Below are positions 1-64,000 of a stretch of 64,000 nucleotides of DNA, one piece after another. The notes beneath the pieces were generated by a model. It worked only from the letters and a program-made list of their open reading frames with translations. It made no database searches and was not told the DNA's origin. Where the stretch lies: NCBI GenBank assembly GCA_017623575.1, contig JAGAOS010000005.1, positions 14,350 through 78,349 of the forward strand, given 5' to 3'. Source of the stretch: Clostridia bacterium (lineage in GTDB: Bacteria > Bacillota > Clostridia > Oscillospirales > Acutalibacteraceae). The stretch's first letter is position 1; each line of letters begins with the position of its first letter. The translations under genes were made by a program, and so were the position numbers.

Positions 1-597
1 TGGAAGCAGTTTTTTAAATGCACCGAAATTGGTAAGCGACTTTGTGTTCGCCCCAGTTGGGAGGAATATGATAACAAAGATAACCGCGTTATTTTAAGTA
101 TTGACCCCGGCGCCGCCTTTGGTACAGGCACCCACGCCACAACCTCTATGTGTCTTGAGGCGCTTGAAAAGCTGGTTACCTCCGATATTACAGTGTTGGA
201 TATAGGCTCAGGTAGCGGTATACTTTCCATAGCTGCAATACTTCTTGGTGCAAAGGATGTTGTAGGTGTGGATATTGACCCCGTTGCCGTAAAGGTAGCA
301 AAGGAAAATGCCGCACTTAACGGAGTTGAAGAAAAGGCTAAATACATTTTAGGAAATCTTGATGAAGAGATAACCGACACCTATGACATTGTTGTTGCAA
401 ACATTGTTGCCGATGCCATTATAGCCCTTTCAGACTCTGCCAAAAAGCGAATGAAAAAGAATGGCTACTTTCTTTGCTCAGGTATAATTGATATAAGAGC
501 TGATGAGGTTGAAGCCGCCCTTAAACAACGCGGCTACAAAATTGTAGAAAAAATGGTTACCAATAACTGGGTTGCACTTTTAGCAAAGGCTGAATAA
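1..597 (+). CDS. prmA: Ribosomal protein L11 methyltransferase PrmA, C-terminal part (5' end lies outside the window)
   Basis: Frame 1 is open from nt 1. The translation ...GTGTHATTSMCLEALE...VLDIGSGSGILSIAA...IVVANI shows the PrmA SAM-binding GxGxG core and the family C-terminus. Confidence 0.85.
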   Translation, partial: WKQFFKCTEIGKRLCVRPSWEEYDNKDNRVILSIDPGAAFGTGTHATTSMCLEALEKLVTSDITVLDIGSGSGILSIAAILLGAKDVVGVDIDPVAVKVAKENAALNGVEEKAKYILGNLDEEITDTYDIVVANIVADAIIALSDSAKKRMKKNGYFLCSGIIDIRADEVEAALKQRGYKIVEKMVTNNWVALLAKAE

Positions 598-613
598 TTT
601 TATAGGAGTAAAT

Positions 614-1729
614 ATGATAGAATTTGATGAATTAAGATTAAAGCTTGAGGGCTTTCGCGATGAAGTAAAGGCTTTAGAGGATGCTTTAGGTCTTGAACAG
701 CTTGCAAGGGAAATTGAGGAGCTTGAAAATCAGACAACTGCACCCGGATTTTGGGATGACCAGAGCCGCTCAGGTGATATTTTAAAGCAAATAAGCACAA
801 AAAAAGGCAAGGTTCAAATGGCAGAGGATATCCGCAATCAATTTGAGGATATGCTTACCCTTATTGAAATGGCAAATGAGGAAGAAGATCTTTCCCTTTT
901 GGATGAAATAAACGAAGGTGTAAGCGAATTTGAAACCAAGCTTTCGGCCGGTACCCTTTCCACCCTGCTCACAGGCGAGTATGACAGCAAAAATGCTCTG
1001 CTCACCTTCCACGCAGGTGCGGGCGGCACAGAGGCTCAGGACTGGAACGAAATGCTTGTAAGAATGTACACCCGTTGGGGTGAGGCTCACGGCTTTAAGG
1101 TTAAAATGCTGGACTTTTTAGATGGTGAAGAGGCAGGTCTTAAAAGCGCCGTTTTACAGGTAGAGGGTCAAAACGCCTACGGTTATTTAAAGGGTGAAAC
1201 GGGCGTTCACAGACTTGTTCGAATCTCCCCCTTTGATTCATCAGGTCGCCGCCATACATCCTTTGCATCCTTAGAGGTTATGCCCGAAATTGATGACGAT
1301 GCAGATATTGACATCCGTCCCGAGGATTTAAAGGTAGACACCTACCGTTCAGGCGGCGCAGGCGGTCAGCATGTTAATAAAACCGAATCGGCAGTGCGTA
1401 TAACCCATATTCCCACAGGAATTATTGTTGCCTGCCAGAATGAGCGAAGTCAGCACCAAAATCGCGAGGTTGCTTTAAAAATGCTTAAATCCAAGCTTAT
1501 TGAGATTAAAGAGCGTGAGCATCTTGATAAAATTGAAGATATTAAGGGTGTTCAAAAGGAAATTGCCTGGGGTTCGCAAATTCGCTCATATGTATTTATG
1601 CCCTACACCCTTGCCAAGGACCACCGTACCAATTTTGAAAACGGCAATATAAGCGCCGTTATGGATGGCGACCTTGACGGATTTATAAACGCGTATCTCA
1701 AGGCATTATCCTTGGGAGAAATTAAATAA
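614..1729 (+). CDS. prfB: Peptide chain release factor 2
   Basis: AGGAG RBS upstream of the ATG. Contains SPFDSSGRRHTSF (the SPF tripeptide region), the GGQ motif (RSGGAGGQHVNKTESAVRITHIPTG) and GWGSQIRSYV. The ORF is continuous and needs no frameshift. Confidence 0.95.
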   Translation: MIEFDELRLKLEGFRDEVKALEDALGLEQLAREIEELENQTTAPGFWDDQSRSGDILKQISTKKGKVQMAEDIRNQFEDMLTLIEMANEEEDLSLLDEINEGVSEFETKLSAGTLSTLLTGEYDSKNALLTFHAGAGGTEAQDWNEMLVRMYTRWGEAHGFKVKMLDFLDGEEAGLKSAVLQVEGQNAYGYLKGETGVHRLVRISPFDSSGRRHTSFASLEVMPEIDDDADIDIRPEDLKVDTYRSGGAGGQHVNKTESAVRITHIPTGIIVACQNERSQHQNREVALKMLKSKLIEIKEREHLDKIEDIKGVQKEIAWGSQIRSYVFMPYTLAKDHRTNFENGNISAVMDGDLDGFINAYLKALSLGEIK

Positions 1730-1746
1730 TAAGGCGGTGCAGATAT

Positions 1747-2538
1747 TTGAAAAATCTTAAAGTTTTTATATTTTCAGCCTTTGCCCTTGTTTCAGCGGTA
1801 GCATTGCGTACAATTCAGCTTTTGTTTTTTACCGATTCCAAAACAGGCTTTTACAAAGAGGGCTTAGAGGTGGTTGGCACCACCCTTATGGTGATTTTGG
1901 TTGCCGTAATTGCCATTGCTTCACTGCTTATTTTTCTTTTTGAAAAGAAAAAGGTTAATCCCGCGCCATCATCCTCTGCCCTGCTTGGATGTGCCGCGCT
2001 TTTTGCGGGAATTGCCAATTTTGCCGAACCGTTTTTGGGTGAAGTTTCACTATCTTCAGTACCACCCACCCTGTTGGGTCTAAGAATGGTTTTGATATTT
2101 GCATCGGGCGCGGTGCTTTGCTGGTTTGGTATTGCAATATTGTTTGATGCCAGGCTTCATCCCGCACTTAGCATAGTTCTTATTGTTACCTGGGTTGTAA
2201 GGCTTATGTCATCCTTTATATGCTTTACCAGAATGTCTAATATATCTGAAAATCTTTATGATGTATTAATGCTTATTTCAACCCTTGTTTTTATGCTTAT
2301 ATTCGGCAAGGCAATTTGCGGATTTTCTACTTCCGAAACCAACCGAAAGCTGATTGCGTCGGGCATTGCGGCAGTGCTTTTTACTGCGGCATCCTCTATT
2401 CCCTGCATAATTGCTTATTTAACAAGCGACTTTGCCTTTATTCATATTCCCGTTGACAGTCCGATTACAGGCTTGTTTACCGCATTTTTCATTGCCGTTT
2501 ACCTTATTGATATTTGTAAAAATAAAGCAGAAGAATAA
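1747..2538 (+). CDS. Hypothetical polytopic membrane protein
   Basis: 263-aa ORF with a TTG start and multiple hydrophobic segments. I recognise no family, and the start codon is uncertain. Confidence 0.55.
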   Translation: MKNLKVFIFSAFALVSAVALRTIQLLFFTDSKTGFYKEGLEVVGTTLMVILVAVIAIASLLIFLFEKKKVNPAPSSSALLGCAALFAGIANFAEPFLGEVSLSSVPPTLLGLRMVLIFASGAVLCWFGIAILFDARLHPALSIVLIVTWVVRLMSSFICFTRMSNISENLYDVLMLISTLVFMLIFGKAICGFSTSETNRKLIASGIAAVLFTAASSIPCIIAYLTSDFAFIHIPVDSPITGLFTAFFIAVYLIDICKNKAEE

Positions 2539-2547
2539 ATAACAAAC

Positions 2548-2590
2548 AAAAAGGCGGTAGCTGCAATTTTGCAGCTACCGCCTTTTTTTA
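2548..2590. terminator. Bidirectional intrinsic terminator between convergent genes
   Basis: Perfect 12-bp GC-rich stem ggcggtagctgc / gcagctaccgcc with loop aatttt. An A-run lies on one side and a T-run (ttttttt) on the other. Confidence 0.8.
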
Positions 2591-2594
2591 TGCC

Positions 2595-4094
2595 TTATTC
2601 AGGTTTTTCTGTTGTATAAACAACCATTGTATTAGATTTTACCATATCGGTAAGAAGGGTATCTACATTCTCCACACTTCCGCTACAGCCTATTAAATCT
2701 GCGCCGGGTGTAACCGTAACAGTTTCCGGGTCATACACATATTTATAAAAGGTTTTGCCGCCAAGACCCTTTGCAAAATCAATTTTTACGGTTTGGTCAT
2801 CCTTATTATAGCTTGTAACCACAACGGTATATTCGCCGTCGGTTCGTTTAATGGCAGAAAGATAAACCGAATCCCCTACCTTACACTCATAAACCTCACC
2901 TGCGCCTACATAGCGGGAGATAAGTGCTGCCGAATACCAAGATGGGGTGGGCTGCATTTTTTCTAACAGGTTATGATAGTATCCACATACAAGCACGCCC
3001 TTATCAAAACCACCATCATTATTGTGGTCGGGCCATTGCTGGTCAAAAAGGGTCCATAGCATCAGGTTAGATGTGTAACCCATATTCATTATGGAATTTA
3101 CCATTGCACCCAAAGCAATACCCTTATATGGATCCAGATTGGTTTCACGCTTTTGGCTGGAAAGGTACTGATTATGCATTGCTACATTATATTCATCCAC
3201 CCAAAAATCCTTATGGATAGCCTTTGCCCTTTGAAGAGGGTCTGAAAGCTTTGTGGGAGGAAGGGCATAATAATCGTCATCTCTATAATTCCAGTTGCGG
3301 TCATAACCGTTGTGGGAGCCTATAATATCTACCTTATCGGCAAGATGCTCACAACAGTATTTTACTAAAATTGAGTACGGCTCACTACCGTCATCGGCGC
3401 GCCAGTTATCGCAAGGGGCAACAATTTTATAATCCTCTCGTTTGCCTGCCGCTTTAAGACCGTTATCCACCGCCTCAATAAATCTTCTGAAAATTGGTAC
3501 AAGCTTTAAATAATCTCTTTTAAGCAAACTTGAAAGACCAAGCTGCTTTCCAAGCTCCTTATTTGCGCCATTAAAGGTGTTGTTGCACTCGGTAAAGCAG
3601 TAAAAATATTTTATGTTGTGGATTCCGTGAGCCTCAAACGCCTTTACCGAAAGCTCTATAAACTTTTCAAAATTCTTTGCTGTGGCTTCAATATCATTTT
3701 CCACTGTATCATAAAATCTGCCGATATTAATGGTGTTGGGAGCTTCCCCCTCTATTGGAGGTACTAAAAATCCTTTGAACTGCCACTGGGGAGTAATACC
3801 TATTTCAATACCCATTTCTTGAAATTCCAAACAGCTTTTATAAAAGGCTTGCATATGGGGAGATTCAAAATCGTATTCCTTTTTTACATTGTCCCAGCAA
3901 AGAGATGAACCGTAAAAGCTGCGTATATTTTTAACACGCATTTTTTTAAAGATTTCATACTCCAGCTCAATCATTTCGGGGGTGAGTTCTCTGCCTAGAT
4001 TATCGGGCATATATTCATACATCTGATGAACAAAGTTAAAGCCTTTAAAATTTTCAGTTACAACATTATAGTTGTTTACATACAGTTTTTGCAT
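2595..4094 (-). CDS. Glycoside-hydrolase-like TIM-barrel protein, paralog A (family not recognised, cytoplasmic)
   Basis: 499 aa with no signal peptide. Shares the blocks FTECNN, CDNWRADDGSEP, DIIGSHNGYDR, WVDEYN and GAMVNSIMNMG with 6352..7848 and 8152..9918. Candidate catalytic Glu residues sit in ECNN and DEYN (inference). Confidence 0.6.
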   Translation of the reverse strand: MQKLYVNNYNVVTENFKGFNFVHQMYEYMPDNLGRELTPEMIELEYEIFKKMRVKNIRSFYGSSLCWDNVKKEYDFESPHMQAFYKSCLEFQEMGIEIGITPQWQFKGFLVPPIEGEAPNTINIGRFYDTVENDIEATAKNFEKFIELSVKAFEAHGIHNIKYFYCFTECNNTFNGANKELGKQLGLSSLLKRDYLKLVPIFRRFIEAVDNGLKAAGKREDYKIVAPCDNWRADDGSEPYSILVKYCCEHLADKVDIIGSHNGYDRNWNYRDDDYYALPPTKLSDPLQRAKAIHKDFWVDEYNVAMHNQYLSSQKRETNLDPYKGIALGAMVNSIMNMGYTSNLMLWTLFDQQWPDHNNDGGFDKGVLVCGYYHNLLEKMQPTPSWYSAALISRYVGAGEVYECKVGDSVYLSAIKRTDGEYTVVVTSYNKDDQTVKIDFAKGLGGKTFYKYVYDPETVTVTPGADLIGCSGSVENVDTLLTDMVKSNTMVVYTTEKPE

Positions 4095-4110
4095 AATTAT
4101 TACCTCTTTT

Positions 4111-4160
4111 TATTTAAGCACACCGTAACACCAGTGCATTTTTTTGCCGCTGAGGGCTCT
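4111..4160. repeat. 50-bp direct repeat copy A: an orphan copy of the 3' end of gene 5192..6343
   Basis: tatttAagcacaccgtaacaccagtgcatttttttgccgctgagggctct matches 5193..5242 with one mismatch. On the minus strand it encodes ...RALSGKKMHWCYGVLK-stop and runs directly into the RBS of 2595..4094. Confidence 0.9.
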
Positions 4161-4209
4161 CTTTAGCATATTTTACGGGAATATTTTTCAATAACTTAAT
4201 GTTTTAACA

Positions 4210-4473
4210 TTATTTATCATGCTCTGCTTTGATTCTTTCGTTAGTTCGTGCATCCATTTGCGGTATAATAATCATATCACTTTCATGAACACTTAAAGTG
4301 GCAATATCAGGCTTTGCTCCATATTGAGGCAAATTAACGAGCCAGTATCCATTAACACAGTCATCAAGGCAGATCCATCCCTGCATTCCTTTGTAAACGC
4401 CTCGACTCATATAGCGTTCTTTGTCTACAATAATTTCAACTATATCCATTTCTTTCATATTAATCATCCGCAT
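4210..4473 (-). CDS. Small putative immunity/antitoxin protein (DUF4926-like, recalled from memory)
   Basis: 87-aa ORF that overlaps the end of the upstream toxin-like ORF by 14 nt, which suggests translational coupling. Small acidic protein in the position expected for an immunity gene. Confidence 0.45.
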   Translation of the reverse strand: MRMINMKEMDIVEIIVDKERYMSRGVYKGMQGWICLDDCVNGYWLVNLPQYGAKPDIATLSVHESDMIIIPQMDARTNERIKAEHDK

Positions 4474-5017
4474 ACGGTGTTATAAGTTGAATTTTACCAT
4501 TTGGATAAACCATCCATCCGGTGGTAAATGTAGCTTCACCGCTTTTATCCCTTCTTGGTATTTTTATAATAATATTGATTCTTTGACCGTTGTAATCCAA
4601 CCAATTCAGCTTATACTGCCCTGCAACATATTTTTCTAATCCTTGCCGTTCGATTTCAGTTTTTAGCCATTGTGAATCCTCTATTGTATATCCCCATAAA
4701 TTAAATAATTTATCTTTTCCGTGTTTGTATTCATTTTTTGGATCGAAAAGGTAAGGATTATACTTGCTATATGTACTGTTCGCAGTTGCTTGTTTTTGTA
4801 TAGTTAGGAACGACTTTGGTAATGTTGTACAATGGCAGTATTTGTGTTGAGGAAGTGCGGGCATATCCGACTTACTAAACCAACATTTATCTAGTCTAAG
4901 ACATGTAGGACAATGTGTTTTTCCCATAGTGATATGCTTCCATTCCACCCAAGGCTGAATAGCATCAGAAGACATTTTCCTAAATTTATTACTATAATTA
5001 TAATCATTTATTGACAT
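4460..5017 (-). CDS. Putative toxin: MuF C-terminal-like Cys/His motif fused to a DUF6883-like domain
   Basis: HCPTCLRLDKCWF...LPQHKYCHCTTLP resembles the CxxC...PxHxxCxC end of phage Mu F / SPP1 gp7 proteins. The C-terminal half (YKHGKDKLFNLWGY...TTGWMVYPNGKIQLITPY) resembles DUF6883-type toxin domains. Both assignments are from memory. Confidence 0.5.
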   Translation of the reverse strand: MSINDYNYSNKFRKMSSDAIQPWVEWKHITMGKTHCPTCLRLDKCWFSKSDMPALPQHKYCHCTTLPKSFLTIQKQATANSTYSKYNPYLFDPKNEYKHGKDKLFNLWGYTIEDSQWLKTEIERQGLEKYVAGQYKLNWLDYNGQRINIIIKIPRRDKSGEATFTTGWMVYPNGKIQLITPYADD

Positions 5018-5064
5018 TTATCAATAAATACCCTCCTTTTTCTTTTAAACGTACGTTTGTTTGA

Positions 5065-5093
5065 ATTATACTATATATAAGCATTTTTGTCCC
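5065..5093 (-). promoter_or_regulatory. Candidate sigma-A promoter of the toxin/immunity cassette
   Basis: On the minus strand the sequence reads GGGACA, a 17-nt spacer, then TATAAT, about 50 nt upstream of the 4460..5017 start. Confidence 0.45.
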
Positions 5094-5191
5094 CCCACTA
5101 ATTAAGAGTTGGACACATTTCAATAAAAACGAACATTTAAAAATTTAAGGAAGTTTTAGTGTTATTAAATATTGTTCTATAATTTATCTAT

Positions 5192-6343
5192 TTATTTCAG
5201 CACACCGTAACACCAGTGCATTTTTTTGCCGCTGAGGGCTCTTTCCAGCACCTTTTTTTGAAAATCATTTTCGGGGCGAAGCTCGGTTAAGGGTTTGAAG
5301 GCAGTTTTAAAAATATGCTCAAAAATCGGACCGTTATAGCTGTCGTTGACAGTAACCTTATCAAAAAGGTCGGCAAATTTTTCCATATTACCACCCTTTT
5401 TAATAATGCCATCATCCACCAAAACGGGGTCAATAAACCATGTGTGACAAACAAAGGCCTTGCAGTATGGAAAGTGCCTGCCAAAAACATTTCTTGCATA
5501 TGCAAGAGATTCGGCAACCGCCCCTTCATCCAATCTGCCGCCCTCGGGGATGTGAATACTTATAACAAAATCCTCTTTGGATAAAAACAGCTTGAATTTT
5601 GTTAAATCTATATTAGTTACCTCTTTTTCAAGGCGACCGTAAGACCCAAATTTCTGCGCCTTTAAAATATTTCCCGATTTTTCATAAATGGCGGGACTGC
5701 CTTCCTTAAAGTCTGAATCGCCATCGGCATTAAAAAGACCCTCGGCGCTTGCTACAAAAATACGGTTTCCGTTATCATCTGCGTAACATTCCACCTGTTT
5801 TTCAAACCTTGCAACCTCAAAAGCAAGTCTGCCAAGGCGCAGGAAAAATGGTTTTGAATATCCGTATAAATAGCCGTTTAGTCGCTGCATACCCAAAACG
5901 CCGGGATTACCGCCGTTAAGCTCTAAAAAATAGCGATAGCGGGTATAGTAGCCCTCTATAATATCCTCACCAAGGCCCTTTTCCTTAACCCATTTTTTAA
6001 GATTTTCTACTGCTAAAAGATAAACCGCCGCCCCAATTCCACCGGGGAATTTTTCCTCAGCAGCTTGGGGTTTATGCCATCTATCAATACTGTAATAATC
6101 AAAGATTATATCTTCATCGCTTTCAAACTGAACATAATATAAAAGCCATATAAAATGCAACAGTTCTTCATCGGCATAATCTAAAAATCGGGACAGATAT
6201 TCAAAATTCCGAGCAGGAACGGCGGCCTCATTTGCAAGCCTTAAAATGTTTTCTTTACTTACAAAGGCTTTTGGGAATGAGTTCCTTGCCGCCTGCTCAT
6301 ACTTTTCAAAAAGTTTATTTTCAATATTATAATGCTTCAGCAT
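5192..6343 (-). CDS. Conserved hypothetical protein, possibly acyltransferase-like (NAT_N/GNAT_C-type, low certainty)
   Basis: 383-aa ORF that starts 8 nt after the upstream GH-like gene. The motif SIHIPEGGRLDEGAVAESLAYARNVF...FVCHTWF recalls the GNAT-like C-terminal domain family (from memory). Confidence 0.45.
   Translation of the reverse strand: MLKHYNIENKLFEKYEQAARNSFPKAFVSKENILRLANEAAVPARNFEYLSRFLDYADEELLHFIWLLYYVQFESDEDIIFDYYSIDRWHKPQAAEEKFPGGIGAAVYLLAVENLKKWVKEKGLGEDIIEGYYTRYRYFLELNGGNPGVLGMQRLNGYLYGYSKPFFLRLGRLAFEVARFEKQVECYADDNGNRIFVASAEGLFNADGDSDFKEGSPAIYEKSGNILKAQKFGSYGRLEKEVTNIDLTKFKLFLSKEDFVISIHIPEGGRLDEGAVAESLAYARNVFGRHFPYCKAFVCHTWFIDPVLVDDGIIKKGGNMEKFADLFDKVTVNDSYNGPIFEHIFKTAFKPLTELRPENDFQKKVLERALSGKKMHWCYGVLK
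5193..5242. repeat. 50-bp direct repeat copy B: the functional 3' end of gene 5192..6343
   Basis: Matches 4111..4160 at 49 of 50 positions. Confidence 0.9.
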
Positions 6344-6351
6344 AATTAACC

Positions 6352-7848
6352 TTATTCCGGCTTTTCGGTGGTGTAAATTACCATTGCATAGCCGGGAAGT
6401 TTGTCGGTGATTTTTGTTTCAATATCCCCTACCGCACCGCTGCAGCCAATCATTTCATTACCCGGCTTGGGCTCTACGGTTTTGGGGTCATAGATATATT
6501 TATAGAAGGTCTTGCCTCCAAAGGACTCCTCAAAATCAATCTCAATATCGGTTGGCTCATCAATATAGTTAGTAATAACCAAAGTGGTTTCACCATCGGT
6601 GCGCTTTAATGCAGAAATGTAGGTGCCCTTTGTAACCTGACTTTCATAAACCTCACCGTCCTGCAGATAGCGGGTAATAAGAGAAAGGGAATACCACGAT
6701 GCATAAGGAGTGGTAGAACGCATAAGGCAGGGAATGTAGCCTACCATCTGAACACCGTCATCAAACTCGCCTGCATTTGTGTGGTCGGGCCACTGCTGGT
6801 CATAAAGACCCCATAAAAATACATTATCTGCACCCATATTCATAATGGAGTTTACCATTGCGCCAAGGGCAACGCCCTTCATTGGGTCAGGGTTAACAAC
6901 CTTGTACTTATCGGCGGTATAGCAACCGTGAATCATAACATTGTATTCATCAATCCAAAGACCTTTTTGAACCTTCTGAGCACGACCAAGAGGCTCGGGC
7001 ATACGGATAAAGGGAATATCATAATAGGTATCATCAGTAAAGGCAAAAGAACGGTCATAGCCGTTGTGGGAGCCTATAATATCTACCTTATCGGCAAGGT
7101 TATCACAACAATATTTGGTAAGAATGGAAAATGGCTCACTACCGTCATCGGCACGCCAGTTGTCACAAGGAGCAACAATTTTGTATTTGTCACGCTTGCC
7201 TGCCGCAACCAAGCCGTTATGAACGGCGGTAATAAAGCGGTCAAAAATGGGAAGCAGTCTTGTATAATCCCTTCTTACAACCGAAAGATATTTCTTTTCT
7301 GCCTTAAGCTCTTTATCGCGGCCGTTAAATGAATTATTGCACTCGGTAAATGCAAAAAGGTACTTTATGTTATCTAATCCCTGCTTTTCAAATTCCTTTA
7401 CAGAAAGCTCTATGAATTTTTCAAAATTCTTTGCTGTAGCTTCAACATCATCTGCTACACTGTCACCAAAGCGAACAATATTAACAGAATTATTAATATG
7501 ACCTTCAATTGGCGGGTCTAAAAGACCTCTCATACTCCATTGGGGAGTAATACCAACCTCAACACCTATCTCCTTAAAGCGTTTACAAGCCTTAATAAAG
7601 CCCTGCATATGGGGGGTATTAAAATTGTACTCCTTTTTCTCATTATCCCAAGCAAGGGATGCGCCATAGAAGGAGCGAATCATTTTAACACGCATTTTTT
7701 TAATGGTGTCAAACTCTAAATCCAGCTGTTCGGCATTATAAATACGGTCAAATTTATCGGGCATATATTCATACATCTGATGAATCATATTAATGCCCTT
7801 GAAGTTAGGATTGATTACATTTTTGTTGTTTACATAAAGCTTTTGCAT
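6352..7848 (-). CDS. Glycoside-hydrolase-like TIM-barrel protein, paralog B (cytoplasmic)
   Basis: I take the start as the ATG at 7848 (MQKLYVNN, as in paralog A), preceded by AAGGAG. The longer 556-aa ORF in the track runs through a repeat element. It has the same conserved blocks as paralog A. Confidence 0.6.
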   Translation of the reverse strand: MQKLYVNNKNVINPNFKGINMIHQMYEYMPDKFDRIYNAEQLDLEFDTIKKMRVKMIRSFYGASLAWDNEKKEYNFNTPHMQGFIKACKRFKEIGVEVGITPQWSMRGLLDPPIEGHINNSVNIVRFGDSVADDVEATAKNFEKFIELSVKEFEKQGLDNIKYLFAFTECNNSFNGRDKELKAEKKYLSVVRRDYTRLLPIFDRFITAVHNGLVAAGKRDKYKIVAPCDNWRADDGSEPFSILTKYCCDNLADKVDIIGSHNGYDRSFAFTDDTYYDIPFIRMPEPLGRAQKVQKGLWIDEYNVMIHGCYTADKYKVVNPDPMKGVALGAMVNSIMNMGADNVFLWGLYDQQWPDHTNAGEFDDGVQMVGYIPCLMRSTTPYASWYSLSLITRYLQDGEVYESQVTKGTYISALKRTDGETTLVITNYIDEPTDIEIDFEESFGGKTFYKYIYDPKTVEPKPGNEMIGCSGAVGDIETKITDKLPGYAMVIYTTEKPE

Positions 7849-7887
7849 AGTTATTGCTCCTTTTGGGATTTGTTTTATCATATCACA

Positions 7888-8028
7888 GATAAATTGGCAA
7901 TTTACACCGTAGGGAATGACCTGCGTGTCATTCCGTAAAAAATATAAATTGCGGTATTTATACGGAACAACACATAGGTTGTTCCCTACGGTTTGAAATG
8001 CCGACGGCATTTCAAACCACAATTTATC
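7888..8028. repeat. Composite GATAAATT-bounded hairpin element (copy D)
   Basis: Bounded by gataaattg ... caatttatc. Internal hairpins are ggaatgac/gtcattcc, ggaacaac/gttgttcc and ggtttgaaatgcc/ggcatttcaaacc. Read in reverse, its right end gataaattgtggtttgaa equals the left end of copy E at 15180. Confidence 0.7.
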
Positions 8029-8030
8029 GG

Positions 8031-8077
8031 TCTAGGCATCTAGTATCCAGTATCTAGTATCCAGCATCTAGCATCTT
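8031..8077. repeat. Three tandem 14-bp repeats of approximate unit catctagtatccag
   Basis: Reads tctagg catctagtatccag tatctagtatccag catctagcatctt, in the intergenic region between GH-like paralogs C and B. Confidence 0.7.
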
Positions 8078-8151
8078 AAAAAGGCGTCACCAAACAAAAG
8101 CATATAGCTTTGCTTGGCAACACCTCTTTTCAAATGAACATTACTTAATTT

Positions 8152-9918
8152 TTATTTAACAAAGTCAGGCTTTTCGGTGGTATAAACAGTTACCGAGCCT
8201 GCAGGTAACTGGTCATAGAAGCCGGTGGTTACATTTTTAGCAACAGCATCGGCGGCTATCATTTCATAGCTGGGAGCGGGTTCAATTTTTGAACTATCGT
8301 ATACATAACGGTAGAAGGTTTTGCCACCTAAGGATTTTTCAAAATTGATTTTAACATCCATTTCCATTAAATCGTGGTTAGTGGCAACAACAGTAATTTC
8401 ACCGTCATCACGCTCAATAGCCGAAATGTAATAGGCATATCCGGGACCTTCACACTCATAAACATGACCCGTGCCAATGTATTTGGTAAGTAAGGATACC
8501 GAATACCATGAGGGGTGAGGTGTATGGGTTTCAAACAAACAGCTCATATAGCCGTTAATCTGAATACCATTATCAAACTCGCCTGCCATATCGTTATTGG
8601 TGTTATCAGGCCATTGCTCATCCCAAAGGGTCCAAAGGAAGAGATTAGAAATACCGCCCATATTCATAATGGAGTTCATCATTGCGCCTACGGCAACACC
8701 CTTCCAGGGGTTTTTCATTTCCACACGCTTATTTTCATAACCGTAGGTAGTAGTAGCAACATTGTACTCGTCTACCCAGTATTCCTTACCAACCTTCTTA
8801 GCCTGCTCCATAGGATAGGTAAGCTTTTGGGGAGGAATTTCATAGTACATATCATCAACATACTCTTTTGCACGGTCATAACCGTTATGGGAGCCAATGA
8901 TATCTACCTTATCGGCAAGATTTTCAACGGTATACTTAACTAATAATGATATAGGCTCACTGCCGTCATCTGCGCGCCAGTTATCACAAGGGCCTACAAT
9001 TTTGTACTGGTTGCGAAGACCTGCATCCTTAAGGCCACCGTCAAGAGCGGTAATAAGGTCGCTATAAAGGGGATAAATTCTTTCATACTCACGGTTAGCA
9101 AGAGAGGTTTCTGCCTTTTCGCCGTTAATATCAAGTCCGTCACCGGTAAAGGAATTATTACACTCGGTATAGGCAAAGAAGTATTTAAGATTATTTACGC
9201 CGTTTGCTTTAAGTGAAAGTACGGTATTTTTCATAAAATCGCGGTAGTTTTTAAGGGTGGCATCCCAATCGTCCTTAACAACAATACCGGGGCAACCAAG
9301 CTGGAAATTATCAGTATTGGTATCGGGATTATTTTTAACAAGGGTCTGCATAGACCAAATTGCAGTAACACCAACCTCAGCACCAATTGAATCCATAGCC
9401 TTACAAGCAGTGAAGAAATCCTGCATTCTTTCGCTGTTATAATCCTGCTCACCCGTTTCGCCATTATAGGTGTATGACGAGCCATAGAAGGCGCGAATCA
9501 TCTTGACTTCCATTTCCTTCATAAGACCCAGCTCATATTCGCGCTGCTCATCTGTATAAAGGCGACCGAAGGAATCCTTTTGATAGCTTGCCAACTGATG
9601 GATGTAGCTTATACCACGAAATGGGGATGAGGATTTTTTGGTGTTGTTTACATAAAGATTCTCATAGTAAATCTCCTCTTCCTCCTCAGTAGGAAGCTCT
9701 TCTATCCATTCATCATTGGGCTCCTCTGTAGGCTCCTCTTCAGAAGATGGGTTTTCCACAACCTCGTCAGTAGGCTCAGAAGAAACATTTTCATCGGATG
9801 AAGCAGGCTGAGATGAAGATACAATGTCATCGCCGCTACCTTTACAAGCCGCAAATGCAGAAACTGCCATTGCAAGCGCTAAAATAAGACAAACAATTTT
9901 AAAAACAGTATTTTTCAT
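8152..9918 (-). CDS. Glycoside-hydrolase-like TIM-barrel protein, paralog C (secreted lipoprotein form)
   Basis: Signal peptide with a lipobox-like AFAAC, then an acidic S/E/P-rich linker, then the same conserved blocks (YTECNN, CDNWRADDGSEP, DIIGSHNGYDR, WVDEYN). The start codon overlaps the stop of the upstream gene (TAATG). Confidence 0.6.
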   Translation of the reverse strand: MKNTVFKIVCLILALAMAVSAFAACKGSGDDIVSSSQPASSDENVSSEPTDEVVENPSSEEEPTEEPNDEWIEELPTEEEEEIYYENLYVNNTKKSSSPFRGISYIHQLASYQKDSFGRLYTDEQREYELGLMKEMEVKMIRAFYGSSYTYNGETGEQDYNSERMQDFFTACKAMDSIGAEVGVTAIWSMQTLVKNNPDTNTDNFQLGCPGIVVKDDWDATLKNYRDFMKNTVLSLKANGVNNLKYFFAYTECNNSFTGDGLDINGEKAETSLANREYERIYPLYSDLITALDGGLKDAGLRNQYKIVGPCDNWRADDGSEPISLLVKYTVENLADKVDIIGSHNGYDRAKEYVDDMYYEIPPQKLTYPMEQAKKVGKEYWVDEYNVATTTYGYENKRVEMKNPWKGVAVGAMMNSIMNMGGISNLFLWTLWDEQWPDNTNNDMAGEFDNGIQINGYMSCLFETHTPHPSWYSVSLLTKYIGTGHVYECEGPGYAYYISAIERDDGEITVVATNHDLMEMDVKINFEKSLGGKTFYRYVYDSSKIEPAPSYEMIAADAVAKNVTTGFYDQLPAGSVTVYTTEKPDFVK

Positions 9919-12900
9919 TATGCCTGCTCACCTCCTTTTTTAAATTTAACAAGTGTAACACAAGCAATAAGTAATGTAAATGCAAGAAGAATTACGGGCA
10001 ATATGCTTTCGCTACCTGTTACAGGGTTGCCATTATCACCTATAAGCTCCTGCTCGGCTTTACTGCCGAATACCACAAGGTTTACAAGCTCACCATTGTC
10101 GGTGTTTACAGAAAGGGCATCTGCATTAGGCTTTAATTCATAACCCATAGGCAGATTTGTTGAAAGCGAATTGGTGGTAAAGAGATAAGGCTCGCTAAGC
10201 TTTAATGCCCCATCATCATTTTCAATTACAAGATAGATAAATTCATCTGCACCGCTGATAAAGTCAATACCTATTCTTCCGCTTGTTCCGTCAGAGGAGA
10301 TAATTGCCGAAGGTGCGCCTACATCCGAAGCGGCCATAGGATTAATTCCGTCCAAGGAGAGGAATACTCTGGAATTGGACTTTTTAAGGCTTTCTACAGT
10401 AAGACCAAAGGTGTACTGATATTGCTTCATAACGGGAATCTTAATAACGGTGGTCTTGCCCTTTTCTACCTGAGCAGTAAGACCTTCAGCATCAAACACA
10501 TTGTAATAATGCTCACTGTAGCTTGCATTGTTGGAATAGTTAAGGGTACCGGGCTTTAACTCCTTAAGAAGGATGTCATCCAGATAGATATCGGGGATAG
10601 TTTTACCGCCGTTGAAGGTAAATGAAAGCTGTGTCTGACCGGGTTTAGTGGTAAAGCGAATGCTCTTTTTAACCCACTCATCACGCTCGGGCATACCGCT
10701 GGCACGAAGTACCCAGGTGTTAGCCCAGTCATAATAAAGTGCAAAGTAGCCTAATGTACCGGTATCCTTAGGTACATAAATGTAATAGCTGAATTCGTAA
10801 AGGGTGTTTTCCTTACAGGGAACGGTAAATACGGGGTCGCGGTACTGAGTAACTGCCGAATAGTTAGCAACTGCGTTATAGGTATAGCTACCGCCCTTTA
10901 AGTAGGTAGCCTTGGTGATTTTGCCGTCACGCTCGGGACCGTCTACAACTGAGGCGCAAGCAATATCATAGCTAACATAGAAATCGTCAAAGTTAATGAG
11001 AATTTCATCTCTGGGCTCGGTTCCCCAGCCTAAGAAGGGCTCATAATCGGTTTCGATAAGGGTGATGTCATCAATCCACATATCGGGGGTGTACTCACCT
11101 GCGTTTACATAGAAGGAAAGCAGATTCTGCTCGGTAGTGGTTGTTATGGTGTATTCGTAATAGATCCATTCATCACGCTTTGCAGTATGCTGATAGGAAG
11201 AAACCATATTTGCTTTGCCAAAGCAGGCGTAAATGCCTATCCACTCACCCTTTGTTGCATTCTCGGGAAGAGTTTGAGAATTGGTTTTAACACGGAATGA
11301 AAGCTTATAAACCGTTTTGGGCTTAACGCCTACTGTGAATACATCATCAGTATCGGTTGAAAATGTAGAATTGTAATTAAGGGTTGTTGCACTACCATAT
11401 GCGCCCTTAATGAAATGAAGCATTTTTGAAGGCTTGCCGTCATATGCCTCAGCCTCTACAATTTCAATGCGGTCTTTGGGAGAAACGGTTGCATTGCCGC
11501 CGTAGTTATCAAAATCAATAACTATCTTATCCTTAGGCTCCTTGCCGGGAACAACAGGAACTGCATCGGGGTCTTCATCGGTTTCGACTACGGTGAAATC
11601 ATCCACATAAAGCACGAAGCCTGCACCGAAGGTTAAGCACATACCAAAGTAAAGGTCGGTAGTGGTTGCGCGGAAAAGCATTGAGTATTCGTGCCACTGA
11701 CCTGCCTCACCTGCGAAAATTGCACCCTTTTTAAGATACTCTGCAGGAGAGTTGCTGTTCATAGCAGTGCCGCCCTTTACAATACCTACCTGATTAACCC
11801 AAGCCTTGGAGGATGAGCCAACTGTGGAGGTTGTGGGGGCAAAATATTTAAAGCTTACTTTATATGCCTTATCTTTAACCAGATCATTCAGCTTAACTGC
11901 GGTGTACTGAATGTTACCGTTTATTTTAATGGAGTTTGCGCCGCCGTTATAGGTATAGGTTTTATCGGTGTTGTTGGTGTTCTTTATCCAACCGTTTTCG
12001 GTAGGACCGTTGCCATTAACTACGGGAGCATAATTTGCGTGGTAAAGCTTCCAGCTTGCGGCATCATCATAATTAGAGGGGCCTGAAGGCTCGGGATCTT
12101 CACCTTCACCGGGTCCGGGCTCTTCGCCTTCACCGGGTCCGGGACCGGGATCGGGTGTAGTCCAGCCCTCGGTTACTGCAAATTCATCAAGATAAATTGT
12201 AAATCCACCTGCAAAGGTAGCATACAAAGTAAAGAATAAATCTGTAGTAGCATCAGTAGTGAACTCTAAATTATAGGTATTCCAACTGCCATCGGCAGGA
12301 CTTGCGGGGGTGGTTGCCTTACTGCCTGCTGCTAAATACTCGGCAGGAACTGCGCCGTTCATAGCAGTACCCTTTTTAACAACGCCGGGTGTGAACCAGG
12401 CTTTAGAGGAGCTACCCCATGTAGCGCCCTGCGCAATCATATACTTAAAGGAAATGGTATATTTTGTATTTGCCTTTAAGACAGGCATTTTAACTGCATT
12501 CAAAACGGTGTTGCCATAAAGCTTAACCGATTCACCGCTACCGGTAGAAGTAAATGCAGTATTTTTATTGATGGTAGCGCTTGCCCAGTCACGCTTTGCA
12601 GGAGCTGTACCGTCAATAGTCGCATAGCCTGCATAATCGCCCTTGGCAGTGGGATGATAAAGACCCCAGTTTGCGATATCCTCAAATGGATCGGGCTCAA
12701 CTTCCTTCTTAGTGAGGGTAAACTCATCAAGATAAATTGTAAATCCACCTGCAAAGGTAGCATACAAAGTAAAGAATAAATCTGTGGTATCGTCGGTAGA
12801 AAATTCTAAAGTATAGGTGTTCCAGCTGCCGTCGGCAGGACTTGCGGGAGTGGTTGCCTTACTGCCTGCTGCCAAATACTCAGCAGGAACCGCACCATTC

Positions 12901-14951
12901 ATAGCAGTACCTTTTTTAACAATACCGGGTGTGAACCAAGCTTTAGAGGAGCTACCCCATGTAGCATCCTTAGCAACTAAATATTTAAAGGAAAGTGTAT
13001 AGTCGGTATTTGCTTCAACGCCTGTAAGCTTAAAAGCATTTGTAACAGTATTACCATATAATTTAACCGATTTGCCGCTACCTGTAGAGGTAAAGGCTGT
13101 GTTGGTATTGATGGTAGCACTTGCCCAATCGCGCTTTGCAGGGGCTGTACCGTCAATAGTTGCATAACCTGCATAATCGCCCTTGGCAGTGGGATGATAA
13201 AGACCCCAGTTTGCAATATCCTCAAATGGATCTGACTCGGGAACGGTTTCATCAGGAATTCCTACATCGGGAACGGTTGCGGTAAGGGCAGAAACTGTAA
13301 CATAATCAATATATGCCTTACCTGCGCCGCCAATAAACATAGTTGGATAATTACAGCTACCATCCGCCGCATCGGCTTTAAGGGTAAAGTCATAAGAAAA
13401 TTCCTGCCATTCATCACCTGCAGAAAGGGTGGTGGCTTTATAATTTATGGGATTTGTGGCTGCGTGGGTCCAAGCACTTAAGCCATCGGTAACACCGTGC
13501 ATATAGAACTTAACCTCGCCGCTGAGCAACTTATACTTAAAGGTAACCTTGAATTTATCGCCCTTATTTACAAACTCGGTTAAAACAGGAAGGTCAGAGC
13601 TTGCAGGGTTAAGGATAACACGGTTGCTACCCTCTGTGATAACTGCGCCATCAGCAGTGCCATCATACTGCAATGCCTTGGTGCCCGAAACAGAGGTGCC
13701 TGTAGGTGTAACTATGCTTAAAGCACCAACGAATTCACTTTTGGTTTTAGTATAATCCTCAAAATCCTGAATAAAATAGGTTGCCTTTTCTTTTTCGGTA
13801 AGGGTGATTGCATCAATAAAGCATTCATAACCTGCCGCAAAGGCAAAGCGGAATTCAAGCATATAATCGGTAGTAGTATCGGTTGTAAAATCTACCGAAA
13901 GCTCCTTCCAATCGGAAGTTTCGGTACCCTTACCAAGGTCTGCAACAAACTCGGCAGGGCCTGATTTACCCGAATTAAAGGCGGTACCCTTTTTAATAAT
14001 ATGTGAAGTAAAGTAAGCACCGTTAGAGGCTATTGCGGAAGTAGCACCCGGCTTATACTTAAAGCTTAAGGTGTACTTGGTGTTTGCTTTAAGAACAGGA
14101 AGATTTGCGGCAATGTTAACGGTATTACCATTGATTCTTACAGATTTGCCTGTAGAATCGGCATCCTGAGCAGTGTTGTTTGTAATGCTCATCCAACCAT
14201 TCTTGGTCTGATGGCTTTCACCATCATAATTAGTTACAACGGTGTAGTTTGCGTCAGAAGAAGATGCGGCATAGATACCCCAGTTAGAAAGGGATTCATA
14301 ATCGAATACCTCATTCAGACTGAAATCATCTACATAGAAGGTATCTGTACCTGCCTGTACCAAAAGCTTAAGGGTGGTGTTATCACCACTGTTGAACTTT
14401 ATGGTAACCTGATTCCAAGCACCCTCTGCAAGCCAATCGGTAGTACGATTAGCTATACTTGTACGGTTGGCAAAAACACCGTTAGGTGCGGTATAGGCGG
14501 CATTTGTTGCCATATAAACAACATATCCGTCCTCACCCCATGTAAGAGAACCGTCAGGAACAACTATACCTGTTCTTACAAGGTAGGTATCAAAACCGTT
14601 AGAAGCGTATTTTGCACCACTAGTAAGAAAACGGTAGGATAAGGTGTAATCCTTATTTTTTTCTACTTCAAATTCAACTGTTGACATTTGAAGCTTTGCC
14701 GAAATTTTAACGGATGAGGTATCACCGCCATAGGTATAGGCGGTATTGGTGTTTGAGGTTACAGAACCCCAAGTTACAGCAGTACCGTCATCGGCATTAA
14801 TGTATTTGGTGTTAAAGGCATATCTTTCCCAGTTAGCAGGATTTTCAAAAACATTCTCTGCTCCGGATGCCGAAACACCGCCAATAAGTGCAGTAGTAAT
14901 ACCCGATACAAGGATGCAAAGGGTAAGTACCACGGCTAAAAGCTTTTTCAT
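9918..14951 (-). CDS. Giant secreted multi-CBM-like surface protein with a C-terminal sorting-signal-like tail
   Basis: I take the start as the ATG at 14951 (MKKLLAVVLTL, a signal peptide) with an AAAGGAGGG RBS. There are at least 8 repeated beta-sandwich-like modules ending in Y(V/I/L)DD(F/I)(S/T)L-type strands (YVDDFSL, IYLDEFTL, LYVDDFTV, MWIDDITL, IYLDDILL). The C-terminus reads NPVTG, then a TM segment, then KFKKGGEQA. Confidence 0.7.
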   Translation of the reverse strand: MKKLLAVVLTLCILVSGITTALIGGVSASGAENVFENPANWERYAFNTKYINADDGTAVTWGSVTSNTNTAYTYGGDTSSVKISAKLQMSTVEFEVEKNKDYTLSYRFLTSGAKYASNGFDTYLVRTGIVVPDGSLTWGEDGYVVYMATNAAYTAPNGVFANRTSIANRTTDWLAEGAWNQVTIKFNSGDNTTLKLLVQAGTDTFYVDDFSLNEVFDYESLSNWGIYAASSSDANYTVVTNYDGESHQTKNGWMSITNNTAQDADSTGKSVRINGNTVNIAANLPVLKANTKYTLSFKYKPGATSAIASNGAYFTSHIIKKGTAFNSGKSGPAEFVADLGKGTETSDWKELSVDFTTDTTTDYMLEFRFAFAAGYECFIDAITLTEKEKATYFIQDFEDYTKTKSEFVGALSIVTPTGTSVSGTKALQYDGTADGAVITEGSNRVILNPASSDLPVLTEFVNKGDKFKVTFKYKLLSGEVKFYMHGVTDGLSAWTHAATNPINYKATTLSAGDEWQEFSYDFTLKADAADGSCNYPTMFIGGAGKAYIDYVTVSALTATVPDVGIPDETVPESDPFEDIANWGLYHPTAKGDYAGYATIDGTAPAKRDWASATINTNTAFTSTGSGKSVKLYGNTVTNAFKLTGVEANTDYTLSFKYLVAKDATWGSSSKAWFTPGIVKKGTAMNGAVPAEYLAAGSKATTPASPADGSWNTYTLEFSTDDTTDLFFTLYATFAGGFTIYLDEFTLTKKEVEPDPFEDIANWGLYHPTAKGDYAGYATIDGTAPAKRDWASATINKNTAFTSTGSGESVKLYGNTVLNAVKMPVLKANTKYTISFKYMIAQGATWGSSSKAWFTPGVVKKGTAMNGAVPAEYLAAGSKATTPASPADGSWNTYNLEFTTDATTDLFFTLYATFAGGFTIYLDEFAVTEGWTTPDPGPGPGEGEEPGPGEGEDPEPSGPSNYDDAASWKLYHANYAPVVNGNGPTENGWIKNTNNTDKTYTYNGGANSIKINGNIQYTAVKLNDLVKDKAYKVSFKYFAPTTSTVGSSSKAWVNQVGIVKGGTAMNSNSPAEYLKKGAIFAGEAGQWHEYSMLFRATTTDLYFGMCLTFGAGFVLYVDDFTVVETDEDPDAVPVVPGKEPKDKIVIDFDNYGGNATVSPKDRIEIVEAEAYDGKPSKMLHFIKGAYGSATTLNYNSTFSTDTDDVFTVGVKPKTVYKLSFRVKTNSQTLPENATKGEWIGIYACFGKANMVSSYQHTAKRDEWIYYEYTITTTTEQNLLSFYVNAGEYTPDMWIDDITLIETDYEPFLGWGTEPRDEILINFDDFYVSYDIACASVVDGPERDGKITKATYLKGGSYTYNAVANYSAVTQYRDPVFTVPCKENTLYEFSYYIYVPKDTGTLGYFALYYDWANTWVLRASGMPERDEWVKKSIRFTTKPGQTQLSFTFNGGKTIPDIYLDDILLKELKPGTLNYSNNASYSEHYYNVFDAEGLTAQVEKGKTTVIKIPVMKQYQYTFGLTVESLKKSNSRVFLSLDGINPMAASDVGAPSAIISSDGTSGRIGIDFISGADEFIYLVIENDDGALKLSEPYLFTTNSLSTNLPMGYELKPNADALSVNTDNGELVNLVVFGSKAEQELIGDNGNPVTGSESILPVILLAFTLLIACVTLVKFKKGGEQA
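12178..13240. repeat. Near-identical tandem duplication (period about 540 bp) inside the giant CBM-protein gene
   Basis: aa(a/c)tcatcaagataaattgtaaatccacctgcaaaggtagcatacaaagtaaagaataaatctgt occurs at about 12181 and about 12721. The two protein modules both begin DPFEDIANWGLYHPTAKGDYAGYATIDGTAPAKRDWASATIN. Confidence 0.85.
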
Positions 14952-14991
14952 AATATAAAGCCCTCCTTTAAAAAAGTTTACCTCTGTTAAC

Positions 14992-15122
14992 ATTGTACCA
15001 TATTTTTAAGGGTTTGAAAAGACAAAAATCGTGTGCAAATTATAACAGGTTTTTTGCACTTTTTTGTGAAATGACAAAAATCGGTGTTTAATTTTGTTTA
15101 AAATGCACAACACTTTTTGTGG
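14992..15122 (-). promoter_or_regulatory. Candidate promoter region of the giant CBM-protein gene: extended -10 plus two 52-bp-spaced direct repeats
   Basis: The minus strand has TGgTACAAT at 14992..15000 with a weak -35. Upstream, the plus strand carries tgaaaagacaaaaatcgtgtg (about 15015) and tgaaatgacaaaaatcggtg (about 15067), each followed by gcac...ctttttgtg. Confidence 0.35.
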
Positions 15123-15179
15123 TAAAAATAGGAATAATTTTGTTTTTATAAAATAGGGGCTGTAAAAAAACAGCCGTGC

Positions 15180-15249
15180 GATAAATTGTGGTTTGAACGC
15201 CTTCCCCTTGACGGGGAAGGCTCTTTTGTTCGTTAAACATTAATTTATC
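15180..15249. repeat. GATAAATT-bounded hairpin element (copy E, 70 bp)
   Basis: gataaattgtggtttgaac-gccttcccc ttga cggggaaggc-...cgttaaacattaatttatc. It is close to the reverse complement of copy F2 at 18480..18550. Confidence 0.8.
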
Positions 15250-15271
15250 TGTCTAATATATTTATAAACAT

Positions 15272-15319
15272 AAAAATCTGCAACGAAAGGGCTTTTCTAT
15301 CCTTTTATTGCAGATTTTT
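15272..15319 (-). terminator. Intrinsic terminator downstream of lacZ (hairpin is bidirectional in form)
   Basis: Stem aaaaatctgcaa ... ttgcagattttt with an inner aaagg/ccttt helix and T-runs on both strands. Confidence 0.65.
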
Positions 15320-15392
15320 CATTTTATTTTATTTATATTTTAAGGTTTTAATAAACTTTGTTTTTTTACAGCCCCTATATAACCAAGATTAA

Positions 15393-18248
15393 TTAACAAG
15401 GCATAACAGCAAATTTAAAATCAATTTGCTTTTCGTTAAGCTGATATTTGGGGTTAAGGGGATGTCCGCAAGAGCCGGAGCCTATGCCCGAAACCTTATA
15501 ATCAACCCTTAAATGAACAAGTCCGTCAGACTGAAGCTCATCAATATGATTTGCCTTGGAAAGCGCAATAGAGGTATAATTTGAAACATTAATTTCCATA
15601 CCCTTTTCGCTGTTGCAAATGAATTTCATATTGCCGATTTTCAGTTCCTTAACCGTAGTATGATTACCGTGCTCCTGAGGAACAATATAGTTTACATATT
15701 CATCATCTGTATTACTTTTAAAGCTGCCTACGAAACCCCAATGACCCATATCACGATAGCTTTCATAAGGTCCGTTACCATAATAGCTAAACTCCTTGTT
15801 TTGGGATGGCAGAGTAAATTCAAAGCCAAAACGAGGTAACCACCAAGCGTTCTCGCGGATATCAGCCTTTAAGGTAACATCTACCCTACCGTTTTTATCT
15901 ACCTTGTAGGTTACGATGTGGTTAGAAAAAGGAAAATGAGATACGCCTGCCAAAGAACCCTCAACAGTAATTACACCATCATTATAAGTTACTCTGTAAA
16001 CCTTATTAAAGGCTCTATCTAAATTCTCACCCTGCCATATGTTATAAAAGCCCCAATAAAGCTTAACACCTCTGTCATTATCGGTGGGTGCGCGCCATGC
16101 CGAAAGAAATGGCTTTGCGGCAAGCTGTTCTTCACCGTTTATAACCATACTTGTAAACACGCCGAAGCGCTTGGAGAATTTGTACGAAAAATTTTCGCCA
16201 ACAAAGCAGAAGTTCTTTTCATCCTCACTAAAGGATGCCATGGTAGCTTCTGCGACTTCTTCAACAATATCGGAAGGTAAAGCGTGATAAGTGTGGGCTA
16301 CATCCTCGCCATTTTTAACAAGGCGGCAGATAATATATGCGCCTAGTCTGCACTCGGCTTTTTTATAATCAACATCAAGGCTTATTTCTGTATGAGGCTG
16401 AGCGGTTAAAACAGTTTTTTCACTTTTAACGATGACACCGTCTACCTGAATTTCATACTCAAATTCACATTCGTTAAGATTGGTAAAATCGTAGCGGTTA
16501 TAAACAAAAAGCTTGCCGTTTTCATAACGGGTGCGGATTGGCTGATATGCCGCCTTAACCTCTAAGCTTCCCGCTTTAAGGGTACGGTCATAAAATACCA
16601 TACCGTCACAGCAGAAGTTACCGTCGTGGGTCAACTCACCCTCAAAATCTCCGCCGTATTTGGGTACTCCGTCCACAACTACAGTGTGGTCTGCCCACTC
16701 CCAAACACAACCGCCTATAACATTTTTATACCTATCAAAAATCTCGTTATATTCATAAACATCACCGGGTCCGTTACCCATTGCGTGGGCGTATTCGCAA
16801 AGGAAAATAGGCATATTTATTTCAGGCTTTTGAGCAAGCTCCTCCAAAAGCTCAAAGGAAGGATACATTTTTGAATAAACATCGGTGTTCTCTAAATAAA
16901 CATATTTTTCTTCCACTTCACATCGGCGGCAGGCATCCTCACAGTGAACAAGACGGTCATCCTCGCGGCTTCTGAGCCACTCAACCATTGCGGCGTGATT
17001 TATATCGTGACCGCTTTCATTACCGGTTGACCACATAATAATTGAGGGTTGATTTTCATCCCTGAAAACGGCTCTTTGCATTCGTTCAATATGCTCATTT
17101 TTCCACTCGGGCTTTGAGCAGGGCCAATCACCGCTTTCAACATCATAACCGTACTTGGCATTGGGGTAGCGGCGGACAAAGCCGTGAGTTTCAATATCGG
17201 TTTCAAGCACAACATAAATTCCAAATTCATTACACATTTCAAGGAATTTTGGTGGTGGCGGATAGTGAGAGGTTCTAACACAATTTATGTTAAGGCTTTT
17301 CATAACCTCTATGTCGTGCCTTAACTCATCATCGGTCTGATACCAGCCGTTTGTTGGGTGAGTATCGTGATGATTTACACCGTGAAGCTTAACCGACTGA
17401 CCATTTATTAAAAGCTCATAATCGCTATTAATCTCAATGGTGCGAAGTCCCACCTTTTGCTCGATTTCCTCGCCATTGCAACTGATTTTAAGGGTATACA
17501 GATAGGGTTTTTCTGCATTCCACAAAATGGGATTTTCTATTTTAAGCTCCCACTCGGTTTGCGAAATTTTTTCGCCCAAAAGCTTGCCCTCTGCATCATA
17601 AAGAGCAAAGTCTGATGGGGTATCTGCTTTTACGGTAACGGTATTAAGATTTGTTTTTACAGCAAAACTATTAAGGTGATTTTCAGGGCGCTTTAATATA
17701 TAGCAATCGCGGAAAATTCCGTTAAAGCGGAAAAAATCCTGATCCTCCAAATAGCTGCCGACGCACCACTTTAAAACCTTAACGCGCAGGGTATTTTTAC
17801 CCGATACCACAAAATCGGTAATATCAAACTCGGCTTGAAGGTGGCTACCCTGAGTAAATCCTACATATTTACCGTTTACCCAAACTATTCCGCAGGAGGA
17901 AACACCCTCTAAAACAAAATAGGTTTTGCCAATAATTTCACCCAAATCAAACTCCCTTTCATAAATGCCGCAGGGATTTTCATCGGGAACATAAGGCATA
18001 TCTACGGGGTAGGGATAGTTAATATTTGTATAATTTGGGTTTTCATACCCAAGTGCCTGCCAACAGGAAGGAACGGGGATTTCATCCCATTTATCAATGC
18101 TTTCCGGAACCTCAGCTTCATCGCTGAAATAAGCAAATCGCCACTTGCCGTTAAGCAATATATACTCTGCCTTACCGCGGGGAATATAATATGCCCTTTG
18201 GGGCAGACGGTTTTCACTTGTTTTTAAAATATTTTCGTAAAACCTCAT
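15393..18248 (-). CDS. lacZ: Beta-galactosidase, glycoside hydrolase family 2 (LacZ type)
   Basis: 951 aa. Contains WSTGNESGHD (acid/base region) and IFLCEYAHAMGNGPG (nucleophile region, near-identical to E. coli LacZ ILCEYAHAMGN), plus a C-terminal small-chain-like domain. Confidence 0.92.
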   Translation of the reverse strand: MRFYENILKTSENRLPQRAYYIPRGKAEYILLNGKWRFAYFSDEAEVPESIDKWDEIPVPSCWQALGYENPNYTNINYPYPVDMPYVPDENPCGIYEREFDLGEIIGKTYFVLEGVSSCGIVWVNGKYVGFTQGSHLQAEFDITDFVVSGKNTLRVKVLKWCVGSYLEDQDFFRFNGIFRDCYILKRPENHLNSFAVKTNLNTVTVKADTPSDFALYDAEGKLLGEKISQTEWELKIENPILWNAEKPYLYTLKISCNGEEIEQKVGLRTIEINSDYELLINGQSVKLHGVNHHDTHPTNGWYQTDDELRHDIEVMKSLNINCVRTSHYPPPPKFLEMCNEFGIYVVLETDIETHGFVRRYPNAKYGYDVESGDWPCSKPEWKNEHIERMQRAVFRDENQPSIIMWSTGNESGHDINHAAMVEWLRSREDDRLVHCEDACRRCEVEEKYVYLENTDVYSKMYPSFELLEELAQKPEINMPIFLCEYAHAMGNGPGDVYEYNEIFDRYKNVIGGCVWEWADHTVVVDGVPKYGGDFEGELTHDGNFCCDGMVFYDRTLKAGSLEVKAAYQPIRTRYENGKLFVYNRYDFTNLNECEFEYEIQVDGVIVKSEKTVLTAQPHTEISLDVDYKKAECRLGAYIICRLVKNGEDVAHTYHALPSDIVEEVAEATMASFSEDEKNFCFVGENFSYKFSKRFGVFTSMVINGEEQLAAKPFLSAWRAPTDNDRGVKLYWGFYNIWQGENLDRAFNKVYRVTYNDGVITVEGSLAGVSHFPFSNHIVTYKVDKNGRVDVTLKADIRENAWWLPRFGFEFTLPSQNKEFSYYGNGPYESYRDMGHWGFVGSFKSNTDDEYVNYIVPQEHGNHTTVKELKIGNMKFICNSEKGMEINVSNYTSIALSKANHIDELQSDGLVHLRVDYKVSGIGSGSCGHPLNPKYQLNEKQIDFKFAVMPC

Positions 18249-18388
18249 AAAATCAATCCCTTTTTCAGAATCTTGCTTGTTTTATTATAACCTACACTAA
18301 TATTCCAGTCAATACAAATTTTAAGCTAAAAAAGCACATAAAATTTTAGCCAAAAATATAAAATTGAGATTGAAAAAAACTATACTGC

Positions 18389-18550
18389 GATAAATTATAG
18401 TTTGAACGCTAAGCGTTCCCTTTTTGCGGGATGGTTTTAATCTTTAGGCTGAGCCTCGTTCCGCGCCCGGAGGGTTACTGATAAATTAATGTTCGAACCT
18501 ACAAAAGAGCCTTCCCCGTCAAGGGGAAGGCTTACAACCCACAATTTATC
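18389..18550. repeat. Two adjacent GATAAATT-type hairpin elements (copies F1 and F2)
   Basis: F1 starts gataaattatagtttgaacgctaagcgttc and carries several short hairpins. F2 (18480..18550) reads gataaattaatgttcgaacc...gccttccccgtcaaggggaaggc...ccacaatttatc. Confidence 0.75.
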
Positions 18551-18567
18551 ATAAATCAACACTCTTA

Positions 18568-18614
18568 AACACAAGAATCGACTACCTGAAAGATAGTCGA
18601 TTCTTGTGTTTTGG
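18568..18614 (-). terminator. Hairpin terminator downstream of the 1339-aa gene
   Basis: 17-bp stem aacacaagaatcgacta / tagtcgattcttgtgtt. The T-run on the minus strand is modest. Confidence 0.55.
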
Positions 18615-18640
18615 GGAGAAAATACAAATGAAAATTAATC

Positions 18641-21600
18641 TTATAATCCATATTTTGTAGTAAATAAGTCACCAATTGACTTTTTGTTAGCTTCGCACCA
18701 GTTTTTATACTCAGGTGCGTTTGCTTCATTTATAAAGGTGTAAAATGCGTTTACATCCTCTTCGGATGATTCGCTGCCATCGGCGGTATTTCCGTTATCC
18801 ACAGCATTAGCAACATCAAACAGACTAACAGCGACTACCTCACCGTAATAAACTGTACCGTCGGCGGCTAAAGCATAGCTACGGATTAAAATGTCATCAT
18901 CATAGCGGTCGACAGGAATGTTGGTAAGGTAGGATGTAAATACAACACTGCCATCCTTAACCTCCCAAGCTATATATTTTTCAGCCGAGAAGGTACCATC
19001 ACTAAAGGCAATACCCTTTCTTCCGTTTTCAAGAGTAATTTCGCCATTAATATCTGAGGCGAATACGGCTACAGAGCCATATTCAACAATATCGGCGGCG
19101 GTTATCCACTCATTTTTAATTTCATTGTATATTCTAAGACCGTTTTTGCCTGTTGTGCTTGCCTCGCCCGAACGGAGAGCCGCAGCATCATTATATGCTG
19201 TTTTAACTGCGCTGACATCATCCTTTTTCTCGGCGGCGGCAACAATTATACTTGCGGTGGTCTTGGCCCAGAAATCGTTTGCGTGGTTAATGTTGTTAGA
19301 GAGATAATCCTCATAATCCTTAGATTCTACTATCTCTGCCCAGACAGATGTGGTTTTTGCAATAATACAGTTAGGTGTTGAATCTGCAAGCTCCGAAAGC
19401 ACCTGTTCTAAATCCATCATATTATTGCGGTAATTACCGTAGATATAGGTTTTTTCATTGTTGATTTTGCCCGAAACAAGAACAATAGTGGCGTTGGGAT
19501 AAAGTTCTTTAAAATCGTTAATCATACTTGTGAATGATACTTTGTAGCTTTCGGGAGTGGTTCTTACATCATTACCTGCAAACTTAATATAAATAATATC
19601 GGGAACGATAGTTTTACCGTAATACTCGTTCATTCCCTGAATGCGGTCTTTGAGGTTTTCTGCGCCCCATTTTGCGCCCGTGCCACCGCAGGATATATTA
19701 TAATAATTAATATTATTACCATTTCCATATCGCTTAACAAGTTCAGTCATTGCCTGTTCAAAGAAGGTGGGCGCCGAAATTCCCGAGCCTGCCGCTTTGC
19801 GTTCTGTAACGGTAAATACACCGTTTTCAGCCCTTGATTTTGAGAAAAGTTCGTAGTTCACATTAGCACCTGTAGAAGAACAGCCTGTTGCGGTAGATGC
19901 ACCATAAACAAGCACATTAACCTCCTCATTGGTTGCAAGCTTATTATAAAAATTCTTCATATCATAAGACTGGTTTTCGGGTGCTTTTGGCGTATAGCCC
20001 GTTTCGCCAATCTCATCCCAAGTGGTTGAATGCTTATATGTTACATAAACGGTATATTTTTCGTGATTGCCATCGCTCATAAGAGCTAAGCCTTTGGTGG
20101 GGTCATTAATCAAGGTGTAATAAGCAGATGCCGAGTTATAACCACCGTAATTGAGTGCGCTGTCATAAAACTCATCATTTTCATCTGCAGGAACGGCTAA
20201 AGGTCCTGTATAAATGGGGCATTTGCCACCATCAATCCATACAAGTTTGCCGTTTTCAACCTTAAAATCAACACCCTTAACATACCATTTGTTAAGATTT
20301 TGGTTACGGATAGAAATAACATCATCAATAGGATAAAGAAGTTGTTTTGTAGTCTGAACGGTGCCGTCTACAGAATTAACGAACATTACTGCCTCGTGAT
20401 AAACGGTGTCACTCTCCCAAATTTTATTCATAAATATATCTGCATCATATTTGGTAAGATTTTCACCGCCCAGACCCACACCGGGAGCGTGATTTTGAGC
20501 GGCGGTTACACCTTCGGTAGTAACGGTAAGCTCATCATCAGCAGTAACGGTTATGGAATATACACCGTCCACAGAGTCAAGCACAGTTTCGCCGTACTTA
20601 ACGGTGGGTGTAACAGAAGCATCACAAAGGGCTTTAAATTCAACTGTATCACCCTGAATAGCGGCAGTTAAAGGCTTAGCCGCATTAACGGGTTCTAAGC
20701 GAACAGCTTCGTTAGAATAATTAACTGGAATATCTATTGTTTTATAAATCATAACATTATCCACATAAATTTTGGTGTTATCACTTTTAGCGGTAAAGAA
20801 AAGCAGCGTGTAACCTAATGCTTTTTCAGCCTCAATACCAAGATTGTCATAATATGACTGACTGTTTAAAGTATAAGTATGAGTAAATGTTTTCCATTCA
20901 TCAGAGGTTTCGGTAAAGCTTGTTCCGTAATAAACAAATCCGTTAGCATAACCGGTGCCACCTGAGGCAGTGGTATAGCTTGCCAAAGCGCTGGCATTGT
21001 GTGTAACTGTTGCGGTATGGGGGTAGAAGTCAACCCTGCCTGATACCAGTTTATATTTAAAGCTTATTGTTATATTATCGCCCGGATTTGCAAAGGAGGA
21101 AAGCTTTTCACTTGCCTTTTGCGCTACGATAACGCGGTGTTGAACATTATTATTAACGGCGGCTTTAAAGGTATGTGTTCCGTCATAGGAATTGTTAATA
21201 TCGTCAAGGATTTCACCATTTGAGGGGTTTGATGTACTGACTGTGAAGCTTTCAAAATCCTGATAAATACCGTTTATCCATTTAGCATAAAGGGTTGCAT
21301 CCTCCTCGGGTGCAATTTTCTCTAAGAACTTGCTTGTGAGGGCGGAATCGGTGTACCAGCCCGCAAATGTGAAGCCATCCCTAGTGGGTTCCTCGGGCAT
21401 TATGGTGATTGCCTTACCTGAATCAGCCATCATTGGCTCTACTGCGCTACCGCCGTTAGAATCAAAGGATAAAGTAATGGGGTTTTCATAAAGAGAGCCC
21501 TTACTTGTAAGCTTCATCTCATCAATGTAGATGGAATAAGGATTACCACCCAGGGTTGAATAAATAACAAATAAATAGTCGGTGGTGTTATCGGTAGTGA

Positions 21601-22660
21601 AGGTGAAGGTGTAGTCATACCAACCGCCGTCTGAAGGGCTTTGACACTCGGTTGCCTTACTACCCTGCTTATAATAAGTTGTAGGAATATTAGCATCAAT
21701 AGCGGCACCCTTTTTATAAAGGTATGATGTAAACCATGCCTTAGTGCTGCTACCCCATGCAGCATCAGCGGGGATATGATACTTAAAGCTGATTTCATAC
21801 TCGGTATACTTTTCAAGAGCGGGAAGGGTTAAAGCATTGATAGTGGTATTACCGTAAAGCTTTATGGATTTTCCTGTATTGTTATAGCAATAAGTGGTAT
21901 TGGTATTAAGAGAAATGCTGGGCCAACCGCTGTTAGGTCCTGAAACGGTTCCGTCAAAGGTTGCATTGGTGCCATTGACATAGCGTCCCCATTTAGTAGC
22001 ATCTTCAAAATTCACTTCAAGATTAAAATCATCTAAGTAGAAGTTATTATCATTAGCGGCTGTAACGCGAACTACAAGCATCATAGTGATGTTATCGCCA
22101 CTGTTAAAGCTATGGTTAACCTGATGCCATTCGTTACCCGTTTTCCACTGGGTAACGTTACCGCGTACGGAGGTTGTGGAGCTTGCGCCACCACTTGTTT
22201 CCCAAAGACCGCCGTCGCAGCGGGCAGAACCTGCAGCAGTGTAAATATCATAGCAACCGTCCTTGCCCCATTCGGCAGCACCGCCTACAGAAACTATTGC
22301 AGAGGTTGAAATGAGCTTGGCGGTATCGGTTGGAGTACCATCATAATACATACGGTAGCTGAGGTTATATTCGGTGTTGGGTGTAACCTCAAACTGAACG
22401 GTGGAGCACTGAGCGTAAGCCTGAAGCCTTAAAGAACTTGCGTCACCGCCATAGGTTTTGGTGGTGTCGGTATTTAAGGCAACAGAACCCCAACTGGATA
22501 ATGTTGCGGTAGTGCCCAGTCCACTGGTGCTACTGTAACGCACCCAGTTGTCGGGATTGTCAAAAACCGAGGCATAGCCGTCAGCACTGGCAGTAAGCAC
22601 TGCGCCAAAGCTTGAAATAATCAAGCAAATGCAAAGAATAAATGCTAAAACTTTTTTCAC
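18641..22660 (-). CDS. Secreted multidomain protein: CBM-like modules, a Listeria/Bacteroides-type repeat and an SGNH/GDSL-like hydrolase region
   Basis: 1339 aa with a signal peptide (MKKVLAFILCICLIISSFGAVLTASA). CBM-like modules end in YLDDFNL, IYIDEMKL and IYVDNVMI. SFDSNGGSAVEPM...DGFTFAGWYTD is a Flg_new-type repeat. VLVYGASTATG ... IKFAGNDV resemble SGNH blocks I and III (inference). Confidence 0.6.
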   Translation of the reverse strand: MKKVLAFILCICLIISSFGAVLTASADGYASVFDNPDNWVRYSSTSGLGTTATLSSWGSVALNTDTTKTYGGDASSLRLQAYAQCSTVQFEVTPNTEYNLSYRMYYDGTPTDTAKLISTSAIVSVGGAAEWGKDGCYDIYTAAGSARCDGGLWETSGGASSTTSVRGNVTQWKTGNEWHQVNHSFNSGDNITMMLVVRVTAANDNNFYLDDFNLEVNFEDATKWGRYVNGTNATFDGTVSGPNSGWPSISLNTNTTYCYNNTGKSIKLYGNTTINALTLPALEKYTEYEISFKYHIPADAAWGSSTKAWFTSYLYKKGAAIDANIPTTYYKQGSKATECQSPSDGGWYDYTFTFTTDNTTDYLFVIYSTLGGNPYSIYIDEMKLTSKGSLYENPITLSFDSNGGSAVEPMMADSGKAITIMPEEPTRDGFTFAGWYTDSALTSKFLEKIAPEEDATLYAKWINGIYQDFESFTVSTSNPSNGEILDDINNSYDGTHTFKAAVNNNVQHRVIVAQKASEKLSSFANPGDNITISFKYKLVSGRVDFYPHTATVTHNASALASYTTASGGTGYANGFVYYGTSFTETSDEWKTFTHTYTLNSQSYYDNLGIEAEKALGYTLLFFTAKSDNTKIYVDNVMIYKTIDIPVNYSNEAVRLEPVNAAKPLTAAIQGDTVEFKALCDASVTPTVKYGETVLDSVDGVYSITVTADDELTVTTEGVTAAQNHAPGVGLGGENLTKYDADIFMNKIWESDTVYHEAVMFVNSVDGTVQTTKQLLYPIDDVISIRNQNLNKWYVKGVDFKVENGKLVWIDGGKCPIYTGPLAVPADENDEFYDSALNYGGYNSASAYYTLINDPTKGLALMSDGNHEKYTVYVTYKHSTTWDEIGETGYTPKAPENQSYDMKNFYNKLATNEEVNVLVYGASTATGCSSTGANVNYELFSKSRAENGVFTVTERKAAGSGISAPTFFEQAMTELVKRYGNGNNINYYNISCGGTGAKWGAENLKDRIQGMNEYYGKTIVPDIIYIKFAGNDVRTTPESYKVSFTSMINDFKELYPNATIVLVSGKINNEKTYIYGNYRNNMMDLEQVLSELADSTPNCIIAKTTSVWAEIVESKDYEDYLSNNINHANDFWAKTTASIIVAAAEKKDDVSAVKTAYNDAAALRSGEASTTGKNGLRIYNEIKNEWITAADIVEYGSVAVFASDINGEITLENGRKGIAFSDGTFSAEKYIAWEVKDGSVVFTSYLTNIPVDRYDDDILIRSYALAADGTVYYGEVVAVSLFDVANAVDNGNTADGSESSEEDVNAFYTFINEANAPEYKNWCEANKKSIGDLFTTKYGL

Positions 22661-22730
22661 AAAAACATCTCCTTATAAATTTTCTATTTTAATTATAACA
22701 CATTTCAAGACGAAAAAAGCCAAATAAATT

Positions 22731-23996
22731 TCATTTTCTGCCCTTTAGAATTTTATTAATATTTTCAAATTGTTGTTCACTTGGTTTATAATCGGGATGA
22801 GAACCGCAAGGAATATTCGGTTCCCTGCCATCGGAATAATAAAAGGGGGTTGCATTATCAAATCTATACTTATCCCTATCTTCCTTTCTTCTGAAATCAG
22901 GAATATCATAGGGCATACCGTAACCCATAAGACTACGGTGTCCCAAAATTGCAACCGATGCCATACGGGTTGCAAAATAAACATCAAAGGTTGGTTTTTT
23001 ATCCTCGCGAATGCAGCTTAAAAACTCCCTTATAATACAGAAATCACCGCCGCCGTGACCTGCCGCCTTAATCAGTTCTTCGTCTTTATCGTTCCACTCG
23101 GGATTATAATAATTTATTTCTTCCCTACCTTCAGGAATTTCCCACTTATTATAGCGAAGCATAATCTTACCACCCGTTCCGCGAACATTTTCAATCATAC
23201 CTTTTTCGCCGCATAGACGATATGAATTTTCACTTCCGCCAAAGCCTGAGCAACCCGTAAACTTAAATACCGAATTATCATCATTAAGGGTGGTTATAAT
23301 TGCGGCTTTTTCACCTGTGCGCTTTACTCGGTCGCACTCGCGCGGTTGAGGATAAAATACCGGCATAGCCGTTACCCTTACAGGCGATGCGCCTGTTGCA
23401 TACATAATTGGCGCCAAGGAATGTGTAACATAATAGGTTGAAGGTAAAAACCAACGCCAATGCTTATCGCTATCATAAAGATTGCAAATATCCTCCCAGG
23501 TATCCTTTTCTCCGTTGCCGTAAGCTTTAACCGAATGATTGTACTCACCCTCGGCATATAAAATCTTGCCTAAGGTTTTACCGTCGGCAACCCTTTTCAT
23601 CTCCTGATTAAAAAGCATAAAGGGATAATTTTCCAAAAGCATATATTTGGCTTTGCTCTTTTCTGCCGCTTCAACCAGCTTTACTCCCTCAGCCATTGTG
23701 GAATTAGAAAGACATTCAGATAAAACATGAATACCCTTTTCAAGACACCTTATTGCATATTCACTGTGCTCATGAAAATAATTAGCAAGTAATACCGCCT
23801 CTATTCCCTCGTGCTCAATGAACTCATCAAATTCCTTATAAAGAGCGGTGGTGTTCCCCAATTTTTGTTTTGCCTGATTAAGGCGCTTTTCGCTTTTATC
23901 GCACACGGCTACTATCTCTCCGTTAAGCGCTAAAATATCGTCTACAAGACTTTGACCACGCCAAAATCCAAAAATACCAAGTTTAACAGTTTTCAT
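22731..23996 (-). CDS. Gfo/Idh/MocA family oxidoreductase
   Basis: N-terminal Rossmann pattern MKTVKLGIFGFWRGQS...AVCD, and EGIEAVLLANYFHEH typical of the family. GGAGGTG RBS. Confidence 0.8.
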   Translation of the reverse strand: MKTVKLGIFGFWRGQSLVDDILALNGEIVAVCDKSEKRLNQAKQKLGNTTALYKEFDEFIEHEGIEAVLLANYFHEHSEYAIRCLEKGIHVLSECLSNSTMAEGVKLVEAAEKSKAKYMLLENYPFMLFNQEMKRVADGKTLGKILYAEGEYNHSVKAYGNGEKDTWEDICNLYDSDKHWRWFLPSTYYVTHSLAPIMYATGASPVRVTAMPVFYPQPRECDRVKRTGEKAAIITTLNDDNSVFKFTGCSGFGGSENSYRLCGEKGMIENVRGTGGKIMLRYNKWEIPEGREEINYYNPEWNDKDEELIKAAGHGGGDFCIIREFLSCIREDKKPTFDVYFATRMASVAILGHRSLMGYGMPYDIPDFRRKEDRDKYRFDNATPFYYSDGREPNIPCGSHPDYKPSEQQFENINKILKGRK

Positions 23997-24002
23997 TTTA
24001 AT

Positions 24003-24905
24003 TCACCTCCATGTAATTTTAAATATTTCCTCTGACGGTAACAGTACAAGCGTTAAAACGCCTATAAAAGCAAGTATAACGGCTATTAGCTCCTTTTTAG
24101 TAGGCTTATTTTTTCCAAAAAAGCTAATTATGGTTGAAACTATTATTGTACCACCCGTAACAAAGGGATACTGTGCCGATGCAGGCAGTTCGGCAAGTGC
24201 CACCAGCAAAAGCCAATTTCCAACCCTGCTCAATGAACCTGAACCCGCCATTGCAAACACAGTAGCAGCATTTATTTTCTTTTTTTCGCCTTTTATAATA
24301 AGCACAAACAATAGGGAAACAGTTATTGTAACCAAAGAGGTGAGCATTGAATAACCCGCAGCAGATATTCTTTCAAAAGGTAAGGCGTAATAGATTTTGG
24401 AAATTACACCCGACATACCATTGAAAACAAAAACGCCTGCGTAATAAAACGCTCCACCCGAGCTACCGTCTTTTTTTACTGTAAGGCAAAGGGCAAGGGT
24501 TATTATAACAAAGCAGGCGCATTTGCTGATTGTAACACTTTCTTCGTGAAAAAGTATTCCCGATAAAAACGGTAATGCCATACCGCCAAGCATGGAAAAC
24601 AAGGAATAAAGAGAAAGATTTATTTTTGAAAGCGCCTTTAAACTGCAAAATGTAAAAAGAAGTCCGTTAATTGTAGAAATAATAGCCATTATAAAGGCAA
24701 AAAGAGAAAATTCAAAACTAAGTCCGTTTATTAAGGCTAACACAATAAATCCGAATATGCCGCCTCCAAGGCTTGCCACAAAGCTATCACGAAATCCGCT
24801 TCCGTAATTCTTTCTGAAAATATCTTTAAAGAAAAACATAAATCCAAACATTACGGTAGAGGTTGTGAGCAGGCCGTAACTTATAAGCTCATTCATATAA
24901 TTCAC
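24003..24905 (-). CDS. DMT/EamA-like polytopic membrane transporter
   Basis: 300 aa with about 10 predicted TM segments and a two-halves architecture. The start (GTG at 24905 or ATG at 24896) is uncertain. Confidence 0.55.
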   Translation of the reverse strand: MNYMNELISYGLLTTSTVMFGFMFFFKDIFRKNYGSGFRDSFVASLGGGIFGFIVLALINGLSFEFSLFAFIMAIISTINGLLFTFCSLKALSKINLSLYSLFSMLGGMALPFLSGILFHEESVTISKCACFVIITLALCLTVKKDGSSGGAFYYAGVFVFNGMSGVISKIYYALPFERISAAGYSMLTSLVTITVSLLFVLIIKGEKKKINAATVFAMAGSGSLSRVGNWLLLVALAELPASAQYPFVTGGTIIVSTIISFFGKNKPTKKELIAVILAFIGVLTLVLLPSEEIFKITWR

Positions 24906-24993
24906 ATATAACTAAATCCTCTCGAAAAGGACGGTTTAATTATATCTCCTTTCTTATAGGATGAATACATGGAAATATCCATTGTCTTTCTCC

Positions 24994-26550
24994 TCAACCT
25001 TCAACTTCTTTTGAGATTTTAGCCAGTTCAAACAAGGAGTTAGCTGAAAAAATATGGCAGTTAATCCAGAAGTTTTCTAATTCTTCGATATTCTTTTTAG
25101 AAGTCCAAAAAGTAGGAATAACACCGCTTTTGGGATCTTGCATTCGGGTGAGCATATCACCGAGGGCTGCAGCCTTTTCATAATACAACCGATTTTTAGT
25201 TAATGAATACATTTTTAAAAATGCTGTCATTATGTTAGATGTACTAGCGTCGATAGGCCAATAACAGAAGTATTGCTCTAAGCCTGCCGGAGAACACACC
25301 TCAGGATTGGCTTTTTTAATCCAAGGAGCAAATTCACCCCATACCACAAATTGGTCTTCAATAAATCTCATAAGTTCTGTTGCGGCATCTATCAACTGGG
25401 CATCATCCGACTTATTATCAACTATATATTTAACCATGTTACTTGCTGATATATTAGTTAAATTATAATAGTTTTCTGTAACGGGACTGTCCTCAAACTG
25501 ACCTTCAAAGTTATATTTATCAAGGCAGGTTTTCTTTAAATATTGAAAATAGTTTTCAACTAAGTTTTTCCATATAGTTTCATTAGTTGTTTTACTGAAT
25601 GCATTTAAAAAACTTAAAATACCAAAATGGGCGCAATAATTAAACTTAACAGGCAAACCGCTTGTTTTAGAAATTTGCAAATACCAACTTCCGTTAGGCA
25701 AAACAGTATCTTTATAATAATTTGCGATAGTCTTTGCGGCATCAAAATACTTTTTGTCGCTTGTTGCTTCAAAAAGTTCTAAATATGCAAGACCTGCACT
25801 TGCAGGATATATGGTCATAATGGTGTCCTTGTAGCCTTCTGCGGCAGGAGCTATTTGGTTTACCTTTTCTGTATTCAAATTATCAAAACAGTACGTTGGA
25901 GGCAGACCACAAAGAGTCGATGGCTCTTTGTATGTAATAGAAAGCATATAATCTGCAACAATTTTAGCAATATCCAATGCCTGTTTAGCGTTTTCAGAAG
26001 ATAATTTAGAATAGGTAATCATTGCGCAAATAATGCTACTAAAGGTTTTAGAAGGATAAACATTATGCGGGAATTCGGGGTCGGGTTTACCATGTTCCAA
26101 CCAATGCTGAATCATAGGTTGTTCAAAAACATATTTAAATGCTAACTCTGCAGCTTCTTTGTAAGAACGAGCTTTCCCGGGCAAATTCTCTCTACCGGGA
26201 AAATAATCGCATTTAAAAAAGGTTCTTGCACCAAGAAGATATGTAGGTTCTCCCTCGCTGTTTAATGCTTCAACTTTAAGGTTAACAAGTCCGGTTGGAA
26301 TTTCAGCCCAAATTGGAGTTAACGGGGCAGATGTCTTTTTGGCTTTAAAGGTATGTATGACGCCGTTTTCATCGGTTGCAGTAAACAAAAATTCAGGTGC
26401 CAGCTCGTTAGGAAGTGAAGGGAAAGAAAAGGCGGGAACAAATGTGAACTGTGATGAATTTACATTCCAAAATGGATTCCCGTTAACTCCACCCGGATGA
26501 ACCGATAGGGTATTATACTCTTGCAAAGCAATTTCTGCATAAGATTTCAT
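24994..26550 (-). CDS. Hypothetical cytoplasmic protein, possibly an (alpha/alpha)6-barrel glycoside hydrolase/lyase-like enzyme
   Basis: 518-aa ORF within the glycan island, with no signal peptide. The helical-repeat character is only my impression and I recognise no family motif. Confidence 0.35.
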   Translation of the reverse strand: MKSYAEIALQEYNTLSVHPGGVNGNPFWNVNSSQFTFVPAFSFPSLPNELAPEFLFTATDENGVIHTFKAKKTSAPLTPIWAEIPTGLVNLKVEALNSEGEPTYLLGARTFFKCDYFPGRENLPGKARSYKEAAELAFKYVFEQPMIQHWLEHGKPDPEFPHNVYPSKTFSSIICAMITYSKLSSENAKQALDIAKIVADYMLSITYKEPSTLCGLPPTYCFDNLNTEKVNQIAPAAEGYKDTIMTIYPASAGLAYLELFEATSDKKYFDAAKTIANYYKDTVLPNGSWYLQISKTSGLPVKFNYCAHFGILSFLNAFSKTTNETIWKNLVENYFQYLKKTCLDKYNFEGQFEDSPVTENYYNLTNISASNMVKYIVDNKSDDAQLIDAATELMRFIEDQFVVWGEFAPWIKKANPEVCSPAGLEQYFCYWPIDASTSNIMTAFLKMYSLTKNRLYYEKAAALGDMLTRMQDPKSGVIPTFWTSKKNIEELENFWINCHIFSANSLFELAKISKEVEG

Positions 26551-26700
26551 AAATACACTTCTTTCTAATGCTTTTTCTAAAGTGATTATAATCCCTAGTT
26601 GTAGGAAATAAAATAGATTTTTTCCATATAAATATATAATTTTTCTACTTTAGTATTGAAAACATAGAGAATTTCTCCTATAATACTTTAGGTGATAAAT

Positions 26701-27510
26701 ATGAAATCCAATAATAATATTTGTAAATTTATAAACTTTGAAAGACAGTATGGAATAAACACCTACAATTTTGTGTATGAACAGATAGCTGCAAACTCCA
26801 CTGATTTTAAAACATCAGACTATTACATCATTTATTTTGTGATAGACGGCGAGGGTGAGCTTATAACCAAAACACAAAAATTCAGTCTTGTTAAGGGTGA
26901 TGTTTTTTTCTCCTTTAAACAAATTCCTTTTAAAATAAATAACACCAAAGCAATTAAATATATGTATATCTCTTTTGACGGATATAGGGTTGATGAACTG
27001 TTTTCGCGATTTTCAATCTCCCCCATTAACTGCGTATATGAAGGCTACAGTAAGCTTGCCGCATTTTGGGAAAACTCTATAGTAAAGGCAAACAAGAAAA
27101 ATCTTGACCTTATAAGTGAAAGTGTTTTGCTTTATACATTAAGCGAAATATCCCCTAAAGAATTAGGCGCAAAACAACACGCAATAAATGAGATAATACT
27201 ATTCATTGAAGAAAATTTTAAGGACAATACCCTTAATTTAGATACCGTAGCCAAGCATTTTGGGTATAACAGTAAATATATATCACGCATTTTTAAGGAA
27301 AATATGGGTACAACATTTTCCTCCTATCTTACTAACATACGATTAAATCACGCTGTTTTTCTAATAGAACAACAGGTAACATTAATAAAAAACATAGCCT
27401 TTCTTTGTGGGTTTAGCGATCCTCTTTATTTTTCAAGCGTTTTTAAATCCAGACTTGGAGTTTCACCAAAGCAATACATTGCCCAAATAGAAAAAGAAAC
27501 TGAAAATTAA
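26701..27510 (+). CDS. AraC family transcriptional regulator
   Basis: C-terminal double HTH (FGYNSKYISRIFKENMGTTFSSYLTNIRLNHA...GFSDPLYFSSVFKSRLGVSPKQY) and an N-terminal cupin-like sensor. ATG at 26701 with an AGGTG RBS. Divergent from the 518-aa gene. Confidence 0.85.
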   Translation: MKSNNNICKFINFERQYGINTYNFVYEQIAANSTDFKTSDYYIIYFVIDGEGELITKTQKFSLVKGDVFFSFKQIPFKINNTKAIKYMYISFDGYRVDELFSRFSISPINCVYEGYSKLAAFWENSIVKANKKNLDLISESVLLYTLSEISPKELGAKQHAINEIILFIEENFKDNTLNLDTVAKHFGYNSKYISRIFKENMGTTFSSYLTNIRLNHAVFLIEQQVTLIKNIAFLCGFSDPLYFSSVFKSRLGVSPKQYIAQIEKETEN

Positions 27511-27525
27511 ATGTTTTTATAAAAA

Positions 27526-27580
27526 CGACATGCGCCTTCAAAAGCTTTTTTACTTTTGAAGGCGCATATCGTTTTAAAAT
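27526..27580. terminator. Bidirectional intrinsic terminator between convergent genes
   Basis: Perfect 15-bp stem atgcgccttcaaaag / cttttgaaggcgcat flanked by A- and T-rich runs. Confidence 0.8.
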
Positions 27581-27597
27581 TATAAATTACTTATTTG

Positions 27598-28299
27598 TCA
27601 AGCTTTTTGTATTTTAATTTTCAATACTTCAGGGGGATTGTTTATTTTAGGAACGGGGTAAACATTGCCTATTCCCCTTGAAACAATAAGTCTGCCGTCA
27701 TAAATTCCACTTGTATATTTTGGCAAAATCCCTTGACCCGGGGCATATGCTCCCCTACCGAAAAGTCTCCACTGACCTCCGTGGGCGTGCCCTGACAGAA
27801 TTAAATCTATTGGTAAATCTTTAATATATTTTGGATAGTATTCGGGATGGTGGCAAAGCAACAGCTTATAGCCATCAAGCTGACTGAAGCTTGTTAAAAA
27901 ATCGGTATCGGGTACCATACCCTCTGCCATACGAAAATAGGCTGAGGTAAGTCCACCTATATTTATACCCTTAAAGCTCACAAATTCGTTATCCAAAAGG
28001 GTTACGCCCGTTTTAATAATATCACCTCTAAGACCCCCCAGATACCCCCACTCGTGATTACCAAGGGAACAAAAAGTAGGCAAAAGCTTAGCCGACTCAC
28101 TTAAAAATTCAAAGCCGTTTTTATACATAAGGTGATTATGAATAATATCTCCACCGCACAAAACAGCATCTGCATTTTCCTGACTTAAAAATTTTAAAAG
28201 AGACTCATTCCGGCAGTTATGCGTATCTGAAAAAAACAAAAGGGTTAAATCCTCTTTAACATCTGCCAACACCCTATATTCGGTTATTTTTAAACTCAT
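27598..28299 (-). CDS. Metallophosphoesterase (calcineurin-like)
   Basis: Signature blocks FSDTHN, GGDIIHN, GNHE, CHHPE and GHAHGGQ. Confidence 0.85.
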   Translation of the reverse strand: MSLKITEYRVLADVKEDLTLLFFSDTHNCRNESLLKFLSQENADAVLCGGDIIHNHLMYKNGFEFLSESAKLLPTFCSLGNHEWGYLGGLRGDIIKTGVTLLDNEFVSFKGINIGGLTSAYFRMAEGMVPDTDFLTSFSQLDGYKLLLCHHPEYYPKYIKDLPIDLILSGHAHGGQWRLFGRGAYAPGQGILPKYTSGIYDGRLIVSRGIGNVYPVPKINNPPEVLKIKIQKA

Positions 28300-28310
28300 A
28301 GCACTTCCTC

Positions 28311-31310
28311 TTAAATTGCATATTTTTCATTAAATGCACGGAAAATCTCCTCAAAAACAGGTTTTATTTCCTCCGGCTCCAGCTTTTGCACCCTGCGGTC
28401 ATAGGTTAAAAGTCCGTTGGTTTCGTCCTCAACATCGCTGACCTGCGTAAGGGCAGTAGCACAAAGTCCCTGATCCACTGCAGGCAAAATTTCATTTTTA
28501 TAAAGAGCCTGCAGGGCGGCAACAAAATCGGCTTTGTTTTCATATTTGCGATAACCGTAGGTATTAACGGGGTTAAAGCTATGTCCGTTGATTTTATATG
28601 AATAACCGCCGAACTCCGACAAAAACAGCGGTTTATCAGCATCGCCCTTAAGCTTTACAGGCTTAAAATAAATATGCTCACTTTTAAAATCGCTCTGCTT
28701 TGGTCTGAACCAGCCTGATGCAGTATCATAAAGACGGGTACTGTCAAGCGACTTAAGGGTTTTATAAATTCGCTCATCATCATACTGACCCCAACCCTCA
28801 TTAAATATGGTGTACTGCACCACCGATGGGTGATTATAAAGATGCTTTATGGTGCCTTCTGCGCCCGCTTCAAAATGGTATTTTCTGAATTTGCTTGCCT
28901 TATGGCGGATTCCCCTTTTTAAACCTATGGTGGGCAGAGCGGTATCAATAATAAAGCTGTATTTTCCTGTGTTTACCATATCCTGAAATACTGCCATACC
29001 ATAATAATCACAATAATAATAGAAAATATCCGGCTCAATTTTAATGTGCTTGCGAAGCATATTAAAGCCTAAGCTTTTCATTCTTAATATATCATTTTCA
29101 AAGCCTTTTTCGGTGGCAGGGGTATAAATACCGTCACTAAAATAGCCTTGATCTAAAAGTCCGTTCCAGAAATAGGGCTTACCGTTAAGGGTCATAAGGG
29201 TTGTATCACCTATTTTTTTACTCTCCACAGTACGCAAAGCAAAATAAGAGCTTATTTTATCCTCACCCGATGTTAGCGTGAAGTAATAAAGATAGGGATT
29301 TTCGGGAGTCCAATTAATTGGATTTTCAATTTTTAAGGTAAACGCTTTACCCTCAAACTCGCAATTGATTTTTCCGTCAGGCGAGGTGATTTCAAGATTT
29401 TTTTTAGCCTCACCGCCCTCTATTTCAAAGGTAATTTCATCAAGCGAAGGGGTCATTTTTAAGGCTTCTATATAATTTTCGGGTCTTGCCTCCAGCCACA
29501 CCGACTGCCATATACCCGTAACGGGTGTATACCACATACCGCCCCGTTTTTTGCGCTGCTTACCATAAGGCAAATCGGGATTAAGATTATCCGTAACTAC
29601 AACCTTTATAACATTTTCGCCCTCAGCCACAAGGTCGGTTACCTCATATTGCGCGGGCAAATATCCATTGGCATTTTTACCAAGAACCTTATCATTAAAA
29701 AATACAACAGAGGTTTGATCCACAGCATCCAAAGTTAAAAAAATTCTTTTACCCACAAAGCTTTGGGGCAGCGTAAAAGCTTTTTTATAAACCAAAACAT
29801 CATTTTTGCCAAAACTTAAATCCTTGCCGCCAAGCCTTGATTCGGGAAGATAAGGCACCGTAATCTCGCCTAAATCTGTGGTCTGTTTTTTGGATGTAAG
29901 ACTAAGCCTCCAATTACCGTTAAGGCATAGAAAATCATCCCTTTTCATCTGTGGACGGGGATGCTCTGCAAAGGGAATTTCGGGGGCATCCTCCTCAAAG
30001 GGGGTGGAAAGGCTTGCCATTTTAATTTTAATTTTATTTTTTTTGCTGAAAATAAGCACCATAACAAGCACTGCCAATGCGGCGATAAGTGCGGCAAAAA
30101 ATATATTCTGATTAGGCACAAAGGAAAATGTGCCATCATTATTCTGTACCGTTTTTGCATTTTGAAGCACCGTTTTACCTATAAAAGGTCCCACTACTCC
30201 GGGAATTAAAACCTGAGCAAAAATTCTTACTCCCTGCAGACTACCCGCCTTGCCTGACGGAGTATTATCCCTTATAACTGCGCCGAAAACAGCCATACCC
30301 GAAAGGTAGCCGCACATCATTAAAAGTGAGCCTACAAATACAGGCAAGGTAGAGGTGAATAATCCTAAAATTATGTAGCCCGCCACAAGCCACAAAAGAG
30401 CAATGATAACAGATGCCTTAAAGCCTTTTTTATCATAAACTCTGCCCCAAAATGCCGTTACCACCGACGCTATGATTATTGCAGGCGCCATAATAAGCAC
30501 ATAATCGTTCATCCCCAAAGATACCTCATAATAAAGTATAAGGTATGGCATAAAAATTTGAATTGAAATATTAAAAATTACAAACAATGCCAAGGGGAAA
30601 TAAAGCGAGCCGTTAGACTTTATGGTCGAGGGCTTAAAGCCATAAAAAATTGATGAAAAGTAACCCTTGTTTGAAGGTGTGATTACAGGCTCTTTGATTA
30701 TAAAAAATCCCAAAATTCCAACAAAAAGCGTAGCGGCACCGATTATGCTGAAAATAAGACTCCAGCTTTGGGATTTATTAAGGTCAAACGCCATAAATCC
30801 ACCAAATACAGCAAGAATTGCCACCAAGGGCATCATTGCATTTATACCCTCAGCCGCTCCGCGATTGGTATTATCGGTGCTATCTGTAAGCCAGGCGTTA
30901 AAGGCGGCATCGTTGGCAGTAGAGCCAAAAAAGGTCATAACGCAATCCAGAATCACCGTAAGGCTTATTCCCACGCTTGCCGCTTGGATTGTGGCAGGAA
31001 TCATTTTGCCTATAATATCGCTTCTAAGCAGTACAAAGCTGAAAATTGAGATTCCCCACAAAATATATCCGCCGCAGATAAAAAGCTTTCGTTTGCCGAT
31101 TTTATCTGACAATGCTCCCATAAAAACGGTGGTGAGTGTTGCTGCCACCGCACTCGCCCCAACCATAAGAGAAATATCCCCTGCCGAGGCGCCAAACATT
31201 TTATAAATAAAAACATTAAAATACATATTTTCAACCACCCAGGCTATTTGACCCATAAGGCTGAAAATCGTAAGCGCCGCTAAAAAGCGACCCGATAATT
31301 TTGTTTTCAT
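28311..31310 (-). CDS. Fusion protein: N-terminal MFS-type transporter and C-terminal GH2 glycosidase
   Basis: A single 999-aa ORF. Residues about 1-430 are polytopic (about 12 TM) and end in the basic linker KKNKIKIK. This is followed by HPRPQMKRDDFLCLNGNWRL (GH2 N-terminal sugar-binding start), TIFNEGWGQYD (acid/base-like) and LFLSEFGGYSY (nucleophile-like). Confidence 0.75.
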   Translation of the reverse strand: MKTKLSGRFLAALTIFSLMGQIAWVVENMYFNVFIYKMFGASAGDISLMVGASAVAATLTTVFMGALSDKIGKRKLFICGGYILWGISIFSFVLLRSDIIGKMIPATIQAASVGISLTVILDCVMTFFGSTANDAAFNAWLTDSTDNTNRGAAEGINAMMPLVAILAVFGGFMAFDLNKSQSWSLIFSIIGAATLFVGILGFFIIKEPVITPSNKGYFSSIFYGFKPSTIKSNGSLYFPLALFVIFNISIQIFMPYLILYYEVSLGMNDYVLIMAPAIIIASVVTAFWGRVYDKKGFKASVIIALLWLVAGYIILGLFTSTLPVFVGSLLMMCGYLSGMAVFGAVIRDNTPSGKAGSLQGVRIFAQVLIPGVVGPFIGKTVLQNAKTVQNNDGTFSFVPNQNIFFAALIAALAVLVMVLIFSKKNKIKIKMASLSTPFEEDAPEIPFAEHPRPQMKRDDFLCLNGNWRLSLTSKKQTTDLGEITVPYLPESRLGGKDLSFGKNDVLVYKKAFTLPQSFVGKRIFLTLDAVDQTSVVFFNDKVLGKNANGYLPAQYEVTDLVAEGENVIKVVVTDNLNPDLPYGKQRKKRGGMWYTPVTGIWQSVWLEARPENYIEALKMTPSLDEITFEIEGGEAKKNLEITSPDGKINCEFEGKAFTLKIENPINWTPENPYLYYFTLTSGEDKISSYFALRTVESKKIGDTTLMTLNGKPYFWNGLLDQGYFSDGIYTPATEKGFENDILRMKSLGFNMLRKHIKIEPDIFYYYCDYYGMAVFQDMVNTGKYSFIIDTALPTIGLKRGIRHKASKFRKYHFEAGAEGTIKHLYNHPSVVQYTIFNEGWGQYDDERIYKTLKSLDSTRLYDTASGWFRPKQSDFKSEHIYFKPVKLKGDADKPLFLSEFGGYSYKINGHSFNPVNTYGYRKYENKADFVAALQALYKNEILPAVDQGLCATALTQVSDVEDETNGLLTYDRRVQKLEPEEIKPVFEEIFRAFNEKYAI

Positions 31311-31423
31311 AATATCAATCCTTTGAAGTTGTTGAGTTAATTATAACAGTTTTTTATCTTTATGTCAAAAACAAAAACAACCGCAATTTAATAAAAAGCG
31401 ATTGTTTTAAGCTAAACATATTT

Positions 31424-31651
31424 TTACCTTTCAGGATAATCATATCCCTTTTTAATTCCAATTAAATAATCAGCAGAAATCTTAAAGAAATTGCATATTG
31501 CCGCAATATCCTCTATAGAGGGCTCGTATTTTCCGCACTCAATATATGAAATTTTACGCTGTGTCATTTTAAGTGCTTTACCAAGCTCGGTTTGGTTTAA
31601 ATCTGCATCTTCTCGCAAATTGCGAATTTTCTCGCCAAAAGAAAGTTTCAT
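31424..31651 (-). CDS. XRE family helix-turn-helix transcriptional regulator
   Basis: 75 aa. LREDADLNQTELGKALKMTQRKISYIECGKYEPS is a classic Cro/C1-type HTH. Confidence 0.85.
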   Translation of the reverse strand: MKLSFGEKIRNLREDADLNQTELGKALKMTQRKISYIECGKYEPSIEDIAAICNFFKISADYLIGIKKGYDYPER

Positions 31652-31679
31652 AATCTCACCCTAAAATATTATATGTTAG

Positions 31680-31722
31680 ATAGAAACTTTCTATTGACAT
31701 TTAGACAGAAAGCGTCTATAAT
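31680..31722 (+). promoter_or_regulatory. Consensus sigma-A promoter with an adjacent palindromic operator candidate
   Basis: TTGACA (31694..31699), a 17-nt spacer, then TATAAT (31717..31722). The palindrome atagaaaCtttctat (31680..31694) abuts the -35. Divergent from the XRE gene. Confidence 0.65.
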
Positions 31723-31752
31723 ATAAGTAAATCTTTTTAGGAGGACTAAAAA

Positions 31753-32166
31753 ATGAAGGAATTTATATTAAAAAACAAAAAAATATCTTGTATTGTTCTA
31801 ATAGCTTTGGCAATTTTATTTGTAGTATTGGCTATTTTGAATTTAACAGGAACCAAACGAGAGGCTTATCAGTCAATGTATGATGCTAATAAAACAATGT
31901 ACGATTCATATATTGATGTAGCAGATAAATATAGTGAATATGGCTATTCAGCAAAAGCCCAAAATTATTATTATAAAGCACAATCCAAAAAAGATGATAT
32001 GGACAAATACCAAGATGAGTTGTCTTCTTTAAATATTGAATTACTCGCCTATGGCATATTAACAGTAGCATCAATCGTAGTTCTTGTTTTAGTATTAAAA
32101 ACCGGCAAAACTAACACTACAGAACAAATGGCGGAAAATACAACACTTTCCACCGAAGAGGTATAG
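31753..32166 (+). CDS. Hypothetical membrane-anchored protein
   Basis: 137 aa with N- and C-terminal TM segments and an AGGAGG RBS. Confidence 0.55.
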   Translation: MKEFILKNKKISCIVLIALAILFVVLAILNLTGTKREAYQSMYDANKTMYDSYIDVADKYSEYGYSAKAQNYYYKAQSKKDDMDKYQDELSSLNIELLAYGILTVASIVVLVLVLKTGKTNTTEQMAENTTLSTEEV

Positions 32167-32168
32167 TA

Positions 32169-32549
32169 ATGAAAAAAATATTATGTATACTTTTAATAGC
32201 TATATGTTTTCTTGGTTTGTGTAGTTGCAGTGCAAATTCATCGAAAGCATCAGATGATGACTATAATAAAACTTATGAAACCGACACAAGCGCAATAACC
32301 AAAAGCGAAGCCGAAGGTCTTGCAACTACAGCTTTATACAGGCAGCTAAAAGCAACTTATCTGTATGTTGACGATTATGATATCTCACAAACAAAATATT
32401 CTATTGCATCAATCACCGGTTCTTCAAAAAGCGGATATGAAGTAAGCGGAACCTATTCATTGTATGATAAATATGGAAATTTTCAAAAACGCAAAAATTT
32501 CTCAGTAAATGTTTCTAGCGACGGAATTGCACGGGTGACCGAACATTAA
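32169..32549 (+). CDS. Hypothetical lipoprotein
   Basis: 126 aa. Signal peptide with lipobox FLGLCSC. Starts 2 nt after the upstream stop. Confidence 0.55.
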   Translation: MKKILCILLIAICFLGLCSCSANSSKASDDDYNKTYETDTSAITKSEAEGLATTALYRQLKATYLYVDDYDISQTKYSIASITGSSKSGYEVSGTYSLYDKYGNFQKRKNFSVNVSSDGIARVTEH

Positions 32550-32553
32550 TAAA

Positions 32554-32610
32554 CCCCATCCTTTGATCGTTTTATTTAAAGAAAGCATCAAAGGATGGGG
32601 ATGTTTTTTA
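32554..32610 (+). terminator. Intrinsic terminator
   Basis: 14-bp stem ccccatcctttgat / atcaaaggatgggg followed by atgtttttt. Confidence 0.8.
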
Positions 32611-32697
32611 TATTTCGTAAATTCTACAACAAAAATTACTTGGATAATGACTATTTGTTAAATACAATAAACACTTAAAAATATCATCCTCAAAATC

Positions 32698-32726
32698 TTG
32701 CCAAATAATTAAATTTATGTTATAAT
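32698..32726 (+). promoter_or_regulatory. Candidate sigma-A promoter of lepA
   Basis: TTGCCA, a 17-nt spacer, then TATAAT. Confidence 0.55.
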
Positions 32727-32759
32727 TAATCAATATATTTAAAATAGGAGAAATGCATT

Positions 32760-34565
32760 TTGGCTATTCCACAGGACCATATTAGAAATTTTTGCATTAT
32801 TGCCCATATTGACCACGGCAAATCCACCCTTGCCGACCGCCTTTTAGAGCTTACAGAATCGGTTGAGCAGAGGGATATGGAGGATCAGCTTTTAGACAGT
32901 ATGGATTTAGAAAGGGAGCGCGGCATTACCATAAAGGCGCACGCAGTTACCCTTTATTACAAGGCTAAAAACGGTGAGGAATACGAATTCAACCTTATTG
33001 ACACCCCCGGTCATGTTGACTTTAACTATGAGGTTTCCCGTTCTCTTGCCGCCTGCGAGGGCGCAGTTTTGGTTGTAGATGCATCCCAAGGTATTGAGGC
33101 TCAGACCCTTGCCAACACCTACCTTGCAGTTGACCACAATCTGGAGCTTTTGCCCGTTATAAACAAAATAGACCTGCCCAGTGCCGACCCCGAGCGAGTA
33201 AAGGCAGAAATCGAGGATATTATAGGCATCCCCGCCGACGAGGCACCGTTGGTTTCAGCCAAAACGGGGCTTAATGTTGAGGAGATTTTAGAAAAGCTTA
33301 TTACCGAAATTCCCGCTCCCGTTGGGGATTCCACCGAACCGCTGAAGGCACTTATTTTTGACTCATACTACGACCCATACAAGGGAGTTATTGTTTACTT
33401 CCGCGTGGTTTCGGGCGAAATAAAGACGGGTCAGACCATTAAAATGATGGCTACCGGCGCAGAATTTTTAACCGTTGAGGTGGGCAGAAAAATGGCAACC
33501 TCTATGGTACCCTGTGATGTTTTAAAGGCAGGTGAGGTTGGATATTTAGCCGCATCTATTAAAACAGTTGGCGATGCCAGAGTTGGTGATACCATAACAC
33601 TTAGCGAAAATCCTGCCGCCGAGCCTCTTGAGGGTTACCGAAAGGTTAATCCGGTTGTTTTCTGCGGTATCTACCCCGCTGACGGTGCGCACTACACCGA
33701 CCTCAGAGAGGCACTGGAAAAGCTTCAGCTTAACGATGCATCCCTGCTTTTTGAGGCTGAAACCTCTCAGGCCTTGGGCTTTGGCTTCCGTTGCGGATTT
33801 TTGGGACTTCTTCATATGGAAATTATTCAGGAACGCTTGGAGCGCGAATATAATCTTGACCTTGTTACCACCGCCCCCAGCGTTGTTTATAAGTTTGAGC
33901 TTACAAACGGCGAGGTTGTTGATGTAGATAACCCCACAAACTACCCCGACCCCGCAACCATTGCCAGCGCCATGGAGCCTGTTGCCGATGTTCACATCTT
34001 CTCCCCCCGCGAATACATTGGTGACATTATGGGTCTTTGTCAGGAAAGAAGAGGCGAATATAAGGACACCCAGTATATGGGCGACCGCGTGGATATTCAC
34101 TATGTTATGCCCATTGGTGAAATTGTTTACGACTTTTTTGATGCGCTTAAATCCCGCACCCGCGGTTACGCAAGCTACGATTATGAGATGAAAGGCTACC
34201 AGACCTCTAAGCTGGTTAAGCTAGATGTTATGCTTGCAGGTGATGTAGTAGATGCACTTTCTTTTATAGTTCACTCTGACAATGCATATGCAAGGGCAAG
34301 ACGAATTGCCGAAAAGCTTAAAGAATTTATTCCCCGTCAGCTTTTTGAAGTACCTGTTCAGGTGGCTGTAGGTGGTAAAATTATTGCCCGAGAAACCGTT
34401 AAGGCAATGCGTAAGGATGTTCTTGCCAAGTGCTACGGCGGTGACATCACAAGAAAGAAAAAGCTTCTTGAAAAACAAAAGGAAGGCAAAAAGCGTATGC
34501 GCCAGTTAGGTTCAGTAGAAGTACCGCAAGAGGCGTTTATGGCTGTTCTTAAGCTCGATGAATAG
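32760..34565 (+). CDS. lepA: Translation elongation factor 4 (LepA)
   Basis: TTG start with an AGGAGA RBS. Contains [36 protein letters not shown] and the LepA-specific C-terminus. Confidence 0.95.
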
Positions 34566-35559
34566 AAGAAAATCTATAATATATACATCTATTTTCGTTT
34601 TAATTATAGCAGTATTAGCAGGGTCTACGCTTTCTCTTAGATCCTGCTTTTCCACTACCATATCCCGAACCTTTTTTGCGGCAGACACCGTTTGCACCAT
34701 AACCGTTTATGACGGCGAGGAGTCTGCGCTGGATGGGGCGGTTGACCTTTGCAACGAGCTTGCAAGCAAATTCACCTGCAAGGATGAAGGCTCCGAGCTG
34801 AGCCAACTTAACAAAAACGGCAAAACCGATAAACCTTCGGATGATTTACTTGATATACTTAATAAAGGGCTTTATTACTCTAATCTTAAAGACGGCATTT
34901 TTGACATAACCGTAAAACCCATAAGTGACCTTTGGGATTTTAAAAACGGTGCTATGCCTGATTCAAAAAGCATTGCCGCCGCACTGCCAAAGGTAGGCTA
35001 TAAAAATATATCCATAAGGAATAATGAAATAATCCTTAAAAATGGCGCCGAGATTGATTTAGGAGCTATTGCAAAAGGGTATATAGCTGACAAAATTAGC
35101 GATTTTCTAATAAAAAATGGCGTGAAATCAGCAATTGTAAACCTTGGCGGAAATGTTACCACAATAGGCAAAAAGGGTAATGAGGAATTTACCGTAGGTA
35201 TTCAGACCCCCTTTGAGGATGGAATTGCGGCAACGGTAAAATGCACCGATATGTCGGTTGTTACAAGCGGAATTTATCAGCGATATTTTAAAAATGGCAA
35301 TGAAATTTATCATCACCTTTTAAACACCAAAACAGGGTATCCCGAACAAAATGAGCTTAATTCGGTTACAATTATCTCCCCCTCTGCTACCAATGCCGAT
35401 GCCCTTTCTACCCTTTGCTTTTTGTTAGGGGCAGAAAAAGGAATGGAACTTATTGAACAAAAAGAAAACACAGAAGCTGTTTTTATTGATAAAAATAATA
35501 AGCTCATACTTTCATCAGGGCTTAAGCAAAATGGTTCTTTAATAGAAATGAATAAATAA
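34558..35559 (+). CDS. apbE: FAD:protein FMN transferase (ApbE family)
   Basis: 333 aa with an N-terminal anchor, [14 protein letters not shown], the [13 protein letters not shown] motif and NADALSTL. Overlaps the end of lepA by 8 nt. Confidence 0.8.
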
Positions 35560-35641
35560 ACATAATAGGGGATGTTTTTTATGCCAAAGCTTTTTGGAAA
35601 AGAGCTTGCAAAAGCCTAATTATTAAAAGGAGAAGCAAAAT

Positions 35642-36208
35642 ATGTCAAAAGAAATCCGTAAGGTAAAAATCGGGATGGACGGTATAAAAAAGGATATAGC
35701 AAATGATAGCAACCTTTACGCATTTGTTATTTTAACAATATTCCTACCATTATTAATTATTGCCATAGTTAGTATTATTCAGTTGGAGTCGATTGGTTTT
35801 ACTTTGTATTTCGTGTGGGCTGAAATAATTATAATTGCATTGTATATTGTTTTATATTTTTCTATCATACATACTAGAATATATAGTTTTATTGCTCTTA
35901 AAAAAGGTAATATAACTATAAAAAAGGATAAAATTGTCGATATTAAAGAAACACCCCGCAGACATGGTGTTGTTTTTTATGATTTAATATTTGCACAGCG
36001 TATACCTACAGGTAAAACAACAAAACCTATTATTTTTTCAACAAGTAATCGAGTGAAATTGTATGAATGGTCGGTAAATGAAATGGATGGTAACTGGATA
36101 GGTAAAATAGACGACGAATATTATCTTATATTTTTAGGCAAAAGAAAAAAACCATTTATGGTTTACAACACAAGATATTTTTATATTGAGGGTGACGAAA
36201 ATGAATAA
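35642..36208 (+). CDS. Hypothetical membrane protein
   Basis: 188 aa with two TM segments and an AAGGAGAAG RBS. Confidence 0.5.
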   Translation: MSKEIRKVKIGMDGIKKDIANDSNLYAFVILTIFLPLLIIAIVSIIQLESIGFTLYFVWAEIIIIALYIVLYFSIIHTRIYSFIALKKGNITIKKDKIVDIKETPRRHGVVFYDLIFAQRIPTGKTTKPIIFSTSNRVKLYEWSVNEMDGNWIGKIDDEYYLIFLGKRKKPFMVYNTRYFYIEGDENE

Positions 36209-36851
36209 TTTAATTAACAAGGTGGCAGAAAATTTAACTAAAAATAATATGGAAGCCTTTGTGGTGGATAAAAAGGATGAAATAATCCCACTTTTAAAAT
36301 CACTTATGCCAAAGGGCGCATCGGTAGGTGTGGGTGGCTCGGCAACTCTGGATGAGCTGGGGGTTATCCCCTTTCTCCGCGAGGGTGATTACAGCTTCTT
36401 TGACCGCTATGCCGAGGGACTTTCCCGCCCCGAAGCGGTGGAAATTATGAGGCAGGCACTTTTATCTGATGTGTTTATAACCTCCTCCAACGCCGTAACC
36501 GAAAAGGGTGAGCTTTACAATGTGGATGGCAACGGTAACCGTGTTGCCGCCCTCTGCTTTGGACCCAAAACCGTAATTGTTATTGTAGGCGCAAACAAAA
36601 TTGTTAAGGATTTAAAGGCGGCTGAGGAAAGGGTTAAAACCATAGCCGCCCCAAAAAACTGTAGGCGATTGGAAATTGAATCCCCCTGCTATAAGCTGGG
36701 CGAATGTGCATCTATGGGCTTTAAAGACCGTGAGATGTGTGACGGATGCCGCACCGACGAAAGAATCTGCAGCACCTATGTATTAAGCGGATATCAACGA
36801 GTTAGGGACAGAATTAAGGTTATTATCTGCAAGGAAAATTTAGGTTATTAA
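36201..36851 (+). CDS. LUD-domain (lactate utilisation protein C-like, DUF162) protein
   Basis: The ATG at 36201 overlaps the upstream stop. GASVGVGGSATLDELGVIPFLREGDYSFFDRY and the C-terminal Cys cluster CxxxxxC...CDGC are typical of the family. Confidence 0.7.
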   Translation: MNNLINKVAENLTKNNMEAFVVDKKDEIIPLLKSLMPKGASVGVGGSATLDELGVIPFLREGDYSFFDRYAEGLSRPEAVEIMRQALLSDVFITSSNAVTEKGELYNVDGNGNRVAALCFGPKTVIVIVGANKIVKDLKAAEERVKTIAAPKNCRRLEIESPCYKLGECASMGFKDREMCDGCRTDERICSTYVLSGYQRVRDRIKVIICKENLGY

Positions 36852-36898
36852 AGCCAAAAACACCTCATATATTTTAGTAATATACGGAGGTGTGTATA

Positions 36899-38131
36899 AT
36901 GAAAAAGCATATTAATTTTTTAGCGGTATTTATGGCAATTATTTTTTCCATAATGCCGCTTTTTTCTGTCCATTTTATGGCTGTGGCAGAGGTTGCCACC
37001 GAATATTTAAGTGATGACCTTTTAACCGAAATTCCAATTATCCCTGCCGCCGCTACGGTGGATACCGCCCTTAGCATTAAGGCAAAAAGCACCGTTTTAA
37101 TGGAACCCTACACAGGCAAGGTGCTTTATGAAAGCAATGCCGATGAAAAACTTGCCCCGGCATCAATTACAAAGATAATGTCACTGCTTTTGGTTATGGA
37201 GGCCATTGAAAACGAAAAGCTTACCCTTGATACAAAGGTATCTGCAAGTGAGCACGCGGCATCTATGGGTGGCTCACAGATATGGCTGGAGGTTGGCGAG
37301 CAAATGACGGTGGATGAGCTACTTCGGGCATCGGTAATAGCAAGCGCAAACGATGCAACGGTGGCTCTTGCCGAGGCCGTTTCGGGTAGTGAGGAAACCT
37401 TTGTTGAGCTTATGAACAAGCGGGCAAAGGAGCTTGGAATGAAAAACACAACCTTTAAAAATGCCTGCGGCTTGGATGCAGACGGGCATCTTACCACAGG
37501 CAGGGATGTTGCTATAATGGCATCGGCTTTAATTAAACACGCTTTAATTAAAAAGTATTCCACGGTATGGATGGATGCTCTTCGCGGGGGAAAAAGCGAG
37601 CTTACCAACACCAACAAATTAGTGCGATATTATAACGGTGCAACAGGGCTTAAAACAGGCACAACTTCCAAGGCGGGGTGCTGTGTTGCCGCTACCGCCC
37701 AGCGCGAGGGTATGGAGCTTGTAGCCGTTGTAATGGGCGGTGAAAACAGTAACGAGCGTTTTACAGGTGCCAAAAAGCTGCTTGATTACGGCTTTGCAAA
37801 CTGGTCCTTTGTCAGTCTTACCCCCGACCTTAACAATGTGGGTAAAATTCCAATTTCAAAGGGTATGGAAGGTTTTATTACTACCGATTCGGGCGGCGGC
37901 GCAATAGATTTACTTTTGCCAAAGGGCAAGCAGGATGAAATCACACAAACGGTTGAAATAAAAGAAAACATTGAGGCGCCTGTTACGGCGGGTGATGTAA
38001 TTGGTAGCGTTAAATTTACATCAGACGGTAAGCTGTTGGGTGAGCTTCCCATATATTCGGCAAACAGTGTAGCAAAGGTAACCTTTTTTAATGCGTTGGG
38101 ACTTATATTATCGTCTGCTATTATTCCCTGA
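36899..38131 (+). CDS. D-alanyl-D-alanine carboxypeptidase (S11, PBP5 type)
   Basis: Signal/anchor sequence, SITKIM (SxxK), ASANDA (SxN), LKTGTT (KTG) and a C-terminal beta domain. Confidence 0.9.
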   Translation: MKKHINFLAVFMAIIFSIMPLFSVHFMAVAEVATEYLSDDLLTEIPIIPAAATVDTALSIKAKSTVLMEPYTGKVLYESNADEKLAPASITKIMSLLLVMEAIENEKLTLDTKVSASEHAASMGGSQIWLEVGEQMTVDELLRASVIASANDATVALAEAVSGSEETFVELMNKRAKELGMKNTTFKNACGLDADGHLTTGRDVAIMASALIKHALIKKYSTVWMDALRGGKSELTNTNKLVRYYNGATGLKTGTTSKAGCCVAATAQREGMELVAVVMGGENSNERFTGAKKLLDYGFANWSFVSLTPDLNNVGKIPISKGMEGFITTDSGGGAIDLLLPKGKQDEITQTVEIKENIEAPVTAGDVIGSVKFTSDGKLLGELPIYSANSVAKVTFFNALGLILSSAIIP

Positions 38132-38232
38132 CTGTAAGTAAAAAAGCATCGATTTTTTTGCAAAACTACTATATAGAAGATACTTAAATATTAATTATAT
38201 GTAAAAAAATAATAAAAATAACAAAAATTCTA

Positions 38233-38261
38233 TTGCAAAATGGGAAAATATATAGTACAAT
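38233..38261 (+). promoter_or_regulatory. Candidate sigma-A promoter of pgi
   Basis: TTGCAA, a 17-nt spacer, then TACAAT. Confidence 0.5.
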
Positions 38262-38296
38262 ATACTAAACCCTAGCAATATAAAAGGAGCAAATCA

Positions 38297-39637
38297 ATGG
38301 CAATTTTATTTAACGAAAAATATGCAAAGGATTTTATTTCTGCAAATGACCTTAAAGGTCTGGAGCCTTACATTAGTATGGCACATAATCAGCTTGTTAA
38401 TAAAACAGGTTTGGGTAATGACTTTTTAGGTTGGGTAAATCTTCCGTTTGATTATGACAAAGAAGAATTTGCCCGCATTAAAAAAGCGGCAGAAAAAATC
38501 AGAAATGATAGTGATGTTTTAATAGTAATAGGCATTGGCGGTTCCTATTTAGGCGCCCGCGCCGCTATTGAATTTTTAAAATCGCCCTACTACAACTCCC
38601 TTAGAGGCGATTCCCCCGAAATTTACTTCGCCGGCAACAGCATAAGTGGCTCAGCCCTTAATGATGTGCTTAAAATGTGCGAGGGCAAGCGTGTTTCAGT
38701 AAACATTATCTCTAAATCAGGAACCACAACCGAACCTGCAATTGCTTTTAGAGTTTTCCGCAACTATCTTGAGCAGCAATACGGTGAGGAAGAGGCGGCA
38801 AAACGCATTTACTGCACCACCGATAAGGCCCGCGGTACACTTAAAGCTCTTGCCGATGAAAAAGGCTATGAATGCTTTGTTATTCCTGATGATGTAGGCG
38901 GTCGTTTCTCGGTACTAACAGCAGTTGGACTTCTTCCAATAGCCGTTTCGGGCGCTGATATTGATGCTATTATGGCAGGTGCAGCCGCCGCGGCAGAGGA
39001 ATACAGTGTTTGTGATATTGAAAAAAATGATTGTTACCGTTATGCCGCGCTTCGCAATGCTCTTTACCGCAAGGGTAAGGAAATTGAGCTTGTTGTTTCT
39101 TACGAACCCCGCTTTGCAATGTTTGCTGAGTGGTTCAAGCAGCTTTTCGGTGAGAGCGAGGGTAAGGATAATAAGGGTATTTTCCCCGCATCTGTAATCT
39201 TCTCAACCGACCTGCACTCAATGGGTCAGTATATTCAAGACGGCAAACGAATTCTTTTTGAAACGGTTGTAAACATTGCCGACTGCGGCAGTGATACCGT
39301 TATTAAAGAAGAGGCTGACGACGGTGACGGACTCAACTTCTTAGCCGGCAAAAACCTTTCATTTGTTAATCAAAAAGCTTTTGAGGGCACAGTTCTGGCA
39401 CATACCGACGGTGGTGTTCCCTGCTTTGTTATTGATGTTGAAAAGGCCGACGAGGAAAATCTGGGCAAGCTTATTTATTTCTTTGAAAAGTCTTGTGCAA
39501 TATCGGGATATCTTTTGGGTGTTAATCCCTTTGACCAGCCCGGTGTAGAAAGCTACAAAAAGAATATGTTTGCTTTACTGGGTAAGCCCGGCAATGAAGA
39601 TGAAAAAGCAATACTTGAAGCAAGACTTAACAAATAA
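38297..39637 (+). CDS. pgi: Glucose-6-phosphate isomerase
   Basis: 446 aa. Contains [35 protein letters not shown] and GESEGK. Confidence 0.95.
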
Positions 39638-39688
39638 TTAAGGCAATTACCGTTTTTAACGGTTAAAAATATAAAGGAGTGAATTGCA

Positions 39689-40105
39689 ATGATTCAACTT
39701 ATCATTGGAAAAAAAGGTTCAGGTAAAACAAAAAAATTAATTGACTTAGTAAACGCCGCAACAGAGGCCAGTAAGGGCAATGTTGTTTGTGTTGAAAAAG
39801 GCGATACTTTGACTTTTAATATTACACATAGAGCACGCTTGATTGATGCTGAAAGCTATGGCATTAGCGGTTACGGTGAGCTTTATGCTCTGCTTTGCGG
39901 AATTCAGTCTGCAAACCATGATGTTACCGATATTTTTGTAGATGCTACCCTTCGCCTTGGCAGCAGAAATTATGATGAGCTTGCCGCCTTCCTCGACAGA
40001 CTTTCTGCAGTTGCTGAGGAATGCAACACCAAGTTCACCTTCACTGTTTCCTGTGACGAAGCAGAGCTTCCCGCAAAAATCTTTGAGGTTGCAACAAAGC
40101 TTTAA
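39689..40105 (+). CDS. Small hypothetical P-loop protein
   Basis: 138 aa with Walker A GKKGSGKTK near the N-terminus. Confidence 0.5.
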   Translation: MIQLIIGKKGSGKTKKLIDLVNAATEASKGNVVCVEKGDTLTFNITHRARLIDAESYGISGYGELYALLCGIQSANHDVTDIFVDATLRLGSRNYDELAAFLDRLSAVAEECNTKFTFTVSCDEAELPAKIFEVATKL

Positions 40106-40124
40106 TTTTACATTATGAACTTTT

Positions 40125-40168
40125 TAAGAAGTCTGATGGAGCTTTTGCTCTGTCAGGCTTCTTTTTTG
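40125..40168 (+). terminator. Intrinsic terminator
   Basis: Stem aagaagtctga / tcaggcttctt followed by a ttttttgg run. Confidence 0.7.
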
Positions 40169-40225
40169 GTTTCTTTTAAAATCTACAAAATACGCCTTAA
40201 AATCAGTATTTTTTTAATAAATTTA

Positions 40226-40254
40226 TTGACATATTGTTTATAATATGTTAATAT
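40226..40254 (+). promoter_or_regulatory. Candidate sigma-A promoter driving the lysine riboswitch leader
   Basis: TTGACA, a 17-nt spacer, then TAATAT. Confidence 0.6.
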
Positions 40255-40268
40255 TTCTTTGTAATGTT

Positions 40269-40428
40269 GATAGAGGTTGCGGTGTTTATCAGTAATCCTT
40301 TTAAAAGTGGGGTAACACTATGGGACGAAAGGAAACATCGCCGAAGCAGATTTGATTTTACCATTCGGTCATTTTTGCTGGTTTATTGCAAAATATGTAA
40401 TAAACTGTCACTTATGTGGAGCGCTATC
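40269..40428 (+). promoter_or_regulatory. Lysine riboswitch (L box) aptamer
   Basis: Ordered conserved L-box elements are present: GATAGAGGTTGCG, CAGTAA, GTGGGG, GAAAGG, CGCCGAAGCA, TTGCTGG, AACTGTCA and a closing GGAGCGCTATC. It aligns by eye to the B. subtilis lysC leader. Confidence 0.85.
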
Positions 40429-40450
40429 TTATGACAAATCCCCGCACTTT

Positions 40451-40485
40451 GTCACGGTAGCCATACCGTGGCTTATTTTATTTTT
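40451..40485 (+). terminator. Riboswitch expression-platform terminator
   Basis: Stem gtcacggta / taccgtggc followed by ttattttattttt, immediately before the GGAGG RBS of the transporter gene. Confidence 0.7.
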
Positions 40486-40497
40486 GGAGGTAAAAAA

Positions 40498-42135
40498 ATG
40501 ACAGCAAAAAAAATCATCCCTAAAGTGCTGATTGTTGCCTTTGTTGTTGGCTTTGGTGTTCTCTGCGCCTGTACAGGCAGTATCACAAGCCCCGTTGGCA
40601 CACTCTGGTCACTTTTTCCACCCGTAGTTGCAATTGGACTTGCGCTACTCACCAAAGAGGTTTACTCCTCACTTTTTGTAGGTATTGTTGTTGGCGGCTT
40701 GCTTGCAACAGGCTTTAACCCCTTAAAAACAATTGACGAGGTAACCACCACCGGCTTTATTGGTGCTGTTTCGGGTACCGCTGGTATTTTTGTTTTCCTT
40801 GTAATTCTGGGTATTATCGTTGCTTTACTTAATAAGGCAGGCGGCTCCAGAGCCTTTGGAGAATGGGCATCCAAGCACATAAAATCAAAAATCGGCGCTT
40901 CTATTGCAACCTTCTTCTTCGGTATACTTATTTTTATTGACGACTATTTTAACTGCCTTACAGTTGGTGCAGTTATGCGTCCCGTTACCGATAAAACCAA
41001 AATTTCCCGCGCTAAGCTGGCATACTTAATTGATGCTACCGCCGCCCCTGTATGTATGATAGCACCTATCTCATCCTGGGCAGCCGCAGTTGCTACCTAT
41101 ATTGATGTTCCCGAAGGAATGAGCGAAATTGGCATTTTCTGTCAGGCAATTCCTTACAACTTCTATTCGCTTTTAACCTTTGTTTTCGTAATAACACTCA
41201 CCCTTATGAAATTTGATTACGGCCCAATGAAATTGCACGAAATGAATGCTATGAAGGGTGACCTTTTTACAAGCGGTGAAAAGGTTGAAGCAAGAAGCGA
41301 AGAAGAACCCTCAACAGGCAAGGCTAAGGTTATTGACCTTATTGTTCCTATTGTAGTTCTTATTGTTATCTGCGTTATCGCACTTCCCTTTGTTGGCGCT
41401 AGCTTCGGCGGCGAGGATGGTGCTTTCGGTGCAGAGTATTATGATAGCTCTATAGGCTTTATTGAAGCTTTCTCAGCAACCGATGCAACCATTGCGCTCC
41501 CCTTAGGCGGAATTATTGCTTTAATTGCAGTTATTATTTACTTTATTGCAAGAAGACTTGTTTCCTTTAAAGAGGCTATGGATTGCATTCCCAAGGGCTT
41601 TATTGCTATGGTTCCCGCAATTTTAATTCTTACAATGGCTACCTCTCTTAAAAATATGACCGGTCTTTTAGATTCCGATACATTTGTTCAAGGCGCTCTT
41701 GCCTCGGCAGGTTCTTTACATAATTTCTTGCCCGCAATTATATTCCTTGTTGCTTGCGGAATTTCCTTTGCAACCGGTACATCTTGGGGTACATTCGGTA
41801 TTTTGTTACCAATAGTAATAGGCATATTCCCAATTGGCACCGCTGTAAGCTACATAGGTATGTCTGCTTGCCTTGCAGGTGCTGTTTGCGGTGACCATTG
41901 CTCACCTATTTCCGATACCACCATTATGTCCTCTGCGGGCGCTCAGTGCGACCACTTAAATCATGTGTCCACCCAGCTGCCCTACGCAATCACCGTTGCG
42001 GCAATATCATTTGTAAACTTCCTTATTGCTCCCTTTATTCAGAGCGCTTGGATTTGCCTGCCCATTGGTATTGTAATGACAGTTGCAGTTCTCTTTGTAA
42101 TTAAATTTGCAACAAAAAACAAAACCGTAGCTTAG
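40498..42135 (+). CDS. NhaC-family Na+/H+ antiporter-type transporter, probably a lysine transporter (LysW-like)
   Basis: ATG at 40498 with a GGAGG RBS. 545 aa, polytopic. Lysine riboswitches upstream of NhaC-type transporters are a known arrangement in Firmicutes. Confidence 0.8.
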   Translation: MTAKKIIPKVLIVAFVVGFGVLCACTGSITSPVGTLWSLFPPVVAIGLALLTKEVYSSLFVGIVVGGLLATGFNPLKTIDEVTTTGFIGAVSGTAGIFVFLVILGIIVALLNKAGGSRAFGEWASKHIKSKIGASIATFFFGILIFIDDYFNCLTVGAVMRPVTDKTKISRAKLAYLIDATAAPVCMIAPISSWAAAVATYIDVPEGMSEIGIFCQAIPYNFYSLLTFVFVITLTLMKFDYGPMKLHEMNAMKGDLFTSGEKVEARSEEEPSTGKAKVIDLIVPIVVLIVICVIALPFVGASFGGEDGAFGAEYYDSSIGFIEAFSATDATIALPLGGIIALIAVIIYFIARRLVSFKEAMDCIPKGFIAMVPAILILTMATSLKNMTGLLDSDTFVQGALASAGSLHNFLPAIIFLVACGISFATGTSWGTFGILLPIVIGIFPIGTAVSYIGMSACLAGAVCGDHCSPISDTTIMSSAGAQCDHLNHVSTQLPYAITVAAISFVNFLIAPFIQSAWICLPIGIVMTVAVLFVIKFATKNKTVA

Positions 42136-42170
42136 TAATTTGCAACTAATTTAATATCTGTTTAAAATTT

Positions 42171-42203
42171 AAAGACCTTGCCATTAGACAAGGTCTTTTT
42201 TTA
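42171..42203. terminator. Intrinsic terminator between convergent genes
   Basis: Stem aaagaccttg / caaggtcttt followed by a tttt run. Confidence 0.75.
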
Positions 42204-42273
42204 GTGCAAAATTTAATTTTATTAAGATGATATTTTGTGATTATATGTAATATTTGTATTCCATCAAGGCGTA

Positions 42274-42600
42274 TTATTTATTATCTAGTTGTTCCTTAGT
42301 TTCTTTTCTGCTTTGTTCTACAACCTGCAGTATTTGCACTGTGCTTAGCGTATTTTCATGCTCGATTGTTTTGCTTTGCTGTTTTACACATTCAGCGCAG
42401 ATTTGGCCAAGCCCAATCTCATAATTATCCCGCAAATCTACCGGCATAGAAATTGGCACATCAGTCAATGCGCCACATATTACACAACGCTCAAATTCTT
42501 TGCTTTTAGCAGATTTCTTCACCCGTTCAGACTTATTTTTGCGTGACGAACGAGTACCCCCAAAAAATTGGGAGATTTTGAGAAATATCTTTAACCTCAT
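42274..42600 (-). CDS. Small Cys4 zinc-ribbon-like protein, last gene of the fibre operon
   Basis: 108 aa with CVICG...CAEC. The ATG directly follows the upstream TAA, with a GAGGTGA RBS inside the upstream gene. Confidence 0.55.
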   Translation of the reverse strand: MRLKIFLKISQFFGGTRSSRKNKSERVKKSAKSKEFERCVICGALTDVPISMPVDLRDNYEIGLGQICAECVKQQSKTIEHENTLSTVQILQVVEQSRKETKEQLDNK

Positions 42601-43440
42601 TTATTCGTTCACCTCGGTGGTGGTAGTAGGTTCGTCTGTAGTTTCCGAATTTTCGATTACAGACTGGGTTTCTGTGTTTTCCTGGGTGGTTGACGGATTT
42701 GCTGACACAGAATCAGTATCTTCTACATCCAGCTTAGTACCGCCTTGATTATCATCGGGTGCACTGGATTCATTGGAATCAGGCAAGTCTGACTGTGACT
42801 GCAAAACAGCATCGCAATCGGCTTCGGAAATGCCGTTAATAATCATAACTACCTTGTTTTTTCCAACATCCTCATTAGTAATATACAATCTATCATTTTC
42901 GCCGTTTTGTGCATAATCGGCGTAATATGAAGATGTTCCCCAATGAGAAGTAAAGGTAACAGTGGTGTCAGCAGTAGGCTTAAGCTGGAAGATTACCTTA
43001 TCGGTAAATCTACCTGAAACCGTTTCATCAGCGCCAATTTGCTGAGTATGGAAGGTATCTGCACAACCGAGGGCGGTAACTATACAAAAACCTGTTTTTG
43101 CCGTACTATCAACACTTTCGTTCAAAGTAACAGTATAAATTTTGCCTGCCATTAATTTTGCAGTGTATGAGGCATTGGGCAGTTTTTCAACTTCAATCGG
43201 GGTGGTGCTTCCATTTTCGGTTATGCTGATTACAGCATCTGCCTCAAAATTCGCCGCTTTAATAGTATTGAAGCCGGAGGTGATATCGTGAGAAAAATAG
43301 GCATATGCAGTAAAGCTCATACCAATCAAGCACAAAACAACAGTAACTACAGTTGCCACAACTCGCATAAGCATTGTTTTTTCACTGATTTTTTCATCCT
43401 TGGGTATGTAAAAATTCTCTTTATAAAAGCTTCTCACCAA
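42601..43440 (-). CDS. Secreted protein with a SipW-type signal peptide and an acidic S/T-rich tail
   Basis: 279 aa. After the TM segment comes SFTAYAYFSHDITS. The C-terminal 80 aa are rich in D, E, S and T. Confidence 0.55.
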   Translation of the reverse strand: MVRSFYKENFYIPKDEKISEKTMLMRVVATVVTVVLCLIGMSFTAYAYFSHDITSGFNTIKAANFEADAVISITENGSTTPIEVEKLPNASYTAKLMAGKIYTVTLNESVDSTAKTGFCIVTALGCADTFHTQQIGADETVSGRFTDKVIFQLKPTADTTVTFTSHWGTSSYYADYAQNGENDRLYITNEDVGKNKVVMIINGISEADCDAVLQSQSDLPDSNESSAPDDNQGGTKLDVEDTDSVSANPSTTQENTETQSVIENSETTDEPTTTTEVNE

Positions 43441-43471
43441 ATCAACCTCCTTTCTTAATTTTTACTGATAA

Positions 43472-44125
43472 TTAGGGCTTTTTTATTTGATCTGCCTTGA
43501 CGGTAATGCCAAGATCCACCTCAGGAATAGTATCCCCACGGTAGTTGGCAACATTATCAACCTCTTTAGGCATACGGACAATGAGTGCAATGTATTTTGT
43601 TTCACCGGGATTTAATACCGCAGTTTCGGTATCATAGTTATGTAAAGGCATATCTGCAAGCTTCACAGCTGCATTTCGGTCAATAACACTATTCTTCATT
43701 TCGTTTTCGCTATTGGCGGTTGTAATGCCGAATTTTAAATAATCCTGCAGCATAAAGCGCTGACCGAATACATTAGTTGCCTGAATGCAACCGTTCACAT
43801 TAACTGCTGTATAAAATTCAAAAGGCAGGGTGCCTTTGTTTTCTACTTTTAAATACACAACCTGCACATAGCCGGGTTCATATAACGCTTCTTCATCAAA
43901 AATCTTGGTCTGACTGTCAACCTCTTCCCATTTTCCATCAGTAAGACGGTGAGATACCACCAAATCAAACTCAGCAAAATGAAAAATATTATTAATTTCG
44001 GGCGAGGTATCGGTAAACCAGGCAAGAGAGGTGCCTGTACCAAAAATTCCCCAGATAATAAGTGCGCACAAAGTAAGGACTAAAGCGATTCTTTTATAGG
44101 GTTTTTTCTTTGCGATTTTTTTCAA
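43472..44125 (-). CDS. TasA/camelysin-like fibre subunit with a SipW-type signal peptide
   Basis: 217 aa, TTG start with an AGGAGG RBS. Contains GTSLAWFTDTSPE and later YEPGYVQVVYLKVENKGTLPFEFY, the TasA-like WEPG...V.N.G.L block. Confidence 0.7.
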   Translation of the reverse strand: MKKIAKKKPYKRIALVLTLCALIIWGIFGTGTSLAWFTDTSPEINNIFHFAEFDLVVSHRLTDGKWEEVDSQTKIFDEEALYEPGYVQVVYLKVENKGTLPFEFYTAVNVNGCIQATNVFGQRFMLQDYLKFGITTANSENEMKNSVIDRNAAVKLADMPLHNYDTETAVLNPGETKYIALIVRMPKEVDNVANYRGDTIPEVDLGITVKADQIKKP

Positions 44126-44138
44126 GCTTTATTCCTCC

Positions 44139-44822
44139 TTATTTGTTTTTTGGGATTTTTTCTACATTCTCCTTATTCTTTTTTCGCCATACCAAAAGAA
44201 TAATAATCGTTGCAAGTGAAATTACCATAACAGCAATCCAAAGACCAATATTACTGTTATCACCCGTTGCGGGAGGCTTGGGATCGCCTTCTTCAACAGG
44301 AAATTCTTCAATCATAAATTGCCAATCAAGATAACCGATTTCACTTTGAAATTCATTATCCATCTCAACGGGAACATTTAATGTTACATCCAGATTGACC
44401 TCACCGCCCGAATAAAGGGTGCCAAGGCATACCCAATTGGTGAGCCCTGCTGTTTCATTCGCTGCGGCATCGAACATATATGCCATTTTATTATCACTGC
44501 TCTTTTCAACCTTCAAACCGAGCTGTGAAAGAAACTCCACAGAATTCTCGTGAGCGCCGAGAGAGCGCATATAGATTTTTACCTTTACCTTATTATCCGC
44601 ATTGTTTTTTACAGTGATTTTTTGTGTTAAGGTATCACCGGGCATAACGCCCTTGAAATTTGGGAAAAGGTCGGTCAAAGAATACTCGCTTCCGGGCTCA
44701 AATACAAACTCACCTGCGTTGCCGCTATAGGTTACTCTGCCATCTGCCGCATATGCAGAAAACGCAAAAAGAAAGGTAATAATAAAAGTGACAAAAACTA
44801 TAACAAAATTTTTTCTTAGCAC
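44139..44822 (-). CDS. TasA-like-domain surface protein with a classical signal peptide and a sortase (S/P)PxTG sorting signal
   Basis: 227 aa with an SAYA-ADG cleavage-like site. NFKGVMPGDTLTQKITVKNN is a TasA-like block. The C-terminus reads PPATGD, then a TM segment (IGLWIAVMVISLATIIILLVW), then RKKNK. Confidence 0.65.
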   Translation of the reverse strand: MLRKNFVIVFVTFIITFLFAFSAYAADGRVTYSGNAGEFVFEPGSEYSLTDLFPNFKGVMPGDTLTQKITVKNNADNKVKVKIYMRSLGAHENSVEFLSQLGLKVEKSSDNKMAYMFDAAANETAGLTNWVCLGTLYSGGEVNLDVTLNVPVEMDNEFQSEIGYLDWQFMIEEFPVEEGDPKPPATGDNSNIGLWIAVMVISLATIIILLVWRKKNKENVEKIPKNK

Positions 44823-44834
44823 CTGAAATCACCT

Positions 44835-45407
44835 CTATGCTTCTTCAGCGGGCCAACCGGATGCGGTATAGGTATTACCATCGCTGATGGGGTTGTTTTC
44901 ACTTTGTACCGCCTGAGCCTTAACGGTAAGATTAAGGGTTTTACCAAGATAACTGTTATCCACCTTGGAGCCGACGATTTCCACATGGGAGAACACCGCA
45001 GGAGTGGTTTCACCTGGATTTACAATGCCTGTATAGTAAAACCATCCGTCGGTATGAAGCACCCAATGTCGCTCATCAATATTAAGCTTGAAGCAATCCT
45101 CAGAGGAAAGCTCCTTTGAGTCGATACCGTAAACCATCTTAACACGGAGATAGAAAGGATGCTCACAATCACTTTCGATACTGACCTTCTTGGAAACAAT
45201 ATCTCCGGGAACGATATACACGCCCTCCCTTGGAAACTCGGTTCCCTGATCGGTCATTTCGTGAATTATAAAACGAATATTTCCGGTGGTAACAACATTT
45301 GTGGCTGTTCCAATAGTGGAATAATATGCAAGTGTGGACTGACTCATAAAGGTAACAAGAGCAGCAATAATAGCAACGATTAATATTTTAAATTTTGTCT
45401 TGCCCAA
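44835..45407 (-). CDS. BsaA/TasA-family SipW-dependent matrix protein
   Basis: I take the start as the TTG at 45407 behind an AAGGAGG RBS; the track ORF starts at 45446. Contains QSTLAYYSTIG, PGDIVSKKVSIES and the C-terminal TVKAQAVQSENN typical of BsaA-type proteins. Confidence 0.65.
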   Translation of the reverse strand: MGKTKFKILIVAIIAALVTFMSQSTLAYYSTIGTATNVVTTGNIRFIIHEMTDQGTEFPREGVYIVPGDIVSKKVSIESDCEHPFYLRVKMVYGIDSKELSSEDCFKLNIDERHWVLHTDGWFYYTGIVNPGETTPAVFSHVEIVGSKVDNSYLGKTLNLTVKAQAVQSENNPISDGNTYTASGWPAEEA

Positions 45408-45442
45408 TATAATGTCCTCCTTTTGCAAGATTTTGCCTATCA

Positions 45443-45633
45443 GCAATCAAAAGACAAAAACTACTGCGTAGTTTTGAAGTAATAAGTAATAGTGAATAGG
45501 TAATAAGTTCGGTGTGCCTTCGGCACGAATTTATTTTGTCGGCTCTGCCGACGCCTTACTTCTTACCTCTTACCTTAAAATGCAAAGCATTTTTGCCCTT
45601 TGATTGCCGCCTATCCCCCTTACGAGGGATAGG
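45443..45633 (-). repeat. Hairpin-rich composite intergenic repeat, copy A (full length)
   Basis: The outer arms gcaatcaaaagacaaaaa / tttttgccctttgattgc enclose the hairpins ctac-tgc-gtag, gtgcc-ttc-ggcac, gtcgg-ctctg-ccgac and aaaatgc-aaa-gcatttt, plus a purine-rich arm facing a pyrimidine-rich arm. A trailing hairpin cctatccc...gggatagg follows. Confidence 0.8.
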
Positions 45634-45668
45634 AAGGGCTTTATGTGAATAAAACTATATTTCGTTAA

Positions 45669-47780
45669 TTAAAGTGTAGCAAGATATGCATTCCACTCTG
45701 CTACAGTATAGTTGGTACCATTGTAAACAATTGCGCCAACTGTTGCGCCATCTTCGATAACGAGCTTTTGAAGATTTGCTTTTGTGGCATACGCTGAGGA
45801 AGTACCGTAATCGACAACAAGCTTATCGATTGCAGTGCCTGCTTTGATAGTCACTTTGCCCCTGATGGGAGCAGCATAGATCGTATCAATTTCTGCGCCG
45901 TCGATAGTAACATTGGCATGACTCCAGCAGTAGATAGTGCCGTATTCACCGCCGTTAACGGTGGTAGTGGTGCCATTAGAAAAACCTGCATCCACTGGCA
46001 TAGCACCGTCGATCATAGCGGTAGTGCCTGTCATAACACAATTATTCAAGATTGCGTTGCCGTAATGTGAAAAACCGCAAGCAAGAGTAAAGCCCTTGTC
46101 TCCGTTTGCGAGAGTCGAAACAAGATCCTTTACAACGAGGTTATTGGCAACATAGTCGCCGCCGCCCAAACCGTAATGACCAAGCTCAACGAAACCGGCA
46201 CCTGTAACGGTCAAATCACTTACAGTTACGTCCTCGCCTGCTGAAGGAACAAATGCAACATAACCGTGATTACCAACGGAGGGATCTGCACCCTCGGTAG
46301 TAATGGTATTACCCATGCCGTTAAAATTGATCGCATCGGTCGTCTCTATAATCAATTGATTGTCCGGATCGGTGTTAACATATTCAATATCGGTAGCCAT
46401 GAATACATCTTTGCCGCTGGTAGCAGTGTTAAGAGCTTCTGCAGTAGCAACCACCTGTCCGCCTGCAACAACTTTATTATTGTTCAAAGTGGGAACATAG
46501 TTATCGGTTTCGTAGATATAATTACCCTGATCGCCTGCCTGGCAGTCGATGAAGTGACTGTTCTTGATTACAATGTTAAAGCTGCTTTCTTCTCTATCGT
46601 CGATAGCAATACCTGGTTTCTCAGAAAGAGGTCCGAATACACAATCGTCTACCACAACATTTGAAACCTCGCCTGCATACTGGTCACAAACCTTCAAGCC
46701 GCGAGTACCGCTGAAGTAGCAACCGGTAAAGGTAGCCTTGCCGTTATAAACCCATGCGCCATACATCGTGGTATTGCCATAAGTAGAAGAATCGTTATTG
46801 TGGCCGGAGAAGGTACAGTCTACAAAGGTAGACAGAGGACCGTCGGTCATAATACCGTCGTCAAATGCAACATTAACAAAGGTGTTATTGCCACCAAGTT
46901 CAAGATAGGTGAACTCCCAAGCATTCTCACCGTCTTCATAGGTGTAGAAAGTAGAGTCTACAACCTTCATGTTCTTCAGGTTGATGTTATCAAGACCGCC
47001 GCCGTGACCGGTAACGGTGATGGTAGCATCATCGGACGCACCAACCAGAGTGACACCGTTCATGTCTCTGTTTTTGCCTGCACGTTCTGCAGCCAATTCA
47101 ATGGCAGTGCCTTTGATGCCAATGATCTTTGCACCGCTTGCAAGAGCATCTTCTAACTCTTTGGTTGTGGTAGCAAGAACATCATAATATGTGGCATCCT
47201 TATCATACTGGTTGTTAAAGCTATCATTTTCGTGTGTTAGCTGAGTAGCATAAACAGCAACTGAAATGCCCTCAACCTTGAGATTCTGATATTCATTACC
47301 GGCATTTTCCTTCATATGACCGGTAAGAATAATTTCGCCAGATTTTTCATTAGGAAGCAATTTACCTTCGTAGGTGTACATATCAGTCTCAACACCATCC
47401 ACGGTAATAGTCCAATCAATTGCTTCGAGAAGTTTTGCATCACCAATAATGCCATTGATAACAAAGTTGTATTTCAAAGCTAATGTGCCTTTATTTACAA
47501 CATAGATAGGCTCCATTTTATAAGTGCATCCGGGTTCCCAAAGAATCTGATCTTGAGCACGATTATCAGCAGTAACGAACTCAATAACCTCACCCTCTAA
47601 TGAGTTACCGTCAGCATCAACCAAATCAACCCTTAAAGTACCGGACTTAATAATGTTACCCGAAGAGGTAACGGAGTCTGTGAACCAAGCAAAGGTGCTT
47701 CCAACGAGCATAGAAACACATACAATTAGTGACAAAGCACTCATAAGGAGAGCACGCTTGGTGGTTTTAGCTTTAGTCAT
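45669..47780 (-). CDS. Large fibre/adhesin protein: SipW-type signal, TasA-like N-domain and right-handed beta-helix passenger
   Basis: 703 aa. Contains GSTFAWFTDSVTS, ILWEPGCTYKMEPIYVVNKGTLALKYNF, then repeated beta-helix-like turns (VDCTFSG, FTGCYFSG, VDDCVFG, IKNSHFIDC). Confidence 0.7.
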   Translation of the reverse strand: MTKAKTTKRALLMSALSLIVCVSMLVGSTFAWFTDSVTSSGNIIKSGTLRVDLVDADGNSLEGEVIEFVTADNRAQDQILWEPGCTYKMEPIYVVNKGTLALKYNFVINGIIGDAKLLEAIDWTITVDGVETDMYTYEGKLLPNEKSGEIILTGHMKENAGNEYQNLKVEGISVAVYATQLTHENDSFNNQYDKDATYYDVLATTTKELEDALASGAKIIGIKGTAIELAAERAGKNRDMNGVTLVGASDDATITVTGHGGGLDNINLKNMKVVDSTFYTYEDGENAWEFTYLELGGNNTFVNVAFDDGIMTDGPLSTFVDCTFSGHNNDSSTYGNTTMYGAWVYNGKATFTGCYFSGTRGLKVCDQYAGEVSNVVVDDCVFGPLSEKPGIAIDDREESSFNIVIKNSHFIDCQAGDQGNYIYETDNYVPTLNNNKVVAGGQVVATAEALNTATSGKDVFMATDIEYVNTDPDNQLIIETTDAINFNGMGNTITTEGADPSVGNHGYVAFVPSAGEDVTVSDLTVTGAGFVELGHYGLGGGDYVANNLVVKDLVSTLANGDKGFTLACGFSHYGNAILNNCVMTGTTAMIDGAMPVDAGFSNGTTTTVNGGEYGTIYCWSHANVTIDGAEIDTIYAAPIRGKVTIKAGTAIDKLVVDYGTSSAYATKANLQKLVIEDGATVGAIVYNGTNYTVAEWNAYLATL

Positions 47781-47936
47781 TTTATTTTCTCCTTTTTATG
47801 CTGTCGGTGTAGATTTAAAGTTTTTTACCCACACACCGACATATGGGAATAACTATGCTTTTAACTTGTGTAAGGGAGCTTTTATAAAGCAATTAAACTA
47901 AAGTTCCTTTTTTGATGCTAGGCATCATTTGGGGGA

Positions 47937-48620
47937 TTATTTGCCCCAATAGTTAGTGAATGCGGCGCGTGCCTCTGTGCCGGTGTTATCAGCCTGAAGA
48001 GCCTCTGCCTTAACCTTAATGCTAAAGTCGCCACTAACATACTTCATATCTTCCTGCTCAAACTCACCGGGGATGGTTACATTGTTAAAAAGAACAGCTG
48101 TCTGATCCTCAACAAGTTTGGTGCGGAGATAGTACACATAGGTTACCTTGTTGTCAACATAGGTGGTAGCTGCATCATCAGCATACCAAGCATTAGCATC
48201 AACATCTAACCAAGTGCGAAGGTCGCTGGTGATACCCTGTGCGTCACAAGCAGCCTTAATGGTTGACCACTCATCAAAGGAAACATATACACGGATCCAC
48301 TGATCATAATCACCTGTATTCTCAACTGTAGGATTCTTGGGAAGCTTATCGCCGGGGGCGATTTCGGGATATGTATTACCGGCATGAGTAATTTCGGTAT
48401 CACCGTCATTATCAGCATCGGCATTGTTATCACCGTCATTCTCATTTTCCCATACCTCAACGCTGAAGTCGGGAGTACCGTCTCCGTCGCTATCGGCAAT
48501 TAAGAATTTATTGGTAATTTCATCAGCAGCATTGAACCATGCCAAAGTACCCATAGAAAGAATAGCAATAAGGCAAACTGCAAGAGCTGCAACAAACACC
48601 TTTTTCTTAGTTAATCTCAT
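47937..48620 (-). CDS. BsaA/TasA-family SipW-dependent matrix protein with an Asp-rich Ca-binding-like insert
   Basis: 227 aa. Contains MGTLAWFNAADEI, DSDGDGTPD...NDGDNNADADNDGDTE, PGDKLPKNPTVENTG and the C-terminal KVKAEALQADN. Confidence 0.65.
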   Translation of the reverse strand: MRLTKKKVFVAALAVCLIAILSMGTLAWFNAADEITNKFLIADSDGDGTPDFSVEVWENENDGDNNADADNDGDTEITHAGNTYPEIAPGDKLPKNPTVENTGDYDQWIRVYVSFDEWSTIKAACDAQGITSDLRTWLDVDANAWYADDAATTYVDNKVTYVYYLRTKLVEDQTAVLFNNVTIPGEFEQEDMKYVSGDFSIKVKAEALQADNTGTEARAAFTNYWGK

Positions 48621-48701
48621 TGTATTTTTCCTCCTTTCTTAAAGATTTTATTTCAAACTCGTGCCTGTCGGAATTCCTTTACAGGCGCGAATCGGAAACC
48701 G

Positions 48702-49325
48702 TTAGTTTTCGCTCTTTTTGCTTTCCATTTCGGCACGGAGCTGAGCAAGCTCGGCCTTCAGTTTTTCGTTTTCCTCCGCAGCAGTGTCAATTTCGGTCTG
48801 CACGGCGGAAGCTTCTTCGCCTTCATCATCTTTTTTCTTCTTACCAATCATATCGGGCAGAAAAACGGCGATGATCAAAATAACACCTATAGCAATGGTT
48901 ATGTACATACCGGGGGGATGCTGCACAAAGTCTGAAACATAGCCAAGCTTTGGAATAGAAAACTTAGGCACACCTATTACATTGTTATAATGAACGGGGG
49001 CTTGATCCTCCACCTGATTGGCATCACCCTTGGTATAAAAACGCTGATTTTCGGCATCCACACGAACAACGCGGTGGGTACCAATAGCCAAATCCTCATT
49101 AATAATAAAGGTTATTACATCCCCCGCCTTAATGGTGGCAGGGTCAACCTGTTTTACATAAATAAGATCCCCTACACTGTAATTAGGCTCCATACTGGGG
49201 GAAATAACGGTATAGCACTGATAGCCTATAAGCCGTGAGCCCATTAAAAATACGGCGCAAAAAACAATTACAATAACTAGTATGGTAGATACAATGTTCC
49301 ATACTTTTTTAAGGGTGTTATTCAT
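48702..49325 (-). CDS. sipW: Signal peptidase I, SipW (archaeal/ER) type, with a C-terminal TM segment and charged coiled-coil-like tail
   Basis: 207 aa. Contains ISPSMEP (catalytic Ser), GDLIYVK, THRVV (His) and TKGDANQVED, then a TM segment and the tail KKKKDDEGEE...NEKLKAELAQLRAEMESKK. Confidence 0.85.
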   Translation of the reverse strand: MNNTLKKVWNIVSTILVIVIVFCAVFLMGSRLIGYQCYTVISPSMEPNYSVGDLIYVKQVDPATIKAGDVITFIINEDLAIGTHRVVRVDAENQRFYTKGDANQVEDQAPVHYNNVIGVPKFSIPKLGYVSDFVQHPPGMYITIAIGVILIIAVFLPDMIGKKKKDDEGEEASAVQTEIDTAAEENEKLKAELAQLRAEMESKKSEN

Positions 49326-49340
49326 AAATGCATCTCCTTG

Positions 49341-49508
49341 TTACCTTCGGTAATAAGAACCTGACCTGTTACCGCAATCACAGATTGCGAACAGGTGCCC
49401 AGAACCTTGTTGCCTTTCGGCAATCAAAAGACAAAAATTACCTCTTACCTTAAAATGCAAAGCATTTTTGCCCTTTGATTGCCGCCTATCCCCCTTGCGA
49501 GGGATAGG
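49341..49508 (-). repeat. Hairpin-rich composite intergenic repeat, copy B (central part deleted, extra 5' module)
   Basis: Shares ttgcctttcggcaatcaaaagacaaaaa ... ttacctcttaccttaaaatgcaaagcatttttgccctttgattgccgcctatccccc with copy A. It also shares the module taataagaacctgacctgttaccgcaatcacagattgcgaacaggtgcccagaaccttgttgcc with copy C. Confidence 0.8.
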
Positions 49509-49554
49509 ACGGACTTTATTATCCGTTCATGCGGATAGTATTTATATTTTAAAA

Positions 49555-51570
49555 TTAGTAAACATCCACACCGTCAATAACAATGTTCAGATACTCTTTA
49601 GTCATAGAATTCTTGTTACCAACGATATTCTTGTAACCAACACACTTATCATTCTCAGCAAAGCCGTTAACGGTAGTATCGTTGATATAGATGTTGTACT
49701 TAGCACCAACACCGTCTACACCGGTTTCGAAAGCAGACTTAGTAAAGCCGGTGCCATTGGTGCGATCATTAAAGGTACAACCATCTACATAAACATCACA
49801 GGTCTGATTGTAAACAAGAATGGACTTACCATCGGTGTTAAAGGTGCAATTGTTGAACTTAACGTTTTTGCCACCCCAAGTCCAAATGTTGTAATAATCA
49901 CCTGTAACATTGAATGTACAGTTGTTGAACACACTTTCGCCATAGAGAGTGTATGAACCATTGAATGTACAGTTGTTATAAGTGGCTCTGCAACGCGCAT
50001 ATCCCGCATAAGTATGACCATCGGTGTTGATAGTAACACCCTCAAAGGTTACGGTTGAGCCATCAAGGCTATAGTCGCAACCCTCATAGGAGCCGTCGTT
50101 TTGGTTAGCTACAACAGTATTGCCGTTACCAACGATGGTAAGAGTCTTACCCTGAGCAGAATCAGGAATGATGTAGTTACCGGAGCCCAAAACCACAGTA
50201 GATGCACCATTAGCAATAGCAGTATCAAACTGAGTATTGTTCTTTACCTGAACAGCCTCGGTTGCATCGCTGCCATCGGCTGCATCACCAAGGATTTTAA
50301 CTTGATAGTCCTGAGCAGAAGACTGTGCAGCATAAACTCTTGCAGCTACGGTAGCGTTTTTAACATAAATAACCAAAGGATTGGAATATCCTGTATCCTG
50401 ATGAGTTGCAAACTGACCGCCGCCTTCAAACTTAACATCATCACCCAAAAGATAGATGCTGGTGAGGTTCGGGCAAGAACGGAATACATAGTTAGCAAGT
50501 GTAGGATTGCCTTTGATGGTAACGGTGGTCAGGTTTGCCATATCTCTGAACGCACCCTCATCAATCATCTTAACGCTTGCAGGAATGGTAAGTTTAGACA
50601 TACCTGTTAGTCTAAAGGCCTGCTCACCAATGTATTCAAGAGTTGACGGGAAATTGATCGATTTAAGAGTTGACATATTGATTGCTCTTGCATTGATTTC
50701 CTTAACACCCTCAGGAAGAGTGATACTCTCAACAGAAGAATACTTGCTGAATACCGGTCCGTTGGTATCATTCTTATCTTTAGCAATACCAATCATAGTT
50801 ACATCGTCCGGCACGGTAAAGGTTGTGCCTACATTTCCATAAGGAACACTTCTGAGCACTACATTACCATCGTTAAGGTAGTAATAGGTGTTGCCGTCGA
50901 TAACCTTGATGTGCTTATCAGGAACATCGATATCATCGTAGTTCTCGTCAAAGCTGTCTTTCTCAACATTGTCCTGAGTAGCCATCAAAACAACCTTGAA
51001 ATCAGAACCGATAGAAAGTCCCTGATACTCGTTGCCGGCAGTTTCCTGCATTTTAAGGGCAATGGTTACGGTGTCAGCGGTATTTGCTTTAAGGTCGCCG
51101 GCCATATTAGCAGGCATACCGTCCAAAATATCGCTTAAAGTACCAACTTTGGTGAGTTCAGTCATTTCTCTGCTTGCCAAAGTATATTCACCCTCAGCGA
51201 AATACACGTCGATAACATCAGCGAGTTCACTAACTTCGCCATTCGCTGCAATGTTAAGGTTGTATTTGAGAGCCAAAGTGCCGACATTGCTGATTTTAAT
51301 GTTCTTTGCCTCAACATAGCCGGGCTCCCAAAGATCGTAATTAAAGATTGCACCGGCAGAAGCATCTTTGTAAACCTGCTGTGCACCGGTTGGGGTTGCA
51401 TCCTTCCACTCCATTGTTACGTCAAGAGTACCGGACTTAATAATGTTACCTGCGGAAGTAACGCTGTCTGTGAACCAAGCGAATGTGCTACCAACCAACA
51501 TAGATATGCACACAAGCAAGGACAAGGCGCTGAACAGCAAAGCGCGCTTGGTTGATTTTTGCTTTGTCAT
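49555..51570 (-). CDS. Large fibre/adhesin protein: SipW-type signal, TasA-like N-domain, BspA-type LRR and beta-helix passenger
   Basis: 671 aa. The N-terminal 45 aa are nearly identical to the 703-aa protein. The LRR-like region reads ITLPEGVKEINARAI...INFPSTLEYIGEQAF...LTIPASVKMIDEGAF. NCTFN repeats occur near the C-terminus. Confidence 0.7.
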   Translation of the reverse strand: MTKQKSTKRALLFSALSLLVCISMLVGSTFAWFTDSVTSAGNIIKSGTLDVTMEWKDATPTGAQQVYKDASAGAIFNYDLWEPGYVEAKNIKISNVGTLALKYNLNIAANGEVSELADVIDVYFAEGEYTLASREMTELTKVGTLSDILDGMPANMAGDLKANTADTVTIALKMQETAGNEYQGLSIGSDFKVVLMATQDNVEKDSFDENYDDIDVPDKHIKVIDGNTYYYLNDGNVVLRSVPYGNVGTTFTVPDDVTMIGIAKDKNDTNGPVFSKYSSVESITLPEGVKEINARAINMSTLKSINFPSTLEYIGEQAFRLTGMSKLTIPASVKMIDEGAFRDMANLTTVTIKGNPTLANYVFRSCPNLTSIYLLGDDVKFEGGGQFATHQDTGYSNPLVIYVKNATVAARVYAAQSSAQDYQVKILGDAADGSDATEAVQVKNNTQFDTAIANGASTVVLGSGNYIIPDSAQGKTLTIVGNGNTVVANQNDGSYEGCDYSLDGSTVTFEGVTINTDGHTYAGYARCRATYNNCTFNGSYTLYGESVFNNCTFNVTGDYYNIWTWGGKNVKFNNCTFNTDGKSILVYNQTCDVYVDGCTFNDRTNGTGFTKSAFETGVDGVGAKYNIYINDTTVNGFAENDKCVGYKNIVGNKNSMTKEYLNIVIDGVDVY

Positions 51571-51672
51571 ATAAATGACCTCCTTATTTTATTTTGCCAA
51601 CGCTCAAAAGTGGATAACCGCACCGCGCTGACCGTTGACTTAACGCACGGAACGATTGGTAGATTTTTAATA

Positions 51673-51954
51673 TTGCCTTTCGGTAATAAGAACCTGACCT
51701 GTTACCGCAATCACAGATTGCGAACAGGTGCCCAGAACCTTGTTGCCTTCGGCAATCAAAAGACAAAAAACTACTGCGTAGTTTTGAAGTAATATGTAAT
51801 AGTGAATAGGTAATAAGTTCGGTGTGCATTAGGCACGAATTTATTTTGTCGGCTCTGCCGACACCTTACTTTTTCACTATTACCTCTTACTTATTACCTC
51901 AAAACCGCAACGCGGTTTTTGCCCTTTGATTGCCGCCCATCTGAAAGGGATGGG
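51673..51954 (-). repeat. Hairpin-rich composite intergenic repeat, copy C (full length plus 5' module), within the 5' leader of the 671-aa gene
   Basis: Same architecture as copies A and B, but two hairpins have different sequences that still pair: aaaaccgc-aa-gcggtttt replaces aaaatgc-aaa-gcatttt, and cccatc-tgaaag-gatggg replaces cctatccc...gggatagg. Confidence 0.8.
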
Positions 51955-52036
51955 ACGGCGTGAGGTGAAAATGTTCGAAGCCGTGATATATTTTATTACC
52001 ACGCTCAACATAGGGATAAGCTATATAGTAATAGAA

Positions 52037-52267
52037 TTAATACTTTACAAATGGGATTAGTGATAACCACAATCTCCTTCTTTTATGTATCCAGTACCGC
52101 CGTTCCGAACCATCGGTGCGCTCGATTTCCATATTGATATATTCCAGTTCCTGTAAAAATTCTTTAATGAACAAGCATAAACCAACAAGCAATCCAATAA
52201 AAATCGGAACAGCAATAATTCCTATAAGTATCCAAAATGTGGTATCCAAATTATTTGCTTCGGGCAT
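52037..52267 (-). CDS. Small single-TM membrane protein
   Basis: I take the start as the ATG at 52267 (MPEANNLDTTFWILIGIIAVPIFIGLLVGL...) behind an AGGAGA RBS; the track ORF extends further upstream. Confidence 0.45.
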   Translation of the reverse strand: MPEANNLDTTFWILIGIIAVPIFIGLLVGLCLFIKEFLQELEYINMEIERTDGSERRYWIHKRRRLWLSLIPFVKY

Positions 52268-52400
52268 CGCTATCTCCTGTTTCTTCGCTGGCGGGGGTGG
52301 GGGTAGTGCGGTTTTGTTTGGAATTGTTGATACTAAAAACGGCACAAATCATAAAACCGATAATACCGCCCACAACAAATCCAATAAAAAAATTCAACAT
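52251..52400 (-). CDS. Possible 49-aa hydrophobic peptide (DUF3789-like, recalled from memory)
   Basis: MLNFFIGFVVGGIIGFMICAVFSINNSKQNRTTPTPASEETGDSDARSK. It falls below the ORF-track size cut-off and overlaps the next start by about 17 nt. The RBS is weak. Confidence 0.3.
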   Translation of the reverse strand: MLNFFIGFVVGGIIGFMICAVFSINNSKQNRTTPTPASEETGDSDARSK

Positions 52401-52438
52401 TGGGTTTCAACTACTTTCTATAAGTAAGGGGACTATAA

Positions 52439-53188
52439 TTACTCTGTTTCTGCACCCGTAGTAGTATCGGATACAGTATCATCAGATGCAATGGTGGCAG
52501 TTTCTGCAACTGCTTCATCAGGCTGTTTGCCCTCCAACTGAGCTTTAAGTGCTTTAAGCTCCTCAAGCATCTTGGCGTTTTCTGCCTTTTCTGCTTCAAT
52601 TTTATCCTTTTCAGCCTGCATTTCTTCCATCTGCTCTTTTTTATAGCGGCGGAACAGGTTGAAGAATTTAACACCTTCATACAAAATAATCAGCATAAAT
52701 GGGGTGAAAATACAAACGAAATATCCGGGGGTGGTCTTTAAAAAGTTAAAGAAGGTTCCAAGGCCGGGAATGGCGCTTGAATATTTACCCAAAACATAAG
52801 GGTAGGTTACAATGGTTTCATCATCCACACCGGTGGTGGTACCATAGGTAACAAATCCGGGATTACCCTCAGCATCGGTGGTGAGAGTGCGGATTTTATG
52901 GGTTATGGTTTCGCCGAAGCTGTTGGTATCCTGTGACATAAAGGTGATGATGTCGCCCGCTTTAAGGGTGGAGGGATCAACCTCTTTTACAAGAATCAAG
53001 GAGCCTGCATCAAAATCGGTAGCTGCCATTGAATCTGTATTTACTATGTACATCTTAATACCAAACAGATCTCTGTCATTGCGGTTAAAGGTGGTAACCG
53101 AGATAACGGTAAATATCATCATAGATACCGCAAGTAGAACAATCAGCCATATGATTGTTATTTTAATAATGTTAAATGCTTTTTTCAC
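52439..53188 (-). CDS. sipW: Second, divergent SipW-type signal peptidase I with a long coiled-coil-like tail
   Basis: 249 aa, GTG start. Contains NTDSMAA (Ser), GSLILVKEVDPSTLKAGDIITF (matches B. subtilis SipW closely) and ITHKI (His). YGTTTGVDDE replaces the KGDAN block. A TM segment follows, then KKEQMEEMQAEKDKIEAEKAENAKMLEELKALKAQLEG. Confidence 0.75.
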   Translation of the reverse strand: MKKAFNIIKITIIWLIVLLAVSMMIFTVISVTTFNRNDRDLFGIKMYIVNTDSMAATDFDAGSLILVKEVDPSTLKAGDIITFMSQDTNSFGETITHKIRTLTTDAEGNPGFVTYGTTTGVDDETIVTYPYVLGKYSSAIPGLGTFFNFLKTTPGYFVCIFTPFMLIILYEGVKFFNLFRRYKKEQMEEMQAEKDKIEAEKAENAKMLEELKALKAQLEGKQPDEAVAETATIASDDTVSDTTTGAETE

Positions 53189-53208
53189 AATATACCCTCT
53201 CTTTGCTT

Positions 53209-53823
53209 TTATTTTTCAAAAACGGTCTCCGCTGCCTCTTTATTGCTCCAGGAAAGCTGCGTACCAATTGCCGAATAAATGACCGAAAAAACCTCTTCTG
53301 CTGTTTCTTCGTCATCCGGAATTTCGGCACGCAAAATTTTAATAATGGTGGAGTAAACAATATCGAGTATGCGATTTAACACACGCCAAACATCCGTACT
53401 TTTTTTGAAAGCGGGGGTGAAACTTTCTATAACCCTGCAATACGCCCTTCTTCTGTCTATAGGAGAATAGGAATTGTAATAGTGAGAATAATAGTACTTG
53501 ATAAAGAAAGAGCATTTTTCTCTGTCGGAAACAATATTCTTCCAACAGCTTCTGAAGAATATATGACATCTTTCATCAATATCAATTCCTTTTATATTCA
53601 TAATCGGTACATACTTTAGAATACAAGCAATAAGCTCATTATCAATTTCGGTAAAGGTAGCAGCAAATAAATCATCCTTATCCTTAAATACCCTATAAAT
53701 ATATGCCTCGTTAATGCCTGAATGGGTTGCTATTGCTTTTGTGGTGGCTTTGTGAATGCCGTCGGCGGCAACTATGTGGATGGTGCTGTCAATAAATTTT
53801 TGACGCATATACGACTGTTCCAT
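53209..53823 (-). CDS. TetR/AcrR family transcriptional regulator
   Basis: I take the start as the ATG at 53823 behind a GGAGGA RBS. The N-terminal HTH reads FIDSTIHIVAADGIHKATTKAIATHSGINEAYIYRVFKDKDDLF. Confidence 0.8.
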   Translation of the reverse strand: MEQSYMRQKFIDSTIHIVAADGIHKATTKAIATHSGINEAYIYRVFKDKDDLFAATFTEIDNELIACILKYVPIMNIKGIDIDERCHIFFRSCWKNIVSDREKCSFFIKYYYSHYYNSYSPIDRRRAYCRVIESFTPAFKKSTDVWRVLNRILDIVYSTIIKILRAEIPDDEETAEEVFSVIYSAIGTQLSWSNKEAAETVFEK

Positions 53824-53873
53824 TTTCTTTCCTCCGGTTCGTAAGTGTTTACTACAAATTTTAGAAAAATAAT

Positions 53874-53892
53874 ACAAACGCTGAACGTTTGT
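53874..53892. promoter_or_regulatory. Palindromic operator candidate upstream of the TetR gene
   Basis: acaaacg-ctgaa-cgtttgt has 7-bp inverted arms and lies about 50 nt upstream of the TetR start. Confidence 0.4.
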
Positions 53893-53970
53893 GCTTTAAT
53901 TTTGCATAATCTTTGCGGAGGAGTGAGTATCTGTAAAATTCAGTTAAGAATACGGCCTGATTAGTAATTC

Positions 53971-54201
53971 TTAAGGTTTAATAATAGGTTCGACATTTAT
54001 AATGCTTTCTTTGGCACACCGCTTACATTTAATCGGTAGATTTTTAATCTCAGTGTCGGGAAGTAACCAGAGCACTGTATGCTTTCCGCATATGGGACAA
54101 AAAAATCTTCGTCGCTCTGTTTTAGTATCGTTTTCTGTTATTTTATTCTGTAATGCTTTTTCCAAATTAGGATCACCTCGGTTTTGGCTCAATTGCATCA
54201 A
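53971..54201 (-). CDS. Cysteine-rich KTR-domain-like small protein
   Basis: FFCPICGKHTVLWLLPDTEIKNLPIKCKRCAKESIINV matches the CPxCG...NFPLxCxxC pattern of KTR proteins found on Firmicutes mobile elements. The real start may be the TTG at 54165 behind GAGGTGA. Confidence 0.6.
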   Translation of the reverse strand: MMQLSQNRGDPNLEKALQNKITENDTKTERRRFFCPICGKHTVLWLLPDTEIKNLPIKCKRCAKESIINVEPIIKP

Positions 54202-54204
54202 ATA

Positions 54205-54262
54205 ACCTTAAAAAAGAAAAGCCTGTACCATAATCGTATAAAACGATTAAATGGCACAGGCT
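54205..54262 (-). terminator. Strong intrinsic terminator (minus strand) between the recombination sites and the KTR gene
   Basis: On the minus strand a long stem agcctgtgccat...atggtacaggct (one mismatch, with an inner aatcgt/acgatt helix) is followed by ttttcttttttaagg. Confidence 0.7.
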
Positions 54263-54360
54263 CTAAGGCTCAGGCACGGGATAATTTTTTATGTATTACG
54301 CGAGGTACGACTCACTCTGTTAAGATTATGTATATGTTCAATGAATAACGATAGTATTCA

Positions 54361-54382
54361 ACATAATGGGTATTATGTTGTA
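54361..54382 (+). repeat. Core-type recombination site 1 (dif-like)
   Basis: acataatgggtattatgttgta. The 7-bp inverted arms acataat/attatgt surround gggt. Same orientation as site 2. Confidence 0.65.
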
Positions 54383-54419
54383 TTTGTTTATAAAAAAACG
54401 ATGCTAATTGAACATCGGC

Positions 54420-54444
54420 ATCACATAATGGGTATTATGTTGTA
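54420..54444 (+). repeat. Core-type recombination site 2 (dif-like)
   Basis: atcacataatgggtattatgttgta is a perfect 25-bp inverted repeat of site 3. Confidence 0.7.
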
Positions 54445-54680
54445 CGAACAGCCGAAACTAGCATACTTCGTTACTTCATCAGTAGCAATGATTATAGCAT
54501 AGTTTGTTGAAAAAAGCAAGTAATTTTTAATAAAAAATAAGATTTACATAAAAACAACAGATTTTGGGCGTAGTGAAGGAGACCTTTTGTTTAATTTTTT
54601 CAAAAGGTCATCTTTGTTATACTTTATTTACATATATTAAAGCATCTAATAATGGTAAATCTCCTTTATTTATTAAGTTT

Positions 54681-54705
54681 TACAACATAATACCCATTAT
54701 GTGAT
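54681..54705 (-). repeat. Core-type recombination site 3 (dif-like), inverted relative to sites 1 and 2
   Basis: tacaacataatacccattatgtgat is the reverse complement of site 2. It lies 24 nt from the recombinase stop codon. Confidence 0.7.
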
Positions 54706-54728
54706 AACCGCTAATTTGTTAGCGGTTT

Positions 54729-55571
54729 TTATATTATCAATCGCATATTCTCCATACGGCGCTGATGCTCTGCACCGGTGGTAATTATATAAATACGAGT
54801 TGTATTTATATTGGAATGACCAAGAATATCCGCCAGCTTTGCAATATCCTTTTCAATGCCGTAAAAAGTGCGAGCAAAAAGATGTCTGAGATTGTGCGGA
54901 AAAACCTTTTGCGGCGAAACACCGGCTTCTTCACACAGTTCCTTCATTTGCCGCCATATATTACTACGGTCAAGCGGCTTTCCGTTTTTGGTTACAAACA
55001 ATATTCCGGTAGTAATACCCTGTTCTGCGGCATACCGAAGCAGCTTCTTTTTCAAAGCCTTGACAATGAATATTTTTCTTGTTTTACCCTTACAAGAAAC
55101 CTCTGCCTCCCCTCGCCTGACAGCCTCCACAGTTATATATTGCAACTCACTAACACGAATGCCTGTTCCACAGATTGTCTGTACCACAAGGGACAGCCGT
55201 TCGTTTTTCTTTTGCTCAGCCGCTCTGACAAGGGCTGTGTATTCCGCCCTGGTAAGCTCCTTTTCCTCAGAACAGTAGGCTTCGTTTTGAAGCTTGAACT
55301 GCTTTACACATAAATCATTCCAGCCGGCAAATCTAAAAAAGGCATTCAATGCCGCCAGCATTGAGTTGGTGCTTCTTATGGCGTACTTTTCGGCTAAGGC
55401 GCCCTTGTACTCCAACACCATTGCTTTATTTGGTATATTCCCATCTGCATAATCTGCAAAAAAATGAATATCTCGCATATATTTTTGAATGGTTGCTTCT
55501 GTCTTTTCATTTTCGGTAAGATATTTTTTAAAGTCATTTATAATTTTTAAGGTAATAATAGTTTTTTTCAT
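54729..55571 (-). CDS. Tyrosine site-specific recombinase (XerC/XerD-like integrase family)
   Basis: 280 aa. N-terminal SAM-like core-binding domain. Catalytic residues are R in GTGIRVSEL, HxxR in HNLRHLFARTF, and H...Y in LGHSNINTTRIY. Confidence 0.9.
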   Translation of the reverse strand: MKKTIITLKIINDFKKYLTENEKTEATIQKYMRDIHFFADYADGNIPNKAMVLEYKGALAEKYAIRSTNSMLAALNAFFRFAGWNDLCVKQFKLQNEAYCSEEKELTRAEYTALVRAAEQKKNERLSLVVQTICGTGIRVSELQYITVEAVRRGEAEVSCKGKTRKIFIVKALKKKLLRYAAEQGITTGILFVTKNGKPLDRSNIWRQMKELCEEAGVSPQKVFPHNLRHLFARTFYGIEKDIAKLADILGHSNINTTRIYIITTGAEHQRRMENMRLII

Positions 55572-55638
55572 ATTTACTCTCCTTAAATTTTAATACTATT
55601 ATTTTACACTCTATCTGCCAAAATACACAATCTTAAGA

Positions 55639-55667
55639 TTGACTTTAAATTAAAACTATGATAATAT
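55639..55667 (+). promoter_or_regulatory. Candidate sigma-A promoter of the MFS gene
   Basis: TTGACT, a 17-nt spacer, then TAATAT. Confidence 0.5.
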
Positions 55668-55736
55668 TATTGCGTAAGTGAAACCCATTACGGTTTCACC
55701 TCATCTGCCTATATTATAAATAAGAGATGATGCAAT

Positions 55737-56927
55737 ATGAAAAAAATCAGTAACGGTGCTGTAGTTTATCTTTTTGCAGTAACATATCTTGTAAGCTATG
55801 TTACGCGAATAAACTACGGTGCCGTTTTAGTTGAAATGGTAAATGCTACGGGTTTTAGCAAAACCGCGCTTTCGGTTGCTCTTACAGGCAGCTTTATAAC
55901 CTACGGAATAGGTCAAATAATAAGCGGCTTTTTTGGTGATAAGGCTCAGCCCAAGCGACTTGTTTTTTGGGGCCTTTTAACATCTGTTACCATAAATGTT
56001 TTGATTCCGTTTTGCAGTAGTCCAACCGTTATGGCAGCTTTGTGGAGCGTCAACGGTTTGGCTCAAGCCTTTATGTGGCCACCTATGGTAAGGCTTATGG
56101 TAAGCCTTTTTAATGATGATGAATACCGAAAAGCAAGTGTTAAGGTTTCCTATGGTAGCTCACTTGGTACCATTGTTGTATTTTTGTTATCTCCCCTTTT
56201 AATATCTATTTGGGGTTGGAAAAGCGTTTTCTTTGTTTCTGCCGCCTTTGGTGTTGTAATGCTTGTAATTTGGCAATTGCTTTGCCCTGAAATAAACTTT
56301 TCACCCGAAATTCCGCAAAAAAACACTTCTGCACCAATTGGCAATTTTAAAATAGATATTCTTTTTGTGCTTATAATGATTGGTATAGTTCTTCAGGGTG
56401 CCCTGCGTGACGGCGTTACCACCTGGACTCCCACCTATATTGACGATATGTTTAATTTAGGCAGTGCCTTAGCAATTCTAACCAGCGTTGTACTGCCAAT
56501 TTTCAGTATGTTCTGCCACGGTATGGGCGGTTGGCTTTATTATAAGGTTTTTAAAAGCCCTGTGCTTTCTGCAGGTGTAATTTTTGGTGCAGGCACCCTT
56601 GCCGCTACGGCTTTATACCTTATTGGTGCAAAAAGCGCGGTTATTTCAATAATTTGTCTTGCTCTGCTTGTGGGAGCAATGCACGGCGTAAACCTTATGC
56701 TTATTTGTATGGTTCCCGCCTTTTATAAAAACACAGGCAAAATCTCTTTAGTTTCAGGACTTCTTAACGCCTGTACATATGTAGGTAGTGCTATTTCCAC
56801 CTATGGAATCGCACTTCTTACCGATAATGCAGGCTGGTCGGTAACGGTAGGTGTCTGGGCGATTATTGCCCTTGTTGGCACCGCTGTATGCCTTGTTGCC
56901 ATACCATTATGGAATAAAAAATTCTAA
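55737..56927 (+). CDS. MFS transporter
   Basis: 396 aa with about 12 TM segments, and GDKAQPKR between TM2 and TM3 (MFS motif A-like). Confidence 0.8.
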   Translation: MKKISNGAVVYLFAVTYLVSYVTRINYGAVLVEMVNATGFSKTALSVALTGSFITYGIGQIISGFFGDKAQPKRLVFWGLLTSVTINVLIPFCSSPTVMAALWSVNGLAQAFMWPPMVRLMVSLFNDDEYRKASVKVSYGSSLGTIVVFLLSPLLISIWGWKSVFFVSAAFGVVMLVIWQLLCPEINFSPEIPQKNTSAPIGNFKIDILFVLIMIGIVLQGALRDGVTTWTPTYIDDMFNLGSALAILTSVVLPIFSMFCHGMGGWLYYKVFKSPVLSAGVIFGAGTLAATALYLIGAKSAVISIICLALLVGAMHGVNLMLICMVPAFYKNTGKISLVSGLLNACTYVGSAISTYGIALLTDNAGWSVTVGVWAIIALVGTAVCLVAIPLWNKKF

Positions 56928-56954
56928 ATGTAGTGGTGAAGCATTTTAAAAATA

Positions 56955-56983
56955 TTGATTTTCTAATTGTAGCGGTGTATAAT
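56955..56983 (+). promoter_or_regulatory. Candidate sigma-A promoter of murD
   Basis: TTGATT, a 17-nt spacer, then TATAAT. Confidence 0.55.
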
Positions 56984-57075
56984 ATATAATGTATAGTTAT
57001 GTTATATGATGGGTGGCAAAATTACATATTCTGTAATAAAACAAGGTCGCCTGTATCAGTTTTGGAGGGTCTTTT

Positions 57076-58458
57076 ATGGATTGCAAACAATTTTTCAACA
57101 GTATAACCGATAAACGAATTGCCCTTTGCGGAATCGGTGTAAGCAACACTCCCCTTATTTTAAAGTTTTTAAAAATGGGAGCCAGAGTTTTTGCCTGTGA
57201 CCGTCGCGACCGCGCGCAGGTGGGTGAGCTTGCCGACCGTCTGGAAAAGGAAGGCGCTGAGCTTCGTCTTGGTGAGGATTACCTTAAAAATCTTGAGGTT
57301 GATGTTATCTTCCGTACACCCGGTATGAATTTCAATCTTCCCGAATTGCAGGAGGCCCGTCGCAACGGAATCGCCGTCACCTCTGAAATGGAAGTATTTT
57401 TTGATCTCTGCCCCGCCACCATTTTTGCTGTTACAGGTTCAGACGGAAAAACCACTACCACCACCCTTATTGCAAAAATGTTAGAGGCTGCAGGCAAAAA
57501 GGTTCATGTTGGCGGAAATATAGGTCGTCCCCTTCTACCCGAGCTGGATGATATTTCTCCCGAGGATTTTGTAGTTGCCGAGCTTTCCTCCTTCCAGCTT
57601 ATTTCTATGCGCAAAAGCCCCGATGTTGCGGTTATTACCAACCTTGCGCCAAACCATTTGGATGTACACAAGGATATGGATGAATATATTGGCGCCAAGC
57701 AGAATATTATGCTTCATCAAAATGCATTTTCCCGCACAGTTTTAAATTTGGATGATAAAATCACCAGCGGCTTTGCCAAGGATGTAAGAGGTCAACTGCT
57801 ATATTCCAGTATGACCGAACGCATTAAAAACGGTGCCTGGATAGACTCTGACGGCAATATATTTATGAGCTATCGCGGCATTAATGCCCCCATTATGAAC
57901 AAAAAAGATATTGCCCTTATGGGTGAGCATAATGTAGCTAACTATCTTTCGGCAATATCTGCCGTATGGGGCTATGTTGGCGCCGAGGCTATACGCAAGG
58001 TTGCAAAGGAATTTATGGGCGTTGAGCATCGCATTGAATTTGTAAGAGAGCTTGACGGCGTAAAATATTACAACGACTCTATTGCATCCAGCCCAACCCG
58101 AACCATTGCGGGTCTTAAATCCTTTGATGGTAATGTAATTCTTCTTGCGGGCGGCTATGATAAACACATCCCCTTTGAGCCTATGGTACCCTATATTATT
58201 GAAAAGGTTAAGCTTTTAATTTTAACAGGTCCCACCGCAGATAAAATTGAGGCTGCCATTAAAAAGAATACCAAATATATGGGCTATAACCCCGATATTA
58301 TAAGAGCCAATAATCTTGAAGAGGCGGTTGAGATTGCCCACAAAAACGCAGTTTCGGGAGATATTGTTACCCTCTCCCCCGCTTGCGCCAGCTTTGATGC
58401 CTTCCCCAACTTTGCGGTAAGAGGCGATAAATATAAGGAACTTGTAAATAAGCTTTAA
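57076..58458 (+). CDS. murD: UDP-N-acetylmuramoyl-L-alanine--D-glutamate ligase
   Basis: 460 aa. Contains GIGVSN, the ATP-binding loop VTGSDGKTTTT, HLDVH, EHRIEF and NDSIASSPTRT. Confidence 0.93.
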   Translation: MDCKQFFNSITDKRIALCGIGVSNTPLILKFLKMGARVFACDRRDRAQVGELADRLEKEGAELRLGEDYLKNLEVDVIFRTPGMNFNLPELQEARRNGIAVTSEMEVFFDLCPATIFAVTGSDGKTTTTTLIAKMLEAAGKKVHVGGNIGRPLLPELDDISPEDFVVAELSSFQLISMRKSPDVAVITNLAPNHLDVHKDMDEYIGAKQNIMLHQNAFSRTVLNLDDKITSGFAKDVRGQLLYSSMTERIKNGAWIDSDGNIFMSYRGINAPIMNKKDIALMGEHNVANYLSAISAVWGYVGAEAIRKVAKEFMGVEHRIEFVRELDGVKYYNDSIASSPTRTIAGLKSFDGNVILLAGGYDKHIPFEPMVPYIIEKVKLLILTGPTADKIEAAIKKNTKYMGYNPDIIRANNLEEAVEIAHKNAVSGDIVTLSPACASFDAFPNFAVRGDKYKELVNKL

Positions 58459-58470
58459 GGAATTGTTTTT

Positions 58471-59469
58471 ATGAATTTAACTGAACTTATAACCGAGCTT
58501 GCCACGGCTGATGGCATTGGTCATATAGGCACTGTGCGTGAGGTTGCTAAAAAATATCTTTCGCCCTTTGCAAAAATAACCGAAAATGAGAACTATCTTC
58601 TTGCCGAAATTGGCGAGGGTGAACCCTTGCTTATGCTTGAAGCCCATATGGACGAGGTTGGTATGATTGTTACTGAGGTTTATGATGACGGTTTTTTATC
58701 GGTCACCAATGTTGGCTCAATTGATGCCAGATTTTTGCCCTCACAAGGTGTTAAAATATACGGCAAAGAGGTTGTAAAGGGTGTATTCACAAGTGTGCCA
58801 CCTCACCTGAAAAAGGGCGACACTACCCCCGATTTTGACCTTTGTCAGATAGACACAGGTAATAAAAATATTGGCAAAATAGTATCAAAAGGTGATTTTG
58901 TTCTGTTTGATGCCAAGCCTGTTTCTCTTTTGAACAACAGAATTTCCTCAAAGGCGCTGGATAACCGTAGCGGTATGGCGGCAGTTATTAAGGCAGGCGA
59001 AAAAATTTCGCAAATGAAGCTACCCTTTAAAGTGATTCTTCTTTTCCCCACAGGGGAGGAATTAGGACTAAGGGGAGCCAGAGTCGCCGCCTACAACAGT
59101 GGTGTAAAAAAATCTATTGTTGTAGATGTTAGCTTTGGTGATTGCCCTGATGTTTCGCCCTCTAAAACGGCTAAGCTGGGTAGCGGCGCAATGATAGGTG
59201 TTTCCCCTGTTTTAAGCCGCGATATTTATAAAAAGCTTGAATCGGTTGCAAAGGAGAATAATATTCCCTACACCTTAGAGGTTATGGGCGGCACCACCTC
59301 CACCGATGCTGATGTTATCTCCCTTAATCAGTCGGGAATCCCCACAGGGCTTGTTTCCATTCCTCTTAGAAATATGCACACCCCCTGCGAGGTTCTTGAC
59401 GAAAAGGATGTTGCGGCAGTCAGCACACTTCTTGCCGCTTATGTAGAGGGGGAAATTACAAATGAATGA
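58471..59469 (+). CDS. M42 family metallopeptidase (aminopeptidase / FrvX-like)
   Basis: Contains EAHMDEVGMIVTEV, ALDNRSGMAAV and PTGEELGLRGA. Confidence 0.85.
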   Translation: MNLTELITELATADGIGHIGTVREVAKKYLSPFAKITENENYLLAEIGEGEPLLMLEAHMDEVGMIVTEVYDDGFLSVTNVGSIDARFLPSQGVKIYGKEVVKGVFTSVPPHLKKGDTTPDFDLCQIDTGNKNIGKIVSKGDFVLFDAKPVSLLNNRISSKALDNRSGMAAVIKAGEKISQMKLPFKVILLFPTGEELGLRGARVAAYNSGVKKSIVVDVSFGDCPDVSPSKTAKLGSGAMIGVSPVLSRDIYKKLESVAKENNIPYTLEVMGGTTSTDADVISLNQSGIPTGLVSIPLRNMHTPCEVLDEKDVAAVSTLLAAYVEGEITNE

Positions 59470-60493
59470 GCTTTTAAGTCTTTTTAAAACGCTTTGTGAA
59501 TTAGACGGTCCTTCAGGAAATGAGGATAAGGTAAGAGATTTTATTTTAAACGAAATCTCCCCATACTGTGATGCAAAAATTGACCCTATGGGCAATATAA
59601 TCGCCTTTAAAAAGGGTAAAAAAAATACACCCAAATACAAGGTTATGCTGGATGCCCATATGGACGAAGTAGGCATAATTATAACAGAAATTACAAGTAG
59701 CGGTATGCTTAGATTTGAAACCATTGGCGGCATTGAAACCGAGGCGCTTATGTGCAAACGGGTGCGTTTTGGAAATGTAGTTGGTGTTATCGGCGCAAAG
59801 CCTATACATCAGTCCTCTGCCGATGAACGCAAAAAGCTCCCCTCTAAGGACAGCCTTTATATTGATATTGGCGCTATGGATAATGAGGATGCTGAAAGCT
59901 ATGTTTCTATTGGAGATATAGGCACCTTTGCTACTGAGTGGGCAGACCTGCCTGACGGCAATTTTAAAGCCAAGGCAGTTGATGACAGGGTTGGCTGTGC
60001 AGTGCTTATAAACCTTTTAAAGCAAGATGCCGAGTTTGATTTTTATGCCACCTTTACGGTTGGTGAGGAAATAGGCTGCCGCGGCGCTAAAACCGCCACC
60101 TATTCTGTTGACCCCGATTTTGCTATAGCATTGGAATGTACCACCGCCGCCGACATTCACAAAAATACCGAAAATAAGGTAACTATTGTTGGTGAGGGTG
60201 TTGCCGTATCCTTTATGGACAGAGCCACCCTTTATGACCGCGCTCTTTACAATTTCACCCTTGAAACGGCAAAGAAAAACGGTATCCCCGCTCAGATTAA
60301 AACTGCTGTTTCGGGCGGTAATAATTCGGGTGCTATTCACCTTACAAGGGGCGGTGTTCGTACCGTTACACTTTCCCTGCCGGGCAGATATATTCATTCC
60401 TCTGCCACTGTGGGATGTGTGTCAGATTTAAAATCCCAAAACGACCTTGCGGCGGCGCTTTTAAACGAGCTTGCCAAAGGCAGTTTAAACTAA
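59462..60493 (+). CDS. M42 family metallopeptidase, second paralog
   Basis: Contains DAHMDEVGIIITEI, AVDDRVGCAVL and TVGEEIGCRGA. Overlaps the upstream gene by 8 nt. Confidence 0.85.
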   Translation: MNELLSLFKTLCELDGPSGNEDKVRDFILNEISPYCDAKIDPMGNIIAFKKGKKNTPKYKVMLDAHMDEVGIIITEITSSGMLRFETIGGIETEALMCKRVRFGNVVGVIGAKPIHQSSADERKKLPSKDSLYIDIGAMDNEDAESYVSIGDIGTFATEWADLPDGNFKAKAVDDRVGCAVLINLLKQDAEFDFYATFTVGEEIGCRGAKTATYSVDPDFAIALECTTAADIHKNTENKVTIVGEGVAVSFMDRATLYDRALYNFTLETAKKNGIPAQIKTAVSGGNNSGAIHLTRGGVRTVTLSLPGRYIHSSATVGCVSDLKSQNDLAAALLNELAKGSLN

Positions 60494-60495
60494 TT

Positions 60496-61227
60496 ATGAT
60501 AAAGCTAATAGAAACCAACCATCTGCCGTCCGTAAATTTTACGGATGGCTTTTCGGTGACAAAAATAAAGGCGAATTTTTTATCTTACGGATGTGGCTAT
60601 GACTTTTTAAGGGTATGGTACCAAAAAAATGAAAACGGACCAATAACCGCCCTTATAGAAAAATTTGAAAACTCCATTTTTATAGCCGCCGACCCCACGG
60701 CTGATATGAATGAAATAAAAGAATTTATATCTGTTATAGGCTACACATCTGTTCAGGCTACCCCCGATATTTTAAGTGCGCTGGGTCTTTCCTTTAAAGA
60801 ATATCAGGTGCTTGAATATAACGGAATTACCGACGGTTCACTTCCCCCCTACCCGAATATTAAAGAGGTTTATTCCCTTCTTTTTGGCGAGAAAAATGAA
60901 CATATAGCCCACACCGATTTTGAAGGCTTTTATGCTGACCTTTCACATAAAATACGCAGGGGTACCGCGGCGGCAATCATACTAGAAAACGCGGCGGTAT
61001 GCGTGGCATCACACATTACAGCCGATTCGGCGGTAATAAGCGGTGTTGCGGTAAAAAAGGCGGCGCGTAAAAACGGCTTGGGAAGCAGGGTATTAAACCA
61101 ACTAATCTCCTCTCTAAAAAGGCGAAAAATTTTCGTAGCCGCTGAGAAATCAGTAGTTCCCTTTTACATGAAAAACAAATTCAAAAAAGCGTTTAAAACA
61201 GCAATATATGAAGCAAAGGAATATTAA
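60496..61227 (+). CDS. GNAT-like acetyltransferase-domain protein
   Basis: I take the start as the ATG at 60496 (MIKLIETNH). The C-terminal VAVKKAARKNGLGSRVLNQLI resembles GNAT motif A (RxxGxG). Confidence 0.5.
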   Translation: MIKLIETNHLPSVNFTDGFSVTKIKANFLSYGCGYDFLRVWYQKNENGPITALIEKFENSIFIAADPTADMNEIKEFISVIGYTSVQATPDILSALGLSFKEYQVLEYNGITDGSLPPYPNIKEVYSLLFGEKNEHIAHTDFEGFYADLSHKIRRGTAAAIILENAAVCVASHITADSAVISGVAVKKAARKNGLGSRVLNQLISSLKRRKIFVAAEKSVVPFYMKNKFKKAFKTAIYEAKEY

Positions 61228-61229
61228 TT

Positions 61230-62495
61230 ATGTTGGATTTTTTTAACATTAGCGAAAGACTTTCTGCTTTGGATGAAAAGGCAATTTTAAAAACAAAATC
61301 AGTCTTTGAAAAAATTGAAAGTATAACCGAATATAATCAGTTAAAGGTGCTTCGCTCCTTTATAAATCACAGGGTAAGCGAAAGCAATTTTGCCCCCACA
61401 ACCGGCTACGGCTACGGTGACAAGGGTCGTGATGATTTGGATGAAATCTTAGCCGAAATTTTCGGCGCTGAGGATGCCATTATACGCCACACCTTTGCAA
61501 GCGGTACACACACCTTAACTGTTGCCCTTTTTGGCATACTTCGCCCCGGCGACAAAATGCTTTGCGTAACGGGCAGACCCTACGACACCCTTATTGGTGT
61601 ACTGGGCTGTGACGAAAAGGTAGACGGCTCTCTGGCTGATTTTGGGGTAGAATATTCAGAGGTTGCCTTAGGTGCAAACGGTATGCCCGACCTACCCGCT
61701 ATTAGCGAGGCTATAAAAAACGAAAAGCCTCAGGTGGTTTACATTCAGCGCTCACGCGGATATTCTCTGCGCCCCAGCCTTTCGATTGCCGATATTGAAA
61801 AAATCTGCAAAACGGTACGAGATGCGGGTAGCAATGCAATAATTATGGTGGACAACTGCTATGGCGAATTTGTAGAAAAACAAGAGCCTACCGAGGTTGG
61901 CGCCGATTTAATGGCAGGCTCGCTTATTAAAAATCCCGGTGGCGGAATTGCCCCCTGCGGTGGCTACATAGCAGGCAGAAAGGATTTAGTGGAAAAATGC
62001 GCATTCCGTATGACTGCGCCCGGTGTAGGTCGTGAGGTTGGCGCATCATTGGGTCACAACCGCGAGCTTTATATGGGAATTTTCAACGCCCCCCATATTA
62101 CGGGCGAGGCTCTTAAAGCAGCGGTTTACGCATCTGCACTGTTTACCGAAATGGGATTTGGTGTTACCCCCACTCCCAACCAGGCACGAGCCGATATTAT
62201 TCAGGCGATTTTATTAGAGCGAAGCGACCGACTTATAGCCTTTTGCAAGGGACTGCAAAGCGGCGCACCGGTTGATTCCCACCTGACCCCCGAGCCTTGG
62301 GATATGCCCGGCTATGATGACCAGGTAATTATGGCGGCAGGTGCATTTACCTTAGGCTCCTCAATCGAGCTTTCGGCAGACGCCCCCTTAAGAGAGCCAT
62401 TTGCCGTCTGGATGCAGGGTGGACTAAACTTCCACACCGCCCGTGCCGGTATTTTAATGGCCGCCGAACAGGTTTTAAAGTGTGATAATTTATAA
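61230..62495 (+). CDS. PLP-dependent methionine gamma-lyase-family protein (YnbB / aluminium-resistance-protein type)
   Basis: 421 aa. Contains TTGYGYGDKGRDDLDEI, SGTHTL and GSLIKNPGGGIAP, which are typical of the family. Confidence 0.75.
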   Translation: MLDFFNISERLSALDEKAILKTKSVFEKIESITEYNQLKVLRSFINHRVSESNFAPTTGYGYGDKGRDDLDEILAEIFGAEDAIIRHTFASGTHTLTVALFGILRPGDKMLCVTGRPYDTLIGVLGCDEKVDGSLADFGVEYSEVALGANGMPDLPAISEAIKNEKPQVVYIQRSRGYSLRPSLSIADIEKICKTVRDAGSNAIIMVDNCYGEFVEKQEPTEVGADLMAGSLIKNPGGGIAPCGGYIAGRKDLVEKCAFRMTAPGVGREVGASLGHNRELYMGIFNAPHITGEALKAAVYASALFTEMGFGVTPTPNQARADIIQAILLERSDRLIAFCKGLQSGAPVDSHLTPEPWDMPGYDDQVIMAAGAFTLGSSIELSADAPLREPFAVWMQGGLNFHTARAGILMAAEQVLKCDNL

Positions 62496-62504
62496 TTTTA
62501 CCCA

Positions 62505-62533
62505 TTGACATCCTTTTAAAAAAGGTATATAAT
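62505..62533 (+). promoter_or_regulatory. Consensus sigma-A promoter of ilvE
   Basis: TTGACA, a 17-nt spacer, then TATAAT. Confidence 0.65.
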
Positions 62534-62587
62534 TTTTATATTATTTTTCTCGATACTTTGCTACCGAGCAATATTGGAGTGTTTAAA

Positions 62588-63658
62588 ATGTTAGATATTA
62601 AATTTAAAAAAGCAGAAGTTTTAAAGGAAAAGCCTCAAAAGGGTCAGCCTTTGGGCTTTGGTAAAATCTTTACCGACTATATGTTTACTATGCAGTATAC
62701 CGAGGGTCAGGGCTGGCACGATCCCGTTATTGAGCCCTACCACGATTTGACCCTTTCGCCCGCCGCAATGGTTTTCCACTACGGTCAGGAGATGTTTGAG
62801 GGTCTTAAGGCTTACAAGGGCGAGGACGGCAAGGTTTATTTATTCCGCCCCGATATGAACGCAAAGCGTGCAAACCGTTCTAACGACCGTCTTTGTATTC
62901 CCAATATCCCCGAGGAGGATTTTGTTCAGGCTGTTACCGAGCTTGTAAGCGTGGAACGAGATTGGATTCCCGAAGATGAGGGTACCTCTCTTTACATTCG
63001 TCCCTTTGTTATTGCTACCGATGATTTCTTAGGCGTTGCGCCCTCTAAAACATATTTGTTTATGATTATTCTTTCACCCAGCGGTGCCTACTATGCAAGC
63101 GGTCTTGCACCTGTTGGCATTTGGATTGAGGATGAATTCGTTCGTGCCGTTAAGGGTGGTACAGGCTTTGCCAAAACAGGCGGTAACTATGCATCCAGCC
63201 TTATTGCTCAGGTTAAGGCACACGATGCAGGCTTCTCTCAGGTGCTTTGGCTTGACGGTGTTGAGCGCAAGTATATTGAAGAGGTTGGCGCAATGAACAT
63301 CTTCTTTAAAATAAACGGCAAGCTTGTTACTCCCGCCATTAACGGTAGTATTCTTCCCGGTGTTACCCGCGATTCTGTTATCAATCTTGTTAAATCCTGG
63401 GGCATTGAGGTTGAGGAACGCAAGATTTCTGTAGACGAGCTTTTAGAGGCTCAGCACTCAGGCGCACTGGAAGAGGTATTTGGTACAGGTACTGCCGCCG
63501 TTATCTCCCCTGTTGGTAAGCTTCGCTTTATGGATGAGGTTATGACCATTAAAGATGGTAACATTGGTCCCTTAAGCCAGAAAATTTATGATACCATCAC
63601 CGGCATCCAGTGGGGCAAGGTTGAGGATCCCTTTGGCTGGAGAATTGAAGTTAAATAA
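62588..63658 (+). CDS. ilvE: Branched-chain amino acid aminotransferase (class IV)
   Basis: ATG at 62588 (MLDIKFKK). Contains GQEMFEGLKAYKG, YIRPF, GGTGFAKTGGNYASS, EEVGAMNIFF and GTGTAAVISPV. Confidence 0.92.
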   Translation: MLDIKFKKAEVLKEKPQKGQPLGFGKIFTDYMFTMQYTEGQGWHDPVIEPYHDLTLSPAAMVFHYGQEMFEGLKAYKGEDGKVYLFRPDMNAKRANRSNDRLCIPNIPEEDFVQAVTELVSVERDWIPEDEGTSLYIRPFVIATDDFLGVAPSKTYLFMIILSPSGAYYASGLAPVGIWIEDEFVRAVKGGTGFAKTGGNYASSLIAQVKAHDAGFSQVLWLDGVERKYIEEVGAMNIFFKINGKLVTPAINGSILPGVTRDSVINLVKSWGIEVEERKISVDELLEAQHSGALEEVFGTGTAAVISPVGKLRFMDEVMTIKDGNIGPLSQKIYDTITGIQWGKVEDPFGWRIEVK

Positions 63659-63734
63659 AACAATAAAACAAATTTTAAAGGTATTATAAAAAACAAACGC
63701 CACCTTTAAAATTCCAAACATCTTAATAAGCATA

Positions 63735-63788
63735 AAAAATCTGCAATAAAAATGCAAAATGAGCATTTTATTGCAGATTTTTGTTTTA
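63735..63788 (+). terminator. Intrinsic terminator
   Basis: Long stem aaaaatctgcaataaaaatgc / gcattttattgcagattttt followed by a T-run. Confidence 0.8.
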
Positions 63789-63844
63789 AAACTTAAATCA
63801 GCCTATAAATATATTTAATAAATTATAGATTATGGTACAAATTC

Positions 63845-64000
63845 CTAATCCTTTTTCCGACTTAAAAGAGCAACTGTTTCAACATGCTCGGTGTGGGGAA
63901 ACATATCCACCATCTGATTATACAAATTGGGATTTATTGAATCCTTTCTTTTTAAGATATATCCATTGTACTATATCCGTATTTCAAAATCTGTTTTTGT
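63845..64000 (-). pseudogene. 3' end of a RumA/RlmD-type RNA (uracil-5)-methyltransferase gene with an in-frame TAG; possibly a pseudogene or remnant
   Basis: The minus-strand translation reads ...TKTDFEIRI-stop-YNGYILKRKDSINPNLYNQMVDMFPHTEHVETVALLSRKKD-stop. VDMFPHTEHVE is the family's C-terminal signature. The TAG lies about 43 codons before the end, and the gene runs off the window. Confidence 0.4.

Follow-up and report, generated by a model that had tools for sequence, protein, structure and literature searches.

A putative wall-anchored surface-fibre locus of the TasA/BsaA superfamily, apparently switched by an invertible promoter, in an uncultured gut Clostridia bacterium

What kind of surface structure would be built by a locus that combines two SipW-type signal peptidases with secreted proteins resembling both TasA and BsaA, and how would it be controlled? 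The locus lies in a 64-kb stretch of DNA (64,000 nucleotides; the window) from an uncultured gut Clostridia/Oscillospirales bacterium. An earlier note had proposed a duplicated SipW-dependent fibre system, and the open reading frames it listed are all present, on the minus strand and where it had placed them. Between positions 42274 and 53877, this strand encodes a TetR regulator, two signal peptidases, six proteins with SipW-type signals, one sortase-signal protein and a Cys4 protein; together with an upstream switch, the gene set occupies about 13 kb. Our preferred reading, to which we assign a probability of roughly 0.6, is a wall-anchored set of surface-fibre proteins of the TasA/BsaA superfamily, joined by donor-strand exchange and apparently switched by an invertible promoter.

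The genes had been described as tightly coupled with strong ribosome-binding sites. The second part stands, with GGAGG-type sites before nearly every gene, and the first does not, as gaps of 466, 229, about 260 and 156 nt separate some of them. Three long gaps (51571–52036, 49326–49554 and 45408–45668; all genes and gaps here are on the minus strand) each carry a copy of a conserved, structured two-hairpin repeat that had been overlooked, and these gaps could hold promoters of their own. The TetR-family regulator (53209–53823; TetR_N 36.8 bits; 204 aa from an ATG at 53823, with start and ribosome-binding site checked) lies at the head of the locus, as stated; the Cys4 protein assigned to the same place (42274–42600; 108 aa) is instead the last gene, abutting that of a 279-aa protein, and is found in 18 of 80 related loci. 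A second zinc ribbon, at the head, is Cys_rich_KTR (53971–54201; PF14205, 37 bits), the first gene past the switch, which is kept upstream of TetR in loci L012, L014, L015, L035, L038 and L050. Peptidase B is followed by a single-pass membrane protein (52037–52267; 76 aa from a refined ATG at 52267) that matched no family in Pfam and NCBIfam profile searches and was detected in 18/80 loci, each time after SipW-B. The region is bordered by housekeeping genes and a gene for an MFS protein, and no other mobile-element genes adjoin it.

Signal peptidases A (48702–49325; 102.2 bits) and B (52439–53188; 61.6 bits, with a coiled-coil-like charged C-terminal tail) both exceed the cut-off of 51.85 for TIGR02228, the archaeal/ER-type signal peptidase I model, in agreement with the earlier assignment. 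The SM and TH catalytic motifs are kept across orthologues of both, and B has TYGTTT in place of the TKGD motif. The word "duplicated" needs qualifying: A and B are old paralogues (about 32–36% identity), each conserved across species (B orthologues are typically about 60–88% identical), and not products of a recent duplication. A search of the window ORFs of at least 100 aa (22,209 aa) with the pattern [STG][FLTI]A[WY][FY] gave five matches, all at N-termini of proteins of the fibre locus, and a sixth protein has the variant TAYAYF, so that the count of six SipW-type signals holds; the curated TIGR04088 cut-off is reached by only three of them, the 671-, 703- and 227-aa proteins. Judging from family membership, the precursors would be exported with N-terminal signal anchors and cut by the two peptidases after (S/T)(F/L)A, which would free an N-terminal strand of the form W/Y-F-x-D/S-x-x-T/S-x-x-N. 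In TasA, the donor strand is the first 11 mature residues (28–38), and its deletion impairs fibre formation (PMC9674648); the freed strands may likewise enter the jellyroll of a neighbouring subunit.

Profile comparison places five secreted proteins of the locus in the TasA/BsaA superfamily, in two classes: the TasA-like class holds the N-domains of both large proteins and the 217-aa protein, and the BsaA-like class the 227- and 203-aa proteins. Large subunit 1 (49555–51570; 671 aa) combines a SipW signal and a TasA-like N-domain (Peptidase_M73 32.9 bits, TIGR04088 23 bits) with BspA-type LRRs (LRR_5 76.9 bits; LRR surface proteins in the PDB are matched at 2e-20) and Cys-containing NNCTF repeats. 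Large subunit 2 (45669–47780; 703 aa; TIGR04088 25.6 bits) has a SipW signal and a TasA-like N-domain of family A7, followed by an unassigned C-terminal region; related cargo proteins bear Beta_helix or LRR_5 domains. The two proteins match at 45 of their first 60 residues, and a 144-nt DNA repeat, D1, is 76% identical between their genes. TasA itself shows marginal similarity to the large-subunit N-domain profile (E 0.28). Related loci encode 1–4 such subunits of 450–2000 aa with variable C-termini (LRR or beta-helix).

The 217-aa protein (43472–44125) is a free-standing version of the large-subunit N-domain, its family aligning with A7 at 99.85% hhalign probability (E 6e-31). The BsaA-like subunits are the 227-aa protein (47937–48620; TIGR04088 27.3 bits), whose family aligns at 99.3% both with the 203-aa family and with the large N-domain family, and the product of the 203-aa ORF, refined to 190 aa from a TTG at 45407 (44835–45407). 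Against the BsaA-family model TIGR04090 they score 29.5 and 34.1 bits (the latter E 2e-8), both under its cut-off of 60. An Asn/Glu/Lys triad is invariant in each: N37, E58 and K95 across 38 orthologues of the 227-aa subunit, and N50, E63 and K86 (203-aa ORF numbering) across 39 orthologues of the other. In BsaA the triad is N35/E56/K74, where Asn and Glu are 21 residues apart, as they are in N37/E58. Because of this invariance, the two subunits are probably also locked by Asn-Lys isopeptide bonds.

The sortase-signal protein (44139–44822; 227 aa) scores 18.2 against a TIGR01167 cut-off of 15.9, as expected from the earlier note. Its signal peptide is of the ordinary kind (AYA/AD), and its C-terminus consists of PPATGD, a transmembrane segment and RKKNK; most orthologues examined across the 80 loci carry a [PA]PxTGD signal. 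Its family aligns by hhalign with the TasA-like N-domains at 96.2% and with the BsaA-like family at 96.3%, and the alignment to the former has a 7-residue gap opposite WFTDSVT. A low-confidence AF2 model (pLDDT 66, TM 0.37) is matched best in the PDB by the TasA fibre 8aur (E 3e-5); the matches also include the archaeal bundling pilus 7ueg. On these alignments, the protein is a distant member of the TasA/BsaA superfamily that lacks the donor-strand segment. A fold of this kind would only accept a strand, and the protein looks like an acceptor-only base, putatively wall-anchored. Its lock position holds Gln, Glu or Asp instead of Lys, so that it could be bound only non-covalently. We found no sortase gene in the window; one lies directly downstream of the anchor orthologue in L068, L069 and L072. 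One-sided subunits that end growth and fix a fibre to the envelope are known from PapH in chaperone-usher pili and SpaB in sortase pili. Those are unrelated in protein and chemistry, the proposal here being strand exchange with a sortase only at the last step, and the locus has neither a pilin-type sortase nor a pilin motif.

The 279-aa protein (42601–43440) has a SipW-type signal and a donor-strand-like N-terminus, followed by a beta-sandwich and a disordered acidic Ser/Thr tail. It does not extend as a TasA jellyroll beyond the donor strand: hhalign matches cover the signal, donor strand and first strand only, and a Foldseek search of the AF2 model (core pLDDT above 90) against the PDB gave no significant match. 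It is a possible TapA-like initiator or cap; some orthologues carry LysM, which could indicate wall binding rather than a distal cap. Together, the profile comparisons uphold the view that this is a fibre locus of SipW type, which contains subunits of both the TasA-like and the BsaA-like kind, proteins of adhesin size and one protein with a sortase signal. As we infer the order and pairing of subunits in a heteropolymeric fibre, the PPATGD protein would terminate the chain and be joined to peptidoglycan by a sortase encoded elsewhere, and the 279-aa protein, with its donor strand and different body, would fill the groove at the other end, as proposed for TapA and TasA.

The gene order recurs in most of the 80 related Oscillospirales loci. 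The four small-subunit genes form their constant core, with the order 203-aa, anchor, 217-aa, 279-aa found in roughly 60–75 of them in different species (203-aa gene in 74/80, 217-aa gene in 69/80) and spaced by 12–31 nt in the window. This arrangement bears on the possibility, which we consider unlikely yet worth serious weight, that the products of the locus do not assemble into a single heteropolymer but stay independent, the TasA-like and BsaA-like classes forming fibres or matrix of their own, perhaps with one peptidase per class and the PPATGD protein anchoring one class or none. Such a division would suit the two sequence classes with their differently conserved lock residues, the two old peptidase paralogues, each conserved, and the long gaps with structured repeats that divide the locus into four or more units; in addition, BsaB of C. 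perfringens strain 13 stays out of BsaA oligomers (PMC11580942). Against it, the anchor gene sits between the BsaA-like 203-aa and TasA-like 217-aa genes with gaps of 12–13 nt, in what is the most conserved trio of the locus, the anchor family is as close in score to one class as to the other, and all donor strands share the Asn position and an overall W/Y-F...N...I/F pattern.

An improbable variant is a display scaffold without a long fibre, with the TasA-like N-domain as a docking tag by which adhesins or enzymes of variable kind hang from a short stub that the small subunits build on the wall. The near-identical signal and donor strand of the two large proteins would agree with this, as would the constancy of the small subunits while cargo number and C-terminal domains differ by species. 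However, the N-domains are complete jellyrolls with strand and groove and should therefore be able to polymerise, and the characterised relatives TasA, BsaA and the archaeal bundling pili all make long filaments.

Just outside the extent given in the earlier note lies a switch region that it had missed (54361–55571), with a recombinase gene and three recombination sites. The Xer-like tyrosine recombinase (54729–55571; Phage_integrase 90.8 bits), the putative invertase, matches Xer-type NCBIfam models always under their equivalog cut-offs and has weak similarity to FimB/E-type invertases; it is syntenic with the switch in L012, L025, L026, L034 and L036, and tblastn located it upstream of the L050 switch. 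An inverted-repeat search identified site C (TACAACATAATACCCATTATGTGAT; 54681–54705) and site B (54420–54444) as a perfect 25-nt inverted repeat, with a third copy, site A (54361–54385), in the same orientation as B and thus also an inverted partner of C. The core ACATAAT-N4-ATTATGT is kept in related loci. As read from the sequence, the 236-bp invertible segment (54445–54680) contains an extended -10 promoter on the minus strand (TTGCTT 54514–54519, TG 54498–54499, TATAAT 54491–54496), which points at the operon in the window state, and every version of the segment has a near-consensus promoter.

In L026, L088, L084, L036, L085 and L086 the segment has the opposite orientation with respect to its flanks, and the same-strain contig L098 also carries it inverted, at 100% identity, so that both orientations occur in one strain, in different samples; L085, L086 and L098 are products of inversion between sites A and C. 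Breaks in six same-strain contigs fall on the sites or within about 33 nt of them, and L092, L096 and L097 end or start inside site B. A terminator-like hairpin with a T7 run (54399–54417, minus strand) lies between sites B and A, oriented against operon-directed transcripts, and since it stands between promoter and operon, the window state may be low rather than fully on. L085 and L086 also have a hairpin and an A/T run between same-orientation sites, with different stem sequences, and a further hairpin lies 3' of the KTR gene. Three sites with a terminator in the small inter-site segment would permit up to four arrangements. The architecture is kept in seven related loci, and L025 has the switch 58 nt upstream of peptidase B with no KTR or TetR gene between; the switch is absent from about 12 related loci with enough upstream sequence, which makes it an add-on rather than an integral part. 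That the repeats and recombinase are a mobile-element remnant or Xer-type site without regulatory function seems very improbable to us, for although the recombinase is generically Xer-like with no invertase-specific model above cut-off and the repeats are missing in those 12 or so loci, both orientations occur even in one strain, every segment version contains a near-consensus promoter, the position between recombinase and operon is kept across species, and the flanks hold MFS and housekeeping genes with no other mobile-element genes adjacent.

The switch resembles known invertible promoters, such as E. coli fimS with FimB/FimE and the C. difficile RecV switches (cwpV, flgB), in its short inverted repeats around a promoter, adjacent tyrosine recombinase gene, surface-structure target and occurrence of both orientations in natural populations, and differs in having three sites rather than two and a terminator in the small inter-site segment. 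Invertons of gut Bacteroidales and Firmicutes, surveyed in PMC11602134 and PMC9881135, belong to the same group of switches; our literature search found no report of an inverton associated with a SipW/TasA-type locus.

Among fibre systems, the C. perfringens bsa operon is sipW-bsaA-bsaB-bsaC (Obana 2020, PMC7395162; Kivimaki 2025, PMC11580942), with sipW, bsaA, an LPXTG-bearing bsaB, a second bsaB and srtB adjacent in most strains (PMC11580942). In both, BsaA-like subunits with the Asn/Glu/Lys triad come after a SipW-type peptidase, a sortase-signal paralogue of the TasA superfamily adjoins them, and donor-strand exchange with an isopeptide lock is proposed. Unlike it, the present locus has two peptidases, extra TasA-like subunits, the 279-aa donor-strand protein, the large LRR or beta-helix subunits and an upstream invertible promoter, has no vWA BsaC or adjacent sortase, and its BsaA-like subunits stay below the BsaA-family cut-off. 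With B. subtilis tapA-sipW-tasA (8aur) it shares SipW-processed jellyrolls whose first ~11 mature residues are the donor strand and, in the 279-aa protein, an accessory component comparable to the nucleator TapA in its matching donor strand and the disorder of its C-terminal half; in contrast to the set proposed here, TasA fibres are homopolymers, and that operon has one peptidase, no sortase-signal or large fusion subunit, and SinR/Spo0A control in place of DNA inversion. In number of components the present locus exceeds both tapA-sipW-tasA and the bsa operon of strain 13, in line with the earlier claim. AbpX and archaeal Tafi/bundling-pilus loci (PMC9245690) similarly cluster fibre genes with a dedicated signal peptidase and have predicted tip components and an anchor, but AbpX belongs to a different subfamily with ten-TM-helix peptidases (10.64898/2026.01.04.697558), and these neighbourhoods have c-di-GMP and two-component regulators, no inverton and no described polymorphic large subunits.

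The statement that no comparable system is known was too strong. Kivimaki et al. describe operons in which TasA/BsaA paralogues occur together with signal peptidases, sortases and LPxTG proteins, and they propose that heteropolymers form and that an LPXTG-bearing BsaB serves as anchor in most strains of C. perfringens (PMC11580942); the AbpX preprint gives AF3 models of LPXTG anchors joined to AbpX fibrils by donor-strand complementation (10.64898/2026.01.04.697558). With LPXTG-anchored multi-paralogue TasA-family loci predicted in two preprints, the architecture is not unprecedented; what does stand is that no such system, the present one included, has been characterised by experiment. In this gene set, which is common in gut bacteria, the orientation of the invertible segment would set transcription of the KTR-TetR-peptidase-fibre operon, and the large subunits would enter the fibre by their TasA-like N-domain to display variable LRR or beta-helix binding domains.

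The fibre locus occupies the minus strand from 42274 to 53877 and comprises 12 genes, all on that strand. In transcription order, these encode a TetR regulator (53209-53823), signal peptidase B (52439-53188), a 76-aa membrane protein (52037-52267), a 671-aa protein (49555-51570), signal peptidase A (48702-49325), a 227-aa BsaA-like protein (47937-48620), a 703-aa protein (45669-47780), a 190/203-aa protein (44835-45407; 203-aa ORF, 190 aa from the refined start), a 227-aa sortase-signal protein (44139-44822), a 217-aa protein (43472-44125), a 279-aa protein (42601-43440) and a 108-aa Cys4 protein (42274-42600). All but a few of these genes have a GGAGG-type ribosome-binding site upstream, and the start codons of three were refined. 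The earlier note had described tightly coupled same-strand genes with strong ribosome-binding sites; the strand and the ribosome-binding sites were borne out, but the coupling is broken by four gaps of 156-466 nt.

Both proposed archaeal/ER-type signal peptidases exceeded the TIGR02228 cut-off of 51.85 bits (102.2 bits for peptidase A and 61.6 bits for peptidase B), while missing that of the Bacillus SipW equivalog NF046067 (98.9 and 72.4 bits for the two peptidases; cut-off 190). The catalytic SM and TH motifs are kept in both enzymes and are conserved in 42 and 25 orthologues, respectively. At ~32-36% identity, the two peptidases are old paralogues and not the outcome of a recent duplication. 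Each peptidase carries a long charged coiled-coil-like C-terminal tail after its second TM segment, and peptidase B has TYGTTT in place of the conserved TKGD, its orthologues nonetheless being up to 88% identical across species. The SipW-type signal motif occurs five times in the 22,209 aa of window ORFs, each time at the N-terminus of a locus protein, and the sixth signal is the variant TAYAYF. TIGR04088, the model for SipW-dependent signals (cut-off 19 bits), was passed by the 671-aa (23.0 bits), 703-aa (25.6 bits) and 227-aa BsaA-like (27.3 bits) proteins; in the 217-, 203- and 279-aa proteins the motif was recognized by eye and regular expression only. Since the motif is confined to the N-termini of locus proteins, and given the peptidase evidence, the SipW-type locus is real, far beyond chance.

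Next, we compared the subunits with the TasA-like and BsaA-like classes, both of which had been proposed to be represented; profile comparisons agreed with this assignment (99.3-99.85%). The N-domain of the 671-aa protein, which additionally contains a BspA-type LRR region, matched PF12389 Peptidase_M73 (TasA/camelysin) with a score of 32.9 against a gathering score of 22.5. The 703-aa protein scored 19.5, under the cut-off and at its N-terminus only; 45 of the first 60 residues are common to the two window large subunits. PF12389 was detected at E ≤ 1e-4 in 28 of 60 related large subunits, and a direct match of the 217-aa protein to this family was absent in the Pfam search. Using hhalign, the 217-aa family aligned at 99.85% with A7, a profile of 58 large-subunit N-domains from the window and related loci, as did the 227-aa BsaA-like family at 99.3%, which aligned equally well with the 203-aa family (99.3%). 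Against TIGR04090 (BsaA), the 227-aa and 203-aa proteins reached 29.5 bits (E = 6e-7) and 34.1 bits (E = 2e-8), respectively, missing the curated cut-off of 60; both are homologues but fall outside the curated subfamily. Searches of PDB sequences with the anchor, 217-, 203- and 227-aa family profiles returned nothing useful, and for the large-subunit N-domain profile the match to TasA was no better than E = 0.28. Neither PDB sequences nor Pfam gave a match to the C-terminal half of the 703-aa protein; judging from the domains of its relatives and from xxC(T/Y/V)F repeats, this half may be beta-helix-like.

An Asn/Glu/Lys triad is invariant in both BsaA-like families (N37/E58/K95 of the 227-aa protein in 38 orthologues, and N50/E63/K86 of the 203-aa protein in 39). 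The two triads align with each other, and the Asn of both families sits in the putative donor strand. Mutation has shown N35/E56/K74 to be needed for BsaA oligomerisation (PMC11580942), and we infer that the triads are equivalent to these residues on the basis of position and a common 21-residue Asn-Glu spacing, not of a direct alignment. The TasA-like class has no conserved Lys at the triad Lys position.

The 227-aa sortase-signal protein is hereafter called the anchor protein. Its C-terminus combines a sorting motif (PPATGD), a hydrophobic segment and a basic tail, and passed TIGR01167 with 18.2 versus 15.9 bits, in line with its original designation; [PA]PxTGD is present in most orthologues examined. 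A Pfam domain is absent. Comparisons by hhalign with shallow orthologue alignments were too weak and became informative only with diverse profiles, namely A7 and the anchor-family profile A9, the latter aligning at 96.2% with TasA-like N-domains and at 96.3% with the BsaA-like family. In the alignment with the TasA-like N-domains, the ordinary signal peptide of the anchor (AYA/ADG) continues directly into the first core strand, with a gap of 7 residues facing WFTDSVT. The donor strand of TasA corresponds to the first 11 mature residues (28-38), and its removal impairs fibre formation (PMC9674648). Two anchor-homologue searches retrieved only sequences of 75-94% identity, which accounts for the shallow AF2 alignment and the poor model (pLDDT 66); the best PDB match of this weak model was the TasA fibre 8aur (E = 3e-5, TM 0.37). 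We read the anchor protein as a putative TasA-superfamily subunit that would accept but not donate a strand and would be fixed to the wall. A search of window ORFs of 100 aa or longer turned up no sortase gene; in the three most distant loci, the anchor orthologue is immediately followed by a PF04203 sortase gene (L068:10692-11429, L069:3420-4157 and L072:1972-2715). A sortase-polymerised pilus of the SpaA type was rejected, because Pfam searches of every locus protein revealed neither pilin domains nor a pilus sortase. Elsewhere in the window, a 1691-aa protein (9918-14993, minus strand) with a weak MAM-domain match ends in an NPVTG-type sorting signal, a TM segment and a basic tail, and would be a second sortase substrate in the window, with a non-LPXTG motif.

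The 279-aa protein has the signal, a donor-strand-like segment and the first strand in common with the other subunits, and nothing more (hhalign). Its AF2 model is a confident beta-sandwich (core pLDDT > 90) with a disordered tail, for which a Foldseek comparison with PDB folds gave weak generic beta-sandwich matches only, none of them significant. Homology to TapA was considered and rejected in the absence of any Pfam or NCBIfam match and of a significant PDB fold match; the two proteins are alike in layout, with a donor-strand-like N-terminus and a disordered tail, but not in sequence. In some orthologues (P0169, P0174, P0177, P0180, P0183 and others), the acidic Ser/Thr-rich tail of the window protein is replaced by a C-terminal LysM domain (PF01476).

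The earlier note had also called for a gene-neighbourhood survey. Scanning genomes with the anchor protein yielded 80 loci in different Oscillospirales MAGs from ruminant and human guts (Acutalibacteraceae, Faecousia, Oscillospiraceae and others), in which tblastn and ORF mapping revealed one recurring gene order: (recombinase, switch, KTR, TetR), peptidase B, small membrane protein, 0-1 large subunit, peptidase A, BsaA-like, 1-4 large subunits, BsaA-like, anchor, TasA-like, 279-aa, (Cys4). The four small genes at the locus end form the constant core. The large subunits, 450-2015 aa in length, keep their N-domain and vary in number and C-terminus, with LRR_5, right-handed beta-helix and pectate-lyase-like adhesive domains among those detected in the latter. 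The anchor family amounts to 1,812 clusters at 50% identity and about 6,000 at 90%, nearly all members originating from ruminant and human gut metagenomes; from these numbers and this origin, we conclude that the locus encodes a common, uncharacterised surface structure of poorly cultured gut Clostridia.

Three long operon gaps (45408-45668, 49326-49554 and 51571-52036, minus strand), preceding the 203-aa, peptidase A and 671-aa genes, contain a conserved two-hairpin repeat of mosaic composition. Its core is a GC-rich hairpin, CCTATCCCTC...GAGGGATAGG, with compensatory changes at 7 of 12 pairs across 49 instances, and a near-invariant CGGCAATCAAAGGGCA follows 3' of the first hairpin, with its complement further downstream. 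The core is present in one to four copies in each of more than 30 related loci, where it is confined to gaps of this kind and shows 80-90% nucleotide identity. It matched no Rfam family, and Rfam likewise identified no riboswitch or other known RNA family in the locus, including the c-di-GMP riboswitch that we sought. The repeat may serve in RNA processing, stabilisation or antitermination and thereby set subunit ratios. Outside the locus, a lysine riboswitch (RF00168, 99.8 bits; 40263-40434, plus strand) upstream of a Na+/H+ antiporter-family gene (40468-42135) suggests that the latter is a lysine-regulated transporter, and in a 999-aa ORF (28311-31310, minus strand) an N-terminal MFS transporter (residues 14-375) is joined to a GH2 glycosidase (about 500-864), which reflects an unusual fusion or else a frame artefact.

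Beyond the region covered by the earlier note, a three-site invertible promoter and a recombinase lie at 54361-55571. A Xer-like tyrosine recombinase gene (54729-55571) is situated directly upstream of a perfect 25-nt inverted repeat (54420-54444/54681-54705) that encloses 236 bp, with a third copy at 54361-54385. The enclosed segment contains TTGCTT-N17-TGcTATAAT on the operon strand, which was found by eye and regular expression; a consensus promoter scan missed it because its -35 hexamer matches at only 3 of 6 positions. With inverted repeats around a promoter and an adjacent site-specific recombinase, the region has the layout of an inverton. Six related loci (L012, L025, L026, L034, L036 and L050) have the same layout, with an ACATAAT-N4-ATTATGT core, sites 228-290 bp apart and an adjacent recombinase; most of them have a promoter match inside the segment, near-consensus in L034 and L050. 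Across loci and contigs, the promoter points toward the operon in the window, L012, L034, L050 and L087, and away from it in L026, L088, L084, L036, L085 and L086.

An ENA metagenome scaffold (L089) matches the window at 100% identity. Where the identical recombinase or TetR protein is encoded on a contig of another sample, that contig in most cases breaks off at one of the three sites or no more than ~33 nt away. In one such contig, L098, a 193-nt stretch of the segment (100% identity) is reversed and joined to the operon side, the product expected of recombination between the outer sites. L098 compares with the window, L089 and L094 at 98.9-100% identity, and both switch alleles therefore exist in one strain. 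A mobile-element origin of the recombinase was rejected as the main reading in view of the two orientations, the internal promoter and the lack of adjacent mobile genes. Three sites allow four possible arrangements. A terminator-like hairpin lies in the short stretch that separates the two same-orientation sites, and L085 and L086 have hairpins there with different stems; with a terminator between promoter and operon, the window arrangement may, speculatively, correspond to low and not to full expression. Such inverted repeats are absent from ~12 related loci whose upstream sequence is long enough to show them, which makes the switch a lineage-specific addition. A second three-site switch (core ACATAAT-ATTG-ATTATGT) lies downstream of the Cys4 gene in L019:5364-5575 and L020:3222-3433, in opposite arrangements in the two MAGs.

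Building on the gene content, family relationships, triad, synteny and DNA inversion established here, together with the donor segment missing from the anchor, we propose a scheme for fibre assembly. Both peptidases would free N-terminal strands, by which subunits would link through donor-strand exchange, with the BsaA-like members locked by isopeptide bonds. Large subunits would enter the chain via their N-domains and thereby display their binding domains. The acceptor-only anchor would terminate the chain and be linked to peptidoglycan by a sortase encoded elsewhere, whereas the donor-only 279-aa protein would fill the groove at the opposite chain end; expression would be set by the switch. 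For BsaA, Kivimaki et al. have proposed a membrane-tethered growth model (PMC11580942), and if the fibre grew from its base, as under that model, the initiator and the early subunits would end up at the tip, with the anchor added last. On the boldest reading, the locus would represent a distinct class of Gram-positive pilus, abundant in gut Oscillospirales and assembled tip-first by donor-strand exchange, with a donor-only initiator tip, interchangeable adhesins, an isopeptide-locked shaft, an acceptor-only end fixed to the wall by sortase, and a three-site promoter/terminator switch with off, low and high settings. We hold this full reading tentatively, at a probability of roughly 0.3. A role as a spore appendage was also considered, with evidence neither for nor against it.

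Among known systems, the C. perfringens bsa operon, the B. subtilis tapA-sipW-tasA operon and the AbpX, Tafi and bundling-pilus loci come closest. Clusters of TasA-family paralogues with LPXTG proteins, sortases and peptidases are described in two preprints (PMC11580942; 10.64898/2026.01.04.697558), which propose heteropolymers or donor-strand-linked LPXTG anchors. The general architecture, of which the earlier note knew no characterised example, was thus anticipated, though not characterised. Our literature search found no report of the very abundant gut Oscillospirales family described here, of an explicit acceptor-only anchor with a donor-only partner or of polymorphic large subunits, nor of paired peptidases, an intergenic repeat or a multi-site inversion switch in such loci.

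If the proposed model is true, these fibres would combine donor-strand exchange for growth with sortase for anchoring, two principles usually kept apart in Gram-positives. The acceptor-only anchor and the donor-only 279-aa protein lead to direct predictions on the polarity of TasA-superfamily fibres, which to our knowledge is still unsettled, even for TasA and TapA. The commensals, in turn, would gain a phase-variable display of changing LRR and beta-helix adhesins, which bears on colonisation, aggregation and immune evasion.

Follow-up and report, generated by a model that had tools for sequence, protein, structure and literature searches.

Organisation of the fibre operon

In the window, that is, the whole 64-kb stretch of DNA analysed here, an operon of the SipW/TasA(BsaA) type occupies positions 42601..53877 of the minus strand. 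It was recognised by the Peptidase_M73, TIGR04088 (SipW-dependent signal peptide), TIGR04090 (BsaA family) and SipW models. All features described below lie on this strand. The transcript starts with a TetR gene (53209-53877), followed by a SipW-like peptidase of 249 aa (52439-53188) and a 76-aa membrane protein (52037-52267). Next come a first copy of the repeat that is the subject of this report (copy C), a 671-aa fibre protein (49555-51570), copy B, a 207-aa SipW placed directly after it (48702-49325), a 227-aa protein (47937-48620), a 703-aa fibre protein (45669-47780), copy A and, in this order, BsaA-like proteins of 190, 227, 217 and 279 aa.

Upstream, an invertible promoter segment (54421..54703) is framed by inverted repeats of about 23 bp (54703-54681 and 54443-54421). 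It carries a TTGCTT-17-TATAAT promoter directed into the operon, and is separate from the hairpin repeats. The product of the adjacent gene (54729..55571) is a 280-aa Xer-like tyrosine recombinase; synteny of this gene and the operon is also seen in other species. Contigs of at least 98.6% identity carry a homologous 286-bp promoter segment in one or the other orientation, and these population data show that the neighbouring recombinase flips the promoter segment. The recombinase scored 52 bits on TIGR02249, the integron integrase model (cut-off 265); the XerA, XerC and XerD models scored higher, none reaching its cut-off.

Three copies of the repeat in the window

The copies are located at 45433-45633 (A), 49341-49508 (B) and 51673-51954 (C), all on the coding strand and in intergenic gaps of this single operon. 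The original prediction of three copies closed by a long helix was borne out: there are precisely three occurrences of the arm TTTTTGCCCTTTGATTGCCGCC (45590, 49465 and 51916), where chance predicts 0, and its partner arm GCAATCAAAAGACAAAAA lies at 45443, 49420 and 51752. As predicted also, copy B is short of the central part while keeping the closing helix, with 27 nt between the arms, against 129 in A and 146 in C. All three regions fold far better than shuffled sequences (z-scores −6.8 to −8.3).

In copy A, the first hairpin on the RNA, HP1 (45610..45633), is a GC-rich 10-bp hairpin with a GUAA loop, 35 nt past the stop codon of the 703-aa fibre gene. HP2 (45443..45607) is an 18-bp helix made of an RNA 5′ arm at 45607-45590 and a 3′ arm at 45460-45443, with a 129-nt apex (45461-45589). 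Its arms pair at 18 of 18 positions on the minus strand (2 G-U), versus 16 of 18 on the plus strand. HP3 (45433..45446; UUGCU-GAU-AGGCAA) has its UUGC in common with the HP2 3′ arm, and on its 3′ side a Shine-Dalgarno sequence precedes the TTG start (45407) of the 190-aa BsaA-family gene.

Copy B has an HP1 with a GCAA loop (49485..49508), 46 nt past the stop codon of the 671-aa fibre gene, and an HP2 (49420..49482) with a 27-nt apex (49438-49464), which is the top covariance-model match in the window (72.8 bits). HP3, uugccGAAAggcaa at 49410-49423, is followed by a 3′ accessory module, the two together spanning 49341..49423. This module contains a GCAAUC..GAUUGC hairpin and a UUACC-GAA-GGUAA hairpin adjoining the Shine-Dalgarno sequence of sipW (ATG 49325). 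Copy C, downstream of the 76-aa membrane-protein gene, consists of an HP1 with a CCCAUC/GAUGGG stem (51936..51954), an HP2 (51752..51933) with a 146-nt apex (51770-51915), and an HP3 with the same accessory module as copy B (51673..51755). B and C share 96 extra nt (49346-49441 and 51679-51774, repeat family D11), and an exact 50-nt repeat, at 49357 and 51690, lies within their accessory module. The copies as first delimited were confirmed, except that B and C had been drawn to include this 3′ module (49341-49409 and 51673-51742), which A lacks. The hairpin first described as trailing does exist, and on the coding strand it is the leading one, HP1.

Distribution of the element

We conclude that the repeat is a conserved two-hairpin RNA element, hitherto undescribed, placed between the genes of a switchable surface-fibre operon of gut Clostridia. 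The search for further copies yielded about 41 outside the window, in some 20 Oscillospirales lineages; none was scattered or antisense, and every one was sense-oriented within a SipW/TasA(BsaA)-type operon. The element is known from at least two bacterial families, Acutalibacteraceae and Oscillospiraceae. A covariance model was built from it and run on the 64-kb window, on 38 loci matching an 18-mer by chance and on 32 viral loci. It found only the three copies in the window, and no match among the 38 chance loci. Scanning JGI metagenomes with a degenerate 19-mer produced 52 loci, one of which was a true copy (L075).

Operons contain 2 to 5 sites, located 3′ of each large fibre gene and of the 76-aa gene, and the gene downstream of the element is a fibre gene, sipW or a BsaA-like module. 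The exception is the L007 operon, where a gap of 24 nt separates the 76-aa gene from the first fibre gene and the element is absent, so it is not obligatory at every junction.

In agreement with the initial failure to place it in a known RNA family, no counterpart was found in Rfam 15. At the gathering threshold, only a lysine riboswitch was detected in the window, elsewhere than the copies. In E-value mode the top match on a copy was IMES-4, with 28 bits for a threshold of 48 (E = 0.22), and nothing matched the short-form copies of locus L109. A tRNA/tmRNA scan found none.

A conserved core that covaries on the coding strand

The core consists of a GC-rich HP1, 2 bases, the 18-bp HP2 with a nearly invariant AU-rich base, and often HP3. 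HP1 is anchored 2 nt before HP2 in 31 of 33 copies, although at least 17 different stem sequences are used. Its loops are of generic stable types (GCAA, GUAA, UUCG, CUCG), and no U tract follows it in the three window copies. From these sequences it appears that the structure of HP1 matters, and not its sequence. A 3-4-bp extension of HP1 (CCG-U...CGG) was considered and dropped, as the ‘GUCCA’ subtype does not keep it. GNRA loops had been predicted on the minus strand, and cGUAAg (HP1 of A), cGCAAg (HP1 of B) and uugccGAAAggcaa do conform. In copy C, however, uugccGAAggcaa forms a three-base loop, and among all copies GNRA loops are common in HP3 only and not conserved in HP1.

In nearly all copies, GCAATCAAAG ... 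CTTTTGATTGC forms the base of HP2. Its lower nine pairs, GCAAUCAAA/UUUGAUUGC, are AU-rich and nearly invariant, and include all 6 of the pairs that never vary, while the upper pairs covary freely. Position 10 is a G-U pair in 25 of 31 copies, and the tip measures from 5 to 272 nt.

In keeping with the RNA-level function that had been proposed, the element is a structured RNA on the coding strand, with covariation that proved to be real. Among 31 distinct copies, pairing is found in 98.1% of cells on the sense strand, versus 90.2% on the reverse strand, and both sides have changed at 12 of 24 pairs. None of 500 shuffled controls reached the observed values, and with slid controls the paired share of cells falls to 42-54%. 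On the opposite strand, some 60 sense-strand G-U wobbles turn into A-C mismatches, and at the same sites covariance-model scores are 60-86 bits in sense and 26-50 bits in antisense. Within the window, the compensatory changes announced for copy C (aaaatgc/gcatttt to aaaaccgc/gcggtttt, and cctatccc/gggatagg to cccatc/gatggg) can be read directly in the sequence.

HP3, of 5 bp, is present in 25 of 41 copies, versus 8.3 +/− 2.5 in shuffled tails. It overlaps the 3′ arm of HP2, competes for its last five bases, and covaries (UUGCC/GGCAA, UUGCU/AGCAA, UUACC/GGUAA). What is directly observed is the structure, the strand that folds, where the copies are placed and their confinement to one operon type.

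Proposed role in mRNA processing and stabilisation

Among the roles envisaged at the outset, that of an intercistronic stabiliser or attenuator seems to fit best. The most similar arrangement is that of the clostridial stem-loops of selective RNA processing and stabilisation (SRPS), among them IR4 of the Ruminiclostridium cellulolyticum cip-cel operon (PMC10311766, PMC4423207), which also separate the genes of a long operon encoding subunits of an extracellular assembly. In IR4, a small stem-loop, of which the structure and not the sequence is needed, precedes a large one that depends on its bottom AT-pair region and not on its upper part; the RNA is cut between both, and the downstream transcript is stabilised (PMC10311766). 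Most such intergenic stem-loops of C. cellulolyticum have no U tracts, and they set transcript ratios (PMC4423207). The element resembles them in its lack of U tracts and in the succession of a small structure-only stem-loop and a large one with important bottom AT pairs. It has the SRPS-type layout: stable stem-loops between the genes of an operon, on the mRNA strand, with no terminator called on the sense strand. SRPS stem-loops also travel with their genes in operon evolution, as outlined in bioRxiv 10.1101/2021.06.12.447814, and the element does likewise. They are, however, mutually unrelated in sequence, whereas the element is one homologous family with 2 to 5 members per operon and a near-invariant 9-bp lower stem, and its processing is proposed from the likeness of layout.

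A second likeness, of operon type and arrangement, is with the sipW-bsaABCRSD operon of C. perfringens, another SipW and TasA/BsaA-like matrix fibre operon, where a 3′ structure after bsaA gives rise to a short abundant transcript and a long read-through one (PMC7395162). Its expression is bimodal, ON/OFF (PMC7395162); here ON and OFF are set by promoter inversion. Unlike that terminator, the element has no canonical U tract after HP1, and it occupies several junctions, including one upstream of sipW.

By analogy with these systems, cleavage, stabilisation and termination may all occur at the element. We tentatively favour the idea, which could well be wrong, that it is a cis-acting intercistronic signal for processing and stabilisation of the polycistronic fibre-operon mRNA. 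Recognition of the HP1/HP2 pair by an endoribonuclease (RNase Y by analogy) would lead to a cut there or close by. After the cut, the upstream fibre-gene transcript would be shielded at its 3′ end by HP1, and the downstream transcript at its 5′ end by HP2. As an outcome, the modules of one long phase-variable transcript could reach different steady-state levels, and a contribution may come from some leaky termination in the U-rich HP2 3′ arm. Several points weigh against such processing, besides the junction of L007 that lacks the element: the 2-nt gap between HP1 and HP2 leaves little single strand for RNase Y, and the near-invariant lower stem of HP2 exceeds what a generic stabiliser needs. 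This stem hints at a specific partner; no RNA-binding protein was found to be encoded in the operon.

Alternatively, the element might be above all a leaky intrinsic terminator or attenuator, with the upper half of HP2 as the hairpin and its lower 3′ arm, UUUUGAUUGC, as the U tract; part of the transcripts would then end behind each fibre gene. In short forms the upper HP2 hairpin reaches −2 to −13 kcal/mol and runs into UUUGAUUGC, a weak resemblance to a terminator. Stem-loops that are U-rich in this way can serve as terminators as well (PMC10311766), and the homologous C. perfringens operon terminates after bsaA with read-through (PMC7395162). We nevertheless regard this as unlikely. A consensus scan flagged no terminator on the sense strand at HP2, in the window or in L109, and in the window's long forms the hairpin closest ahead of the U-rich arm contains no more than 2 G-C pairs. 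Moreover, where both sides of the lower stem have changed in compensation, as in GCAAGCAGAG/CUCUGCUUGC, pairing is maintained at a reduced U content, which indicates that the full HP2 helix is selected, and not a U tract alone.

Slightly less probable still is a binding site for a trans-acting factor, protein or RNA, that would co-ordinate all modules, the competition between HP2 and HP3 serving as a switch of translation or read-through. The PyrR binding loops of the pyr operon and the ANTAR/EutV sites of the eut operon are also conserved hairpins, present in several copies in leader and intercistronic regions. The nearly invariant lower stem, the G-U pair at position 10, the covariation of HP3 with the 3′ arm that it overlaps, and the Shine-Dalgarno sequence found 2-15 nt past HP3 in copies upstream of sipW are all consistent with such a site. 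In the PyrR and ANTAR/EutV systems, though, a terminator/antiterminator accompanies each site and the binding protein is encoded; in the fibre operon neither a site-paired terminator/antiterminator nor a candidate binding protein was found, and HP3 is missing from about a third of the copies. A riboswitch or attenuator would likewise draw on the competition of HP3 for the bottom 5 bp of HP2, and no terminator or ligand pocket is evident. The possibility that HP2 is, as DNA, a TetR operator was discarded: nothing similar lies near the promoter, and the arms are up to 272 bp apart.

If processing does occur at the element, its AU-rich lower stem could be a recognition site for clostridial mRNA processing, a determinant that the SRPS field does not have. 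A sequence-defined RNA element at module boundaries also offers a handle for testing subunit ratios in a phase-variable transcript of ~11 kb.

Recombination at the element

Close strains differ at the element by the loss, gain or exchange of fibre-gene modules; its copies are direct repeats, and act therefore as recombination junctions too. The same repeats that may regulate the operon at the RNA level thus mark fibre/adhesin gene loss, gain and swap, tying such regulation to the diversification of the adhesin repertoire. Near-identical strains differ with their junctions in the element. In L119, C is fused to B and the 671-aa gene is gone; in L174, B is fused to A, with loss of sipW and of the 227-aa and 703-aa genes; in L175, C is fused to A. 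The L135 operon stops inside HP2, while that of its 99.6% identical relative L133 runs on. In L134, the C-terminus of a fibre gene was swapped jointly with the element, and this element is 98% identical to that of another species.

These rearrangements, together with the tyrosine recombinase and promoter at the head of the array, raise the question of whether the element is a DNA recombination site, its folded hairpins or palindromes at module boundaries allowing cassettes to move either by a site-specific, integron-like reaction or by palindrome-provoked breakage. We consider this improbable. The deletions are explained by homologous recombination, the direct repeats being 57-146 nt long and 93-100% identical, and invariable junctions have the conserved element too. 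Both L174 and L175 come from short contigs of metagenomes, and in L174 an exact repeat of 57 nt could have caused a mis-join. The recombinase, finally, has a proven target of its own, the unrelated inverted repeats.

The integron-like version of this scheme goes beyond RNA punctuation, and we find it about as doubtful. Like the element, integron attC sites are imperfect palindromes 3′ of each gene unit, with a conserved stem base, a tip of widely differing length and strand-asymmetric folding. Here, too, a tyrosine recombinase and a promoter head the array, and gene units are present or absent between strains. The recombinase and the single invertible promoter would command promoterless fibre/adhesin modules, each ending in a palindromic site of conserved stem base and variable tip at which modules would be excised, captured or exchanged. 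If true, this would account for the C-B, B-A and C-A junction variants as well as for the interspecies co-transfer of fibre gene and element. In contrast to attC, however, HP2 is devoid of R and L boxes (RYYYAAC/GTTRRRY), the recombinase is Xer-like and not IntI (see the TIGR02249 score above), and the backbone genes are syntenic and not random cassettes.

The long interior

The interior with purine-rich and pyrimidine-rich arms, depicted at first as part of a shared composite architecture, is not the conserved part. In most species 5-12 nt stand in its place, and its folding energy shows no strand bias. We conclude that in certain lineages the HP2 tip has been expanded by this interior of ~130 nt, an accessory that can be dispensed with.

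In L012 and L075 the interior is reverse-complemented relative to its flanks, with an identity to other interiors of 0.77-0.84 in reverse complement and 0.61-0.70 directly; L049 is equivocal. Inversion thus concerns 2, possibly 3, of 14 long-form copies, across species. As the HP2 arms are 18-bp inverted repeats, the interior might be an invertible DNA segment whose orientation gates read-through, like the C. difficile cwpV switch. An inner hairpin, GTCGGC..GCCGAC, with a T/C-rich run behind it, is flagged as terminator-like on the strand that becomes sense after a flip. This switch seems to us improbable as well: the two inverted interiors share 96% identity and may stem from one event, and tips of 5-12 nt are not invertible by a recombinase. 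No flip was seen in 21 same-species contigs, all from species with short tips. Spontaneous inversion of hairpin loops between inverted repeats is, besides, a neutral process.

Inverted interiors and a recombinase gene nearby had initially led us to suspect that the HP2 arms are targets of the neighbouring recombinase. Given the inverted repeats of its own, the flipping of the promoter segment and the short-tip norm, we gave this up as the main reading. We also considered and rejected the interior as a promoter (TTGAAG-17-TAGGTA in the purine arm); the spacing is not conserved (L049) and a consensus scan did not support it.

Confinement to fibre operons

That the element is a selfish miniature transposable element or a REP-like repeat, as suggested by its modular, hairpin-forming build, its terminal inverted repeats and its several copies of differing length, is hardly credible, given that every copy occupies a homologous intergenic position in one operon type and one orientation, and that none was found in the other ~50 kb of the window or among the 32 viral loci, all chance matches. 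The 16 true matches obtained from 185,579 species genomes were all sense-oriented and in the same operon type, contrary to the MITE/REP-like family put forward originally, and in the 2 MAGs with two matches apiece both were on a single contig, inside the operon. The BOX repeats of pneumococcus and the REP of enterobacteria are modular and hairpin-forming, vary in length by module gain or loss, and can stabilise mRNA. They are, however, dispersed genome-wide in both orientations, whereas the element is confined to one operon and one strand.

In Firmicutes, fibres of the SipW/TasA(BsaA) type rank among the major structures of biofilms and of adhesion. The covariance model can be used to annotate their operons, a type very abundant in gut and rumen metagenomes, as over 7,400 homologues found for one marker protein show.

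Three copies of the element in one fibre operon

The hairpin-rich repeats of the original prediction, called here copies A (45433-45633), B (49341-49508) and C (51673-51954), were all recovered when the window was checked by exact matching, with a repeat finder and by alignment. The 22-mer TTTTTGCCCTTTGATTGCCGCC has three exact matches in the window (at 45590, 49465 and 51916; chance expectation 0), and the arm that pairs with it, GCAATCAAAAGACAAAAA, is at 45443, 49420 and 51752. The repeat finder and a three-way alignment showed that the copies are mosaics: A and C have a common 120-nt interior (93% identity), A and B match over 82 nt (96% identity), and a 3′ module of 96 nt recurs in B and C. 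In copy B, the arms are just 27 nt apart. The folds of all three regions are much more stable than those of shuffled sequences (z-scores from −6.8 to −8.3), and the compensatory differences that had been reported between copies can be read directly from their sequences. The initial observation was thus confirmed.

A single operon contains all three copies, each in a gap between genes and on the minus strand. In transcript order, this operon encodes a TetR-family regulator, a 249-aa SipW-like signal peptidase, a 76-aa membrane protein (followed by copy C), a 671-aa protein with a camelysin/TasA-like N-terminus and BspA-type leucine-rich repeats (followed by copy B), a 207-aa SipW, a 227-aa protein, a 703-aa fibre protein (followed by copy A) and four BsaA/TasA-like small proteins. 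These names rest on Pfam and NCBIfam matches (Peptidase_M73, TIGR04088 for the SipW-dependent signal peptide, TIGR04090 for the BsaA family, and SipW models), which make the earlier label of “fibre genes” reasonable.

The first 144 nt of the 703-aa (47637-47780) and 671-aa (51427-51570) fibre genes are 76% identical, the two proteins having paralogous N-termini and different C-terminal parts. Interspecies identity is much lower for the second fibre gene (37-43%) than for its neighbours (62-87%). A second conserved leader, with a hairpin of GCGUUAAGUCAACGG type and a AACCGCCUCC...GGGAG...CGGUU pairing, separates the element from the start of the large fibre gene (51571-51672). It is also present in a relative's locus (L109, 9318-9430) and in the tails of L014_6329 and L120_9249, and may be a separate RNA motif.

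Range of the element

An exact 18-mer scan of one genome per species (185,579 species) returned 54 loci. Sixteen of them were true copies, with both the partner arm and the adjacent hairpin present, and 38 were chance matches. All 16 are in MAGs of Clostridia (Acutalibacteraceae, Oscillospiraceae, Faecousia, “Eubacteriales”). Using tblastn with the window proteins, at least 15 were placed in the same type of operon, at homologous junctions; for the sixteenth (L023) the matches were weak. The 249-aa peptidase has more than 7,400 homologues at E ≤ 1e-20, and contigs reached via five peptidase homologues added six lineages, with several strains apiece, bringing the distinct copies to about 41. 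No Rfam family matched the element in the window copies or in L109.

A conserved three-hairpin core

Comparison of these copies showed that the conserved part is a core of three hairpins, smaller than the composite first described, to which the interior is accessory. The leading hairpin, HP1, is GC-rich, 5-11 bp long, and terminates exactly 2 nt (CG) ahead of HP2 in 31 of 33 copies. No fewer than 17 distinct stem sequences occur in it, with generic stable loops. HP2, formerly described as a closing helix, is 18 bp long. Its lower nine pairs (GCAAUCAAA/UUUGAUUGC) are near-invariant, and its upper nine covary. HP3, of the form UUGCY-loop-RGCAA, shares the last five bases of HP2. It is present in 25 of 41 copies, where shuffling the tails gives 8.3 +/− 2.5, and shows covariation (UUGCC/GGCAA, UUGCU/AGCAA, UUACC/GGUAA).

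The tip of HP2 is only 5-12 nt in most species (L014, L023, L109, L120, L125, L126, L129, L132). A long, hairpin-rich interior (118-146 nt, with purine and pyrimidine arms) is limited to one subclade, formed by the window and L005, L006, L007, L010, L012, L032, L036, L037, L049, L051, L075 and L119, and is therefore an accessory expansion.

Pairing on the mRNA-sense strand

Pairing was scored on 31 distinct copies, each normalised to HP1's six outermost base pairs and all 18 of HP2. In this alignment, which was fitted to the structure, 98.1% of cells pair on the sense strand, with double-sided changes at 12 of the 24 pairs (67 cells). None of 500 shuffles attained any of the five measures, and sliding the partners by 1-3 columns lowered pairing to 42-54%. 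Compensatory changes reach the lower part of HP2 (GCAAGCAGAG/CUCUGCUUGC, GCAAGC/GCUUGC, GUAAUC/GAUUAC). When the alignment was reverse-complemented, 90.2% of cells paired; about 60 G-U wobbles of the sense strand, spread over at least five positions, turn into A-C mismatches on the other strand.

A covariance model built from natural short-form copies scored 60-86 bits in sense, versus 26-50 bits in antisense at the same sites. Over the 64-kb window it found copies A, B and C only, and it had no match in the 38 chance-match loci or in 32 viral loci. We conclude from the strand-biased pairing and the model results that the folded molecule is the mRNA-sense strand, and that the element is specific to the SipW/TasA-type fibre operon. 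In outline, the proposed RNA-level interpretation is supported, with the emphasis moved from the interior to the compact core.

Possible function

The pattern of constraint is that only structure is kept in HP1, sequence and pairing are both kept in the AU-rich lower part of HP2, and the upper part and tip of HP2 are free. The same pattern was obtained by mutagenesis of IR4, a stem-loop region of the R. cellulolyticum cip-cel operon (PMC10311766). There, a small stem-loop, whose structure rather than sequence matters, precedes a large one whose bottom AT-pair region is required for cleavage and sets the cut position; the cut falls between the two stem-loops and stabilises the downstream transcript, RNase Y being the suspected enzyme (PMC10311766). 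HP1 would correspond to the small stem-loop and HP2 to the large one. Two precedents also fit. Genome-wide in C. cellulolyticum, intergenic stem-loops at processing sites mostly lack U tracts and set transcript ratios (PMC4423207), and a structure 3′ of bsaA in the sipW-bsaA operon of C. perfringens gives rise to two transcripts, one of 1.4 kb and a read-through form of 7.3 kb (PMC7395162). On the strength of the IR4 likeness and these precedents, we rank first, tentatively, that the element may be a punctuation mark for selective RNA processing and stabilisation (SRPS).

Binding by a specific trans-acting partner is kept in play, because the near-invariant lower stem of HP2 and a G-U pair conserved at position 10 (25 of 31 copies) go beyond what a generic stabiliser needs. 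The operon itself encodes no such partner. A leaky-terminator component is also possible, the upper part of HP2 (free energy of −2 to −13 kcal/mol) being followed by UUUGAUUGC. The element appears to be a new family, defined by its sequence, within a known class of RNA signals internal to operons.

Rearrangements at the element

The element's unusual second aspect is to be a junction where adhesin-fibre modules rearrange, as near-identical strains carry rearrangements with junctions inside it. In L119 (a relative with ∼97% DNA identity), the left part of C is joined to the right part of B and the 671-aa gene is missing; in L174 (99.7-100% identical to the window), B is joined to A, without sipW and the 227-aa and 703-aa genes; in L175 (97.5% identical), C is joined to A. 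L174 and L175 are short metagenomic contigs, and L174 could be a mis-join via a 57-nt exact repeat. L119 comes from a k=141 assembly, in which repeats shorter than k should not mis-join, and its arrangement is the common one elsewhere (L012, L125, L126, L132). To explain the deletions, ordinary homologous recombination across direct repeats of 57-146 nt suffices. The operon of L135 stops within HP2 where the 99.6%-identical L133 goes on, and L134 differs from L133 (97% identical) by a block made of a fibre-gene C-terminus, HP1 and HP2; the L134 element is 98% identical to one of L012, from another species.

With HP1, the arms and the downstream gene taken as reference, the long interior of L012 and L075 is in reverse-complement orientation (identity to other interiors 0.77-0.84 reverse-complemented, 0.61-0.70 direct). 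With a tyrosine recombinase at the head of the operon, this could suggest that the interior is a dedicated DNA inversion switch. Several points make it less likely: the recombinase has its own target, the ∼23-bp repeats flanking the promoter; the two inverted interiors are 96% identical to one another; the folding energy of the long interior has no strand bias; and short HP2 tips are the norm. As for a MITE- or REP-like repeat, another of the options first proposed, it is ruled out by operon specificity and sense-strand folding.

A separate promoter switch

A 280-aa tyrosine recombinase heads the operon in the window and in other species. Between its gene and the TetR gene lies an invertible promoter segment (54421-54703, minus strand), bounded by near-palindromic inverted repeats of ∼23 bp and ACATAATGGGTATTATGT type: CACATAATGGGTATTATGTTGTA at 54703-54681, and an inverted copy at 54443-54421. 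A TTGCTT-17-TATAAT promoter between them is directed into the operon in the window. Ten contigs of one species, at least 98.6% identical, carry the homologous 286-bp segment (L109, 6883-7168), and four of them have it in inverted orientation. This segment is a genuine, active switch, and the fibre operon is therefore phase-variable. The switch has no sequence relation to the hairpin element.

A third copy of the recombinase site (54380-54359, within 54359-54419) is in direct orientation relative to the right-hand repeat, and a terminator-like hairpin and its U run (54417-54399, minus strand) separate the two; the layout is identical in L109. The hairpin might, for instance, serve as a terminator that is excisable or subject to an alternative inversion. 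Four assemblies of one species, made independently (L121-L124), break at a shared point: each starts some 550 nt upstream of the TetR gene, in the region of the invertible promoter, which is what mixed promoter orientations in the samples would produce. In the L126-L131 lineage, a 373-aa integrase (Phage_int_SAM_3 and Phage_integrase) occupies the position of the 280-aa recombinase, its gene being on the opposite strand in L131.

Between the invertible promoter and the TetR gene, the window also holds an ORF of ∼64 codons with two CxxC pairs, zinc-ribbon-like (about 53971-54165, minus strand), for which L109 has no space at the corresponding position. Upstream of a fibre gene, L109 carries a small ORF of about 32 codons (MK..Q..KCTTGG...; 12668-12766) with a run of 8-9 G, which could cause slipped-strand phase variation; L049 has such an ORF too, on the reverse strand and 3′ of the element that lies at position 4185 of that strand.

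Elsewhere in the window, and unconnected with the hairpin element, internal direct-repeat families at 2595-9918 and 11700-13100 correspond to three paralogous genes (69-79% nucleotide identity, spaced by about 3.7 kb and 1.8 kb) and to one 1691-aa gene with tandem-like repeats of 540-600 nt. A lysine riboswitch (40263-40434, plus strand; Rfam RF00168, 99.8 bits) directly precedes a Na+/H+ antiporter-family gene (40468-42135).

Follow-up and report, generated by a model that had tools for sequence, protein, structure and literature searches.

Two large SipW-signal proteins of an Acutalibacteraceae bacterium as probable subunits of a TasA-type fibre with exchangeable cassettes and an invertible switch

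In an Acutalibacteraceae bacterium of the gut or rumen, two large proteins with SipW-type signals, g703 and g671, are probably paralogous subunits of a SipW-dependent fibre of the TasA/BsaA type, built from exchangeable cassettes and placed under an invertible switch. It is near-certain that the genes act as cassettes whose head core and passenger are swapped independently, within and between genomes. Judged by sequence, both heads are members of the TasA/camelysin family. Their incorporation into a fibre by donor-strand complementation, suggested by conservation and structural models, is on balance the expected outcome. The genes lie in the window, the whole stretch of 64,000 nucleotides that was analysed, together with the following companions:

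45669..47780, minus strand: g703, open reading frame of a 703-aa SipW-signal protein with a TasA-family head and two beta-helix passenger domains
49555..51570, minus strand: g671, open reading frame of a 671-aa SipW-signal protein with a TasA-family head, BspA-type LRR and C-terminal beta-helix
52439..53188, minus strand: SipW-type signal peptidase 1, 249 aa (TIGR02228 61.6 bits, cutoff 51.85; SipW model E 3.5e-20)
48702..49325, minus strand: SipW-type signal peptidase 2, 207 aa (TIGR02228 102 bits; PF10502)
43472..44125, minus strand: head-only paralog, 217 aa (hhalign to the head profile)
42601..43440, minus strand: candidate TapA-like protein, 279 aa, with a SipW-type signal, a donor-strand look-alike and a small domain
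47937..48620, minus strand: small SipW-signal protein, 227 aa (TIGR04088 27.3 bits; TIGR04090 E 5.9e-7, below cutoff)
44835..45446, minus strand: small protein, 203 aa, with a SipW-type signal motif (TIGR04090 E 2.2e-8, below cutoff)
44139..44822, minus strand: sorting-signal protein, 227 aa (TIGR01167 18.2 bits, cutoff 15.9)

The positions and N-termini of g703 and g671 given in the initial annotation match, both genes being on the minus strand. Its assignment of the heads to the TasA family with a SipW-type signal is borne out by the adjoining SipW genes, by TIGR04088, which both proteins match (g703 at 25.6 bits, cutoff 19), and by PF12389, which residues 13-201 of g671 match above the gathering score (32.9 bits, cutoff 22.5). 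AF2 monomer models (pLDDT 83.4 for g703; pLDDT 84.5 and pTM 0.77 for g671) place the head of g703 at about residues 51-180, with beta-helices behind it spanning roughly 200-440 and 445-700. Foldseek pairs the heads with AbpA (7ueg), a homolog of TasA, and with three pilins of the donor-strand type, CfaB, FimG and PapG. TasA itself is absent from the top matches, and sequence similarity to it is marginal, the head profile reaching the TasA structures at no better than E ~1.

The 217-aa protein aligns end to end with the head profile (hhalign probability 99.7%, E 1.6e-26). It has the same head type but neither junction motif nor passenger, has orthologs in the related loci L010 and L014, and is a candidate shaft subunit. 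The 279-aa protein ends in an acidic tail rich in Thr, Glu and Pro; proteins of its type terminate gene arrays in many genera. The 203-aa protein and the 227-aa protein at 47937..48620 are weakly similar to BsaA. The other 227-aa protein (44139..44822) carries a conventional signal peptide and, at its C-terminus, a PPATG sorting signal with a transmembrane segment and basic tail, and is a candidate cell-wall anchor. The window ORFs that were scanned include no sortase gene.

Within the two large genes the following parts can be distinguished:

47634..47780, minus strand: g703 5' block, signal peptide plus predicted donor strand/first core strand (43/49 residues identical to g671)
47688-47780, minus strand: g703 signal peptide, aa 1-31
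47634-47687, minus strand: g703 predicted donor strand and first core strand, aa 32-49
51424..51570, minus strand: g671 5' block, signal peptide and predicted donor strand
47202..47249, minus strand: g703 head-passenger junction motif ATQLTHENDSFNNQYD, nearly invariant in the family
50935..50982, minus strand: g671 junction motif ATQDNVEKDSFDENYD
45672..47201, minus strand: g703 passenger, aa 194-703, a pair of beta-helix modules, each exchangeable on its own, that meet near aa 436-441

The heads had been described as near-identical. This is true of the first 49 residues, with 26/31 identities in the signal peptide and 17/18 over residues 32-49, but not of the head core, where 49 of 166 aligned columns (30%) are identical; over the whole heads identity is 43% (E 2e-29). 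What is near-identical is thus the signal peptide together with the predicted donor strand, and not the TasA-like head. The underlying DNA, called very similar, is only 76% identical over 144 nt (repeat family D1). Over the first 49 codons 111/147 nt are identical; 24 of these codons are the same in both genes, 19 differ synonymously and six non-synonymously. The 19 synonymous differences point to conservation of the protein and not to a recent conversion event here. Family-wide, conservation peaks at residues 32-49, which align with the donor strand AFNDIKSKDATFASGTL described for TasA (PMC9674648), an alignment that predicts cleavage after A31. Among 148 cluster representatives A31, W32, F33, T34, D35, N42, G47 and L49 are invariant. 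In both monomer models the predicted donor strand is disordered (residues 27-45 of g703 have pLDDT <50).

Pairwise comparison of heads and passengers in 305 family members shows how freely the parts are combined. Head cores at least 70% identical precede unrelated passengers in 727 pairs, and passengers at least 60% identical follow head cores no more than 50% identical in 126; in one pair the passengers are 99.6% identical behind head cores of ~30% identity. The passengers are therefore exchangeable, as had been proposed, and further variants do occur behind similar heads. The head is no constant module, its core being itself variable and exchanged. On sequence comparison the constant parts are the signal/donor-strand block, the junction motif (consensus ATQxTxExDSFxNQYD) and a structured element in the 3' intergenic region. 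The C-terminal module of g703 (aa 436-703) recurs at 69-80% identity in proteins with differing heads, and half of the 219 homologs found for the g703 passenger stand behind a second head class. The element is present in the window in three copies, as had been noted:

45433..45650, minus strand: copy A, downstream of g703
49346..49520, minus strand: copy B, downstream of g671
51679..51945, minus strand: copy C, upstream of g671

Exchange breakpoints in relatives fall at the 5' signal/donor block, the junction motif and this 3' element, so that the suggestion of shared 5' ends and flanking repeats as recombination sites agrees with where the breaks lie. In locus L004 the body of the g671 ortholog is 96-100% identical to the window and its flanks 57-92%. 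Over the first 126 nt this ortholog shows 90% identity to its own paralog and 71% to g671 of the window; identity jumps from 71% to ~100% just past the 5' block, and the 3' breakpoint of the high-identity segment lies in copy B. L004 also lacks the inner part of copy C and has an unrelated 674-aa gene in the g703 slot. The g671 cassette is absent from L005 and L006, and where it is missing L005 has one unit of the element. L010 and L007 resemble g703 only as far as the junction motif, where the breakpoint of the pair P0025/P0016 also lies. Between paralogs in isolate genomes DNA identity is 90-98% over the first 135 nt, compared with 55-60% in the head core. The element was located behind such genes at no fewer than 76 sites spread over many genera, and the RNA of copy B folds at -86.5 kcal/mol (z = -7.4).

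The switch upstream of the cluster and two genes close to it are:

54361..54705, no strand assigned: invertible promoter switch (promoter predicted), inverted repeats around an inner segment
54729..55571, minus strand: Xer-like tyrosine recombinase adjoining the switch (PF00589 E 1.2e-25)
53209..53877, minus strand: TetR-family regulator, second gene downstream of the switch (PF00440 E 3.3e-9)

A perfect 25-bp inverted repeat (54420-44 and 54681-705) bounds the inner segment, and a third copy lies at 54361-82. The segment is inverted in relatives L001-L003 and also in L084, which otherwise shows 99.96% identity to the window across 5 kb; that a single strain has both orientations is near-certain. 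Inside it, TTGCTT-N17-TGCTATAAT points at the locus in this window and is a putative promoter of the co-directional cluster; a consensus promoter scan did not list it. The recombinase is syntenic in relatives. The arrangement resembles invertons such as E. coli fimS and the RecV-dependent switches of Clostridioides difficile in its short perfect inverted repeats, its segment of ~240 bp, the predicted promoter inside, the adjoining tyrosine recombinase and the occurrence of both orientations in one strain. It differs in that the recombinase is Xer-like and scores below the cutoff of every NCBIfam Xer, integrase and invertase model, and in the third repeat copy, which makes two inversion end points possible. 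No earlier description of invertible-promoter control over a TasA-type locus was found in the literature.

In the proposed mechanism a subunit would comprise, in order, the signal peptide, the conserved donor strand, the variable TasA-fold head, the conserved junction motif and the passenger. SipW would cut after A31, and the freed strand WFTDSVTSxGNIIKSG would complete the beta-sandwich of a neighbouring head-type subunit, be it a further large protein or the head-only paralog of 217 aa. The passengers would thus be displayed on the fibre as ligand-binding modules. Assembly would begin with the TapA-like protein of 279 aa, and the PPATG protein would anchor the fibre to the cell wall.

A variant of this explanation differs in fibre architecture: the large proteins alone would form a 'bottle-brush' homo- or heteropolymer with a passenger on every subunit and no small-subunit shaft. 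It is a possible reading, though a less probable one. Arrays in Yeguia, Brotomerdimonas, Lentihominibacter and elsewhere hold three to seven large genes and a single small TapA-like one but lack a head-only subunit, and such arrays fit all-large-protein fibres at least as well as tip adhesins. The 5' donor-strand blocks are near-identical within arrays, which would keep paralogs mutually compatible, and the head is almost never passenger-free (3/148 representatives are <300 aa). Against the variant, a head-only paralog is encoded in the window and in its close relatives L010 and L014, and 450-500-aa passengers would have to be packed on every subunit. Two points count against the main fibre model itself. 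A survey of 44 related loci, each 15 kb or longer, showed no SipW gene within 10 kb in 14 and no small subunit in 23, so a separate shaft subunit is no general requirement. The C-terminal residues of TasA form an interface between subunits (PMC9674648), so a 500-aa C-terminal passenger could sterically hinder packing.

It is unlikely that the proteins do not polymerise at all, the head serving as a SipW-dependent export or stalk domain of monomeric secreted or membrane-tethered surface proteins. Some related loci do have just one large gene, and neither a SipW gene nor a small subunit lies within 10 kb of it, and BsaB of C. perfringens, a TasA-family paralog, forms no long oligomers (PMC11580942). 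Yet it is the donor-strand segment, and not the hydrophobic signal alone, that is conserved most strongly; the heads fold like donor-strand pilins, and the locus encodes both the TapA-like protein with its donor-strand look-alike and the head-only paralog.

Structure prediction of the passengers gave two beta-helices for g703 and, for g671, a confidently modelled C-terminal beta-helix after the LRR, in agreement with the initial annotation. The g703 passenger matches no Pfam family, so its label 'pectate-lyase-like' is true of the fold only. Foldseek returns beta-helix hydrolases, lyases and tailspikes (and donor-strand pilins) for g703. The best structural matches of its right-handed beta-helix passenger are GH87 glucanases, PL6 lyases, phage tailspike depolymerases and pectate lyase A, as would suit independent secreted polysaccharide-degrading enzymes that share only an export signal. 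Glycoside hydrolase genes elsewhere in the window and rare family members with SASA esterase or M26-type domains point the same way. This reading is nevertheless improbable. The TM-scores are low (0.18-0.36), CAZyme and pectate-lyase Pfam families match neither passenger even at E = 10, and of the passenger positions that hardly vary, most are Gly, Cys or aromatic and one is acidic. The passenger of g671 is an LRR, a binding fold (LRR_5, residues 273-374, E 1.6e-21), which matches solved BspA-type LRR proteins (Foldseek 4fs7, 4cp6, 4gt6) and is a likely ligand-binding module. The beta-helix family of some relatives, PF20585, is named 'putative pectate lyase-like adhesive domain' in Pfam. For the beta-helix passengers binding and glycan cleavage are both possible, and enzymatic activity is compatible with display on a fibre. 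A recent duplication or gene conversion in this genome, with the N-terminal identity as its trivial trace, is a very improbable explanation, for despite an exact 24-nt run common to g703 and g671, and 5' blocks homogenised at 90-98% in other genomes, it is contradicted here by the synonymous differences and 76% DNA identity noted above, and the same peptide is kept across thousands of clusters.

The fibre model has counterparts in several known systems. With TasA/TapA/SipW of B. subtilis (PF12389; PDB 5OF1, 8AUR) the locus shares a SipW-type signal with an adjoining cognate SipW gene, an N-terminal strand of similar pattern (xF[NT]D...SGTL) right after the cleavage site, a beta-sandwich head and an accessory protein with a donor-strand-like N-terminus (TapA there, the 279-aa protein here). 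TasA, however, is a single-domain protein of ~26 kDa without a junction motif; here the heads carry 450-500-aa passengers and the genes form multigene arrays. The BsaA/BsaB/SipW system of C. perfringens (TIGR04090; PMC11580942) is likewise a clostridial SipW operon with several TasA-family paralogs; some strains have LPXTG-type partners, and there is evidence for paralog recombination (PMC11580942). The conserved N42, E82 and K103 could be the counterpart of the BsaA N35-E56-K74 isopeptide triad (PMC11580942). BsaA is a small single-domain subunit, and no passenger fusions are described (PMC11580942).

Two-domain adhesins such as FimH and PapG, and the tip adhesins of sortase pili, also fuse a strand-complementing pilin-type domain to a ligand-binding domain. 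Chaperone-usher and sortase pili show no sequence relationship to the present system and rely on other machinery for secretion and assembly. Neither a chaperone nor an usher occurs here, and the domain order is the reverse of that in FimH and PapG: in g703 and g671 the pilin-like head comes first and the binding module lies at the C-terminus. Phage tailspikes and receptor-binding proteins similarly combine a conserved N-terminal attachment with horizontally swapped beta-helices and recombination at conserved linkers. In contrast to these, the present genes belong to a cellular surface-fibre locus without phage genes, and the anchor is a TasA-type head instead of a tail-binding domain. The head-plus-passenger proteins make up a family that is unstudied and very large: with clustering at 50% identity, no fewer than 7,056 clusters match the head type, the best representatives have a median length of 674 aa with the head N-terminal in every case, and the passengers of relatives extend to ~1,900 aa.

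The genes for g703 (703 aa) and g671 (671 aa), two large proteins that each join an N-terminal TasA-type domain (the head) to a C-terminal passenger through the junction motif ATQxTxExDSFxNQYD, lie in a single co-directional cluster on the minus strand, extending from about 55571 to 42274 of the window. All six SipW-type signals of the 64-kb window are encoded inside this cluster, which in its own order comprises the following features.

54729-55571, minus strand: Xer-like tyrosine recombinase, first in cluster order
Between the recombinase and the TetR regulator, minus strand: 850-bp spacer, then a small Cys-rich ORF
53209-53877, minus strand: TetR regulator
52439-53188, minus strand: SipW peptidase 1 (TIGR02228, 61.6 bits, cutoff 51.85)
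Between SipW peptidase 1 and g671, minus strand: small ORFs with TM segments
49555-51570, minus strand: g671 (TIGR04088 match)
48702-49325, minus strand: SipW peptidase 2 (TIGR02228, 102 bits, cutoff 51.85)
47937-48620, minus strand: 227-aa protein with a SipW signal
45669-47780, minus strand: g703 (TIGR04088 match)
Between g703 and the PPATG protein, minus strand: 203-aa protein with a SipW signal
44139-44822, minus strand: 227-aa protein with an ordinary signal peptide and a C-terminal PPATG sorting signal
43472-44125, minus strand: 217-aa protein with a SipW signal, head-only (hhalign against the head profile)
42601-43440, minus strand: 279-aa protein with a SipW signal, TapA-like candidate

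MAGs assigned to Acutalibacteraceae or to unclassified Clostridia, recovered from ruminants and other gut sources, provide the nearest genomes. Past the last TM segment both SipW paralogs carry long C-terminal tails whose Glu-, Lys- and Ala-rich sequence has the look of a coiled coil (e.g., ...EENEKLKAELAQLRAEMESKK). Outside the cluster, a 1691-aa ORF with a MAM domain (9918-14993, minus strand) and a 1339-aa ORF with a Flg_new repeat and a GDSL lipase-like domain (18641-22660, minus strand) are probably further surface or secreted proteins. A 999-aa ORF at 28311-31310 (minus strand) has an N-terminal MFS transporter domain (residues 14-375) fused to domains of glycoside hydrolase family 2 (residues ~498-864), an unusual pairing of transporter and enzyme.

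By profile match and predicted fold, the heads of g703 and g671 belong to the TasA/camelysin family. PF12389 (Peptidase_M73, TasA/camelysin) matches the g671 head with 32.9 bits (cutoff 22.5) over positions 8-193 of the 196 in the profile and is found in 49 of 70 related large proteins; g703 taken alone scores 19.5 bits at its N-terminus only, under the cutoff of 22.5, but its entire head can be aligned to that of g671 (E 2e-29). The SipW-dependent signal model TIGR04088 is matched by the pair with 25.6 and 23.0 bits (cutoff 19). AF2 models of g703 (pLDDT 83.4) and g671 (84.5) place a beta-sandwich head before the passengers. In Foldseek searches of the PDB the heads match AbpA (7ueg), a TasA homolog from archaeal bundling pili, with a probability of 1.0 and a target TM-score of 0.37-0.39, a score diluted by the passengers of the full-length models. 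The donor-strand pilins CfaB and FimF/G and the pilin domain of PapG are matched as well. The family assignment rests on the Pfam match and the predicted fold because direct similarity to TasA is too weak: a profile built from 19 diverse heads finds TasA (5of1, 8aur) in the PDB at E 0.8-1.3, which is non-significant by itself.

The initial annotation had described the two heads as near-identical. The N-termini it quoted are correct, and near-identity holds for the signal peptide (26 of 31 residues) and residues 32-49 (17 of 18), but the rest of the head agrees in only 49 of 166 aligned columns (30%); the whole heads are 43% identical (E 2e-29). The similarity claimed for the underlying DNA likewise stands in part, with 111 of 147 nt identical over the first 49 codons and 76% identity over 144 nt for family D1. 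As 24 of these codons are identical, 19 differ synonymously and 6 non-synonymously, the 19 synonymous differences rule out a recent gene conversion between g703 and g671 in this genome, and the shared block is therefore maintained by selection on the peptide. The part shared by the pair is, from the alignment, the signal peptide and the segment right after the predicted cleavage site. Among the best 148 representatives of clusters at 50% identity, A31, W32, F33, T34, D35, N42, G47 and L49 are invariant, so that conservation of the N-terminal block is a feature of the whole family.

The donor strand of TasA comprises residues 28-38, directly after the SipW cleavage site (PMC9674648). By alignment with TasA, residues 32-45 of the large proteins (WFTDSVTSSGNIIK) are the predicted donor strand. 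In the AF2 monomer models the stretch that is disordered past the signal helix spans residues 27-45 in g703 and 1-43 in g671. Across the 148 representatives N42 and E82 are conserved in 100% and K103 in 95% (g703 numbering). In BsaA the triad N35/E56/K74 forms an intermolecular isopeptide (PMC11580942). N42, E82 and K103 might constitute a similar triad, with the Asn in the predicted donor strand and the Glu and Lys in the head core. D35, N96, N162, E184 and D186 are also invariant in these representatives and could form a metal-binding site.

The passengers of the two proteins differ. Residues 273-374 of g671 match PF13306 (LRR_5) with 76.9 bits (E 1.6e-21, cutoff 27.7), and the relatives of this region in the PDB are 4fs7 (E 1.7e-19), 4gt6, TpLRR and PcpA, with which Foldseek agrees. 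In g671 these matches identify a BspA-type LRR, after which the AF2 model has a beta-helix at residues 437-671, in agreement with the initial annotation. The g703 passenger consists of two beta-helices according to AF2 secondary structure and Foldseek, with GH87, PL6, tailspikes and pectate lyase A (PelA) as the best structural matches, at low TM-scores. Neither passenger matches any lyase or beta-helix family of Pfam even at E = 10, where only noise appears, and a single-sequence search of the PDB with g703 returns chance-level matches to phage hyaluronidase only. The right-handed parallel beta-helix fold is common to many non-enzymatic adhesins. The earlier description of g703 as pectate-lyase-like is thus upheld for the modelled right-handed parallel beta-helix but not by any sequence match to a lyase family; the term describes the fold only and implies no enzyme activity.

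Comparison of related sequences demonstrates that heads and passengers are exchanged as modules, with defined breakpoints. Among 305 proteins with a complete head, delimited by HMM in a family-wide comparison, unrelated passengers stand behind head cores of 70% identity or more in 727 pairs. In a further 126 pairs it is the passengers that agree (at least 60% identity across 80% or more of their length), with head cores no more than 50% identical. Single-linkage clustering places nearly all passengers in one cluster because beta-helix repeats resemble each other. Two related proteins, P0025 and P0016, share 99.6% identity from ...ENDSFDNQYD onwards to the C-terminus but only ~30% in their head cores, and this jump puts a recent breakpoint precisely on the junction motif. 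Similarity to g703 in the related loci L010 and L007 also ends at this motif (window ~47200 and ~47241, respectively). The C-terminal module of g703 (aa 436-703) recurs behind different heads in copies 69-80% identical. Halves of the g703 passenger are also carried by P0252-P0297, proteins whose SipW-type head belongs to a second class, divergent from the first (with N-termini like ...AIGGTVAYLQDSDSDVNVMTLGNVKIEQHEYER), and passenger modules are therefore common to two head families. The initial picture of a constant module fused to exchangeable ones thus applies to the passengers, but the head core is itself variable and exchangeable.

The gene slots of related loci are occupied by different cassettes. 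In locus L004 the g671 ortholog matches the window at 96-100% identity, starting at nt ~150 of the gene and continuing until ~50 nt beyond its stop codon, between flanks that are 57-92% identical. Its first 126 nt are 71% identical to g671 of the window and 90% identical to L004's own second large gene, which sits in the g703 slot and encodes a 674-aa protein with a head 40% identical to that of g703 and an unrelated passenger. L005 and L006 are without the entire g671 cassette (window 51899 to 49354), a single intergenic unit marks the empty site, and an extra large gene follows the g703 ortholog. Between paralogs of one array, in isolate genomes and MAGs, the first 135 nt are 90-98% identical in DNA, the head core 55-60% and the passenger ~45-55%. 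These breakpoints and the slot occupancy support the suggestion that recombination takes place at the shared 5′ ends and the flanking repeats. The mosaics are unlikely to be chimeras of metagenome assembly: the L004 arrangement is found on eight contigs from different samples and assemblers and the window arrangement on several, and a chimeric origin is weakened further by isolate genomes that show the same homogenised 5′ blocks.

The flanking repeats are copies of a structured intergenic element, three of which surround g703 and g671.

45433-45650, sense strand: copy A
49346-49520, sense strand: copy B (fold of -86.5 kcal/mol, z = -7.4)
51679-51945, sense strand: copy C

The element begins with a GC-rich stem-loop in which the sequence varies and the pairing is kept. 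This is followed directly by a long hairpin, whose arms GCAATCAAAGGGCA and TGyCTTTTGATTGC are conserved and whose loop ranges from 8 to ~150 nt. In the fetched loci 76 instances occur in many genera (e.g., L023:9855-9931 and L068:11799-11875), typically right after the stop codon of each gene of an array. Compensatory changes are present in 10 of 19 pairs of the consensus hairpin (47 short-loop copies). An Rfam scan of 42000-54500 gave no match to the intergenic repeats, the best being IMES-4 with 28 bits against a gathering score of 48. The element could terminate or stabilise the transcript, bind a protein or mark a cassette boundary; in any case, its position in the arrays supplies homology 3′ of every cassette. 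It resembles the attC sites of integrons in being a structured imperfect hairpin with a variable loop after each gene. The recombinase of the window scores far under the integron-integrase cutoffs, and most related loci show no recombinase.

An invertible switch lies upstream of the cluster. A perfect 25-bp inverted repeat (54420-54444 and 54681-54705) encloses 236 bp, with 24 bp between it and the end of the gene for the recombinase (54729-55571), and a third copy of the repeat is located at 54361-54382. In relatives L001-L003 the inner segment is inverted with respect to both flanks. The same inversion is seen in L084, a contig that comes from a different sample and agrees with the window at 99.96% identity over 5 kb. 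L082 and L083 match the window at 100% identity and have its orientation; two of the contigs L082-L084 begin 30 nt before the repeat. The segment 54361-54705 is a genuine switch, with both orientations in near-identical contigs, inverted repeats and an adjacent recombinase. The inner segment can be read as carrying TTGCTT-N17-TGCTATAAT, a putative promoter that points at the cluster in the window orientation, which would then be the ON state. This assignment rests on the reading of the motif because the consensus promoter scan, whose sites are no commoner than in shuffled sequence, does not list it.

Several neighbours could take part in fibre formation. Among them, the 217-aa protein matches the g703/g671 head over its full length (hhalign probability 99.7%, E 1.6e-26) and is a head-only paralog that stops just short of where the junction motif would start and has a Glu at the position equivalent to K103. 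hhalign of the head profile gives no more than weak local matches to the 227-aa SipW-signal protein and the PPATG protein, and for this reason neither is counted as having the same head type. The 279-aa protein combines a SipW-type signal, an N-terminal YFSHDITSGFNTIKAAN resembling the donor strand of the large proteins (WFTDSVTSSGNIIKSGT), and an acidic tail rich in Thr, Glu and Pro; proteins of this type terminate gene arrays in many genera. Likewise, the N-terminus of TapA resembles the TasA donor strand (PMC9674648), and by this parallel the 279-aa protein is a candidate TapA-like nucleator or anchor. The protein at 44139-44822 ends in a PPATG motif, a TM segment and a basic tail, which makes it a candidate sortase substrate. 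Its sorting signal conforms to the (S/P)PxTG type of Clostridioides, and a scan of window ORFs revealed no sortase gene.

Two indirect signs, the conservation of residues 32-49 and the disorder of the same segment in the monomer models, point to polymerisation by N-terminal donor-strand exchange. SipW would cleave after A31, and the conserved N-terminal strand would complement a neighbouring head-type subunit, whereby the passengers would be displayed on the fibre. The TapA-like 279-aa protein may nucleate the fibre and the PPATG protein may anchor it. With identical donor-strand blocks in all paralogs, each cassette would stay compatible with both SipW and a shared acceptor groove. Three architectures are candidates, in which the large proteins sit at the tip, decorate a shaft built from the 217-aa subunit or make up the fibre on their own. 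Self-polymerisation is favoured in other genera because arrays there are without head-only subunits.

A bolder reading, which we regard as improbable, views the TasA-type fibres of gut Clostridia as programmable display scaffolds in which an attC-like 3′ hairpin mobilises the genes and a covalent N42-E82-K103 isopeptide locks the subunits. The cassette would then consist of a 5′ donor-strand block, head core, junction, passenger and structured 3′ element, its reshuffling would vary the fibre display, and the hairpin would be a dedicated cassette boundary, more than a terminator or RNA stabiliser. In the simpler reading that we favour, g703 and g671 are a variant of the TasA/BsaA fibre subunit with cassette-like modularity and phase-variable control, and they would be incorporated into fibres.

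TasA-family fibres are known as plain structural scaffolds of small single-domain subunits. A full-text search of the literature found no description of TasA-family heads fused to passengers, and the source databases label such proteins 'leucine-rich repeat protein', 'right-handed parallel beta-helix repeat-containing protein' or 'predicted ... SipW-like signal peptide', with no other naming. The BsaA/TasA systems have several paralogs per operon and neighbouring LPXTG genes, and heteropolymers are possible (PMC11580942). Among 1.84 billion representatives a profile of the two heads detects at least 7,056 clusters at 50% identity (E <= 1e-3) and 2,834 at E <= 1e-30. The head is always N-terminal in the best 148 representatives, whose median length is 674 aa, with 3 of 148 shorter than 300 aa. 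A genome scan locates at least 562 loci in gut Clostridia, with tandem arrays of up to seven large genes. Faecalibacterium, Butyrivibrio and Agathobacter are among the carriers, and cultured ones are Yeguia hominis, Brotomerdimonas butyrica and Lentihominibacter faecis. The related passengers are mostly without a Pfam match; those matched belong mainly to beta-helix families and rarely contain LRR_5, Flg_new, SASA, M26_N, GLUG or Big_3 domains.

The heads point to a very large TasA-type subfamily without earlier description, common in human and ruminant gut Clostridia, that joins a fibre-subunit fold to large LRR and beta-helix passengers. The cultured isolates make the system directly testable, and the defined breakpoints together with the conserved non-coding element offer a handle on how surface repertoires diversify. 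If the heads polymerise, they would represent a major class of adhesive or enzyme-displaying fibres of Gram-positive gut bacteria that has so far escaped recognition, and module exchange would vary the specificity of these fibres and phase variation their expression.
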